Source: Marsupella aquatica
Lineage: Eukaryota > Plantae > Marchantiophyta
DNA length: 64,000 nucleotides
Assembly (NCBI GenBank): GCA_973895155.1
Contig: OZ316891.1
Coordinates: forward strand, 29,189,611 to 29,253,610
Reading direction: 5' to 3'
In this document: one piece after another, positions 1-64,000 of the stretch
Position numbering within the stretch: position 1 is the first letter of the stretch
Layout of the letters: each line of letters starts with the position of its first letter
Notes under the pieces: generated by a model
Databases searched by the model: none
Seen by the model: only the letters and a program-made list of their open reading frames with translations
What the model was told of the DNA's origin: nothing
Translations under genes and position numbers: made by a program

Positions 1-1334
1 TTGCTCCCACATAAATCTCATGGTAGTTCTCTAGAGATTTCACTCATCTAGGTTTGTTAAACATACTGCCGAATCTCGCTCAATGGTGTGACGTCCTTCC
101 GTTTCTTTGCTATGATCGGGTCCACTATTCTGTTAGCTCGTCTCTAGATAGAAGGCTGGTAAATGACTAGCCCTTGGTGGCAGCTTGGAATATAACGCAT
201 GAAAGATAATTGAGCGTAGATTTCCAAGATACGGTGTCCATGAGTACCATGAGAGGGCAAAAAGTTCAGTTTCACAGACGTGAGGACTCAAAAGAGAAGC
301 ACTGGAGATGGGTGTTTTCTTGATTTCAACATCTTTGGCTCGAAGAACCATGCCATAAATTTATTGGAAGTACCCGGCCTCGGGCCTCGTCCAAATTAGA
401 TTACCCATGAGCTCCATCAATTTGCCAGAGTGGGCATCCTTTCCTCCATCGCTTCTGAGATTTGCAATCATCCATGTTTCTCCACCGTGCTGGGAATCAC
501 TTCACATCCGCATTTACCCAACATTGTACTGTGAAGCACATTGCATTACAACAGCCAGCTTTGTCCATGTCTGTACGTGACTCACTATATCACGTCAGCC
601 AGCTTGGTCCAATGTCGATGCACGTCAATGTGGGGCAGTTCAGTGATATTGAACTGTACCGTCTTGAGAAGTCTAGTCTCCTTCGTGACTTTTGTACGTT
701 TTCTTTCCTTTCATTCAAAAGCAAATCCGCACAGACAGGTCTCTTGCTTGGAACGTAACGTCTTTCTCTTCCCCACTCCACACATAACTTCCACATTATG
801 AGGGCCCTGAAAGTCTGGCATTTGCTGGACAAGACAGTCTCTGTCTGACAATCATGACCTTGTTCTCGAGGCAATCAATGCACACTCGATGCCTTCTTTC
901 CTTTCTACCTTCCCTCTCAAGGAAAGGAGAATTGAACGCGTTGGTGCTAGTCATTGCCTCGCATCCTTTTCTTCTTGGCATGTCCACAGCTATTGGACCA
1001 CTACTGTACTGTACCGTTATGATGTAGTGCACCACGATAAAAGCTCTTGCTTTCAATTTACACGACTGGATGTCTCTCAAGCAACAAAACTGGACAGTAT
1101 GATCCCATCCATGGCTAGGAATCCTATCGGAGCAAAAGGTTTGGATGAAGATCTCATCTGAACTTACAGGTCAACGGGAATCGCGGCAGAGTGGTTTATT
1201 TCCATGGCAGCAGAGTATCACCTACCCAAGCATCTTTCTAATGGAACTGTAAACTTGCTCCATTGAGGAGAGCTTCATAGAGGCTAAAAGTGTTCAGTGC
1301 ACACGACAGCAAGATTGGGTGAGTCCAGTCTTAG

Positions 1335-1502
1335 AGCACCTCCACTGGGTAGACTATGTAGTTTACTATACTGGAGGAGTTTTTACACAGAAAAACTTCA
1401 TAGTCAATCAAATCTGGTCCCACACGAAACCTAGACTGGCATGACTAAATCATGGTGTTTTGAACTCTAGAGGGACTCTCCAAGATGCCAGAGGAGATGG
1501 TT
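1335..1502. mobile_element. Degenerate Tourist/PIF-Harbinger-like MITE
   Basis: Starts GAGCACCTCCACTGG after TTA and ends CCAGAGGAGATGGTT, a degenerate inverted copy. GAGCATCTCCA-like termini are typical of Tourist MITEs. The right TSD is not clean. Confidence 0.4.
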
Positions 1503-1530
1503 AGGATAGAACATGTCATAGGGTTTGGAG

Positions 1531-1826
1531 CAGGTTAATTTTGTAATGCTTTTTCTGTCATCTTCCATGTGAAGGAGAAAATGCTAGGAATGTTTCTTAT
1601 CTAATTTTCCTAGATTCCTTGTGACAGTCAGATTTCCAGATTTAAATATGACTGTCAGATTCTTTCCTTCAGATTTAACGATGACTATATAGCTAAGTGG
1701 GAAACTGGCTAATGAAAGAAAAAACTTAGTGAATTTCCACCAAAAGTAAAAACTCCACCAAAAGTGGCGGCAAGACTTATCAGAGAGGCAGAATCTAGCT
1801 AAGTTTTGCCACTTAAAAAAACACTG
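1531..1826 (+). mobile_element. hAT-type MITE, family A (copy 1)
   Basis: Right TIR CTTAAAAAAACACTG; left TIR degenerate (CAGGTTAATTTTGTAA). Flanks GTTTGGAG (1523-1530) and GTTTTGAG (1827-1834) form a 7/8 TSD. Internal similarity to 17053-17339. Confidence 0.65.
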
Positions 1827-3331
1827 GTTTTGAGGGTGGCCATCAGAGAACTGAACTGAGGTATATTTCATTGATGAGCAAGCATAGAGGATGATCTTTG
1901 ACATACAGCCAGCTCCAGTTGTTGACCACACTTGAGACATTTTAGAAATTATCCAGTCAGCTTTGGATTTCTTGCCTCAATCTACAGTACAAAAGGGAGA
2001 AGTTCCAAAACCTCTCCCTTTCTTCACCTTAGTCCCTGATCTTCTGAAAGGCGCCAGCACCCTCCACAATTGTAGCAAAATGTCACTAGTTCTGGTGTGT
2101 TCTGGAATTAACAGAACTTGCTGGTGACAATCGTGCTTTAAGACGAGGAGAAAAGAATGGTAATAGAATGTAAATTGCAAATGTCTTGCTTGTGTGCCAG
2201 CTGTAGAGAAATACGAAAACGAGCACCTGCATAGGAACGAATCGTAGCTAAGCGAATAGTACCAAAACTGTACACGCAGTGCCACAAGGCAGCGTGGTTA
2301 ATCTTGATGAGTTATTATGGAGGACTACTGTAGAATCCGTTAATTTGTACCTTCAGGTATTCCTATGGGTTACAATTATGGAGGGACGACTGTTGGGAAA
2401 ATCCGTCGTTCTTGACGCCTCATGATACAATACCTTGCCATGGGTAGCAAGGTGTGTATACCCGGAGGTGAACCCACTGACAGGAACCACTCCAGGGGAG
2501 TTGGGCAAAGCTGTCTGCATCCTCACCGTGGTCAATGGAACAGCTTGCCTGTATCGTCTTCAGAGGCCTGGCAATTCTGGCCTTTGCAGGTTTTCCTAGT
2601 CAGCAGTAAAGTGTTCTCTGTTCTGAGCTGCAGCAGCCAGGCTATGCAATCCAAGCAATTCGGCCGTGCTAGTTAAGTAAGACAAGCCTTGCCAAATTAT
2701 CGTACAGCGTGGTCCAGGAGGCCAAGAGTGACTTCGAATACAATGTCTCACAGTAGCAGTACATGAGAAGTACCCTCACTTCAATGCAATAATCTTTAAT
2801 TTTTCCACATGAGTCTAGATGCTAGCCATCTGAGTTGATCGATGTGATCCACCAATTCAAGAATGTGAAAAGAAGGCGTAGGAACATAGAGCTCCAGCTC
2901 CTAGAATATGGCAACACCAAAGGGCTACGGAACAATGATACTGTCAAAATTGTCTGGAAAAACTTATTCGTACTGTGCTCGCCTTGCACTCAAGCTTCCG
3001 GAGAAACAGAGGAGGCCAAAAATTGGGAATCGTATGCCCAGTTTACATGGATTGGGAAATGGCGCCATCAGGTGGGAAATCTTACCCAGGAAGGAATGTT
3101 GACCAAAAAAATGCGTGAGGCACTCCAAAACTTCCTCCTGAATGCAGTGTATTTGATCATGTAGCTAACGCTTTGACAATGTGTCGCTGCATTGAGACTG
3201 GCAGGGGTCTCGATGAGTGGCTTTAAGGAACTGGAATTTGAGAAATTGCTGGCAACATCATTACTCGTTAGTCGCACTGTGAAGTGGTTAATCAGACCAG
3301 TGTCATAACCAGTAGCCTTGATGGGCTATGA

Positions 3332-5356
3332 TCAGGCAGACTGGATCAAATCTGTAAAACTTGAGACAAACCAATCAGCCCCTGCAACCACTTTGGGACG
3401 AGCTACAACTCCCCCGTAACAAATGAAAGCATCTGCACCTCCTGGTCTTTTTGCCTGCAAACAAAAAATGCCACTTATGCGATAAATCAGCCAAGTGCTG
3501 TAATACTTTTCATTACAGTGAAGAAGCCCTGATCTTTATACATTGCATGATAATGTAAAAATCAAAACATAAATTTCCTGCCTAAAGCTTTCACAGCTGA
3601 GGTCCTGCGTCTATCCTCAAAAGAGCACGAGCTTGGGTTATTCTCTCACCTCGAGATCTGTCGCCCCGTCCCCAACCATGACCAATGTTTTGTACCCACA
3701 TTCCTAATACAACAAACAATACCGTCAGCAACTTCATATTCGTTTTTTCGCTCAGCCTAGCCCTCTTTGGGCCCCATGGAGAGAGGAATCGATAGTACAT
3801 AATCTCACGAGAAGTCCCGTCTCCGTAGCACATGTCTAATGAAAACAAATAGTGGTGTACTTCACCTGCTTCACTATTTCAATGACTTTTGCTTTGCCTC
3901 CACTTCGTGAAGTAGGCTCGTTGGCATCAAATCCTGCAAATTCTCCATCTTCTTTGAACAACAAATTGTTGGCATAGATCCTTTCTTTTGGAATTTGAAG
4001 CAACGCAGCAGCGGGCTGTAGATTACACCAATCAGTCCGCGAACAACTGGAACGACATACAACTTCTACATTTACGAGCTAGAACACAAGCAAAAACATC
4101 TAGCGAGGTAGAAAATCTAGGTGGACTCGCAAAGACAGCCCACCTCAATCATGTGCCGAAACCCTCCAGAGACAAGATAAACATCTGTTCCCCTGCTATG
4201 CAGCTTGCACACGAGATCCACAATGCCCGGACTTAGTCTGTATCAGCTACAGACAGCTAAGAACTCTGGTCAGAAAGTTGTCTGTTATACAAATCCAATG
4301 TACTACAAAATCACATGAAAGTACTTGTTACCCGCGGCATACCAAAACAAACACGAAACGATGAAACAAAAAGCCACAATCACTAAGCGAAGACAAATTT
4401 TTCACAATTTCTTCCCTAAATGGTCAGGATGACCTCACCTTGGCGGCCTGTTCGCCAAAAAACTGGCTAAAGTAGACTTTGAAGGCTTGAACAGATCCAA
4501 ACGCGAAGCAAGGGCTACCTCAAATGGTACTGCTCCCCCCATTGCCCTGTCCTACCGTCAAAGCATATTCAGAATGTGATACTCAGACGAATAATTATAA
4601 GATTTCGTCTATAGTTTGCACCAATGGAATGGTTTGTGTTAACTGTGGACTTTATGATGCATTGAACTTGAGGGCCAAATAAGTTCTCACCTTGCTGTCC
4701 ACGCAGCAACAGCCTCACCAGCTCCGCAGAAAGCAGCCAACTCGTCAATGCCTTCATCCTCGCAGACAGTGCTATCTACATCAAAGCAGACCGCATCGGC
4801 ATTCTTCCAAACCTCCAAAACATCTGGTCCATGACATGGTTCGATTAAGCTCATTTCAAAATCTACCAAACCCAGATCAGGTTTGCAAGAGCCAAATTAT
4901 GTGCCAAGCCAAGCCAGAGCCCAACCGGTTTAAGATGTACTTAAAAAAAGTAAAACAAATAGCTCATCAGTAGAAATCTCCTCCGTCGCTCTTCGAATTA
5001 ATGAAACGGCTCTGCACGGGATCCGGGATTAGAGCTCCAAAACAAATTAAAGACTCCTTCGCCCTAGAACACTACAAAGAGCAATTCGTCAATTCACCTG
5101 GCGAGGGACGCTTCAAAAACGGGTTGGAAGCGTCCACCACAGCAGAAGAGGATACGGAGGGAACATCGGCATTAGCTGCGGCACGTGGTTTCAACTCCTC
5201 TTTTCTGCACACCACCTTGCTCTCCATAGCAAATCTTCTTCCGCCTCCGAAATCCATTTGGCACGAGAAACAAAGCACAGAAACGCTCCCCCTGGACTTA
5301 CCAAACGACAACGGAAATGCTGAAGCGGAAATCACAGGCAGACGACCGGCTGCCAT
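3332..5356 (-). CDS. PSP: Phosphoserine phosphatase, plastid-targeted HAD hydrolase, 306 aa
   Basis: Exons 5098-5356, 4691-4823, 4439-4546, 4144-4237, 3866-4015, 3650-3703, 3332-3454, all GT-AG and phase-consistent (921 nt). Motifs AVCFDVDST (DxDxT), AMGGAVPF, LSPGI..VYLVSGGF, PTSRSGGK, VGDGATDLEA..PGGADAFICYGG. Ser/Arg-rich N-terminal transit peptide. Confidence 0.96.
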
Positions 5357-5586
5357 GGTGGAATTCTACAATCGACCCACCTTCGATCGAGAAATCGGAG
5401 CTCCAGCTTCGATTCCTCGCCAAAGAGAAATCTCTGTGTTTTCCTGTCTTCTCTTTGAAATCTATCTGTGTCTCTGTTTTTTCATTACAGCGTTTGTAAC
5501 CCCATGAGTCCGGTCATCAACTATGGTTGAGTCAAACCTTACTGTAGTCAAGGCTGTCCAGTTACGCTAGTCTGTGATCAGAGTTA

Positions 5587-7924
5587 CAATTAACTCTCTC
5601 TAAGTGCACGCTCTCGGGAAGAAGGATCCGGCATGCACTAAACCAGGTGTTGCATTCCTTGATAAGCACACCCCCACCCCTGAAAAATGCACTTATGGAT
5701 AAGTGCACTTGATTGAGAATCCTTTGTTGAATTTATAGCCCCTCGTTAATGAGTAGTACTGTTGTACTTTGTATCCTTGCCCTAATTCTGTGCCAACAAT
5801 CCTCAAGTGCATTCTATACTCTACTAAAAATGGGCATGCATTTATCTGTATATACAATTTCATGATTTTGTGCATTTACTGATAAGACATATAGATGCTT
5901 GTTGAGGGTAAGCACTTTTTTCCTTTTTTCCTTTTTTCTTTTTTTTTCAAAAGAAATTCATTGAGAATCAGGCAGGGGGCAAAAACCACCCAAGCCGGGA
6001 CAACAGAAAAAGGGGAGGAGGCCTACAGTTGCCGGTATTCCTATTGTTCCTGTGTTGCTCACTAGTCGGGTGAAAACTAAGATTGTCACCATCCATGCCA
6101 AGTCCTTTCCTGTGATTACTCTTTGGCTGCTAATATTGGCCTGGTAGTCACCAACCCAAGGGCAAATGCAACAAGGGACCTGGCAGTACCTACAGCAGGG
6201 CAAATACTCAAGAACGCTAATGCACTCAAGAACGCTAATGCAGCTGGTTGTGGGGTTGCCCCGGTGCACGTAGCTGCAAAAATCACTGGCAAACACACAA
6301 AGCAAATTCATCAAAATTAGTTTGAATTCATTTTTTAATTTTTTTTAATTCATACCACGAGGGACCTCCAAAGTCACCCAGGGAGCCAGGATAAAGTCCA
6401 ACTTGTCCGTGCACCATTTTAGTTGCTTTGCTTTCTTTGCAGTTCTACAAATGGTGAGCATGGCTTTTAAGGTGGTCGTTAGTTTTCCTAAGAATAACCC
6501 AGCTTGGCAGGGAACCCAAGAAATGGGAATACACTCTGGCGTTCCTTTCTTTCCATAATTCGTTGCACAGTTCTGTGATAAGCACCAGAGGACTAGAATT
6601 GTGTTTTTGCACCAGCAAAGCACTATGGATAGAGTCAAACAAAGTGTTATGCAGTCTATTCAAGGACATGAAGTGGGAGAGCAGGGTCTTGATCTTGCAC
6701 CACTGGCTCCGCACTTTGATATAGCTAAAGAAAAGGTGATCGGTGTCCTCAAACCTGATCCTGCATCGTTCGCACAGTCCAAGACAAACACCCCAGTGAC
6801 TTGCCCAGCCATTCGTGAAGAAACCGTGATGTAGAAGGCGCCTTCTACATCACCCACCCCAAATCTTCTGCCACCAATGTCTCTAGATGTTAGCAATCTC
6901 CAGTTTGCCCCACCTTCTATTGATCATGGTGTTGCCAGTTGAAATGCTCACAACCAGAGAAGTCCACTAATAGTTGGGAATTTCCATCCTTGATTGTGAG
7001 AAGCCCATTCCCACTTCTACCCTTGGCATTCATGCAGTTTAAACTTAGGGGGGGTATCTCTGAGTGTGAGCTCATCGTAGAATTCTCTATAGATGCTCAG
7101 CCCGACCGGTCTGTTACTCCTGACCATGGAAATAATCGCCTCCCTATCCCTCCAGGAGTGGTCTGGTGTGATCAGATCACTCACCATGTTGATCCTCCTA
7201 TTGGCGAGGAAGCTCCTGAGGTCCACTTGTTCCTGCCACATTTTGGACTTATCCCTTAAGAATAGAATGACTGCCTGCTCAATAGAGAGTTGTCTATGCA
7301 GAGATCCTTCACTAAAAGAAAATTTGAGACAAGGGGATTGGGTATTCCAGCTCTAAAGAAGTTGCCTGATGGTGTGCGAACCTGAGATTTTGATTTCCAG
7401 GCTCAGAAGGATAATATCGGAGCAAGTCCAAGATCGACGCTCCTTCTTCAGTGGACCAAGTCTAGCATTCTTCATGATGATTTCTTGGGCCAAGAGGGTC
7501 CACTCCCTGGTTTCGTTGTAGATGATTTCCATGACATGTCTCACTTGCAGACTTTCGGCCTGTTGTTCAAATTGAAGAAAACCTAGCCCTCCTGCAGCTT
7601 TAGGAGTGGTAATCACCGACCAAGCAATAACAGCTTCTTATTCTTACCAAGGTGATTGCTGCCCAAGAGAAAACACCTGTAGACCTTTTCCATCTCTGCA
7701 AATCCAACTGTAAAGAGACCAAGGATCATTAGGTGATAAGTAGAAATAGCCCTTAGGACATGTTTGAGCATGAAGGTAAGCACTTCTAAAGTTGTCGTTT
7801 AGTGAAATGATTTTATCCTTGTGTTTGCTTAGAAAAAACACTTCAAATGCACCTATCTCGTGTAGAAAAAAAGGAAGAATAGAATGACGCGCTCATGGAG
7901 TGTGCACTTAGAAAGAGCCGACTG
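5587..7924. mobile_element. Tc1/mariner-type (TA-flanked) MITE, ~470 bp, interrupted by an L1 insertion
   Basis: 5594-5613 CTCTCTCTAAGTGCACGCTC and 7898-7917 GAGTGTGCACTTAGAAAGAG are 18/20 inverted. The outer bases CAATTAA and CCGACTG differ only by transitions. TA lies on both sides (5585-86, 7925-26). Confidence 0.65.
5918..7770 (-). mobile_element. 5'-truncated, degenerate L1-clade LINE (C-terminal part of ORF2, 3' region, A-rich tail)
   Basis: Frameshifted ORF2 remnants: LKHVLRAISTYHLMILG..YRCFLLGSN (7771 downward), PKAAGGLGF (7353-7616), LWKERNARVY (6445-6714). A-rich tail on the - strand at ~5918-5947. TSD TGAGGGTAAGCACTT (5903-5917) / TGAAGGTAAGCACTT (7771-7785), 14/15. Confidence 0.9.
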
Positions 7925-8560
7925 TAGTGGTACCACCCACCAAAGCATGATATGGCATGTCCTTTTTAGGTATGTTTGTTGGCAGTTCCGGACTAGGTAC
8001 TGGTAGAGTTTGCTCATTTGTACTGATTTGTTATGCTGAACAAATAATCCTTGGTTTTAGTTGAACAATTTTTAGCATGGGCCCTTGTAAGCTCATTGGA
8101 TTGCAATTTAACTAATTATGTCCTTGGAGATTGGTATAATAATTTGATCAAGTGATTAAAGAGCCACTAGCCATGACAAAACCTGGATCCACAAGATTTC
8201 ACCATGAGAAGTAACTTTTTTGAAATTGTGTAGTAGATTGGCAAGGGTGGTAAGGAGTTAATATATATGGCCAATGGCAGTTTGAGGAGGGAATCATAGT
8301 CATCAGCCGTATGTGGATGCGGCAGACCAAACTGGGGTGACTGGGGGAGTTTGGTTCCAGCGTGCAAGTTTTTCCGAAACCAGATTTAATAGGGCGACTC
8401 AAACCTTGAAGTTGCGGGAAACAATGACGCCTGGAACTACCAGTTTTGGTCGCGGTCAGGAGTGTGTGGACACGCATTTTTGTGTCGGACACTTTTTTCC
8501 AGGAATTTGTCGCTGACTGCGGCCAGCAGCAGAAAAGAGAGGTTTGAGACACCCTAATCA

Positions 8561-9305
8561 TATTCAGATCAATGGTCTCATTTCTCACTCGATGTTGATC
8601 TCATCACTGGGACTGTCAATATCAGCGCTCCTCATGACGTGACCTGGGTCCAAAAGTGACCCGAGTCCCGCCCTCCGCATAGTCTTCTTCTCAGCAGCAG
8701 CAAGCAGGCTCATTGGGTGAATTCTAGTGAGCAAGTTTTTGCAGTAACCAGAGTCACCTACATTCAGATCTACGGTCTCATTTCCCCCTTGACCTAGATC
8801 TCATCTTCTCAACCGTAGTTACCAGCGCTCTTCGACCGGGGTCCAAGTTACCCGAGTCCCCCTCCTCGAGAGTCTTCAGCTCAGCAGAAGCAAACACGGG
8901 CATTGGATGAATTCTCGTGAGCAAGTCTTTCCCTAACCAGAGTTAGTGATACTCAGATCTACGGCCTCATTTCCCCCTCGACGTCAATCTCATCACCAGA
9001 ACCGTCGATATCCGATGACGCGACACCGTCCAAGTGACCCGAGTCTCCCTGCGCAGGAGGAGTCTTCTTCTCAGCAGCACTTATCGGATGAATTCTCGAG
9101 AGCTAGTCTTTCCGTAACCAGAGTTAACGATATTCAGATCTACGGTCCCCTTTTCCCCGTGACGTCGATCTCATCACCAGAACCGTCGATACCAGCGCTC
9201 GTGATGCCGCGACCCCGGTCCAATTGACCTGAGGTCCCCTCCTCACGAGACTCCTTCTCAGCAGCAGCAAAGAGTCCTCTCTAGAGCATCGGATGGATTC
9301 TCGTG
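8561..9305. repeat. Degenerate tandem repeat, 4 units of ~180-200 bp
   Basis: Unit anchor (T/C)A(T/C)TCAGATC at 8561, 8761, 8950 and 9131. Shared internal blocks ATCTCATC, GTCCAA..ACC, TCAGCAG, GGATGAATTCT and TAACCAGAGT. Confidence 0.9.
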
Positions 9306-10906
9306 GAGAGAACGAGAGATGGAGGCAAAAGCTCGAAAAGATGGACGACGAATCGACGATTGATGCGACGGAGGAGAGCCAGTGATGCGCAGGAAGAAAG
9401 GCCTCGACACCATGAATCCGCTGGACTTCAGAGCTCTTTCATTTTTGCTTTAGGTGCCGAGATTCGGACTGGATTGCTGCTTGGACTGATGCTGCTGCTG
9501 GCCGGGACGATGCCGACGAAGGAGTAGCGCACGAGGTGGAATGGATCTTTGATGCGCGGCGGAGTGCGCCCAGGATTCGGATCTCCAGGATCCGAAACTC
9601 GTGCCAAGTGGAAGATGGAGATGATTGTTTAATTGGAATTGAACAGAGCGCTTTGATGTCCGCCTGATTTGAATCGAAGAAAAGGCGGCCCCCCCGTGGG
9701 CGAGGAGAGGAGAGGGCGCAAAATGGATCGTCAATTCAAATTGTTGCGCAGAGTCTGAGAATCCTTTCTGCCAGGTTTCAGAACACAGGACTGTTTAGTT
9801 GAGTCCCTTTGCTCGGCCTATCACATTTTACGATTTGCAAAAATGGCGGTACTAGGAAAGGGGAACGATACGATGCAAAATGATATCAATGATGCGGTAC
9901 ATTACTTTAGAGCTGGCATCCGTCGACTGGTTCTTGAGGGTGGTGATGACGCCTCTTGGCTACTGATTTAGTGCCCGCGGCAGTGGGATTTATGGTTCAT
10001 CGGGACCTTTGGAGTTTTCGCAAATAGTCTCTCGCTTGCTGGGGAAGGGAGAGCTCTTACTTAGCTCGATTGGCCGCGCCGAAGTGACACTCGCAGCAGC
10101 GTCCTGTCGACAGCGTCGAATTTTCCAACGAATTTTTTTATTCAAATCCTTTATTTTGGATTTTAGAGTTCAGGGTTTAGCGTTGAGTTTCGATTCATTC
10201 TGCTTCTTTCTTTACCACTTTATCCATCTGCGTAGTGGTGTGTGCCAATTATCAACATTACTATTTACCTGAGAAGCGGGAGAATCGACTCCAGTCCCCT
10301 GTTATCTAAGGGCCGCGCGGTTTCTGCTCAACGCCCGACTAGTTCAACTTGGGAGGTGGGAGGCGAGGAGATTTTAGTGACAAAAGTCAAGAACTTCTGG
10401 TGCAAAATTTGTGAAGATGAGTTTAAAGTAGTGCGAATTGGCCCCTTTCCTGGCTCCCTCCGAGAATTCGACGTCAGCAGCAGCAGCGAGGAAGGAAGGA
10501 AAGCTTTGCTGGCTCTGTGGGCTCTTGAGGAGGTCTACATGTCCTTGTGATCGCGCTAGAACCGGACGGACATTGGCAGCAGAAATGAATGAACGAATGT
10601 TTTCTTTTTAAGGCCTAGCCTCTTCTGGCAATAACCTTGGGGTATTTTTACCTACCAGCCTCTTGCTTCGACTTCTACTGTCAACTATCTTCTGGGAGCA
10701 CCTTAGAGTATTTCACCTCCCATGCTGTTAGTTTAAATTGTGTACTTCGATTCCCGTTGCCAGCAGATATCATTATTCTTTCTGCAAGAGGTAGAGACTG
10801 AAGTGCGTTCACTTTAGACCCACGAGGCTGGACATAGACGGGAACCATCCTCCTCGGGACACTTGAGTTCTAAGTGCCATCATCAGCAGCAGTGGCAGGA
10901 GCAGCA

Positions 10907-12112
10907 ATGGGCGACTCTAATTCCAAGCATTTCTCAGTTTCCCGGTACGTCCTTTCTCTCTTTTCGGTGCTGTGCACGTCATTTCGCCGCCTGATGCTCA
11001 GAGTACTCGCGGTGGGTCCAATTCCGAGCCACATTGCAATCATCATGGACGGGAACAGACGATACGCCGATCGGTCTGGTATGGAGCGAAGTAGGGGTCA
11101 CCTTTTAGGGTACGATCGACTGATCAACACTCTGGAGAACTGCATAGAGCTGGGCGTGAAGTACGTCTCCGTCTACGCATTCAGCATTGACAATTTCGGT
11201 CGTCCTAGGGAGGAAGTGGACTCGTTGATGAGGCTGCTGGAGGAGAAATTGGATTCACTGGTGCAGGACGATTCTGTAGTGAATGAATATGGGGTCAAGG
11301 TTCAGGTTTTGGGTGACCTGGAGCTGCTGCCAGTGAATGTGAGGGCCGCAGCTGAGCGAGCAATGGCCACTACAAAGGAGTATGGGTCATTCGTGCTGAA
11401 TCTCTGCGTGTCGTACACCTCCACAGCGGAGATTGTGCACTCAATTCAAGAGGTGCGAAAAGGTGTGTTGATGAGGACAGCTCCAGATAGAGCAGGAGCT
11501 TGTGCTCCGTTATCTGTCAATGGTCAACCGTATTCGGCTATTGCAGGACGTAGGAGGACAGCTCCTAATGGAATTAAGCATGAGCATGAGGGGCCCATCA
11601 TCAGAAACCATCCTCTGGAGAATATTAACGGTTATGCCCACGGGAACGGCAATTCTTCTGATCATGAAATTTGGAGCAAACGAGACGCTGATGGAGCTTT
11701 GCTTCCTGCACTTGATAGCATTTGCAGTGGATTGGAGCCGGTATGTGCCTGCGCAGATGAATTGCCATCCTGCAGAGCAAGGGGAAATGAAGAGTCTGCA
11801 GTTTTAGACGATAAATTGTACCCATGGGCTTTGTCAGATTCAATTAGTGTGAAGGAGATCGAGAGCCACCTGTACACGGCAGGCTGTCCTCCCCCCGATC
11901 TCCTTATTAGAACCTCTGGAGAGACTCGGCTTAGCAATTTCATGCTTTGGCAATGCTGCTCATACTCCCGTCTGGCGTTCTGTAAAGTCTTATGGCCGGA
12001 TTTCAGTCTCAGGCATTTGGCGTGGATTATATTAGACTATCAACGAGAATTTCCTGCTCTGCAGGAGCAACGAAGGTTGCAAGAACAATTGCTCGATGGT
12101 ATTGATTTGTGA
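10907..12112 (+). CDS. CPT: cis-prenyltransferase (dehydrodolichyl diphosphate synthase, DHDDS/Rer2-type), 401 aa, intronless CDS
   Basis: Conserved regions PSHIAIIMDGNRRYA, GHLLG, VYAFSIDNFGRPREEV..LM, LNLCVSYTS..EI, PDLLIRTSGETRLSNFMLWQ and LWPDFS. First ATG is at 10907 (the ORF track start at 10874 is GTG). No C-terminal RxG motif, consistent with the heteromeric (NgBR/LEW1-dependent) type. Confidence 0.93.
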   Translation: MGDSNSKHFSVSRYVLSLFSVLCTSFRRLMLRVLAVGPIPSHIAIIMDGNRRYADRSGMERSRGHLLGYDRLINTLENCIELGVKYVSVYAFSIDNFGRPREEVDSLMRLLEEKLDSLVQDDSVVNEYGVKVQVLGDLELLPVNVRAAAERAMATTKEYGSFVLNLCVSYTSTAEIVHSIQEVRKGVLMRTAPDRAGACAPLSVNGQPYSAIAGRRRTAPNGIKHEHEGPIIRNHPLENINGYAHGNGNSSDHEIWSKRDADGALLPALDSICSGLEPVCACADELPSCRARGNEESAVLDDKLYPWALSDSISVKEIESHLYTAGCPPPDLLIRTSGETRLSNFMLWQCCSYSRLAFCKVLWPDFSLRHLAWIILDYQREFPALQEQRRLQEQLLDGIDL

Positions 12113-12114
12113 CC

Positions 12115-12600
12115 CAGGGTTCCTAGACATAGAAACCTTATCAATTGCTCGGGCGAATTTTTCTTCGAGGGTTCTCTGGTGAAAAGCCTGGAGCCCTGGC
12201 CTTTGTCCATTATTGAGGCTAGCTGCCCTCGAGGGTTCCTGCTGTGCAAGTCTGGAGCTGTTAGATATACGGCTTTGTCAATCCTTGAGGTAAGTTTACG
12301 TTTGGGGCATTTTGGTCGATATGCCTGGAGCTTTCAGTTGTAATCTTTGTCTGAGGATTTCCTAGTGGACAAACGTTGAGCTCGTAGGTTCCTTCAATAA
12401 TTGAGGTGAAATTTTGTTGAACACATGCAGTTGGACACCCCTGGAGCTCTGAAGCATAATGCTTTGTTGAGGTCAGTATTCACCCTGGGTTTTCTGTCGG
12501 ACAAGTCTGGAGCTCTTAGGAGAGTTCTTTGCCATTGCTTAGGCGAGCTTTCCGCTCAGGGTTTTCTGGGATCCTCATGCACGAAAGTTGGCAGCATTCT
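12115..12600 (+). repeat. Degenerate ~60-70 bp tandem repeat in the CPT 3' region (~7 copies)
   Basis: Recurring GGGTT(C/T)..CT...AAG(T/C)CTGGAGC...CTTTGTC..TTGAGG blocks near 12167, 12231, 12305, 12353, 12431, 12486 and 12558. Confidence 0.6.
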
Positions 12601-15048
12601 TCAGCCTTTTATTCATGGGCTCGGTTATGAAGCCCATCATTTAAAAGCGACACACAGACATGATACACATTGTTAGGGTTTAAGAGGGTTAACTTCAAGA
12701 TTATTGTCAACCACCATACATAGATAAACAGCCTATTCCAGATTGTTCTCGTTCTAATAGATTATTTGAACCATAGCAGTCAGTGACGTTAGTTTCCCTT
12801 TGTAATCAAACAGGGACCCACTAAAAGGTGAGGAGGTTTAGTTTGGAAGATTTTGGTATCTACTTCGTTGTGGTTGAATGCACAGAAGTGCAAGCGCGTT
12901 ACAATGACAATTTTACCTCGAGGGTAAGTGGTCTTTCAATATTTATGTGGCAGTCTGTCCACACGAGTGTACAATATAAGGGGTAACGAATATAGACAAC
13001 GTTGTTCTTGACATTCCGGCCTTTCTTGAGCATCTGCTCATTTTCCAGAGTGTCGTTTCATGTGAACGGAAACGAATTCAGTTAATGCTTTTTATTCACG
13101 CCTAAGACTTTACTTTGTAAGCTTCTGCTTTTAGTACGAGTTCTCACTTCTGGGCTATTGGAGAAGGTACCTCTGGCACTTGGTTTCCGTATCTTGTCGG
13201 CTGTCGGTTGTGCAGAAATGTTTCGCACACGAGAGCTACATCGAGCTCCACTTCCGAATGCAAATCCCTCCCACTGAAGTACTCAGCTTACAAGAATTTT
13301 CTAAGATCCTAATTGTAAGTCCTGTGAGCCAGATTTTAGCAGTGGTTTTCTCTTGTTCTTAATGCCGCAGGCAAAGTGGTAGGTTGTCACCTTTTTCATG
13401 TATGATGCCCGATGGAAGCTTGATGCAGAAGTTTAAGACCGGTGGATTCTGCTAGTGGAGATGACTTCTACAAATGTCTTCCTAGAGGTTTTTGGGCTGT
13501 TGTTCTGCTGAGTTCTTCATTGTAGACAGTCGAACTCCTTAACTTTGTGTGTGCAAACTGTTAGATTAGTTTCACTTTCACGTTGTAGTGTTAGTTTTAT
13601 CGTAGGACTGCATCAAAAGATAGGATGACGTATGAAATTGTTATGGTGTTGTACCGTAGAAGAGCTCAGGATTTGCGCTTACTACATTTGAAACTACGCT
13701 CTTGAGCGTTTCTACAGGGCCCTGGTCGCTGAACTTCCGTCGCGTGTACTGACGTTCTGGAGTTTCGTCGTGTTTGGTGTCTCATTTAGGGATCACCTAA
13801 GTATTCAGACCTTTTTTTTTATGACGTCGATCGGAGTTTACTCTAGAGAAACACATGAATCAAACATACACTTACTCCGACAACTAATTTTTGCGACTTT
13901 GGATTTGGGAACGCACCTGGCATGACTCCATACAGCTACAGAAAATGGTTGTCTTATGAAGCTAGTGGACTTGTCTCCTATTAATAGACTAGAAGTTTGG
14001 ACAATGAGTATCAAAACACAAGTTGAACGGAACCATGTCAGGGTACAGATTTCTGAGGTGGGCCGCTGTGACAGCCTCGCAGACGGACCACTTTTTTCTA
14101 GCTTAGGCCGAAGGGATTAAGTAGAGGGAAACATGTCAATGTGCGAGTGAACAATCTGTTGGCATCGTGGTCAAAAAACTTGGGCACGAAGGGATGTGAA
14201 GTTGTGGTCCTTATCACTTCTTCCCTAAAACGAAAGTTCTCCTCATTGTGTGATTTGTCAATCATGCTACCATGGAGTGTCCCCGGAAGAGCCTCTAAAA
14301 CGTTTGGCTAGATTGAAGCCTCTCTCTTCAGAAATGACTTCTCTCTGAAAAACTGACTTCATGAGTGAATTTCTCCACCTACCGATGTGAAGGTTGGAGT
14401 CAACAAAAGGTAGCTGCAGAAAGCATGAGCGAAGCCAGTCCATCAAAGATCCAAACTCTCCCATCAGCAAGACTGGGCAGGTGCACATCAGACACTGAAT
14501 CCGTTTCACGACCCGGACAAAAGTGGAAATAAATACAAAATGAGGTGAAAACGGCGTAGATAAATAATCGTGAAGATTGGCTGGACAAGAACAGAAGTTC
14601 AGCACCATGCCCAGCACTATTTCTTCACCCTTTGTTGGGAGTATCTGAAGAGGCGAACATCAATACAGAAAGAGGTAGCAATTGAAGCCTATGGTCTTCC
14701 ACTACGTTTGTGCAGTTGGTGATGGGCAACAGAAGAGCTTCATGAGTTGGATTTTTCCACCCAGCCGTCTGAAAGCTATGTCAACAACAGAAGAGTGGGT
14801 GTCGGAGGTTTGAAGTCTCTTGATAGTAGTCGCTGCTAATCTTTGTATTCAAACCCTCCAACCATGTTACCAGTGCACGAGGACACTTTGTTACACGATA
14901 TTTGAGGGGAGCATTAAACTTCCTACTTCGTAAGAGAAATGCACTGGCCTACTCACTCGACAAAGCTATGCAGAGTTTACTGGAAAACTTACAGCATTTC
15001 AAAAGTTGACTTGTGTAGCATGTTTGCCTTCATTTGACTCAGACACTG

Positions 15049-15235
15049 GTATGCTTCACATTGGGGCGAGCATAGATAAGAAGAATACCACATGCTTGTC
15101 TGTCACCTGAAAAACCATAGAAAACAGACACGGATATGCTTTACATTGGGGAGAGCATAGAGAATAGAAGAATACAAATGGATGTGGGCCACATGGTCGT
15201 CTATCACCTGAAAAACATTAAAATACAAAACACAC
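15049..15235. repeat. Tandem duplication, 2 x ~85-100 bp
   Basis: TATGCTT(C/T)ACATTGGGG(C/A)GAGCATAGA...CCACATG..TCACCTGAAAAAC occurs twice. Confidence 0.75.
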
Positions 15236-15544
15236 ACTACGTCCAAGATTAGCTGAAACCAATCTTAGTTAAGTATTTTATCAAGTACTGGCTTGGTAAA
15301 GCTTGAGGGTTACCAAGAGTATCAGGGAAAGCACTTTGCTAATTTATTGGCTAAAGGGACTGAGTCCTTGCCTGAGCATAACGAAGAGGGCTAGACCAAG
15401 GGAGGCTTGTCACAGGCCAGAAAGCAACTCCAAATCAAGGGAGTAAGAGCATCTGCACTGGAGATGCTCTGGTTTCCTGGCTGGCGTGCTGCTGTAGGGA
15501 CAATTGCAGGCCGGTAACATCACACCCTCCCCAAAGACGTTATA

Positions 15545-15712
15545 CATTATCTTACATGTAACAGTGTCCTCTATCTTTTCCTTTGTAGTTTCAGTCCCTC
15601 ACCTCATGGGATTGTTCATATGTTATCTTACATGTAACCGCCTCCTCTCTTTTCCTCAGTACCTCACCTTGTGGGATTGTTAATGCGTTATCTTACTTGT
15701 AAACGCCTCCTT
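15545..15712. repeat. Degenerate tandem repeat, ~2.5 x 65-75 bp
   Basis: TTATCTTAC(A/T)TGTAA occurs three times; CCTCACCT..TGGGATTGTT occurs twice. Confidence 0.7.
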
Positions 15713-16414
15713 TCTGGTTAAGGGCATCAGTTGATTATAAGAGCATTTTGGCCAATCAAAATGTGTCACATCATCACTTTATGTCTCATAATTTGCCTAC
15801 ACAGTTTTGAGGCATGCGTAAGTCATAATTTTTTGGAATGTGCAAAGTAGGTACACTCACAGTGTGTGTGAGACGGTATGGATCCTATCTATTGTCTATC
15901 CTGTCTATTGTCTGTGCCAGACTATTTCTGGCCAGCAGGCATGCCCTTAACATTGGACAATGGGCTTGTGGTGGACCATTACGCGTATATGGTCGACCTT
16001 TATACACAGAAATGGTTCATCGCAAGACCATTACCCTATATATTGTCTTTGTACTTTCAGCCCCTCACCAGGCAGGCTCTTGCTATGGGTTTCCAAGTCT
16101 CCTAATCCCCAGCCAGCCTCTTTGAGTCTCAAAATCTAATATGAAAAGTAGTACAGGGCTAGGCTTGCTAATCCATGGCCTGTAGGGGACATAGCTGTGA
16201 TTGAAGTCTACCAGTCATGACTTATCCATAGTCTGAAGCCACGAGCTATAATTTCTCGGGCAACCATTTATTTTTCTTAGTGTAGACTATTCCAGAGACT
16301 ATATTTGTATGGGCATGGAAGTCAGCATATGTGGAGCCCTTCCTGTGATAGACATGTTTATCAGGCGAGTTACTATATTCTGGATGAAAGATCACTTTCC
16401 AACTACGATTGTTG

Positions 16415-16690
16415 GCAACATTTACATAGTGGCAAAAATTCACCAAATTCAACCTCACTGCAAAGTCTTCCTCGCTCATTTGAGAATTGATCAGGCTTTT
16501 TGTCTTTGATTACCCAGATTCCTACCTAGCCACAAACCCATTAGCCAGAATCTGATAATTTAATGGACAGAGATCTCATAGTAAGAAATCAATCTAGCAA
16601 ATTACATATTAAGGAATAGTCTTAGCATTGTCTCCTTCACACAAGATGACATTTGCTACCCAATGAGGAAAAAACATCTTAAGAATTCCC
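16415..16690 (-). mobile_element. Old, degenerate copy of hAT-MITE family A
   Basis: Shares TAGTGG..AAAATT..CCAAATTC.ACCTC, CCATTAGCCAGAATCT and GACATTTGC in the same order as 28754-29030. Ends are eroded. Confidence 0.5.
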
Positions 16691-16922
16691 TTAAGAAGTA
16701 TCCTCATTATGAAGGCCTCCTAAACTAGTTGTTCCATAGAGGTTTTAGGTGACAAGAATGTTACTGGGTTGGGGGTCAAAAATTTGCAGTTCCCAAGAAA
16801 TGTTGTTGCCACTACTTCCAGCCATCAACACACCGGCCTGTGCACCCAAAATGGTCTATGCAAATGTGTCAATGCCCTTCAGAAAGATGACAAAATTTGA
16901 AAATCTGATCACAGTGAGTTAA

Positions 16923-17559
16923 TTGACTCTGATCAGTTGGCTAGGGAATTAGCCTAGAACTGAGAGGTCCTAGGTTCAATCCCCCCGCCACACGCAAGGG
17001 GTGTGGAGAGTATGTGTATGTGTGGGTGTGGTGTAGTGGCAGGAGTCCTGGTCAGTGTATTTTTTAAGGTTTTCTATTTTGGGCCAGTGTGGCAAATGTT
17101 TGCTTCTCTAAGGGAGGAGATTCTAGGAATATTCTCTGCCAGATTTTACTGAATTAAATGTTGACCGTTAGATATCCCTAGATTTAAGAAGGACCCTTAG
17201 ATTCTGGCTAATGGGGCCCATGATTTGGTGGAAGAGTGGCTAATGTTGTCAGAAAAATGTAGCGAATATTAGCCAAAAGTGGCGAAAGTTTTTTTGGGAG
17301 GTGGAATTTGGCTAAAATTTGCACTTAAAAAATATGCTGGTCCTGGTTTCTTGTTAGCCCTTGGCTGGTCCGTATTGGGGCGGGCTTTGGGGCCCTGGTT
17401 CAACACTCTCTCCCTCCTAGTCTGGGTTAGTGTCAGATCCTTGGGTGTTGTCCCCTTGTGGCTACCCTACATAAAACAGTATACTACCAAACAGAATGTA
17501 GATCCTTTGTTGAATTGGTGTGCTTTCCACTGTCAAGGACAAAGAAACTAAAAATAAAT
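16923..17559 (+). mobile_element. tRNA-derived SINE (~345 bp without the insert), interrupted by a hAT MITE
   Basis: A-box-like TGATCAGTTGG (16930-40) and B-box GGTTCAATCCC (16973-83). A-rich tail at ~17535-17560. Flanking direct repeat AAATCTGATCACAGTGAGTTAA (16901-22) / AAATTTGATCAGGGTGAGTTAA (17560-81), 19/22, read as the TSD. Confidence 0.75.
17053..17339 (+). mobile_element. hAT-type MITE, family A (copy 2, 287 bp)
   Basis: TIRs CAGTGTATTTTTTAAG / CTTAAAAAATATGCTG. Perfect 8-bp TSD GTCCTGGT (17045-52 / 17340-47). Confidence 0.9.
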
Positions 17560-18033
17560 AAATTTGATCAGGGTGAGTTAACCCAAATCTGACCATGCTA
17601 GTCTAACAATCTGATGTAAAATAAGACTCTTTTTGCCCCGTCCATAATTACACATCAAAATATCTACAACTATAAGAAGTGATCCCGCCTTTTTTTGTCC
17701 TTCATCCCGTTATGAAATACAGAATTGGCGGGAATCAAAACTGGCCGTTAGATATTTTAGAGTATTTTTGTATCCATTTGATTCGATTACCACTTGCCCT
17801 CTCTTGCCTCTCAGCCCCCCGGCCCTGTGGGCCAGCCCTCATTGCACCGTGCAAAGCACGGGCATAGGGCTTGTAGTAATATATAATATATATGCACTAT
17901 GTAAAGAAAATAACTAGGTTTGTCATAGTATAGAACATATACACAATATATGTCATATTGTGAAATATATTTCATATCGTGATGTGATGTGCATATACCG
18001 GACCCCTCTTTTTGGGGCCAATCAGTTCAGCTG

Positions 18034-18144
18034 AACTTTGTTCAGAGGACCGGGGACAAAGGTCGGGAACACCAGGTTTGACACGTCGGAACTTTTTTCA
18101 AGGACCGGGGACAAAACGGGGGAACACCAGGTTTGAGACGTCGG
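18034..18144. repeat. Tandem 2 x 56-bp repeat in a GC-rich island
   Basis: AACTTT.TTCA..GGACCGGGGACAAA...GGGAACACCAGGTTTGA.ACGTCGG at 18034 and 18090. Confidence 0.9.
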
Positions 18145-18724
18145 CGCCGTGTTGTTCTGCTGTAGCTAGCAGCCGGCGAACACTGGCGAAGCCTGCGAAC
18201 GTGACCGTTGTCCCCGGACATTGCGGAGAAGGGCAGGCAGACAGCAGGGGAACACCCTGCACCTCTGCAGGACAAAGGACAGGTCAGGCCAGGTACCGGT
18301 CCTTCCAGACTCCCGGCCCTGCCCCTCAGCCCCATGACTTCCTCACGAGTCAATCATGGCAGCCGGCGAGGACGGCGACGGCGACGGCGTTTCATCGCAG
18401 ATTCGCGGCTCAATTCCGTGAAACGAATCCATTCCAAGGCGCTTTCATATCTGACCGTGGATTCCAGATATCGACGTCCACCATTCGAAGGGGGCACGTC
18501 GTCCCGCCCTGCGAAATGTTCAGTACAGGGCTGCTCTACCGTAGTGCCATCCGGTTCAATAATTGTTTTTTTTATTCCGCTACATAATGCAAAGCAAAAA
18601 ACTATTATTAATTCTATTCTCTTGCTTTAGTTTTTATGGACTACGAGCATCTCCACCACCGGGGGTTTTGCTAACTAAATCAATAAGATCCAACCCAAAA
18701 AGACAAGCCCACTACAATAGGTTA

Positions 18725-19640
18725 GTAGGGCCAGCCAATGCTCAATAATAGTGTAGTGCCTTGAAAGGAAAGGATGAATATGGACGGGTGGAGCCTCTTG
18801 GTCAAGTCCGGGCCTGTAGCCCAATTGTAAGTCAAAGGAATTGTGCACTTACCCATAGGTTGCATAAGCACTCACTGAGGGTTTACACTTGCTTGGTTAG
18901 AGCAACCATTGCACTTACAAGAGTGCAAAATGGTTGGGAAAAGGGGAATCCCTGCAATTAGCCATGGTTGCACTTAGAAATTGGCGGCTGAGTGTAGGGG
19001 GCAGCTCCACAAGGGCCAACCAATGCTCACTAGTAATGTGTCTTGAAGGGAAAGGATGGATTTAGACAGATGGAGCCTTTGGGTCAAGAGCCCGGGTCCA
19101 TTGCCCAATTGTGTTTCATGCTAGGGTTTAAATCTGAGTCTTGGGTGAACCTCTCTTAGTCTGTGTGCTGGGCCTAGCCACTTGGTGCTACTCATGCTCA
19201 TTTGTGGGGGGGAGAAAACTAGGAACTAGGCTAATAATTTTGGAGTTTATATTTGGAGATTTGGTGAAGCTCTTGTATTCTTGTAGACTTAGCCTTGACA
19301 AAGGTAATCCCTATTTTAATGATGTCATTGTGCATGCTTGTGACATTGCTGGAATTCTGAACACTCTACTCATAAGTGTGTCTTATTGAGGGTTATATAT
19401 TTACTGTCTAGTACAGCCCTCATTGCACTTACAAAGAGGTGCAAAATGGTCGGCAAATAAAGGGGACCTCTAGAATTAGCCATGCCTGGTTGCACTCAAG
19501 ACGTGTGCACTTAGAAAGCGGCGGCTGAGGGTAGGGCAGTAGCTCCACCAGGGGCCAGCCAAATAAGAAGTGTGTGGAAAGGAAAGGATGGACTTGGACG
19601 GGTGGAGCCTTTGCGTGGAGCCCGGGCCCGCTACAATTGC
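18725..19640. repeat. Three degenerate copies of a 110-200 bp module upstream of Lunapark
   Basis: GGGCCA.CCAA...GAA.GGAAAGGATG..(G/A)TGGAGCCT...CCGGG.CC...CAATTG at ~18725, ~19010 and ~19550. The block CATTGCACTTACAA..GTGCAAAATGGT..TGCACTTAGAAA precedes two of the copies (18907, 19422). Confidence 0.8.
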
Positions 19641-19945
19641 TGCGTGGCAAGCGGAGCGAGGGTGAAGACGAGAGAGAGAGAGAGAGACGCCTGTAAATAA
19701 TAATTCGTGTCCCTCCTTTCGTAGTGTCAACTCAAACTCTTCGTGTCCACGCTGGTGGAGACGATCTTCGCCATTTGTTGTTGTCGACGCCGTCGTTGCT
19801 GTGCATGCGATTTTTTGATTCGAGCTCTCTCTCGCCGATCGCTTTGAGTCGAGTTGTCCGATCGGCACTGTTGAGTAGATTGTATTGAGCGTTTCAGTCC
19901 GCGAGGGCGTGTTGGTAAGCGCGTGCAAGAGAGACAGATACAGAG

Positions 19946-19949
<4 letters not shown>

Positions 19950-19984
<35 letters not shown>
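19950..19984. repeat. (GA)n microsatellite in the Lunapark 5' leader; a second tract lies at 19670-19687
   Basis: Perfect GA dinucleotide run. GAGA tracts are known BBR/BPC binding sites; binding here is not shown. Confidence 0.9.
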
Positions 19985-19986
<2 letters not shown>

Positions 19987-21044
19987 ATGTTTTGATGTGC
20001 TGCATTTCTTGCAGCTCTGGCGAACTCGAGCGACGGGGTCTGGTTTTGGCAGAAGTGAGAAAGAGCATCTGCTCGCGTAGAAGAAGGTTTTTGTGCCGTC
20101 CGGAGCATGTTCTGATATTATTTTTCGAGTCGGTCGAGGTGTTGGTGCAGTTCCTGAGAACGAAGGGAACCAGGAGGCGGAAGAAAAAAAGGACCGACCG
20201 AAATAAAGGCGGTAGAGGAGGAGGGACGACCGGAGTGCGAGCGAGAGAGCGCGAGAGAGAGGGAGAGTTGGAGGGAATGGATGAATGGCGATCAGCAAGA
20301 TCAATTCGGAGCGTTTGAATAATGGGCATTTGCTTCACAGCATCCGCCCGGGGTCCACTGGTGATGACAATGCGATGATAGACGTACAGGTAGTTAGACA
20401 GGTGGATAGATTCACAGGTACACATACACATACGGGAGGACATTGACGATCGGCAGAGGGAAGAGAGCATCTGAGATTAGATGCTGAGCGTTTGACCGGC
20501 CTACGAAGTCAGTAGGTCTCTCTTCCTGTCTATGTTTGGTTGGGTGGGTGTTGTTAGTATGTAGAAAGGATTATTCAGCTGCCTAGGAAATCAAATTAGT
20601 TGCTAGCTTACAGATTATTCCAGGAATGTCGATCGAAAGTTCGGAGCCCTAGCGGACGATCCGCTATGGGAATCATGATAACGTTGAGAGTGAGGGACAA
20701 AGTCAGTATTGCATTCTTGAGGTTTGGACGTTTCTGTCCCTTTTACTGCTCAGGATAGAAACCGAACCGTGGTAGATTCGGTGTGCAGGATTAGCGCTCT
20801 CTGTGTGCGTCTCTCAAATCACACTTTCTGCATATGCCTTTTTTTATTCTCTTTCGGCCGCCGGACATCCTCTCATCTCTGTCTGTCTACCTCTCTCCCT
20901 TACAAGCTGGATACCGCTGATGTTTCCTTCTGCAACGTCTACGACCTTCATGTCTATCTTTGCTTGTACCTCTGGGAAGCTCCTACGCGTGGGGTTTGAC
21001 TCCGGATTGCTGCAGATTAACATATCCGTGAACGAGCCGAAGCG

Positions 21045-24000
21045 ATGGGGAGCAAGGGGGGTCCCAGTATGGAAGATCAACAATTGGCTGCCTTAGTGTC
21101 AGCAGTTACTGAGGAGAAAGTAAAGCCACAGAAAGGAATAGTGCGGAGGATCTGGAGCGCCATGGGACTTGTGGGGCATTTGTTCTTCCGAAATTCGAAG
21201 GAGGATTTTGAAAAGAGATTGCAACATTTATCCAAGGAGGAGGTGGCAGCGCACAACCGATTGAAAAGACGCACCCAGTTGTGGAGAAAATTCGCACGGA
21301 ACATCATTTTGTATTCCGTGATTGGTGAGGTAACCCCCGTCCCAACATTTCCTCCCCGCCCCCTACCGATTGCCTTTTCCCGCAAGGCTTGCTTTGTATT
21401 CGCAGGTTTGTAAAAGTTGCACCTGATTTTGAAGACCCACCAGGATTCAAGTGTCATTTTGCTTTTGGCAATTCCATGACTTCCGAGTGGGCTGGTCGTC
21501 GAAAACCTGTACCTCTTTATCCAGTACAGGGAAGCCGGCCTTCTCTCCGTGATCTGATTTCTCCTCAATCTGATTTCTCCTCAATCTGATTTATCCTCAA
21601 TGGAGATCTTGGGCGCTCGTATGTGCTGACTGTGTAGGTCGAAAAGCATTCTGGTCTGTCCCTGGGCGAGTGATTTAGTAGATATTCTTCATCCACTTGA
21701 ATTCAATGCTTTTTGCATGTCTTGTGGGCGATCCTAGAAATAGCCCAATATCTGACGTCCTTCAATCTCAGGTGCACTGAATTCTATCTGTGTACTGTTT
21801 CTGATAGTATCGAGAGCATTCGGCCTGTTGTAACTTTTGTTCAATATCCGTCTCGTGGAATTCATGGTCAATGCATTGGACGTTGGGAAGCAATTCTAAT
21901 CCTCTGATTCAACCATTCTCAAACTAAAACACAAATGTGGATCATGATGAGCACAATAGATATTAGCCAGATTGTGTTGATTGCTAACCCTTTTACCTCG
22001 TAAAGCTGACTTTGTTCTCTTGTTGTGTAGGCTCTGATTCTAGGTGTAGCTATATACTCCACAAGGAATCCAATTATGACCTGGCAAACGCGAGCATGGC
22101 GTGTTTTGCCTGTGTTCGCACTACCGCTCATTACAACCTTAATCTACTCATCATGTGCAAGCTTCTATCGCATGCGTATGTCCCGTCAATCTTTCTTTGT
22201 ACACTCTCACTGCGTATTTCTCAAGTTTTATTCTGTCCTTACATGTTTTTGGCTCCTGGTTTTGAAGCATAGTGAGAGAGGTAGTACAAAATTGGTCGAA
22301 GGTAGGTGATGGAATGACCGACAAGTGAATTATTAGTTACTGGCAAGTTGAATTATTGGACAGTCGTTAGAATGGAGTAGGAAAGAACTACAGACAGTCT
22401 GACCCTTTGTCTGTTGGTGATGCAGGTGAACGGCAAGATCAAAAGACCCTAGAAAAGCTACGAGCTGAGAGAAAGGAGAAGATCGATGAACTGAAGGAAA
22501 AAACTAACTATTATTTGACCCAACAGCTAATTCAGGTACAGTGATTCTCGGCAGAGTTGTCCAATTTTGCGTATGTATGTTTTTCTCCCATTTACACTCC
22601 CAAACCGTTTCTCTCAAGTTCTTGGAACGAATCCTGCCCAGTGATGTGCACGCCGCTATATCGTTATGTCACATCAGTTGGGATTCAATTTCAACTCATT
22701 CATATTCTCTTCTTTGCTAGATATAACTACATTGGGCTTTATGTTCAATGGCAGAATTCTCCAGCATACATCGATCCAGTGTTTCATTTCGTGGGAGAGA
22801 AGCTAAGAATTCTCATGTGAGGGCTAGAATCAACAATTTAACCTTAATCCTCATAATTCTGAGTAAGAGCTCTCTGTTCAAGCTTAGATTGGGCTCTGTG
22901 ACACCAAAATGTGTACATTCTTTTGCTTCAGAGTGAACTCCTTCCATTTAGTTTTCTATGGCTGAAATGGAGTTACTCCAGAGTAGTAGTCTTGCAGCCC
23001 TTGATTTGACAACAAGGGTTTCTTCTATGTATCCTGGTTTTCAGTAGTGTCCCACACAAAAGTTCTTAAGAAGTACATAACCGACGAAGGTTCTGGAAGG
23101 CAATGCAAGTGGATGGTTCAATAAAAGGAGTTTTTTTGGTGTAGTTTTATTTTTTTACTATCTACATTTATCTTGTTCCTCTGTGTTACTCGAATTTCTG
23201 ATTGAACTAATCTAGGAGACACTTGTACAAGTAGCTAACGTTCGCAACATTCTACAGAAATATGACATGGACCCTGCAGCTAAAGCAGCAGCAGCAAGTG
23301 TTCTGGCGTCCAAGCTGGGTTCCGAGTCTGGTCTGAAGTTTGCACTACAAGCTGCAGATATGTTGGAGACGGAGGAAACTACGAAGTCCACAAACTCCGG
23401 CGGAAGGAATGAGAAGGAAGGGGCTAAGTCCTCTGGACTGAGGAATCGCAAAACTGTTTCACGGTCGAGTAGCCAAGTGGATCGAAGGCCTAGCTTAGGT
23501 CAAAGTAGTTTTCAAACGAGGTACAACAACGATAATGTAGAAGGGCCTAGTTACAGGGGAGGCGGAGCTATGCAGGACGAGGACGCTTGGGAGCATCAGA
23601 AGGAAGTCGAGCATCATAGAGGAAAACCTAGCGAAGTGGGCTGGATTGCTAGACTTGCTGCAATGCTTGTCGGCGAAGATCCCTCGCAGTGTTATGCTCT
23701 GATCTGTGCAAAGTGCCATATGCACAACGGTATGTCTTTTGCCATTATTTACCTCTGACGTAACCTGAATAGTAATTCACGCCTAGATTACCATCCACGT
23801 TCTGTATCTTATTCGTTGGTAGTATTGTGTTTTTGTGCAGGACTTGCCAAGAAAGAGGATTATCAATACATCACCTACTACTGTCCTCACTGCCATGCAT
23901 TAAACAAGTCGAATCAGCTTGAAGGTGGTGATGAAACTGATCGTTCTGCAGGAGGGGCTGGCAGCCCTTCGAACCCGCCTGCTAGGCCTGAGGAAGTGCT

Positions 24001-24151
24001 CAGCACGTTGGGTGGTTCCCTAAGTCCTCCGATGCAGGATGGAGTGAGCAAAGGGGTGAGCAATTCTGGCATGTCTGGTTCATCAGCCTTGGCGCCAGTG
24101 CGGGAACCCCTTGTTGAGTTGGACAGTGACAACAACCTGAGCGACAATTGA
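21045..24151 (+). CDS. LNP: Lunapark (ER three-way junction protein), 440 aa
   Basis: Exons 21045-21329, 22031-22175, 22426-22535, 23258-23729, 23841-24151, all GT-AG and phase-consistent (1323 nt). Motifs DFEKRLQHLSKEE, two TM segments, LEKLRAERKEKIDELKEKTNYYLTQQLIQKYD, GWIARLAAMLVGEDPSQCYALICAKCHMHNGLA and the YYCPHCHALN zinc finger. Confidence 0.96.
21552..21600. repeat. 3 x 16-bp minisatellite in Lunapark intron 1
   Basis: TCTGATTT(C/A)TCCTCAA three times in tandem. Confidence 0.9.
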
Positions 24152-25213
24152 TATTTCGTCAGCTTTGGCGCCAGTTGTGGAATTTGACAGTCACAATCTA
24201 AGTAACTGCATCTATTGTCCTATTTATGCCGGCATTGTTGAGTGTTGGCAGGGGCTCAACTGACTATTGTGGCCTATTACAGATACGAAGTGAGAACACC
24301 AGTCGTCATCCTGGGAAAAATGTGTTGTGTAATATCGTTTTAAACGGACTGGGGTCCTCAGGTCAAATATAGCACCGTTGGCTTAATTATGCATAAGTAG
24401 TACCGACAGCAGTCGTGCTGTTGTCTTCGACTACTCGACTGCCCTGATGTAAATAGCCATATCTTCGACTGGCTATTTTCTTAACCCTGTTTGCACCAGG
24501 GTTGCAACTGAATGGGCTTGACCGCTTGACCCTTTGTATCGCCTCACTGTTTCTCTATCTCCTTTCCCCAAATTTGAAAGGGTCAAGCATTAATGACATT
24601 GGACTACAGTTTGCACAGAAATGTTCACTCCTTTCTGAGCTTCCGCTTTCTAGAGGAGTTTTGGGCTCGATTGTTCTGTGTATTATTGTGCAATGGCAGG
24701 CTTACCCCCTATCTCTCTCGAGGACCCGTCTCCCGTGAACTACCTTTTCCCTGAAAACAAACCCCTCACTCGTTGCCTAGGTTATTTATCTCAAGTGCAA
24801 GTTTTTCCGGAGTGGACTTGGATTCAAAATTATTGGATATGCAGGGACAGTACACATGCATTTTCTCCAAAATGGAGACAGGTTTTCGCACTTCGAATCC
24901 GTAATAGGCTATGTCCGGAAAGCCCCATATATTGCCTCAACAATTCGGATTCTCATATGAACGTTCTGACTGGATGATCTCTGATAAGGCGCCGGTGAAA
25001 GGGCATGATGAGTAGACGAGAATGTCTGAACAGAGCAAGCCATGCCCTGGGAGTTGCTGAGCCAGTCGTGCGGGAATATGGGGAGTACAGCTCTTACAGG
25101 AAGCTCCAACTGACTAAATATTGGTGAGCTGAAGAGTCCATGAGTCTAGTTAGGAAATTACTACGAGAAGAGCTTACTCAATTGTAAATGACCGATTGAC
25201 TATAGGTGATTAG

Positions 25214-25345
25214 GGGCTGAAATTAGTTCTCTCAAAGCAATGACCCGTTGGTGATTAGCGGCTGAAATTGGTTCTCTCAAAGCAATGTGACCCAAGGCAG
25301 CCTCTTGAAAGCAAGTGCGGACCCAAGGCAGCCTCTTGAAGGCAA
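25214..25345. repeat. Two abutting short duplications
   Basis: GGCTGAAATT(A/G)GTTCTCTCAAAGCAATG twice, followed by GACCCAAGGCAGCCTCTTGAA twice. Confidence 0.85.
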
Positions 25346-26216
25346 ATGCGGAGTAGATACTCCGAGTTGGGGTTTTTTGAACAATCAAGAAATACTTTGC
25401 CAAATTGGTTAAACGTGTAACTCCGATCACGGAAATTGGTGTATTCTGAAGCAGTAAGTTAAATCTCTTCGGATCGTTATAATTATCCATCTCCACCCAA
25501 AATTGATTGAAACTATGAATGGAAATCTGTCAAATTTTATGGGAGTTCATTTCTAATCTCGTACCTCTTGGCGGTGATAACAATTGACATTACTTGCCTG
25601 AAACCGAATGGAGCTATTTGTAATGTAGTCGGATGGAGAAGGACCGCAGTTCAGCTATGGCAACTACTACAAGAAGCGGTGCAACATCTCAGGAAAGGCA
25701 CCACTCAACGTTTCATGCTGAGTGCTTCGCAAGACACAATAGAAACCTTAACTACATCCTCTGTTTGGACCCAACCTGCGTGCCAGGACTTTGGGTCTCC
25801 TTGTGAAATGATCGAGACCTTGCAAACGAGCTCGAATGTGTCTACCAGTCCTGCCGCAAAGCTGCAGCTCCCTGGAACAGCTTGGCGTTTCTCTCAAAAA
25901 GCAGGTGATTAAATTACCAGGAGATATGTGGTAGTCACTTGATAACTATCAAGCTGAGTGCTGAAAACCGGTAGTATCATGGTTGATAACTCGATTCCTG
26001 GATTGACTAAACATGGACAGAAAGTGCGCTGAAAATTTCTCCACTGAGCTGTCTAAAACGATTAAATCTCTTAAGGATTTTTATCTTTGTATCAGTGTTG
26101 GGCGTAATGTGTTCACATGTGCATGAGTCTATGCGGGCCAAAACTGCTACAAGGGCTTTGGGATATGTTTCATTTTCAGTCAGAGGCAGTTCTGTTGGAG
26201 TAGAATGAGGCAATTT

Positions 26217-26549
26217 TGTTGGAAATGAATCACACTCGAACTGATGAGGATGCCAGCATCAAGGGCCTTTAGCTTAGTGGCAGAGCAGTACAATGTACAC
26301 GGGAGGTCCTAGGTTCAATTTCTAGCCGGTCCATGCTGTTGACAATTCCAACTTGGTATCAGAGCCAAAGATCAGGAGTTTCCCTTGTAGCAAGTGTGGC
26401 CCAAGGGAGAGTGTTGGAAATGAACCACATTCGAACTGGTGAGGGATCCAGGCATCAAGGTCCAATAGCTCAGTGGTAGAGCGCTAAGATGTACATGAGA
26501 GGTGCTAGGTTAAATTCCTAGCCGGTCCAAGGAGTTGAAAATTCCAACA
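26217..26549 (+). mobile_element. Complete TRIM (non-autonomous LTR retrotransposon) with tRNA-derived LTRs (Helenus-like)
   Basis: 5' LTR 26217-26353 and 3' LTR 26412-26549 (TGTTGGAA...TTCCAACA). PBS TGGTATCAGAGCC (26354-66, tRNA-iMet type). PPT AAGGGAGAG (26403-11). Perfect 5-bp TSD AATTT (26212-16 / 26550-54). A 71-nt tRNA-like unit sits in each LTR (26263-26333, 26459-26529). Confidence 0.92.
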
Positions 26550-28753
26550 AATTTCCAGAATGGGACAATTTAGAGTTAGAGTCAATTCCTGGCTGGTCCA
26601 TGGTGTTGACAATTTCAACAAATATCCAGAATGGGACAACTTTGAGTTAGAGCAAGACCCCACTGCCTCAACAAGAGTGTCATGAGTCATTCTGTGTTGG
26701 TGGGAGAATCTGTGGTTACGTTTTCTTGGCTTACTTGTTACTAGCTTTCCCCACTTAACAGCAATGATCATCCTTCATTTTATCATTCTTTAAAGTATAA
26801 CTCTAATGTATTGTGCATTTTGGTACAGAGTACACAATACAGGCTGGACTGCCCAATATGCACATTGTAATCTTAGGTTTCCAGGTTTGCTTCTAGTGTA
26901 GAAAAAGAGACTTAAAAACAGGGAAGAGTGGAATCGCTAATGAACTCAAATATACTAATATTCAACAACCTTACTAATGGAAAATTAGCCCCTCAAAACT
27001 TGGATAGAATCCCCCACTTTGGGCCCTTTTACAGCCCACAACGCACTGTTAACAGGTGTGACTAGATCCACAAAATGCACATGGCAACTCATTGGAAAGA
27101 TAGATGTGAGTCTGTATACAGTAATGCTCCTGTCTCGGGCGTTGTAGGCTATAATGTCCCCAAAATTGAGGCTTCACACTAAGTTTGTAGGGGCTATGAT
27201 TGCCCACATGACCTGGTAACAAGGTTAGTACCTTTTATCCCTGAAAATATTGTGTGATCTTACTAGTTTTTATCCTGTTTCTCTTCACACTTCAAGACAA
27301 ACCTAAATTTCATGACAAGTAGAGGAAGAGTCTCAAAATGCCCTTGCAGTGCGTGTGATCGGCATTCTCTTCCATGAAGCTCAGAAATGTACATGGAGGA
27401 AACTCTTGCATGGATTTCAGTTGATAAACTGTTCCTTGAGGCTGTCAATCACAGAATGTCTCACCTTGCATCTAGTGCATTATGCATATTCGGGAGTCAT
27501 GCATTTCTTTTTGCAAGACAAGTAGTAGAATGATTGCAAGAGTAGTAGTGCAAGAAACTCACACCATTCAAGGCCATGAGCACATGGACAAATGTCAAAG
27601 TTAGCACGTCTAGCTGTCCCAGACAAATTCTGTCAAGAATGTAAGTTTTGATTATATCCAACTATTGCAATTCAGGACCACACATAAGCCGTCATAAATA
27701 GACTGTCCCGAAAGCAGAACCTGGTGGATCCAGGTTGCCATAATTAGTTAGAAAATGTTCTTTGCACAGCAAAAAAATGCCTGCTTTGTCCTTCCAGAGG
27801 TTTGGGGTCAGTGGTAATTGAGCTTCTCCTTAAGTGAGGACACTGGCAGTCTAAACAAATATACTAGTCCCTTACTAAATGCAAGCCCTTGAGGGTACCC
27901 ATGGCCCATAGAGTAGTTGCAAATCTCAATAAGTGCAATATTTACTTCAAATCGCACTTATTGATCAATACAATTATAGGGTCTTCTAGTGCCATTTTTG
28001 GTACATGCAAAACTTTCAATTCTTGTACTTGTCAAGAAATTTCAGCCATCAATCAAAGCGATTGAAATGTGAAGGTGAGACCGTATTGTAACTAAAACAT
28101 ACAGATTGAAAAATTGCATTTAAGGGCTCAAAAATTTAGATCTAAAATCTGTGTTCCACAAAAATTGCATCAAAAAAGTGTTGGGGATCTAATTGGACAA
28201 CATGATAGCAGTGTAGGTCAGTCACCTGGGCAAATTAAGAGTGGTCTGGTGTAGGCAGGGTCAGTTTTATAATAGTTTGGATAAGTATGTCCATCCAAGA
28301 CTCCAGAACCAACCTTAATGACTTTTCTTTCCTAGTGAAAACCTGTTTGACCTTGACCAATACTTGAGCCTAACTATGGTAGACCCCAAAGAGACCAAGG
28401 AGGCCCCCACAAACCTAAGAGTCCAAGCCACAACAAAGAGCGAAAAGCCTACAAAGCTAGAAGGGAGGGAGGGTGGAAGGCCAGCCCCCAACATTTCTTT
28501 CAGTTGTGGCAAAATCCCACCTACAGCAAAGTGCTTCTCCACCCGTTTGGATCTCATTATCCAACTTTCCACCAAGCCACAAGGTCTATCCAAAACAGCC
28601 TTAAGGGTACGAGTGTCCTACCACAGGATGTGAGTGGGAGAGCCTTAGTACCTTGCCATCCTGTTTACTGTCATCCTGGTCCAGCAATAAATAAATTATC
28701 ATGAAAATGTTGGAGGTCACTGACAGAACATGTCAGAGTGGTTGTGTTTGGAC

Positions 28754-29030
28754 CAGTGTTTTCTTTTAGTGGTGAAAATTTGCCAAATTCCACCTCCCCA
28801 AAAAACTTTAGCAACTTTTGGCTAAAATTAGTTAGTATCTTTTGGTCTCATTAGCTAGTGTCCCACCTAATCACAGGTCCATTAGCCAGAATCTAATGGT
28901 CCTCCTTAAATCTAGGGAGATCTGAGGGTCAGGAAAATAATCAGATAAGTAATATTTTGAGCATCTTCTCCTGCACACACTGGACATTTGCCACTATGGC
29001 CAAAAAGTAAAATCCTTCAAAAATACGCTG
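28754..29030 (-). mobile_element. hAT-type MITE, family A (copy 3, 277 bp, opposite orientation to copy 2)
   Basis: TIRs CAGTGTTTTCTTTTAG / CTTCAAAAATACGCTG. TSD GTTTGGAC / GTTTTGAC (7/8). Internal CCATTAGCCAGAATCTAA and TTAAATCTAGGGA are the reverse complement of copy 2. Confidence 0.88.
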
Positions 29031-30050
29031 GTTTTGACCCAATTTTAAGCATCCTGATGTAAACAATGACTTGTCAATTGATACTTTAATTCTAGAATTA
29101 AAAAACAAAAACACTAGAATAATGTTTTTGGCATTGCGCTATGTCCTGAAACTGAAGCCCCCAAGCTCCCATAGACCTAAGTATTAGACAAAACGCTCAG
29201 ATGCACCATCATAACCCAGACAGACTCAGAAAGCCCACTGTACTCACACAACACTGTTTCTTTGGGAAAAACCCATATTTTTCTGGTCAAAAGTGATCTG
29301 GCCCTGCCAGGGAAGGCAAAAAGTGAAATATGTTGGGTAGCCTGAACCTTTTCAGAGCTCCACATGTGAAGAAATGGAGAGGGAGTATTTTATATAAGGA
29401 TAAATATAAGGATTAGGTAACATTTTTTTCTTAGGGTTAGAGTTCCATTTGAAGTTTTGAGATAACTAAAGGAGGCGTGAATAGCTGGGGTTTTTCCTAC
29501 TATGGGACTAGAGAAAATAGAGGAGAAGAGGTACGAAAGGGAAAGTGGAGAAACACAAGAGAAAACGAAAATATGCTAAAACAAGAAGAAGTGGCGTAGT
29601 GGAGGATGTGGTTGTGCACTAAATGCATGGGCAAAACTATTGATGGGTTTCAAGCTTCATGAGAGTGGTCCATCCGAAAATTACGTTCTCATTGCCAGGA
29701 ATAAATAATTAAAATATTTCGCGCAGGTCGCAGGGGATGGCACTCGTCACGTGGCCAAATGAACAGTAGCCGGTTAGATGCAGAGCCCGTGTCAGCTGCG
29801 GTTTAAAACTCACCCTGCTTCAGACACCCCAGTAGTGTCTAGACGTGACTGGCCTGTCCCTAGCGAGAGGGCGGGAGGGACGGGGCTGGAGGACCGGCCC
29901 CAGTTTCTGGCACGGCATGACGACGGCCGCCGTTCGCTCGGGTCGCGGGTATACCTCACGGGAGGGACAGTCACGCCGAACACACAAAGGACAGTGGCCA
30001 CGGGACGACCGTTGTGCCGCACAGATGAGGACAGCCGCCACGGGAGGACA

Positions 30051-31400
30051 GTGGAGTGATTTCTCCACTGATTTGTCCACAGCTTCTTCAGTCCATCGAC
30101 GCAAAAGAATGTGGACCGCATCGCCTTTCTTGCCCTCGATCCACTCGCAGCCAGACTGGTAGAGACTTGAGGAGTAGAGTGATTCTTCCACAGCTTCTGC
30201 ATTGCTCAGGCGGGAAGTGTGTGACATTTTTCATCGGGTACAATGCAGAATTTGGACTGCTATAGACTAGAGGAGTAGAGTGATTCCTCCACAGCTTCTG
30301 CAGTGCACAGGCGGGGAAGTGTGTGACATTTTTCATCAGGTACAATGCAGAATTTGGAGTGTTAGAGACTAGAGGAGTAGAGTGATTCCTAGCCTCCACA
30401 GCTTCTGCAGTGCACAGGCGGGAAGTGTGTGACATTTTTCATCTGGTATAATGCAGAATTTGGACTGCTAGAGACTAGAGGAGTAGAGTGATTCCTCCAC
30501 AGCTACTGCACTGCACAGGCGGGAAGTGCGTGACATCATCAGGTATAATGCAAAATTTGTACTGCTAGAGACTAGAGGAGTGGAGTGATTTGTTCACTGC
30601 TTCGGCAGTCCCACAGTTCGGGAACTGTGTGACATTTGTCATCAGGCATTATGCAGAATTTGGGCCGAATTGCCTTTCTTGCCCTCGATCTGCACGACCT
30701 CGACTCCATTCCATTCAGAGAACTGTGGCCAGACCGCTAGAGCTTAGTGGAGTAGAGTGATTCGTCCACAGCTTTTCACTGCATAAGTAGGAACTGGGTG
30801 GCGTTTTCACCTATACTCATAATGGCTTTCTTGCCCTCGATCTGCTCGTACTCGACTCCGTTCCATTGAGAGGAGGGTGGCCAGACATCTAGAAGCTTGT
30901 AGAGGGGTGGAGTGATTCGTGGGCAGCGTGATCTCTGCACGTAAATCACATTCGCATTATTTGCAGCTCATCCCCAACATTAGCGATTCGTCCACAGCTT
31001 CTTCACGGGCTTCTTCACTGTGCAAGCGGGAATTGGGTGACATTTTTATCGACGCGTAATGCAGAATCTGTACTGGGTCACCGTTCTTGCCCTCGATCTG
31101 CTCGCACTCGAGTCAGTTCAATTCGGAGGACGGTGGCCAGACCGCTAGAGCCTCCTAGAAGACTGGAGTGCTTGATCTCTGAACGCAAATCACATTCACA
31201 TTGTTTTTATAGCTCATCCCCAACATCTCCTCCCCCTGGAAGTTCAGCCTCCCTTGCTTCACTAGCCAGCCAGACAGCCCTTTCACTCCCAAAGTCCAAG
31301 CGGGAACTGTGAGACTTCCATCGACGCATATTGCAGAAATTGTACCGGATCTTCTTTGCTGCTCTCGATCTGCTCGTACTCAGCTTTGTTCCATTCAGAG
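30051..31400. repeat. Tandem array: four ~100-bp core units plus longer degenerate units, each core unit an imperfect palindrome
   Basis: Anchor GGAGT(A/G)GAGTGATT at 30171, 30272, 30374, 30480, 30577 and 30749, with a variant at ~30905. The CTTGCCCTCGATC module recurs at ~30130, 30678, 30830 and 31087, with a variant at ~31360. Confidence 0.92.
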
Positions 31401-31629
31401 GAAAGCGTGCCCTCTGCGTGTGATCGACATGATGGTTCCACTCACTCAAAAGCTGTTCTTCTCGTCTAACCGTACTGCGCATATATACTTCTCATCATCC
31501 AACGATGAAGAGGACACGTATCCTTACTTTTTCGGCTCAAGCAACATGCCGGGAGATGTCCAGCTTGTACAAGTTTCATTGTACAAGCTCTACAATGTCG
31601 GGTTCGAGAGGGTAAGTAACGGAAACTGT

Positions 31630-32270
31630 TGGGCCGGGTTTAACCTGACGGGTAAGTTGACGGCTTGCCGGGCATGTCAAACTGTCAAATGACGGCTCGA
31701 AAATGACCAATTTGACGGATATTCCACAATATTCTCCCGAACTCACCCGGACTCCCCCGGACCCTTCCCGGACTCCTCCCGAACTCACCCGGACCCTTCC
31801 CGGACTCCCCCAGACCCGAACCCGGACTCCCCCGGACCCCGGTTCGGGGTGGCAGCCAGCCGGGGCCGGGTCTGGGGTCGGGGCTGGGGGAAGGAGGGCG
31901 GGGTTTAGAGTCCCGGACTCCCCCGTACCTGAACCCGGACCCTTCCCGAACTCCCCCGAACTCCCCCGAAACTCCCCCGAAACACCCCCGACCCTCCCCC
32001 GAACTCCCCCGACCTACCCTGAACTCCCGGTCCCCCGAACCTTGCCCAAACTCCCCCGAACCCGGCCCAGACTCCCCCGAACCCGAACTCCCCCTCGCCT
32101 GAACTCCCCCGAACTCCCCCGAACTCCCCCGACCTCCCCCAAACCTCGCCCGAACCCGGCCCGAATGTCTCCCAAACTTGTCCCGGCCCGGACTGCTCCC
32201 GAACCCGGGTGCCGGGTTGCCGATTTGCCGACGATTTTTGGCCAGTTTGACGGGCAAGGTCAAACCGGGC
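31630..32270. mobile_element. Probable non-autonomous DNA element with an internal array of ~10-bp CCGAACTCCC repeats (~31735-32210)
   Basis: Strongly C-skewed tandem CCG(A/G)AC(T/C)CCC units. The flanks are imperfectly inverted (GCCGGGTTTAACCT..GTCAAACTG versus CAGTTTGAC..AGGTCAAACCGGGC). No TSD identified. Confidence 0.55.
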
Positions 32271-34574
32271 TGTTGGGGCTGGATGGGAATGGCGAAGGGC
32301 TCCCGGTACAGCCAGACAGACAGGCAAAAACGGTACAAGCGAATTTTAAAAGATCGAAGTCGAAAAGGACAGTGAGGGCACTGGATATCATTAAGTTTAG
32401 CTATGACAACTCCTGATCTTGCTGTGGATACAATCACACAGGAAACAAAGGAATGTACCACCATGGCTCTCTTGTACCCATCTTTACTCCCGTCCCCTAC
32501 TCCATAGAACCTGTGGACTCCAAGTTCAGCGAATTTGGCTGGTCGTTGAGGCAAACAGATTTCAGGGATAAAATCAGGAGAGCACCTGGAAAACGCACGC
32601 ATGAGACGGATCCTTCAACTCCGCTAACGGGATTCCCAAGTTCCCGGTGCCACCAAATCACGATCGAGGTTGTTGCGGTGGACGCGCGAGGTTGCTTGTA
32701 CGCCGTGAATTGCGGTCCCACATTTGGGATTGAGACGAACTCCACTCCCTCTACTGACTACAAACTGCATTTCTGAAAATTAAATGAGCGTGAAGAGTAT
32801 CTTTGCCGATGGCTTTCAAAGCTGCATGAGGATTCGATTGGAGACCCCAGTTTCCAATGCGCCAACAGCGGAAGACTCAAAACCTCAGTTTCCGTTGCGC
32901 AAACAGCGTGAAGTTTCCGACTGAAAACAGTGCGGTAAGTTTGACACTACTTTGATCCAAACCACTCCATCGAGAGCCGAGTAGATCACACTTTGACCCA
33001 TCCGACCTCCACAACGTTATTATAGAGGAGTCAAGGGGATAATATCGCAGAGGTAAACGTTGTGAGCTGGAATGGAAATTAAACTGGATTAATTAAATTG
33101 CAACACATATGTAGTCATGTGTAACGCCTCCAGGGGTCACGAATGTTTGGCAGTATACTGTCTTTCTACGGTATTAACTAATTGGGCTTTGTGACTGCAA
33201 ACGTTAATGTTAAATCCAGATGCTTTTCGTAAAATACTTTTCTATGACATGCAGAAAGCCCTCCCGCCGCTCGGAAGAATTTTATCGTACGCCACCAACT
33301 GTACATTTTTGGCATGACTTGCTGTACTTAGCAGAGTGGTCCCTCGAGACTTCTACTTGGACCAGTTTGGTCACCACTTTGACTCTCTGGTGCTCTTTGA
33401 TTGGTTTCCATTCCTGAATTATGCACTAAAGATTGGTGAGCATCTTCTGTGACAAGGACCTTTTGTGACAGAGTTTCCTGGGTCTTAATTTCCTGAGAAC
33501 GTGCGTTCTACAAAGTACTCACGCTTTTTGGCATCTCTGGGTCTGGTTCACGTCTCCCAAGTTCTTTTCGATTTGTGGCCCGGTTTGATTCTTTGATGGA
33601 TGGCTTGGAGAGTCCTGTTCCACAATGAGAACGTACGTGCATGGAGGGCCATAAGTTACTGTGATAGTATTTCTAGTGTACATGAAATGCTTCGGAAGTG
33701 AGTCCAATTTATTACCTTCACAAGCTCTCCCGACTCCCGCAAGCTCTAGATTGTCTCGTAGCTGTCAAAGCGAAGAGGCAATATATTGACATTTATGACC
33801 CATACATTCATTGAGAATGATGGAATTCTGCTGGAAGTTTTGTCGACAATCACGAGCTTTTATTTGCGGAATTTTGCAATGCTCTTTGTCAGACGGGCGA
33901 CACAGATTTAGATGAGCCGCATTCAAGTATGCAAGACTTTAATATCGAAAGCGCAAAGGACTTACTGCAGCGCAGAAAAGGTAATAGAAATCAATCATTA
34001 CAAAACGAGCAGGGAGCAGTCCTCTAATACGTCGTAGTGCACAGTAGAGAGCGAATGGTGAAATACTCCAATTCCTCCGCTATCCGTCCACCCATCAGGT
34101 ACTTACTGTATTGTACATAGAGAAGGGAGAATCTCTTGAGACCTCCACCATCCATCAGACTGTACAATGAGAAGGGAGAAGGTATGGAATCCCTCCATCC
34201 CACACATCAATCACAAGATTTACAGTAGAGTAGATCGGCAACGGAATGATGAATGTCCAGCCGTCCAGCGCCCCCTCTGACGTACATAAGAGAGGGACGA
34301 CAGCGTTCTCCAACCCATAAATCCATCGAGAGATATACTCAATGGATAAACCGAAGAATGGGAGCTTGAAAGGATAGGGTGAGGGGATGAATGCGCAGTA
34401 CTACTATCACTACGATTCCTGGGCTTTTCCGAAATGAATGTCAGAAAAGAAGGGCTACGAGGTCGGCAATCCGTTCGTCATCACGGGTCGCCGTTTTCCT
34501 CTTGGGCTGTTGAGCACTTGATTCCTACAGTGAGTAGAGTAGAGCTGCTCCCGGAGATGCTAGGCAGTGGTGAT

Positions 34575-34589
34575 TGCATGCATGCATGC
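34575..34589. promoter_or_regulatory. Overlapping RY elements (CATGCATG) upstream of the CLV1-like gene
   Basis: TGCATGCATGCATGC ~1.7 kb upstream of the ATG. RY is the known B3-domain (ABI3/VAL) site; function here is inferred. Confidence 0.35.
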
Positions 34590-36310
34590 TCGCTCGCTCG
34601 CACTAACAGACCCACGCTCAGGTCTAGTTGGCAGTGTGGTAGTACGGTATCAATTCGACGTCTTACCTATTCTACGAAAGCTTCTTGGGGCTGGGGGTAG
34701 GGGACCCAGAATGGGTTTATCATTAATTATTAAAGTTCCTGCCAAGGATAGTGACGGTTGGTCAGGCCCGATTCTCGGATTCTAAACTAATCGAGTAGAA
34801 ATGTGGAGGGGGACCCAGAGTGTAGTTAGCTAGAATTAAAGTTCCCGCCTAGGCTAGGCTGGTTGTCCAGACTCCAGACCCGTTTCTAGAGCAGCTCATT
34901 GAGTAGTAGAGTCAGAGGAAGACATCCGGAGTTGGACAGAACTTCCATGATCCCCAGAAAATCTAAAGCGAGTGAGTAGCGTTGGGGTAGAGAGGAATGA
35001 AATGAATGAAGGTGGTGGGTGGGAGCTATGAGTGGCGGCGGCTGCGGCTCTTGGATCGCTGTCAGGGATTTGTTGTCACTAACTTAACGTATCTAGGCAA
35101 CCAAGGGAAAGCATGGCAGGAATGCCTGGATTTTATTACGTCCAATACTGTGAAATGGAGGAATGGAATACTGCTCGAGTACTTGGGTTTGGCACTGTCT
35201 TGGGCTTGAGGACTGTCTTGAGTTGGCTGCTTCGTTCTTGAAGTGGTACATGTACTACCCTCCGCATTCGGTGACGTATTCGGGGAGGATCGCGAATGAG
35301 AGTGAGGATGGATCCAATGTTGTGGAGTTACATTCCTTTGGAATCACGACCATTGGGATCGGTTCACTGGACCGTACCGACAAGAGTAGAGTGTCCTTCC
35401 TGCAATGCTGCCCACCGAAATCGCTATGATGATGCATTCTAGGACCAGCGCTCGAGTGGAGGCTTGCAGCATCGGAAGGGGCCCCTTTCCACTGCATACG
35501 GACGGTCATTCGGCACTCAGCTGGCAGGAGGAACAAATCCATTGAAGTAGGGCATTCCTCCCTTATCATGAAGTCATATCAACCCGGTTCGTCGAAGGAT
35601 TACGTTGCAGGAACTGTGGCTGCTGTACTCCTTGAGCAGGAGCACAGAGTAGAGGGCGGGGTAGAGGGAAATCGGAGGCAATCAGTTCAAGTGCGGGAGA
35701 GCAGTCTGTCTCTGTCTGTGTGTCTGCCTGCACATGTCAGTCGACTCACAGTGGTTGTTAGTTGGGGACGCTCGGCTCTTGGAGGAGCTGTTGTACCAGT
35801 GCAGGCACGATTGAAACTGACAGAGTGATCTAGTGCTAGCCACAGGTCTCGGGTCGGAGCTCCGTTTCTTGGGCTGCAGTTTTCACAAGAGCGGGGCCGA
35901 AATCTTGTAGAGAGAGAGAGAAGCTAGTCTGCTAGATTCTTGTCCCGCGTGGAGAGACAGAAATTATGGCTCGTGACTCGTCGGCCTTAGTTTCGAGGGA
36001 GTGTCTGAAAGGAGAGCCTGGGAAGACTCCTTTGAGTGATTTCGGTTCATAGCATTTAGTCTGGGATTCGACGAAGGTTGATTAAATTTCGAGAATGTGT
36101 TGCAATGGCAGGTAGTAGTCCTCTCTCTCTCTCGCCTCATCTCCAACTTTTGTTCCAGCCTGTAGCGGTGCGCCGGGTGGAGGATGGGCGGAAGGAATTC
36201 GTTTTCGTAGCAGCTGCTCCGAGCTCCCCTGAGATGTGCCTTTCTATGGACTGACGAGACTCTCGCACGGAGGTGAGAGAGCACTGCCGAACAAGAGAAG
36301 GGGAGGGAGG

Positions 36311-39300
36311 ATGACGGGAACGAGAAGCAGTAGCATAGGAATGGTGGTTTTCTGGGTTCTCGTCCAGGTGCTCGTTTTGGTGTCACAATGCCGAGTAAAT
36401 GTGGAAGCTCTGTCACCTGATGGACGGACTCTTCTGGCTCTCAAGTCCACTATCGATGACCCCGCCGGAGTCCTTGCCGACTGGGTGGAATCGTCTCCAT
36501 CACCTTGCAACTGGACAGCCATTCGGTGCGACGTGCTGGGCAATGTGATCACAGTGGACTTCTCGCAGTTGTCTCTCGGTGGGAACCTTTCAGGTGCAAT
36601 TGGATCGCTGTCATACTTGACCACTCTCAACCTGGACTCGAACAACTTCACTGGGCCACTGCCCAAGGAAATCACCTGGCTGACTCGCCTCAAATTCTTT
36701 AACATTAGCAACAATAGCTTCTCAGCTGGCTTACCGTCCATCTCGAATCTCACCCGACTTACAGTGCTGGATTGCTACAACAACAACCTCTCTGGAGAGC
36801 TGCCTGTTGAGATTGTCACGCTGAGAAGTTTGAATCACGTTCATTTGGGTGGCAACATTTTCTCAGGAAGCATTCCCAGAGAGTATGGCAGCTTTAGTAG
36901 GAGTCTTCAGTACCTCTCCCTCTCCGGCAACGACCTGACTGGAGTCATCCCGCCTGAGCTAGGAAATCTCACAGGGCTGACCCATTTGTATCTGGGATGG
37001 TATAATTCGTTTCAGGGTGGGATCCCTCCTGAACTAGGGAGGCTCAGTGAGTTGGTATTGTTGGATCTGTCTTCCTGTCAGCTGAGTGGCAGCGTGCCCA
37101 GTGAACTAGGCAACCTCACTCGGTTGGAAACCCTGTTTCTGTACACGAATAATCTGAGCGGGACTCTTCCTCCGCTGGACAAACTCGGGAACCTTCGCTC
37201 ATTGGATGTGTCGCTTAACCTTTTCCACGGCGCAATTCCTGAATCGTATGGCAAAATGCTCAATCTCACACTGCTAAATGTATTCAAGAATTTTTTGAGC
37301 GGAGACATACCGGAAGCACTGGGAGACTTGCCCCAGCTCCAGGTTTTACAGATGTGGATGAACAATTTGACAGGGGCGATTCCCCAGCGATTGGGGACGA
37401 GTGGGAACCTTGTGGAGCTTGATGTATCCGACAACCTGCTCCATGAAGGGTTACCTCCGAATTTGTGCATGGGTGGGAACCTGCAGACACTGATCACCTA
37501 CGAAAATTCCCTCTCTGGGGAAATTCCTGCCGGCGTGGCAAATTGCACCTCGCTGCGATACATTCGCATGTTCAGCAATCTGTTTTCTGGAAGGATTCCT
37601 CCAGGTTTCTTCACTCTTCCAAATGCCACCATGCTTCAGTTGCATAAGAACAACTTCTCGGGTCCCATCCCTGACGTGATCCACTCTCCTCTCCTCCAAA
37701 AGCTTGATCTATCTGAGAACCAACTGGATGGGACTATACCGGAAGCCATTGGTGACCTCAGCTCATTGCAAACCCTTCATTTGGACAGAAATGATCTCAC
37801 AGGAGGCGTCCCTTCCAGAATCTGTGATATGCAGGGCCTCTACGATGTTGAGCTCAGCTGGAATAAGCTTAGTGGTGAGATACCATCCACTCTGGGCAAC
37901 TGTTCCGTGCTTTCCAAGTTGGATCTGAGCTGGAACAATTTGACTGGAGAGATTCCCAAGTCGCTGGTGCACCTCGAATCGCTTGCAATCCTCGATCTGT
38001 CACGCAATCAACTGAGCGGACAAATTCCAGAGGCGTTTGGGTCCATAACAACCCTCACACAGGTTGATTTTGCCTTCAACAACTTTTCGGGGCCCATTCC
38101 TACTCAGGGGGACGCTGAAAATTACAACGCGACCGCGTTTGCTGGTAACCCATTTCTTTGTGGAGGAGGCCAGTACCGTGCTTGTTCCAACACCACCTCT
38201 GGAGAGAAGGGAAATGATCGGACGCTACTGGCCTGGCTTGTGGGGGCATTGTTCGCTGCTGCGTTGCTTGTCCTACTTATCGGCGTCTGCTGTTTCTGCA
38301 AAAAGTTTCGATATTACATCATTGGGATGTTCAGGAAGGAAGGGACAGTGCGCCCCTGGAAGTTCACGCCATTCCAGCGGCTGGATTTCACGGCAGTTGA
38401 AATTGTGGAGTGTCTGAACGACGAGAACATCATTGGGAGGGGTGGTGCTGGGACAGTGTATAGGGGGGAGATGGCAAACGGAGAGATGGTTGCTGTGAAG
38501 AAGCTGGCATGTGGTAAGGGGATGTCCTCCCATGACCATGGTTTTTCAGCTGAGATTCGAACTCTGGGGAAAATCCGGCACCGTTACATTGTCCGGTTGC
38601 TAGGATTTTGTACCAATAACGAGATGAATCTCTTGGTGTATGAATACATGCCCAACGGAAGTCTTGGGGAGTTTCTCCATGACAGCAAGAAGAATGGGCT
38701 GCTAGACTGGAATACCAGGTATACCATAGCTTTACAAGCTGCCACTGGGCTTTCATACTTGCATCATGACTGCTCACCTCTGATTGTGCATAGGGATGTC
38801 AAGTCGAACAATATATTGTTAGATCAAAATCTGGAGGCCCATGTTGCAGACTTCGGTTTGGCCAAGCTTTTCCAGGACAGTGGGAAGTCTGAATCCATGT
38901 CCTCCATAGCTGGCTCTTATGGTTACATTGCCCCCGAGTATGCCTATACTCTCAAGGTGAACGAGAAGAGTGACATCTACAGCTTCGGAGTGGTCTTGAT
39001 GGAGCTGCTCACTGGCAAGCGGCCCATCGAGCCTGAGTTCGGAGATGGGGTGGACATTGTGCAGTGGGTCCGGCTTAAAATCCAAACCAAAGAGGGGGTC
39101 TTGGAAATTCTGGATCCCAAAATTGGAGGAGTCATCAGTCCAGTTCCTCTTCAAGAGGTCATGCTGGTGCTCAGAGTTTCTCTCCTGTGTTCTAGTGACC
39201 AGCCTGTAGACCGACCTACAATGAGAGACGTGGTGCAAATGCTGTGGGATGTTAGGCCCACAATCAGGGCAGGAAGCATGGATAGCCGGGAGCTCAAACC

Positions 39301-39337
39301 TCAACCAGTGCTTACCGATGACCTCCTCAAGTTTTAA
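36311..39337 (+). CDS. CLV1: LRR receptor-like kinase, subfamily XI, CLAVATA1/BAM clade, 1008 aa, intronless CDS
   Basis: Signal peptide, SPSPCNWTAIRC cap, ~21 plant LRRs (LxxNxLSGxIP), AFAGNPFLCG, TM helix, WKFTPFQRLDF, IIGRGGAGTVY, SHDHGFSAEIRTLGKIRHRYIVRLLGFC, HRDVKSNN, DFG and ESMSSIAGSYGYIAPEYAYTLKV. First ATG is at 36311 (the ORF track start is GTG; alternative ATG at 36341). Confidence 0.93.
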   Translation: MTGTRSSSIGMVVFWVLVQVLVLVSQCRVNVEALSPDGRTLLALKSTIDDPAGVLADWVESSPSPCNWTAIRCDVLGNVITVDFSQLSLGGNLSGAIGSLSYLTTLNLDSNNFTGPLPKEITWLTRLKFFNISNNSFSAGLPSISNLTRLTVLDCYNNNLSGELPVEIVTLRSLNHVHLGGNIFSGSIPREYGSFSRSLQYLSLSGNDLTGVIPPELGNLTGLTHLYLGWYNSFQGGIPPELGRLSELVLLDLSSCQLSGSVPSELGNLTRLETLFLYTNNLSGTLPPLDKLGNLRSLDVSLNLFHGAIPESYGKMLNLTLLNVFKNFLSGDIPEALGDLPQLQVLQMWMNNLTGAIPQRLGTSGNLVELDVSDNLLHEGLPPNLCMGGNLQTLITYENSLSGEIPAGVANCTSLRYIRMFSNLFSGRIPPGFFTLPNATMLQLHKNNFSGPIPDVIHSPLLQKLDLSENQLDGTIPEAIGDLSSLQTLHLDRNDLTGGVPSRICDMQGLYDVELSWNKLSGEIPSTLGNCSVLSKLDLSWNNLTGEIPKSLVHLESLAILDLSRNQLSGQIPEAFGSITTLTQVDFAFNNFSGPIPTQGDAENYNATAFAGNPFLCGGGQYRACSNTTSGEKGNDRTLLAWLVGALFAAALLVLLIGVCCFCKKFRYYIIGMFRKEGTVRPWKFTPFQRLDFTAVEIVECLNDENIIGRGGAGTVYRGEMANGEMVAVKKLACGKGMSSHDHGFSAEIRTLGKIRHRYIVRLLGFCTNNEMNLLVYEYMPNGSLGEFLHDSKKNGLLDWNTRYTIALQAATGLSYLHHDCSPLIVHRDVKSNNILLDQNLEAHVADFGLAKLFQDSGKSESMSSIAGSYGYIAPEYAYTLKVNEKSDIYSFGVVLMELLTGKRPIEPEFGDGVDIVQWVRLKIQTKEGVLEILDPKIGGVISPVPLQEVMLVLRVSLLCSSDQPVDRPTMRDVVQMLWDVRPTIRAGSMDSRELKPQPVLTDDLLKF

Positions 39338-41117
39338 GTCCTCTCTTCGCTTTCCGAGGAGTTATAGAAAACCGAGATTTTGTGGTAATCTGTCGACAGG
39401 CTTTGTTGTTCAGTTTAAGTTTTGCTTTGTTGTTCAATCTAAGTTATGTTTATTTCGCAGGGTTGCAATACTCTACATGCACATGTGCCGGCAGCATAAT
39501 TTAAGCAATTTTCATGCAGTCCCTATGGTAGGAAGGAGATGAACAATGTCTGAGGAGACATGAACTTGTATAGAAAATCTCACTCGATTTTTTGTCTAAA
39601 GCTCACAATTAATGAAGATGATATTTTTCCCCATCGCAAGCATATTGTACCATAACCGTTCTTGAGTCTCTCGAGTTGTGCTCATCCGCATCATGCTGCC
39701 AATGAGTCCAGGAAGAATGGATGGAATTTGAAGTCAGTGTCGCCCTATACGGACCATCGTCTCACGAGTCTGTATATCTTACCAGTGTAATTTGTTTTAC
39801 TAGCCTAGATTCTGAGGTCTAGGTCAATAAACGGAGGAAACCAACATCAACATATCGCATGCACAGAAATGGCAGTCAATGAAAACGAAGGCGAACTCTA
39901 AACTAGATGCAGTGTGATTACATATAGAATACTACAGCTGCGTCAAAACACTATGTAAAAGAGTGGCGCAAACGGAGATACAAGACCGTGCTTAGCCTAT
40001 CATGTCCTGACGTGAAAAGCTGCACCAAACCAGTTGCTTCAGGTCTTTGTTTCAGTTCATGGTCGCAGTGAACGCCCTGTGACTCATACAGAGCTCTATG
40101 TATTTCGTACTACTCTCTTCCTAGTTTCATCCAAACTTGCCTAGGATCAAAGCTTTTAAAAGATCGAAGATATCAAGAGCTGAGAGAAAATGCATTACGA
40201 GGCAATCAGCATAAATTCCTGTAGAAAATTCTCGACTGAATGACAGCAAATGACTCGAACCATAAAGGGTTTATTTTGAAATTCCAAGCGAGTAACATGA
40301 GCGATCTGAACTGCTCAGATTTGGAAAGCTAAGAATTACGATGCTCGAATTCATAACCTCTCAACCTCAATTTGACAATGAGGCACAAGGTCGGCGATTG
40401 TCTAGTCCAAACTTACTGTTGCGTACATGAATTGAGTAGCTAGCTCATCGATAAATTAGACCATCTAACTCCAGAAGACAACAACCCACAGTTCAGCTGG
40501 GGAGCTTCCTGTGTGGGCAACTATAGCGTTGTTGTCTAACCATGACTGTCACATGACAAGAAAGCTCACTCAGATATCTGATCCACCTAGGTGGTGCTGA
40601 AAAGCAAGCAACCCACAGAGGTAAATTGAGCTCGGGGACTCGCTTTTCGGATAATCAGTGGGTGTTCTAAACCACATGACTAGCTATTATACCTAGTTGA
40701 CACATCAAACTCACCCAGGTTCTGGAGAGCAAGCAGCCCATAACTGTAAAATCTGCAGGACTTCCTTTCGAGGATGGCCTTGTCTGTTAGTGGACATGGA
40801 GTCAGCTCGTTTTTTCTAACCCAACGCCAGCGTCTCCCATCGTTTCCGGCTATGCAGACGCACGAAGCTTGAGAGGCAGGATGATGTAACATCGTAAATC
40901 CCCGAGAATAGTTTTTCCTTTGAATTTCTTATGGGCGTTGCGGAGCCCAAATCCTTGCACCTTCGGACACAATGCCCTCCCCCTCATATCCGTGGGCTCT
41001 CAGCCCCACATCCATGAGTAAATCTGAATTCCCTATGAATTGTTACAATCACAGGACAGCCTCGAAGAATCTCCAGAATATTCTCGTTGTTGAAAGAGAA
41101 GAACTTCCAATTCACAT

Positions 41118-43010
41118 CTAGACTGAAGCGACCAAACTAGGCTGCACGGGGAACCCGGACAAATTCGGAGCATCGTCGCCAGTATCAAAAGGACACACAG
41201 GTAACCACCACCAAGATTTCTTACGAACGTTACACATCAGCATTTTCTTTACTCGGTAGCTAACGAAGCATATGTAATCCCCATCTGCTACAAACAGATT
41301 ATGGGCTCCCGAGTCTCCTCCTCTTGAGAGTCCCGGCAGCAAAGCCTCAGGCACTCTCAACACTTCCACCCATTCCATCTGAAGACTATCCAGCTGCCAA
41401 ACACAGATACTCTTCATTGTACCCCAGAGTGCTATCGCCCCCACCATCATAAGATATCCCCTGCTGACAAATAGCTGCGGCCATGCAAGATGGGCGGGCA
41501 TTGGGGCTCGCACATCCTCCAAAAGTCCTCGATCAATATGGTAAGCTAAGACACTAGTGACTGCGCCATATGCTAAACAATACAGAATCCCCTGCGTATA
41601 CGCTGTGCCGACAATCAGGGCAAGTCTCCTCAGCACTCTGCCAGTCATCTGCCATGAGTCGCTGGCAGAATCATACACTTGCAGCTTCAGATCATCTCCG
41701 TTTCGAGCGACGAGAATTTTGTAAGTATTGGTTACACTGTCCACCACCATACCAACTACATAGGGCTTGGACAGGGGCATCCAAATTGTTGGAGGGAGTC
41801 GTCTCCGGGCCTTGGTGATTGGATTCGAGACGTACAAGTTCAGGCTTCCTTCTTCTGGTTCAGAAAGTGTGTCCATCAAGCAAAGCAGACCTCCAGCAGC
41901 AGCTAAGATCACGAAGGTACTAGGCGAATTGCCTGCAGTGACAATGGAAATGCAATGAGAGATATTTCTTGAAAAGTCTTTTTAGAATTCCAGCACTGCT
42001 ATCATCGCTTTGAAAGTGGCTCCTCAACGTGGAAAATTCCCAGAGAACCACACTTGTCGTTTATACCATATCCTAATTCTTATGTGCAGTCCAATTAGTA
42101 TTTATTATCGGTACAGTGCTCATATTTAACCAATTGGGTTAATGTACAAATTGTGTCGAAGACAACAATGTTGCCTGGGGTGACAATGGGACTGCAATTG
42201 GACAAAATACTCGAGTTCTTTTGAAGGTTTACAGCACAATTCTGACATCTTTCAGAAATGATTCAGTATTGACCCTTGTAAGTTGAGGTAGTCCTAGAAC
42301 CAACATCCACCACTTATTACAATAAAACTGAATCCTCATTTTGCGGAACCGTCACCTTACTGAAATTTAAAACCCGCCTGAGATCCTATCCAAAACTCGA
42401 CTACTATCCATTTATTCGCAATGGCACATATTCGTGAAATTGTTGGTTTTCGCGATTCAAAACCAGCAGAGGAGGAGCAGAAGGACTTGCCTGGAGGAGA
42501 AGAGTTTAGGGTTTGGGGCAGCAGATGCCAATTGTTCCCCGCAGGATCGTAAACGGGATAGCTTTGTCTCGCTTGATCAGCGTAAAGGAGGAATATTGGT
42601 GGGGAAGGACTGCGGCTAGTTTCTGCCCGAGCATGGTTCTCCAGAAAAACGGGATTCGATGTGAGAGCATTCCATCTCTTACAGACACAGCGAAGACGAA
42701 GAATACTAAGCACTGGCAGCTTTGCGAGGATGTTCTCCGTTAGATGCTCTGGAAGCTCCCCCCAGAAATCGCCATCCATCTCCGCCTCAGAGCACTGCTG
42801 CTGCTCCACCCTAAACCCAAGATCATCAAACGCAGGCCGCTCTGTTGTAGACAGTTCCTCATTGGATAGAGTTTCTACAAATTCCGCATTGCGTCCAGAT
42901 GCTGTGACATAGCCCAGTCGCTCAAAAATTCCGAGGTCTGAGAGTTTCTCAGCAACGCAAACGACATCTCCCGATCTATTCTCGAGAGCTGCAGTTGGGA
43001 TTTCGTCCAT
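41118..43010 (-). CDS. F-box protein with kelch-like beta-propeller (At5g15710/LCR/UFO-like group), paralog 1, 444 aa
   Basis: Exons 42491-43010 and 41118-41932 joined by a phase-1 GC-AG intron (1335 nt). F-box LPEHLTENILAKLPVLSILRLRCVCKRWN, followed by AAAGGLLC, YVSNPITK, VYDSASDSW and WWWLPVCP. Confidence 0.9.
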
Positions 43011-45094
43011 TTCTCAATGCCTTTCGCGAAACAACCGATCAACTCTGGAAACATCCGATGATGAAGAGTACTAGCCCCGATTAGCAGTTTAAAGAACGTG
43101 AATAGCCGTAGGAAAATAAAAATGTTAGCCATGAATATGAATAAGAATATATTATTCAAAGATTAATGAAATTTTAAAAAAAAATCTCATGTTATTATTT
43201 TAATAATTATGCATAAAATAGGATACTTGAATCTATGCATAATTATCCCTGTTTCTGCAAGTATGATTGTTATGGTGGGGCCATATGACACATTTTTTAA
43301 TGTAAATAGAAACCATGACAAAAAGCATGCATGCTTATAATTTGATATGACATATATCATCCCATCCACATGATGGTGAGTCATGAAATTACGGTCGAGG
43401 ATTCACTCTAGAAGCCTAGGCCCCAACTCTAGCTTGTAGTTGACACTTTATAAATAAGATAGTAAAGTTGATTTTACAAGATGTTGGGGAACATGCTTTT
43501 TGTCACCAAAGCCTGTTCTTGTTCAAATCATAGAATCACCACACCTAAATCTTTTGAAATAAAGTTCAATAAAGGCAAATCCTTTGCATGAGGGAACCTT
43601 AAGTTTATAAATGTGTGGACAAATGTAAATGTTTTGAAAGCTTTTAGGGACATTGCCACTATTTTATTTGTATTTACAAATATGCCACAAATTTGGTATA
43701 TAGTTATCTCCCTAAACTTGTCATCCATTTTTGTAAATACAAAAAATAGTGACAATATTGTAGAACATCTTTAGTACCTCTGAATCCTTTGAACAAAAGA
43801 GCCACAGTTTGGAAATGTTAGGTCAATAAATGCAGATGCTTTGAATAAATGAGCCATATTTTAAAAATGTTTGGACAACTAAGAGCATCCGCAGCCATCG
43901 GGTGTGGGCTGGCATTTTTGGAAAAATATAGCAGCTCAAGACACTTTGTTGGGTTGCACCGGATGTATGCATCATCAATTTTTATTCAGGTGTTTGTATC
44001 CAAACTTTCCCAACTGAAACAGTTGCCCTTTTTTCCAGGTCTGGTATTCTTGTTTTGCCAACTTTTCACTCGCCTCTAGAGTGACTTAAGGTCATGGTAT
44101 ATGATCAATCGTTATGGCAAAAAGTTATCGACTATGAATTTTGCAGTCATAAAGTTTCTGTCCATAACCTGAACTAATAAGTTAAGGTCCATCCAATTGT
44201 GAGATTTGGGACCCTGTAATGCAATCAAAGTTTGGAGATGTTTAGACAATAATTATGAATCCCTTCAATGGAGGAACCAAAGTTTGGACCATCTGTGCCT
44301 GGAGATGGTCCAAAATTATAGACAAAATAAACACTTCATGTTTACTTCGGCCCATTGCTTGCCATGTAAAATCTGTAGAGACCATAATGGGCCCCAAGTT
44401 TTTGTACAGCCAATTGCACCCTTTTCCACTCATTTTATAATCCAGATTCAATCGAGGATTTAATTGTACTGGGAATTAAACGAAGCACTGGACCCGACCT
44501 CTTGTAAAGCCACCCTCATTCGATTTCTTTACATTCATGGCAGACTGTCCATCTCATTGCATTCCTTTATTCCCTTCCCTTTGCTGCACTTTGGTGAAAT
44601 CTGCTCCATCTGCCTATCTTCTTCAAAGTCGGAGTTCTCAGTTGGGTGTATTGTCAAAGAGGTTTAGGCTCTTCTTTGGTCTAGGTCCAACAGATTGCGG
44701 AACGCTGCAATTCCTGCTCTTTGCCCAATACATCCATCTCAAAAACCCCCATAATCCCCTCGCCAGCCTGGCCAGGGTCCAAGTCTTAATCCCCAGCAAA
44801 CCTCAGTGAGTCACAATATTTCAAATTTTCATTTGGAACAAGAGTTGTTGAGGGTTAGACTTGCTAGCCCATAGCCTGTTTGATATCATAGTTACCCTAC
44901 ACATAGCAACAACATAGAAAAATCTACATTATGTGCTTCTACATTCTGGACAAGAGTTCCTAGGAAACTCACGTACTGCTGCATATGGGGTTCTGCCATT
45001 CAATGTTGCCCATTATAATTGTACTTAAAAGGAGAGAAGGCATGAGGGCATAATTATGTCTTCACATTTCCAAATTTATCTACAGTGTGGAGAG

Positions 45095-45571
45095 TTTGTT
45101 TGACATTAGTCATCCTGGCAAGCATGGCCCAGCAATAGCAATCTTCATTGCACAAAGGGAGGCTCCGAGTTCAAGCTCCATAAGTTGACCATAGTTTTTG
45201 CACAAACCCCTATCCCAAGTGAGGCTCACCAAACCCCTTTGCACAAAAAGCCTTGACACTTCAAAAAAAATAGGGGTCCTCTTATCACCTAAATGGAAAG
45301 AGGCAAAGGAAATAAGGGGACCAAAGGGGTAAGTTATAAAAATGAGTTTCCCCTCTTATCATCTAAATGGAAACTAGTGATGATGCAGGTCAATTGTTCC
45401 TGGAAAACGTATTTAGTACAACCTATTGGGGTCTTACACTTTAATGTTGCTGGCTTGTTGGGTTTGTGCAAAAGCTAGTCAACTCCTGAAGCTTCATTTT
45501 GGAATCTCACCTGCAGTAACGAAGACTATTATTGTTGGGCTATTCTTGCATGACAACTAATGTCAAGCAAA
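45095..45571. mobile_element. Foldback/MITE with ~115-bp imperfect TIRs
   Basis: 45095-45209 (TTTGTTTGACATTAGT...TTTTGCACAAACCC) is inverted at 45460-45571. Internal direct repeat CCTCTTATCA(C/T)CTAAATGGAAA at 45278 and 45352. Confidence 0.75.
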
Positions 45572-45930
45572 TACTATACTTACCCTACTTCCATCTGACT
45601 TTGCCAATTATTCTAGAATCCCACCAAAAAGCAAATCATATTCTAAATATTCTTCAAGTGAGCGAAAGAGCAAACTAAATCAATGGACTTACCACGAAAG
45701 CTTGAAAAAATCAACTTTTTAAGCTGAAAAGTAGAAAAATATGATTACAATAAAGAGTAAATTAAAGGACAATGAGTGGAAACCCTGAAAATAAGGAAAG
45801 AATGATTTCTATAAAAGAGAATAGTAAGGAATGAAAGGCCAATGCTCGGGCCAATGAGTGTAAACCCTACATTAAATGACAAAAGAATAATCATAGATGA
45901 AAAAGAAAATCATTCTATTGCATGGCCGGG

Positions 45931-48152
45931 AGGTACATGCTTAATAGACCCCAAAGCAATGCTTTCTTGCTTGATCAACCCCTAACGTCCACTTGTTACC
46001 CAATCAACCCCCTGTGATAGTTTATGGTGAAATGTTCTTGTATGAGGCATTATACTGTGTACTATGGCACATGAGAACGTGATCACAATTCGTGGCATAA
46101 CTCTATATTGCAATTGTAGTCTACTTGAACCTGGGTGCAAGTGACTTGACCAAACCGTCAACCACTTGGTTTAGGGCCGACCAAGACTGCGATTTACCAA
46201 GGATTTTCAAAAATGGTGTGAAGACAATATGCGTAATGTGAATTCAACTGTTCATTGGTGTTAAATTGTCCCGTGGAATGTGATCCAAATAATGCTTATT
46301 GTTTCACAAATGTTTTTGTCATGATGACTTTAGTCTGTTATAAGGTCTCGGGGATCTCACTATATGGAGGCCTCCCCATCACTTGCAACATTTTTAGGCC
46401 CCGGACCCCTAAAATATAAGAATAAAATCTTTTAAACCCCTATAAAGTTAAAATATTCCAAAATTTTGGTTAGAAGTACCCTAATGTTCTTATAAGTGTC
46501 AAAATTAGATTTAAAAGACCCTATCATTCTTCTGAGAAAATTCTTAAGTCTTCCCTTTGAATCAATAAAATAACCCTATCCTTTGTTGTGTAGTTGGGTT
46601 GAACTATGGTCAGTATGCTAACTAGGTTTTGCTCTCCAACCCTAGTTTAAGAGAGTGCTCTTTATCTCGTCAAGTTCTAAATGGTGTGAGAACACACAAA
46701 TAGAGAGTTCTCAAGAGATCTCAAGAGAGAACACACAACATGTAGCAAGTGAGAAGAGCTTTAAGAAGACAAGCAATGGTGATGCTTCAGTAGACACATA
46801 TTAACCGTTAATAAAGACTTCTTTTCCCATGGACGTAGCCGACCTTGAGGTGAATCACGTAACAACTGAGCAAGTGTATGGCTTTGAGGGTTTTCCTGAT
46901 CTGAATTCTCCCCACATGTCGCACGTGATGTGCCATTTTTGTGGAAGTGAAACCCCCGAGCATAAGATTTGGGGGGATATATTGTACTGGAGGTTATTGG
47001 GAGGCTGAGTGTTTTTTGGTTAGCATTGGCATGCTAAGGAGTACTATAGTGTTGTGAGTCACATTTAGGGTTATTAGTTGTTGGAGAGGACAATATTGTT
47101 ACCCTGTATCTTTGGGATAGAGGGGATTTTTGAACGTGACATGTTTCCACCTTAGGATAGAGTGTGCGCAAGCTCCCCGGCAGGCTCACATGGATTTAGG
47201 ATGTGGCCAAGATACTTATTGGGAAAGCCCACAAGAAGGTATGTAAGATTTTAAAATTTTTTTTTGAAATCTGTAAAACCCACAGAAAGGGAAGAGTCAG
47301 CGGAAAAGTCAGCCACAATAGTTGAACCTAAGATCTATCAGTCTCTACTCAGGTGACCACAAAGTCATGCCTCTTTGGGCTGGTGTGTAAGAATTTAACG
47401 TTGTCATCAATCATTCTTGATGTTTTATTGTTTATTCTCGTGTATTCACTTCAAATCATGCCTATGTTCCTTACTGCTTTGTTGAAGGTACATATTTAAT
47501 GCAAAGTGTCTTCAATTGTTGGCAGTGGAAGCGAAGGTAACTCAAATTCAAAAGGCCAAAAGTTTCAAAAACAATTAAGAGAATTTGCTAGGTGTTTGGA
47601 TTCTTGGCTGTAATTAGTGGTAGTGTGGTATAAAGGTTGAAACATTCAATTATTAATAAACACAAGTGTGGAGATGTAGCAAAGTGGTGTCAAATTAAAA
47701 AATCTAGCAAAGTATCCCGGAACAGATCTGTCCCTGGTGGAATGTGTTCTACACCTATGAACATTATGGAGATAGCAGCCTAGTTTAATTACTACCTCTA
47801 AACTTCAGACAACACAAGACTGCCCTAACCTCTAAATGAGCCCTAACCTCTAAATGATTGAAGACCATACTAGTTTTGTCTTCAAACACAGAAGTACTCA
47901 CAATGCCGTACCTATCACACATGGATTGCGGGCGGGCGGACTGCTATCTCTACACAATTGCAGCGTACCACGGGCAGGACCACAAGCTCATGTCATATAA
48001 AGTAGAGGTGACTGTGATAAAGTCTCCTAGTAGTGCTTCTCACAAGAACTATCTGTAAGAAACTGTCAGAGAGGGTTGATTGAATAACAAATGAACTTTG
48101 GGGGTTGATCAAGCAAGAAAGTGTTGCCTGGGGGTCTATTAAGCATATACCT
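45931..48152. mobile_element. Pair of ~125-bp inverted repeats bracketing 2.2 kb (probable DNA transposon relic with nested inserts)
   Basis: 45931-46055 AGGTACATGCTTAATAGACCCC..TTTCTTGCTTGATCAACCCC..CAATCAACCC is the reverse complement of ~48030-48152. Confidence 0.7.
46584..46864 (+). mobile_element. Copia-like LTR fragment
   Basis: Begins TGTTG. Has GA-rich R-like sequence, AATAAA, and CCCATGGACGTAGCC..GTGAATCACGTAA, which resembles a motif common in plant copia LTR U5 regions. End and TSD are not resolved. Confidence 0.45.
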
Positions 48153-48369
48153 TGTTGCATGGAGAACACAACTTTATCAATATCCAAAAAAATAAATTGC
48201 TCTTGCATTAAACCTATGGGTAAACCTCGTTAACCCTTAGAAGACATGCTTTATTTGCAAACCAACATGCTCCAAAGGACTCATCTAATAAAACTTGACT
48301 CATGTACTAACAGGTTTATTGATGTGAGAAAGACCACTAAATTACATAAGTTGTAGTCCCAAGATATGT

Positions 48370-48555
48370 CAAAATTCTGGCTAATATTTTGCTAGAAACC
48401 CAACTAGCCACAATCTGGTGGTTCTCCTTTTATCTAGAGAAATCTAATGGTCAGAAAGTAATCTAAGAAAAAATTCAAAGGAAATTCTGAGAATTTTCTG
48501 CTTCACACCACTATAATAGCCACTGCCAAAAAGGCGAACCTTTGAAAATAGATTG
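48370..48555 (-). mobile_element. Partial degenerate copy of hAT-MITE family A
   Basis: TGGCTAATATT, CTAGCCACAATCT, ATCTAGAGAAATCTAATGGTCAG and GCCACTGCCAAAAAG are collinear with 28754-29030. Confidence 0.5.
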
Positions 48556-49410
48556 GCAAGGACAAAAGGGCTTGAGGGTACCAGGATTTGTGGAGGGTTG
48601 AGTGCAGGGGCTGGGGTTGCAGGGGATGTTAGTGAGCTAGAGGGCCTGGGGGCGCAACATGTCCCTTTCAAAAGAGGGGGGCCCAACAAGTCCCTTTCAA
48701 AGGAGGGGGGCTTGTATTGGGTTTATCTAGGTGGAGGGGCCCAAAGTCTTTCGCTGACCATTCTCATAGCAATCCACAATAAACCCAAAGCCATTGTGTC
48801 CATCTATACAAGTTCTGCACACTAACCTTGGCTGCCCAGGAAATTTGGCTCAAAGAGCCAACTTGCATGTCCACAGCCTCCAAGCTATTGGCCCTTAGTA
48901 AACCCATTTTTAGGGAAAAAGCAGATTTTGATGTTCAACAACATCTACTCCCTTGCTACTTGTGAACCCTGCAAACATCTTAGTGTCCTATGCTCATTGT
49001 TTTGAGTGAGTCTGCATCAGCATGTTTGTTTGCTCTTTCCTCATTTCAATGTACAAGACCTCAAGGGCCGGAACTTTCCAGCCCTAGAGGTTCTTACTTT
49101 GAAATGACAAAAAAACAAAACAATACTTACACAAAGAGGGCTTGTGCAACTCAAACCTAGGAGAACAACAGATACTCATGAGAATGTAGACACTATACAC
49201 TTGTTACAAACTCTCTAGTAAGTGGGAAGGACAGACCAAGATTTATGTCAGATTATCTGATCATAGAAGTGTTACATTTTCCTGAAAATATCTAGAACAC
49301 AAAGAGCAGCATGATCACATGCGAGTTGGCCCTACAGTGTTGTCAATACAGATCTGCTTTTTCCCAAATATATAGGACTGCAAACAGTCATAAATGTTTC
49401 AATTACAAAC

Positions 49411-49440
49411 TCAGATAGTCAGATAGTCAGATAGTCAGAT
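49411..49440. repeat. (TCAGATAG)n microsatellite
   Basis: About 3.7 perfect 8-mer units. Confidence 0.9.
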
Positions 49441-49607
49441 GTCCTCAAGAGTCATAAATGTGTCCCGCTGCAAACTGGGATGTACTCCAGGTCTGTTTTA
49501 TAGTGGTCTGAAAACCAGATCCAGGGGACATGACACATATAGGCAAGAGCAGACAAACAGCCTGGGACCCACTTTCGTCCAACTAGGATCACACCAATTC
49601 AGGTCCT

Positions 49608-50060
49608 CTAATTTTGTAAAGTTAACTTTAGCAGAAGAGCGTAAATCTACCTTTCTGTCATTTTGTACAGTAAACTTTAATGGAAGACCATAAATCTACC
49701 CCCCTGTCGTTTCGTAAAGTGAACTTTTAGCCAGAAGCCCATAAATCTAGCGTGGAGATTGAGAGATCCAGAGAGAGAAAATGGAGAAAATGCACAGTGA
49801 AACCACTAATTTTGTAAAGTGCCCCTATGAGTGTTGTCATCTTGTAAAGTGAACTTTAGCCAGAAGACCGTAAAGCTAGCGTGTACATTGAGAGAGAAGC
49901 GAAAATTCCAAGTGACACTGCTCATTTTGTAAAGCGCCCCTACGAGTGGGACCGCAGCTCCTATAAGAGGGAGACCAAAGGATTGAATACATGACCATAT
50001 AGATCTAGCGTGGAGATTGAGAGATGCAAAGAGAAAATGCAAAGTGCCCCTAATACTGGG
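49608..50060. repeat. Complex nested tandem repeats (~47-bp unit plus a higher-order module) upstream of F-box paralog 2
   Basis: TTTGTAAAGT.AACTTTAG.CAGAAG.CC.TAAATCTA four times; CTAGCGTG.A.ATTGAGAGA three times; AAAG(T/C)GCCCCTA three times. Confidence 0.8.
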
Positions 50061-50528
50061 CTAAGTGCATGTAAGAGGGGAGAGAGAAAGGTGTAATAAT
50101 AAATGAGTTCCTCATGAAGGGCTAGATGAAGAAGCCTGTGGAGGTAGCACATGATTGTACTGCACCATTAGGGTGTCTCAAATACAATGAATTGAATTTT
50201 CATGAGTGATCTAGTTAGGGAGTGTTGTGACCAGGGGCAGCGGGAACGACTAGTTGAGCACTGAATGTGAGGCACAACCAGTCACGCTCGGGATTTGTGA
50301 CCGAAACTGAGGGCCGTCTGTTACGAGGAGAGTACCTGATTTCAGAGTGTTCATTTAGTCACCTTGGAATTTTCACACACTGCTGCCACGCCTCTAAAAT
50401 CTGAGAGTGAAAGTATCACTGCCGGGCTACACACAATGGGTGTGTGGCAGGACGCCCGTGAGGTGGGTTTTTTGTCCAATATTTGAGAGGCCCTATTGTA
50501 AACATCCCCAGGTACTCCTATCTGAGCT

Positions 50529-50612
50529 TCTAGTCCTCATCATCATGCCAAATTGCCCACCCAGTCGAGACTCTAGTCCTCATCATGCCCAATTGCCCAC
50601 CAAGTCGAGACG
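50529..50612. repeat. Tandem 2 x ~42-bp duplication
   Basis: TCTAGTCCTCATCAT..GCC.AATTGCCCACC.AGTCGAGAC twice. Confidence 0.85.
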
Positions 50613-51409
50613 CCCTCCATGACCAGTCGAGGTAGCAGTGTTCCCGAGGTCAGTGAAAAGGAGAGAGAGAGAAAGATCTGGTACACGGTCCCCGAGGTAA
50701 GAGAGAGAGAGAGAGCAACAGTACAAATCATAGGGCCTGGACCACTAGCATCGCTCTCTACTACTTAGCCGTCGAGAACGTGTGATCCCCGCTCCAGAAT
50801 TCGGCATCCGATCAGCCATGATCAGCATCTCAATTCCTTCGACTCTGGAGTCTCTGGGTTTCTTGGCGTCTCTGATTTTGTTCAGCTGTAGTTATAACAG
50901 TAGTGAAGCTACACGAAGGAGTCTTCCTTTTTTCGTTAGTACCATTTGAAGAGAGTGATAGGCCAACGGAGTCGTTCGGATAGTTGGCTTCTCATAAAAG
51001 GGGGAGGCGATCTGAAATTCGGGAGGGTGTGGACTGGAGCAGGGCTCGGTGGGATTTTGGAGTACGGTATTTTTCAGCTACGGTCTTATCAATTCGTTTC
51101 CGTACCCAATTCTTGTTGCATTTTTGTTTGGTGCTTACATAGTTCGTAACATGAACAAAGAAGAGGCGGACTAGACTGCCATAAGACTCTTCACCTCAAA
51201 AACAACCTGTTCAGTCAGTTCATACCGTGTGTCTTCTGCTCTCTGTTTGACATCGATCTTGCTTCTTCATCCTTCAGGGAATAGGTACAGAGTTCAGCCG
51301 TCTGAATCACAAACTGATTGGGTTCAAATTTGGACGGAATTCTTACTCGAGTCAGGCGGTAATATGTGCAGAAGTGGGAAGTTCTGATACATACAAAAGT
51401 TTGAGCAAA

Positions 51410-53797
51410 ATGGGCGATTTCACCACATCTGAAGACCCAGCAGAATGTCTGGAATCACAATTCTGTGAATCGCCTTTAACGGAGCGGTTTGCCCGTGATT
51501 TAGCGTTGAGCGTTGAGCAGGGGGATCCTGAAGCGGTAGAGATGTCTGGCGTTGAGCAGGGGTCTGATGAGGTGGGGATGGTTGGCGATCGTTGGGGAGA
51601 GCTTCCGGAGCATCTAATGGACCACATCCTGGCATGGCTGCCAGTGTTCAGTTTTCTTCGCCTTCGCTCTGTCTGCAAGAGGTGGAACACTCTCATATCG
51701 GATCCCCTCTTTTTGGAAACTTGCTCTCGGACTCGCTCAACCGGTCGTGATGCCCTACCATTGTTTCTTCTCTATCCTGATCGTGCTCGCCAAAACTATC
51801 CCACTTACGACCCCACGTTGAACAAGTGGTACCTTCTACCGCAAACTGTCAACCCTTCTCCTCCAGGTAAGTCGTCCGGCACCTCCTTTGTTGCCTGCGG
51901 TGCCCCTTGGGGTCTGAGCATCTTGAGCATCAGGTGGACTGTTAGCTTAATTCGTCAAAATATGATTTGCTGTAAGCTTTGTCAAACGCAATTGAAGCGA
52001 TCTGTGAGTCTGCGAGATCTTCTGTACAATCACGGGAGCCAGAATGATCGGTTCCCCATTCGACAGAGGAAACACAAGCAATGAACTCCAGGACTGAATT
52101 AGGTAGCCCTTTAAACCCATCACATCCAAGGGTAATTGCAAATGAAAGAGTTAAACGATTGAACCCATCCCTAACACAGTCAGTTTATGGAATTTTATTG
52201 CAGTGCCAAGTTTCGAAACTGGTGCAGTGTCGACCGTAGCAATTTTTCGAGAATAAATCTTCTTTCCTTTTTTCAACATTTAGTTAAAATCTCTAATGAA
52301 CTGCGAACAGTTGGATTTTGATCCATGATACAGATCACCTTCGGGGGCAAACACCGAATCTGATTGTGCTTGGTACAGTAGATACATAGAACTGTACAAA
52401 GAGATTGGCTAAAGACCCAGGTGACAAGTCTGGTTGGGTATGAAAATATTGGCCATCATCGGTACAACTAGATGTTAGACGAGTCTTTCTCACGTTCGGC
52501 AAGCAAAGTCGCAACGAGGGTGACTATCCTTGCACACCACAAATACCGGGCAAATTATATGTTCTCTCGTGATAATTGTTTTGCCAATTACATAAGTTAC
52601 GAATGCTATAAAGGCAGGTCGGCTTTCTGTCTCTCGACTCATTGAGATTCTAAGTTGGCTTGTGTGAAGGATTCCTTATCGCAAGGAGTACATTTGTGTT
52701 ATCAAGAACAAAATGTGCTTCTAAGGGGACTTGAACAACGTTTGTCACAAATGAGTTTGCGGGAACAGGACGGATTGGAATTGGAGGACTGTGGATAGGA
52801 AATATCCCTGGCCCATGAGTGTAATTATAGATAGGTATAACTTGAACATTGTGGGTCTTCTAAACTGTTATACATAAAGGAGCTGCTTCTGATGATACGG
52901 GAGCAACGCTAGAATCTCAGAAGGCACCCTGGTTAGCAGATTTTCTCATTGGAAGCTCGTTTGTGGGTTGCAGGTAATCCTTCCAGGTCCCTGTTTGTCG
53001 TAGCTGCAGCTGGAGGCCTTCTTTGCTTGACGGACGGACACTTCAGTTCAGAAGAAGGCATAGATCTCTATGTCTCAAATCCAATCACCAAGGCCAGGAG
53101 AAGGCTCCCTCCCATGATTCGAATGTCCAAATCTTACGTTGTCCAAATGGTGGTTAATAGTGTGGAAAACACTTACAAAATAGTAGTGATACTTCCGAAG
53201 GAGGATATCCAAGTCTACGATTCCGCAAGCAACTCATGGCAGATGATTGGTGGCGTGCTGGCCAAACATAGGCACGCCATGAAGGTAGGCACAACCTCTT
53301 GTGACGGGATACTATATGGTTTGACAAGCGGGAGTGCGAGTATTGCAGCTTACCATATCGATCGAGGGATCTGGGAAGAGCTACGTGCTCCAATGCCTGC
53401 CTATCTTACTTGTCCACAGCTTTTTGGCAGCAGGGGCCATGTTATGCTGGTCGGAGCCATACCAATAAATGGTGTCATACAGACTGTCTGTGTTTGGCAG
53501 CTGGATTCCCCAAAAATGGAATGGGTGGAAGTGTTGAGGGTGCCGGACGATCTGTTGTCAGGACTCTCAAAAGGAGGACGTCTAGGATTTTATAATTTCT
53601 TCGTTCCAGGTGGGGATTTCATTTGCTTTGCTCACTTCCGGGTCAATCAGTTGCTCATGTGTAACATCTTCGACAAGTCTTGGTGGTGGTTGCCTCTCTG
53701 CCCTGTTGATACTGGCGTAGATGATCCGAATTTGTCCAGATTCCCTCGGAACTTGTCCGGGTTCCCTCTATATCCTAGTTTGGTGGCATCCGTCTAG
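51410..53797 (+). CDS. F-box protein with kelch-like beta-propeller, paralog 2, 426 aa
   Basis: Exons 51410-51866 and 52974-53797 joined by a GT-AG phase-1 intron at the same SPP-G codon as paralog 1 (1281 nt). F-box LPEHLMDHILAWLPVFSFLRLRSVCKRWN. C-terminus GFPLYPSLVASV matches GFPVQPSLVASV of paralog 1. Start codon is tentative. Confidence 0.9.
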
Positions 53798-54724
53798 ACG
53801 TCAATAGAAACGTGCATCTTTCTCACAAAACAGAGAGGTCCTGAGATCCTGTGATCGAGGCTGACACTTGATAGGCCCGGTCATATTTCTTTGTACAAAC
53901 AACCCTTCTCGGCTGTTGGCGGCAAAGTCACCTTCAACCTGTTGCGGAGTTCCTTGGACTGTTTTCATCCCGCATAGCATAAGATATTGCAAAGCCTTCT
54001 CCTGATGATTAATAGTCATCCTACTCCCCGTCTACTAACTGAAAGGTCAGTCCTACAATGGAAGTTCTTGAGCTGGAGTTTCGGCCGGTATTTGCTTGTT
54101 TTACAAGCGAACAGAGTGGGCGAATGAATGGGATACTGCGGACAATAATCAAGTACTATGGCCTATATGGCTGCTGGTGTGTTGTGCAAACCCATTTATT
54201 AGATGATGGGTTATAACTAGATTTACATATGATATTGTTTCTAGAGATCTATTCAGCATTGTATTTTTAATAAGTCTGAGATCTAAACCTAGTAGCTTGT
54301 GGAGGCAACAATATCAGAGGCGCCAGGCCCTACGATTGTCTTCCGGGATTGATGGTTTGAAAGCCACCGAAAATGATTTCGGCAACTGTCTTGGAAAACC
54401 TGGCTCTATGATTTGGCTGCAGGTTGGAGATGTCTTTCTGAACACTCAACTGCTCTATGAATTCGTATAGTTGAGGCTCTGTTGAAGATTGTCACCAGCA
54501 ATGTCTGTATTCGCATCCCTGCAATTTGGAACCAGAATAGCTTTTGTCTAAACAGGGAGACATTCCTCTCTCTGTAAGTTGAGATCCAGAATAGTTTGGA
54601 GTCTTAAAAACCGACGATTGGTCGTGTTATTGATCAAAGTCCTGTACATTTTAATAAATATTAGACTGTCTGCGTTTTGGTTTCGATGGGTGTTCAGAAA
54701 CGGTGCAACCAACACTGTGGTAGA

Positions 54725-54827
54725 GTTTTTGTCGTAAATGAGTACCCTTGGTAAATGTTTTCTTCTTAAATGAGTACCCAGGTTTTGTTGTGGTTTTATA
54801 AGATGGTACTCATTTACGAAGAAAACA
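54725..54827. repeat. Hairpin (23-bp arms, 22/23) plus an extra direct copy of the arm
   Basis: TGTTTTCTTCTTAAATGAGTACC (54756-78) pairs with GGTACTCATTTACGAAGAAAACA (54805-27). A direct copy lies at 54725-46. Confidence 0.85.
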
Positions 54828-56933
54828 CAATTTCAATCTAACATTATTTAAACTCCTGTGAACAAAAATTTGCATTTTTTCTTTAACAGAAAGATCTTCC
54901 CAGGTGCTTTGTGATCGAGGCAAGGTAGATTTCGTGAAGTTTTGAGTGTTTTGCATTATGTCAATTAAAACTTGCTATTGGATGATTCTGCCAAAGATAG
55001 ACAATGTCAATCTGAGATTACTTCATCAGTTCATTTTTTTCCCATAGTATTTTTCAATTGCTTTGCCCTAAAGCATGGTAGATTTCATGAAGATTGCAGT
55101 GTGTTTCACACCATAAGTCAAACCTTATCAGCATTGCTTCATCAATTGTGGACAAAATCTATGTTTGTGGTGTCAATGGAAGCGTTTCTTGAAGGGCACT
55201 CTAACTTGCCATAGCCTGGTTGCATCCCTTAAGAATCAAGTGTGGGATATCACATATAAAATTCTCTGTCTAAAAAGATTATTAGAAAAATTGACAAAGA
55301 GGGTAAAGGAGCACTGAGTCTGGCAGGTGGAATCAGATAACACACTTGTCTCTAAGAGAAAACAAAATGAAGGTGAACCTCACAACAACTCTTGAATCAG
55401 ATTGTAAGGTTTTCTAAACCTGGATTCATTCTGCACCATTCCTCTAACGATGGCCATGTCCTTTGAGAGTTAATTTACCAAGCCACCATCTTTTTGTAGA
55501 GTATAAACTATTTTTTAGTGTCATAAGCTCCAATGGGAGCTTTTTGCTTCCATAGAACTACTACAAGAATACCAAGCTTGCATGGACTCTCTGGAAACAC
55601 GTATGCACAATTAGGGTCACGCAAGAAAGAAGTAAAATAGTTCAGCCCCTGGAACAAGATTTCAGGTAGGGTGTTATGAAACTTGAAACAATAACTTTGG
55701 ACATTTTAAGAGGTATTGATGGGCATGTAATTTAAATTTAGAAAATAAAATTTTGAATAGATATTTATGAAATTGCACTATAATTTGGAAAAGAAATATT
55801 AACTCGTCATGGAGAGCATGCTCAAACCTGATGGTTCCTATGGTAGTGACTAGGATGACAGAGAGTTAGAGTCACAAAGGTTTACTCTCACACATGTTGT
55901 GGTCCCACCTGATTTGAACTTATAGCAGGCTCTCTCTCAGTGCAAAACCTCGCTGACTACGAGGGTCTTGTTCTTCCCCTTTTTGACACTAAGTTTGCAT
56001 TTGTTTGCAAGTGAAATGAGCAATGACACTAACAGATATGACACTGATAGAGTCGCTCATGATGCAGTACCCTAAATCACAATAGATTTCAGAGACCAAA
56101 AATTCAAATTTAAATAGAAATCCAATCTCCAGCTCCATCTCAATCAAATTTGAAAGTTTGAAGAAACTGAGAACCCAAACAAGACCTTGCAAGTTTTGAA
56201 TTAATAGGGCAACCAGGCCAGCCAAGCCAAAGTCAAACAAAAAAAATACCCTTTATTACAGTATAGAGGGATTATTTTGTAACTTTAAAATTTTAAAATA
56301 TTTTGGTAATATCTCTATAATTATCTTTGAAATAGTTTGGAGTTCTGGATAGCCGAGATTGACCAAAGAGGGGACCAAAGATTATCAACTTTATCCACAC
56401 AAAAATTGAGCTTGATTTCAATTGTATTTTTAAATAATGTTGACTTCACTTTGAAGATCGCAAGAACCTCACCTAAGGGGGACAACTAAGGGTATGATTT
56501 TGAATACCACATGCAATCCTGATCTAATCAAAATATTACTATGTTAGAAATAAAATATTTTTGATTATTCCTATTTCAAATTACCTAGTTTAGAATATAA
56601 AGCCAGGATGGACCAAAGGGTTTGTACCGGACTAATCTCCAAAGCTTGGATGGACTAGCGCACACAGAGAACATAAAAGACTTGAGGAACGCCATTTACA
56701 GTTTAGACTGAAATGTGACCTACAAACAGGCTCCTCACCGTTTGATGCAGGGATGCAGGTTTCAATTTCTTTTACTGGGTGGTAAGTTGCAGCTGATGCC
56801 AAACAAGTCAGGTCATTCTTCACAAGAGTGAAACATCCATTGGCAGTTGGTTGATAATTATATTTGACCATTTTTGAGCTAATAAAAAATGGAGCAAATA
56901 ATCTCAGGAAAATCTCAAACTCTGTAATGTAAT

Positions 56934-57290
56934 GAACTTAAAGCCCTCATGGACACACATGTTTGGAAAAAAGCCCGGATGGACACACACAACCCGAACT
57001 TCATTTTTTGCTCGTGTAACACGCTTTTTGATTGTAAAACCAAAGTGACCTGTAAGGAGGTATGTGACCAGGTATTCGGTTGATTCTTTGGGTTGTCAGT
57101 CCACTTTTTCCTCCCTGCAAGGATGCAGTGACCGTCTATCTCAACCATAAGGTCTAAAGCAAGGTTTCCTTTGGTCAATGATGGTAATCCGTTTGTAAGG
57201 TGAAATTGGAGATTCTTCTTACAGTATCACATGGTTGTGTCCATGTGGGTCATCCCAGCAAACGTGTGTGTCCATGAGGGCTTTGAGTTA
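56934..57290. mobile_element. Mutator-type MITE (357 bp)
   Basis: TIRs AACTTAAAGCCCTCATGGACACACATGTTTG / CAAACGTGTGTGTCCATGAGGGCTTTGAGTT (29/31). Perfect 10-bp TSD GTAATGTAAT (56924-33 / 57291-300). Confidence 0.9.
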
Positions 57291-57902
57291 GTAATGTAAT
57301 AGATTGGACATTAAGAAAAGTGAAAGAAAAGTTTGAGATTAAAGAAAGACCCAATAGTCATTCAAAAATATGCAGAAGTCTGCCAAAAACCATTATTACA
57401 GTTGGTTAGCACCTGGAGAAACTACTACAATAGTGAGTGGCCTTCTCAAAAGTGAATTGTACTCCCAAAGTAGTGGTCACTTTTTCATTCCAATGTAAAT
57501 TGACTGATGATTCACGCACTTGATGGGGAATGGCAAGACAAACGGCTAGGTCAATCAAAACTAAATCCCGGATGGACTGAGGGGTTGCTCTAAAGCACAA
57601 ATGGATTCCAAAGCTGGACTGGTGAGGAGCATTGAAAAATACTTCGGTAGCACCTTATACAATTTTTACTGGAATCAGCTGCTACAACATGCAATCCAGT
57701 TAAACTCCTCCATCATATGTTCACAAAAGTGAGACAGGATGAACCAAATCCTGCCCATTTGTTAAAACCATGTTGTGTTAAGACCATTAGATCCACCAAG
57801 GCCCCCTGCCCTGCCCTCCCTACACACCCTCTGCTCTAGACCTGGCCGCCTCCCACCCAGACTTGTGTGCTTGCACCCTCCCTGACAATGTCAAAGATCT
57901 AC

Positions 57903-58502
57903 TAGGGCGTCTCAACTCTCGTTTTTGGCTCTGGTCACTATCACACACATTTTCCCCAGAAGTAAAGCCTGCGGCGGACTCGCAAAAGCTTGTCCTACCA
58001 CTTGTGACCAATATCCGTAACTCACACTTCTAGGCGCGCAGCGGATCTTTCTGTGGCGCTTCAGATTTGAGACACCCTCCTGTAGCCGGTTGTTGGGAAG
58101 CCTTGTTTTGTGACTTTGCAGTTTGTGAATGCAAGGACATTTGTCTGGTATAACAATAGGGGGTCTCAATTAAGAGACTGCAGGTTTCCAAAACAGGATA
58201 GGGCTAATGTCCGCTACATGGGCGCCGAACACCACATACGGACCCTGCAACTAGGGGTGGGGGGGGGGAGCGGAGGGGGCATATTATTTGAAACCATCCG
58301 CTTCCGATTGATTCAGCCCACATGCGTCTTCTCTGTGTTTGCTCTGCGACATGCTTGCAAATAAACACTGAGCCAAAACGACAGCTCCCAGACCGGAAGT
58401 GTGACAACCACAGTTTTGGATATCGGCACACTTTTGGCTGGCGTCCGTTTTGGGGGCATTACTGGGCAGCCCATATGGACCTGTGGAAATTGAGACCCCC
58501 TA
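57903..58502. mobile_element. Two adjacent MITE-like units with TAGGG(G/C)GTCTCAA termini (57903-58079; 58157-58502)
   Basis: TAGGGGGTCTCAATT (58157) / AATTGAGACCCCCTA (ends 58502) is a perfect 15-bp inversion. AGGGCGTCTCAA / TTGAGACACCCT is a second pair. A related end lies at ~50169. No TSD found. Confidence 0.5.
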
Positions 58503-59140
58503 ATGATCCAGATAAAGGTTGTCCTACACAACAACCAGAAGTTTTGGGATATTTCCAACATGTGGCAATTGATTATTAAATGTATCAGGAGGAAGCAAAA
58601 CTCATATTCTCACTCTCTGGCTGACAAAAGCACTGGGCTAGGAAAGTTTGCACGCTACCGCACACACACACACATAGAGCACAGCACAAAGATTATTCAT
58701 TAATTAATTGCTACACACGAAAGAACCACTCTCTCTCCCCCTCCACTGGTCTGCGAATGCCCACCTAGGTGACCTGCATCCAACATCCAGGCTCCAAGAT
58801 CTACCTCCTGTAGGTCCCACATTGGTGCCAATCCCAATCCTCTGATTCCACCGTTTCCCCATAGCTCTGAAGCTCGTCCCTTCCTTCACCTAGCTCAACT
58901 GTCTCTGGCCACTGTACTCGTCAAGCTTGGAAAACAAACGAGAGAGAGTGGAGATTGAGAGAGATTGCTGGCCACAAAGCAGATGAGCTGAGCTCAGCAG
59001 ATTTTCAAACTCTTCGTCGTGATTCGAAATGCTTGTGGTGGTTGTTGGACCAGGAAGGTTTGTGACCGGGAACCGAGATGGTGTGCTTTGCTGCCAGGAG
59101 TAGAGAGCGCTAGGGCCTTGACTTGAATTGGGACAAGGTG

Positions 59141-60877
59141 GTTTAGTGAGAAGGCAAAGTATTGGCCATTTCAGTTTTATGGAGTCGGTGCAATTGACGT
59201 CTTACAGTCCGGATTGTGTTGAGTTACGATGTTGGCTGCATCGTTCGCAGGATTAGCGAAGGGGATTTCACAAATTCACGCCATGACTGAATGAACCGGT
59301 CTTGTGGGTTTTTGTGTGGAGGGGCGATTCGGCAATAATCAATCGTAGCGCGTTTGATAATCTCGAACGACTGAAGCATTCTGTCGAGTGGCATTCCCGA
59401 GGAGGAAAAGGAGCCGCAAACATCTTCGAACGACGAACATGCCATGTACGTCCTTGCTCTGCAATTCCCACCCGCATTGTACACATTTGTCACATCCGGC
59501 TGAGTGAGCTCGGTGCTGGCTGACGGCTCCGCATAAACAAAATCGCCAGGATCTCGGAGAGCGCATCTTTGGCGCTCCCTTTACCAGCATGGATGGATTT
59601 GGCCCGATTTTAAGGAGTTAACGATGTTTGGAGCTATAGTTCTGTAGGTTGTGTGGATCGGATGCCTTTGAAGGGAGCGTGATGGTCCTTTATCGTGCAG
59701 GCTCTCCTGCTGTAGGTGATGAGGGAGTGTGACCTACTTGGGGTGTTGCTCATGGCATAGATTGTGTGAATTGGCCATAGGCCTTGGGAGGAAGGCTTAG
59801 TGTTGCGATTGTCCATTGGCTGCGTTGCTATCGGCCAGCTCCTGCTGCTGGTGATGAGGAGTGTGAGGCCTTGCTCATTGGCTTAGTTGGCATCGGTCGG
59901 AGTAGTTTGGAGGGAGTACTGTGGTACTATTCGTCGTACTTACACTGCCGGTCAGTTGCTCTTGGTGAGGAATGTGACCTAACTGGATTTTTACTGCCGA
60001 GATCTGCGAGGAAGGGAGGGAAGAGAAGGAATTCGGAGTGAGGGTGTGTCTGGAATTGACTGACAAGGAGATTGCTCTCCTTCGTGCAGTTGTGAGTTGT
60101 AGAGGACTGTAGTTGCTTCTATCAGTGTTGCGTCTCGTGGTGCTCCTGCCATTTTGCACTTAGTGACTGGCAAAGTCTTCGGGAACGAAAGTGTGGACGA
60201 AGAGATTGATAATCAAATTACAGTGAAGCAATTGCAGGGATATTGAAACCTTTAGGATTTTTCCTCCTCTAGGTTTGCTACTTATTAAATGGTTTGGCTG
60301 TGTTATCGTGAGCAGCATTGTTGGTTCAAGTGAGCAGCATTGTTGGTCCGTATGTTCTGATAAATTTTCAAAAGGAGAGAATGATCGATGCTGCTCTGAT
60401 ATGATTGACCTTAGCAACATCCCTTTCAGCTCTGCTGCTGATGGGTGGAGCAACTGAGAGCGATTTCCAATCCCTCAGTATTTCAGAGAGGAGGGAGTGC
60501 TTTATCAGTCTGGCATACTCTTTTCACAACTGGCATTCTCAATATGAAATTCTGAAACTTTCGCCCGCCCTCACGAATTTTTGCCGCACACCTATTTCGG
60601 ATTGAATATTCAGTGATGGCTGAGATCTGTGTGATTCTCAGTAATTTGGCAGGCCTGTGTAGTCTCTTGTTTGGACAAGGTATATTAGTGTTAAGTGAGA
60701 AGTCAAAGTATTGGCCATTTCAGTTTATGGAGTCGGTGCAGTTGACGTCTTACAGTACGGATTGTGTTGAGTTACGATTTTGGCTGCATGGTTCGCAGGA
60801 TTAGCGAAGGGATTGCACAAATTCACGCCACGAGTGAATGAACCAGTTTTGTGGGGCTTTGTGTGGAGGGGAGATTC
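59141..60877. repeat. ~190-bp direct repeat pair (59141-59330 and 60690-60877)
   Basis: Nearly identical CAAAGTATTGGCCATTTCAGTTT..ATGGAGTCGGTGCA..TTCGCAGGATTAGCGAAGGG..TTTGTGTGGAGGGG, ~1.55 kb apart. Confidence 0.92.
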
Positions 60878-61077
60878 CGCGCGCAGTGTTTGACAGAGCA
60901 GAGTAAGGGATTATTCAATAGTGCGTGCAGAATGGGAATTTCCTTAGCATGGAGGGCGTAATTGTGGAGGTGGCAAATTTGACAGGCGGCTGAATATACG
61001 GATCCAAGGCTGCGTGCTCCTTGTGAAGGTGACGCAGGCTACAGAGGGGGCTACTCAAGTGCCCCTCAGGTGCAAAG

Positions 61078-63638
61078 ATGGGGACCCTTGTTAATGTGGG
61101 TGTCACATCATCTGTTCCACGGGCACAGACGTCGGACATCTTCAAGTGCAGTTTCGGTGTAAGCTTTTTGGATCACTTCCACTTTAAGTTGCGAGATGTT
61201 TCTAATTTCCGGGTTTTGTCTTCGTTCTTCTGGTGTATATACTGCTTCTTGTCTTTTTGACGATTTCTGCTATAACCCAAATCTGCGAAGGAAATTTTTT
61301 AGACCCGACCTTAATTTACTCAAACAGTGTCATATTAAATTGTGTGCGATTGTGAGCTGCAAGGATGCCTTCAGTCTTCCTGGCGATACCGATGCGATTC
61401 TTGGATTTTCTCTTTTGGATCAGTGTTTTTTGGGGGTTTTGATTTGTTTGCTTTTCTCGGTCGTGCATTCAATTCGTTATCTGGATTGAAAATTCGCCAC
61501 CTGTTATTGCGTCTTAGCCATCTAGGCATGGTCAGTAAACGCTGCGGCAGTGGAAATTGGCTTCCGAAGTGGTTTCCTGTCCTTAATGGAAGAGGGTCTT
61601 GATGGCAATGGACACTTCAGACCACGCGTGTTTCTCTTTCCTCGCTTCCGTGCTTTTAACGTGCAGGGACTGTTGTGCAGCTTAAACCTAGGGTCTCCGT
61701 TGCAAGACCGAGGCAGCATACAAGCATTAAGGCAGCTCTCAGATTTCAAGATTTACAGGCAGATGATTTTCGACACCCACTAGATAGACAGGTACTGCTG
61801 TAGCTCTCCTCCTTCTGCCATGGAGCTGAAACCTGACCATTGGAGGAATAAGGAATTGCGGTCAGGTGGCCAAGAGCTCGTCGATGAGTCTGTGGAATTC
61901 AGAGCTGAACCTGTTTTGCATGTTTCTCGGCTAAAGCAAAAGTGGTGAATTTTGAAAATTTCTAAGATTTATGAGATTTCTGGCTGGGACACTCATCCTG
62001 ACGTCGTTGGCCTTTTGACAGAATACAACGCTCCTGCGAACTATTCCCGGGCTGGCCGAAATAGGAAAGTTCTTGCTTGGTAGGTCTATTGCTCTCACCT
62101 GGAATCTTTGCAACCATATTGGTTTCCTTGTCACCATTTGTTCATTTGCGAGAATTTTACCATAGTAAAACATGAGAGTTTGTTTTAATAACAGTACCTT
62201 TGAAGGGTGATTAAATCGCTCTACCGTCATTGCTTTGACAGGGTCTACCGCAGAGCAGGTGATGCTTCTGGAGAATATCGGCACCTCTGTGCTTGTGGGT
62301 GAGGATCAGGTTAGTGCCTCTCGAGACTCTTCTGTGTATTCTAGGAAGTATACACAAGTGCCTAATATTGCTTGTTGTATGCTGCAGAATTTAATTTGTT
62401 GGCTAGCTCATAGGTCGACACGATCTATGTGTTTTCTAAGATTGAACCTGAGACTATCAGGAATTCGTAATCAAGGTTAGAGCCACCTCATCCAGCACGT
62501 ATCTAATATATCAACTCTCTTAACCCCAGCTTGCAGATCTACACAGTTTGATGCTAAAGGCGGCTAATATACTTGATCTCGAAGCTCCAGACCTATATGT
62601 ACGGCAAAATCCAGTGCCAAATGCATACACTTTGGCTGTGTCTGGCCGAAAGCCATTTGTTGTTGTTCACACCAGTTTGGTTGAGCTTCTGTCTCCAGAC
62701 GAACTGCAGGTGGAATCTCTAACACTTACTCGATTCGTATGCCCTGTTTTGTCTTCACTTGTATGTTGCTGCTGGCCTGTTTCATCACCTGGACCAGGTC
62801 CAAGTTTTGCTACGAAGTCAATGCGGTGCATGTTTAATTTAGCAGAAGTCTTGCATTGGATCTTAGCTCCGCGCTTATAACTCTCATCTCGGAAGATGTA
62901 GCCCTTATGTTATGCACTCAATATTACAAGGGATTGCGGGTTTTGTAGCTCATATCCGTCTTACATTATGGGGAAGGCTGTGACAAAATCCACATTACAC
63001 AATGAATGATCATGCTATTAAGTTATGTCAGACGGCAAATATATTGGGTAACAATCCAGTGCAGAGTGGAGACCCTACCGTATGTACACAGTTTTAGGAA
63101 AATGACCCAGAACTCCTTCGAGGTTGTAGTTCATCATGTACTGGCGCGAGTAGCGGAAAGAAATTTGTTGTAGTTTCTGAACCTTGATGCGGATGATGTC
63201 TACAGGCTGTTCTTGCACACGAATTAGGACATCTCAAGTGTGACCATGGCATATGGTTATCATTTGCAAATGTTGTGGCTTTGGGTGCTTATTCTCTTCC
63301 TGGTACTGAGATCTTTAAACCCCCGCATCTGGCACAACAAGGTCCAAATATTCTTAGTGTGCGCTAGATTAGAGCTGTCTGACAATTTTGTGTGAGTATT
63401 ATTGCTCTTGTGGTGAAAGAAATTGACGGTTCTGATGATCTGACGTGGTGATTGTTTTTGTAAGTCTCAATGAAGATCGCTATTTGAATGTTTTACTAGT
63501 TTTATGACGTCATAAATGTGATTATTAGGTTTGGGGGTCTTCCTTGCTCGAAATCTGGAGGAACAACTGATGAGATGGGTGAGGGCAGCTGAGCTTACTT
63601 GTGATAGGGCAGCATTACTTGTGGCCCAGGATCCAGAG
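61078..63638 (+). CDS. PGM48: Plastoglobule M48 zinc metallopeptidase, 5' part (gene continues beyond the window)
   Basis: Confident exons: ~61667/61681-61791 (FQDLQADDFRHPLDRQ), 62022-62079, 62242-62309 (QVMLLENIGTSVLV), 62530-62709 (YVRQNPVPNAYTLA..PFVVVHTSL), 63206-63302 (AVLAHELGHLKCDHG, the HExxH motif) and 63529-63638 (RAAELTCDRAALLVAQDP). The first exon (ATG 61078 to ~61158, transit-peptide-like) and a possible small exon at ~61526-61571 are tentative. Confidence 0.9.
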
Positions 63639-64000
63639 GTAGGATTTCATCTCGAAGCTAAAACTATTTCTTGCATTTCCAGTCATGGACAGAAGGCAAC
63701 CGCGGATTGTCCAGTCGATTGAGCAGAGTATCCATTTATGACGGGTATACAGACCATTACTAGCATTGGACGCGTGCTGCATGTCCCTTGTCCAGCTAGT
63801 GCCTGTTTTGATTGAACACCGAAAAGCGGTCTGCGAATCTAAAGCAATCTTGTAGCGCCGATGTGGCTGTGCATATATTTAAGGTTTCCAAAAGGAAAAT
63901 TCCGTCTTTCCGGATGCAAGAAATAGTGTTTATAGGGTGGGCTAGACATATGCTGAGTCATTCTCTAGAACAGTGCAAATCAGCTATGCAGCTTCTTTGA

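What the first reader, a model, noticed from the sequence alone, without database searches (positions are those of the whole stretch)
26217..26549. Minimal 333-bp LTR retrotransposon whose LTRs are built around a tRNA-like Pol III cassette
Seen: two ~137-bp LTRs, an iMet-type PBS, a PPT, only 58 bp of internal sequence and a perfect AATTT TSD. Each LTR holds a 71-nt tRNA mimic: A-box TAGCT(T/C)AGTGG, D-stem GCT(T/C)/GAGC, T-stem CTAGG/(T/C)CTAG around a B-box loop, partial acceptor pairing (GGGCC/GGTCC+A in the 5' LTR), and a scrambled anticodon arm. Known: Cassandra TRIMs carry 5S-derived LTRs, and as I recall tRNA-LTR TRIMs have been described as 'Helenus' from a few fungal, animal and plant genomes. 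The architecture therefore has precedent, but this family and host may be unreported. Inference: Pol III transcription from an internal promoter, with mobilisation in trans by an iMet-primed LTR element, making it a SINE-like parasite of the LTR pathway.
Basis: partly seen in the sequence, partly recalled or inferred. Interest (0 to 1): 0.85.

Follow-up and report, generated by a model that had tools for sequence, protein, structure and literature searches.

The report
Helenus-type mini retrotransposon in a liverwort
This is an old copy of a tiny, gene-less jumping element with a broken tRNA look-alike in each end repeat, which likely serves as its promoter; the type was described in 2024 as Helenus, and what is new is its host, a leafy liverwort, where it forms a multi-copy family.

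Summary
The element is real: LTRs of 137 and 138 bp, a 58-bp interior with a tRNA-Met PBS and a PPT, AATTT on both sides, and a tRNA-like cassette in each LTR (Rfam 27.6 and 32.6 bits; ARAGORN none). Public contigs show a dispersed family in two related organisms, and most other copies read the intact letter at these places. Two neighbouring genes place the host among leafy liverworts. The 2024 Helenus paper lists one plant family, in Selaginella; my paper searches found no liverwort record. By eye the cassette is about 80% like the Selaginella one, but a fungal family is as close, so shared descent is open. Pol III transcription and the helper element are inferred, not shown. This scan has noted Helenus-type elements before on other DNA (111 notes, at least 21 genomes), none under 'liverwort'. 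Verdict: new member of a known kind, in a new host phylum.

The parts
26212..26216 (+). left target-site duplication AATTT
26217..26353 (+). 5' LTR, 137 bp; starts TGTTGGAA, ends CAACT in this copy (A in 95-99% of the depth of other copies)
26263..26333 (+). tRNA-like cassette 1; A box 26270-26280, B box 26312-26322; D and T stems paired, anticodon arm broken
   Evidence: Rfam RF00005 27.6 bits; stem counts
26354..26366 (+). primer-binding site TGGTATCAGAGCC, complementary to the 3' end of tRNA-Met
   Evidence: the motif is named as tRNA-Met PBS in PMC3852365 (passage); only match in the window
26354..26411 (+). 58-bp non-coding interior; predicted hairpin that pairs with the PPT (z -1.6, weak)
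26403..26411 (+). polypurine tract, 9 purines, abutting the 3' LTR
   Evidence: the same PPT-LTR junction in 10 and 11 other contigs
26412..26549 (+). 3' LTR, 138 bp, TGTTGGAA...TTCCAACA
26459..26529 (+). tRNA-like cassette 2; A box 26466-26476, B box 26508-26518 with the conserved C replaced at 26512
   Evidence: Rfam RF00005 32.6 bits
26550..26554 (+). right target-site duplication AATTT
26581..26651 (+). tandem duplicate (71 bp) of the 3' junction: last ~40 bp of the LTR, the TSD (AATAT here, AATTT in organism B) and ~26 bp of flank; made after the insertion

Best explanation
This is a decayed copy of a multi-copy, non-coding miniature LTR retrotransposon of the Helenus type in a leafy liverwort, and intact members are likely transcribed by RNA polymerase III from the tRNA-like cassette in the 5' LTR and likely copied by the proteins of an autonomous element that primes with tRNA-Met. 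Shown: the anatomy, the 5-bp TSD of this copy, the dispersed family, intact boxes in other copies, the host lineage. Inferred: (1) the A and B boxes would recruit TFIIIC, and transcription would start near 26263. (2) The element has no run of four T, so the RNA would read through PBS, interior and PPT into the second cassette, which would make the cassette the repeated R region. (3) Host tRNA-Met would prime at the PBS, the PPT would prime the second strand, and a borrowed integrase would make the 5-bp TSD. The helper is more likely a Copia (about 0.65) than a chromovirus (about 0.3). The cassette is a promoter remnant, not a working tRNA. This copy is old (about 0.18 substitutions per site between its LTRs) and likely inert.
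For: Anatomy. Longest stop-free frame 68 aa. Family: 211, 138 and 337 contigs were laid in runs X1, X2, X3. On the 5' LTR plus interior, 156 (X1) and 251 (X3) were laid; 25 and 23 of them leave the LTR exactly behind 26352 into mixed flanks (agreement 0.39, 0.40), and 10 and 11 run from the PPT into an LTR start (agreement 0.92, 0.89). Summed depth over the element is 117-9950 against 17.8 in the unique flank of X1. Where this copy breaks a functional feature, other copies mostly do not: D-stem 26275 (92%, 83% of depth), D-loop 26281 next to the A box (98%, 100%), B box and T stem 26321 (97%, 96%), LTR end 26353 (95%, 99%). Host: best named hits are Calypogeia fissa at 76% and 85%, against 68% for Marchantia; the tree groups the window with Calypogeia and one unnamed protein at 100/99. 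Helenus definition, size range 311-1263 bp and 5-bp TSDs in plants and fungi: PMC10886601. tRNA-Met PBS is used by plant Copia lineages with full-tRNA primers and by most chromoviruses: PMC6317226.
Against: No transcript or Pol III data were seen, and the Helenus paper itself states that the promoter is unvalidated. The lack of a T4 run is not significant (753 of 2000 shuffles also lack one). TSDs of other copies could not be read. No helper was found: none of 168 of the window's 208 stop-free frames of 75 aa or more hit a retroelement family, and no genome is held. Contigs were laid by likeness to this copy, so the best-conserved stretches are over-counted and depth is not a copy number. One A-box position varies among copies (26277, 6% and 18%).
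Confidence: 0.85

Rival explanations
1. An ordinary Pol II-transcribed (or read-through-transcribed) TRIM whose LTR once took up a tRNA gene or SINE head; the cassette is a passenger.
For: No expression data. A 46-bp U3 lies upstream of the cassette. A decayed tRNA-like head that shares 17 nt of the T arm lies at 16959-16983 (nhmmer E 0.016), so tRNA-derived repeats may be about as donors.
Against: The cassette is half of the LTR. Boxes and D/T stems are kept across copies while the anticodon arm is broken and the 15 bp upstream vary at 7 places. I saw no TATA-like motif in U3 (by eye).
Confidence: 0.15
2. The LTR cassette is processed into a tRNA-like RNA that primes the element's own reverse transcription.
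For: The acceptor and T stems are largely kept and end in a discriminator A. The idea comes from scan notes on diatom elements, unchecked.
Against: The best 12-mer match between a cassette and the PBS complement is 6 and 7 of 12, and not at the 3' end. The PBS is a perfect match to the standard plant tRNA-Met motif. The Helenus paper also found no such complementarity.
Confidence: 0.02
3. Not a retroelement: a local tandem duplication of a tRNA pseudogene or SINE that mimics two LTRs.
For: This genome makes short tandem duplications readily; three more lie within 1.3 kb (periods 31, 45, 71).
Against: PBS and PPT sit exactly at the two LTR borders, the TSD is perfect, and dozens of other contigs show the same LTR-PBS, PPT-LTR and LTR-flank junctions.
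Confidence: 0.01

Closest known systems
Helenus-1_SMo of Selaginella moellendorffii (Kojima 2024, PMC10886601)
   Same: Size 325 vs 333 bp; 5-bp TSD; tRNA-Met 3'-end type PBS (11 of 12 letters alike); TGTT start and TTCCAACA end; cassette close to the LTR's 3' end (16 vs 20 bp). By eye, 44 and 43 of 55 cassette positions outside the anticodon arm are identical for the 5' and 3' LTR; both have a G3-U70 pair and A73 (supplement passages).
   Different: LTR 137 vs 120 bp, interior 58 vs 85 bp. U3, anticodon arm (16 vs 17 nt) and most of the interior show no clear likeness by eye. The Selaginella LTR has a T4 run behind the cassette; this element has none. Host is a liverwort, not a lycophyte. It is a different family.
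Helenus-1_AmAr of the fungus Amylostereum areolatum (same paper)
   Same: By eye the 3' half of its cassette matches this 5' LTR at 24 of 30, the same as the Selaginella family does. The 8-mer GAGGTCCT occurs twice in the supplement, in these two families only (line breaks can hide matches). Its interior also begins TGGTA.
   Different: Longer LTR, fungal form of the PBS, A3-U70 instead of G3-U70, two more letters in the D loop.
Cassandra (5S-bearing plant TRIM; PMC7215508 passages)
   Same: Non-coding TRIM with a Pol III gene remnant in each LTR and the same PBS.
   Different: 5S-derived type 1 promoter instead of tRNA-type boxes; its box A and box C motifs have no match here; 565-860 bp; reported from vascular plants.
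tRNA-derived SINEs (SINE2)
   Same: Non-autonomous, with a tRNA-derived A/B-box head.
   Different: This element has LTRs, PBS, PPT and a 5-bp TSD, and no simple-repeat tail; it would use the LTR route, not target-primed reverse transcription.

Membership tests
Helenus | TRIM under 1000 bp, two LTRs, no coding capacity | tested here: met
   333 bp; longest stop-free frame 68 aa
Helenus | tRNA-like sequence in each LTR, with TRGCY..YGG (box A) and GGTTC (box B) | tested here: met
   Rfam hits in both LTRs; box A motif in both; GGTTC in the 5' LTR, broken in the 3' LTR of this copy; no variant at 12% or more within GGTTC in other copies
Helenus | PBS behind the 5' LTR and PPT before the 3' LTR | tested here: met
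Helenus | 5-bp TSD (plant and fungal families) | tested here: met
   AATTT on both sides of this copy; not readable for other copies
Helenus | Dispersed multi-copy family | tested here: met
   25 and 23 contigs leave the LTR end into mixed flanks
Helenus | Cassette not a working tRNA gene (true of most families) | tested here: met
   ARAGORN 0 genes; 16-nt anticodon arm with 1/5 and 3/5 pairs; tRNAscan-SE not available
Helenus | Transcription by Pol III (presumed in the paper, not shown there) | not testable with these tools
   needs RNA ends or ChIP
Helenus-1_SMo lineage | Common descent with the Selaginella family | tested here: inconclusive
   by-eye likeness about 80% in the cassette, equalled by a fungal family; U3 not clearly alignable
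Cassandra | 5S rRNA-derived box A and box C in the LTR | tested here: not met
   0 motif matches; no 5S match among 5 Rfam hits
SINE2 | Single tRNA head with a LINE-like or simple-repeat tail, no LTRs | tested here: not met
   two LTRs, PBS, PPT

The most novel reading that the evidence does not exclude
The liverwort and Selaginella families are one lineage that goes back to the split of bryophytes and vascular plants, which would make it older than Cassandra, or they share it with agaricomycete fungi by horizontal transfer. In that case the paired stems, kept through changes on both sides between the two plants (acceptor pair 5-68, T-stem pair 51-63, by eye) together with G3-U70 and A73 (recalled as the alanine identity mark), would mean that selection acts on the RNA fold as well as on the DNA boxes, for instance so that tRNA-processing enzymes set the ends of the genomic RNA.
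Probability: 0.2. Interest if true: 0.65.

Novelty: new member of a known kind. Interest (0 to 1): 0.38.

Why it matters
It gives Helenus a second land-plant lineage and, as far as my searches reach, its first non-vascular plant host. With one plant family there was nothing to compare; with two, the question of one ancient origin, repeated tRNA capture or fungus-plant transfer becomes testable across bryophyte and lycophyte genomes. Practically, such families inflate tRNA gene counts and scatter Pol III boxes near genes (this copy lies 2 kb behind a lunapark-like gene). This single copy is old and likely has no activity of its own.

Tried and rejected
No genome is held for the window, so copies, solo LTRs, TSDs and helpers could not be counted. 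No RNA holder listed. A pattern for 'B box, then LTR end, then tRNA-Met PBS' gave 0 hits in viral contigs and 16 in metagenome contigs; 0 of 16 were Helenus-like (chance matches, ordinary tRNA genes, plant LTR elements without a cassette). I first read the joint 26549 to 26396 as a tandem array and dropped that: it is a 5' LTR-PBS junction of another copy laid on the 3' LTR. An empty site was not found; the matching contig of organism B carries the LTR end too. Run X3 gives no cover of the left flank, which shows nothing. The sequence look-up in earlier notes returned one irrelevant hit. The 21-nt antisense match to the interior at 26135-26155 is at chance level (E 3.1). No paper on liverwort substitution rates was found, so I give no age in years. 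Self-priming: rejected. Cassandra: rejected.

Full report
1. Observation. The described element is present at the given coordinates: 5' LTR 26217-26353, interior 26354-26411, 3' LTR 26412-26549, AATTT on both sides. The LTRs match each other at E 7e-33 in the window; the chance of AATTT at the fixed right-hand place is about 0.002. The interior starts with TGGTATCAGAGCC, the only such motif in the window, which PMC3852365 names as complementary to tRNA-Met (passage), and ends in 9 purines. The longest stop-free frame is 68 aa. Rfam finds a tRNA-like unit in each LTR, at 27.6 and 32.6 bits against a gathering score of 29; ARAGORN calls none. D and T stems pair fully in both, the acceptor stem at 5/7 and 4/7, and the anticodon arm is 16 nt with 1/5 and 3/5 pairs. 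The cassettes fold no better than shuffles.

2. This copy is old. The LTRs share 114 of 139 columns, or 0.18 +/- 0.04 substitutions per site. The 5' LTR ends in CT. The 5' B box has lost the C that closes the T stem, and the 3' B box has lost the C of GGTTC. A 71-bp tandem duplication copied the 3' junction with its TSD; the three LTR ends differ from each other at 7, 6 and 7 of 39 places, so the duplication likely came soon after the insertion. In run X3 (organism B) one contig covers 26592-27200 with 30 other letters and 11 gap places, begins in the LTR end and reads AATTT behind it; the insertion is thus likely older than the split of these two versions of the locus. The element is intergenic, about 2 kb behind a lunapark-like gene.

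3. It belongs to a dispersed family. No genome is held, so I laid public contigs of three runs on the locus (two of organism A, one of organism B, two studies; none on record as RNA). 211, 138 and 337 contigs were laid, with depth concentrated on the element. On one LTR plus the interior (X1 and X3 only, 2 of the 3 runs) 156 and 251 contigs were laid. 25 and 23 leave the LTR right behind 26352 into mixed sequence, as independent insertions or solo LTRs would; 10 and 11 pass from the PPT into an LTR start. Summed depth in X1 runs from about 120-320 in U3 and 800-1400 over most of the interior to 9950 over the T arm, against 17.8 in the flank. The tool warns that this is no copy number; tens to hundreds of copies is a fair reading. 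Table 3 lists 26 differences at 12% or more. At four places where this copy breaks a feature, most other copies do not: 26275 (D stem; 92% and 83% of depth), 26281 (98%, 100%), 26321 (B box and T stem; 97%, 96%), 26353 (terminal A; 95%, 99%). Between 26293 and 26335 no other variant is listed; 7 places vary in 26248-26262. Against over-reading: contigs are recruited by likeness to this copy, one A-box position varies (26277; 6%, 18%), and TSDs of other copies cannot be read from these tables. Organisms A and B share loci with the same piece coordinates (table 8), so they are close relatives and do not show a wide distribution.

4. Host. The cis-prenyltransferase at 10907-12112 is closest to Calypogeia fissa (76% over 99%; Riccia 55-57% over about 60%). 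The CLV1-like kinase at 36311-39337 is 85% identical to Calypogeia, 68% to Marchantia and at most 57% to mosses and lycophytes. A tree of the first protein with 20 of the 120 listed hits groups the window with Calypogeia and one unnamed protein at 100/99, beside the Riccia clade. Calypogeia is a leafy liverwort, Jungermanniopsida. I place the host in that class and no closer.

5. How it likely works. Inferred, by analogy with Cassandra and from the boxes: TFIIIC binds the A and B boxes, Pol III starts near 26263, meets no T4 run inside the element (first one at 26721) and passes through PBS, interior, PPT and U3 into the second cassette. The cassette would then be the repeated region needed for strand transfer. 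The missing T run fits this but is not unusual (753 of 2000 shuffles lack one). Host tRNA-Met would prime; a helper would supply Gag, RT and integrase. In plants a full tRNA-Met primer is used by the Copia lineages that use whole tRNAs and by most chromoviruses (PMC6317226, passages), so the PBS does not name the helper; I favour Copia because the paper links fungal Helenus, with 5-bp TSDs, to Copia. No retroelement domain was found in 168 of the window's 208 stop-free frames of 75 aa or more (the 40 left out mostly overlap the genes or the element's flanks). Self-priming by the cassette fails: 6 and 7 of 12 at best.

6. Comparison with what is known. Kojima 2024 (PMC10886601; I read parts 1-4 and 6 of 6 and searched the supplement four times) defines Helenus as TRIMs with tRNA-derived LTR sequence, 311-1263 bp. 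All defining features that I could test are met. The only plant family listed is Helenus-1_SMo of Selaginella: LTR 120, interior 85, 5-bp TSD. I compared it by eye, not with an aligner. Outside the anticodon arm 44 of 55 (5' LTR) and 43 of 55 (3' LTR) cassette positions are identical; the two window cassettes share 46 of 55 with each other. The PBS type, the LTR end and the cassette's position agree; U3, the anticodon arm and most of the interior do not clearly align, so this is a different family. The exact PBS 12-mer of this element has 0 matches in the supplement. Against simple common descent: the fungal Helenus-1_AmAr matches the 3' half of the cassette equally (24 of 30) and matches the Selaginella family at 29 of 30; an oyster family reaches 19 of 30 (by eye); and the 17-mer around the A box occurs 12 times in the supplement, in fungi and animals. 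Likeness in a tRNA cassette can come from separate captures of similar tRNAs. Cassandra is excluded.

7. Novelty. Searches for Helenus with TRIM and tRNA, Helenus with retrotransposon since 2024 and TRIMp3 found the original paper and passing mentions (PMC13570524 and PMC12859917, passages; PMC10946416, listing only). Searches that joined liverwort with TRIM, tRNA, SINE or LTR terms found nothing relevant (one preprint checked, 0 occurrences). A 2016 survey found TRIMs in Selaginella and algae but none in Physcomitrella (PMC4717578, passages). Subscription journals, Repbase, Dfam and bioRxiv supplements were not searchable, so an unpublished entry cannot be excluded. Within this scan, 111 notes in at least 21 genomes hold the Helenus words, none with 'liverwort' and none for this genome; these notes are unchecked and are not used as support.

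8. Verdict. A real, old copy of a new Helenus family in a new host phylum. Odds: Helenus-type TRIM about 0.93; Pol III-driven about 0.65-0.7; shared ancestry or transfer with the Selaginella and agaricomycete families about 0.2. Interest 0.38; novelty: new member of a known kind.

Noticed in passing
window 16925-16995 (+): Decayed tRNA-like head: an A-box-like stretch and a T arm that shares 17 nt exactly with the LTR cassette (nhmmer E 0.016; no Rfam hit). It could be a SINE head or a remnant of a related LTR, and might add to the excess depth over the T arm.
   Followed up: partly
window 26193-26673: The target site itself begins TGTTG (26193) and ends CAACA (26673); without the TRIM and the duplication about 72 bp remain. 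No TSD flanks it. It may be a small older LTR-like piece or chance.
   Followed up: no
window 25205-25350, 15040-15715, 49705-49948, 30154-30663, 8560-9305: Many short tandem duplications and minisatellite-like arrays.
   Followed up: no
window 41118-43013 (-) and 51251-53797 (+): Two F-box / KIB1-4 beta-propeller genes in inverted orientation, 71-74% alike at DNA level.
   Followed up: no
window 36311-39337 (+): Intronless CLAVATA1-like LRR receptor kinase, 68% identical to MpCLV1.
   Followed up: partly
window 54720-54831: Long hairpin with a weak MIR828 model match on both strands (42 bits, gathering 69); an inverted repeat or an unknown miRNA precursor.
   Followed up: no
window 59141-59333 and 60690-60880: 193-bp direct repeat, 91% alike, 1.55 kb apart; no PBS motif was found beside it.
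   Followed up: partly
window 17053-17343 and 28750-29030; 45095-45571; 45931-48152: Dispersed inverted repeat pairs, 72-85% alike, probably old transposon pieces.
   Followed up: no
L004 478-600: A metagenome contig holds a plant-type TRIM junction (LTR end, tRNA-Met PBS, about 70-bp interior, PPT, LTR start) with a B-box-like word but no Rfam tRNA match.
   Followed up: no
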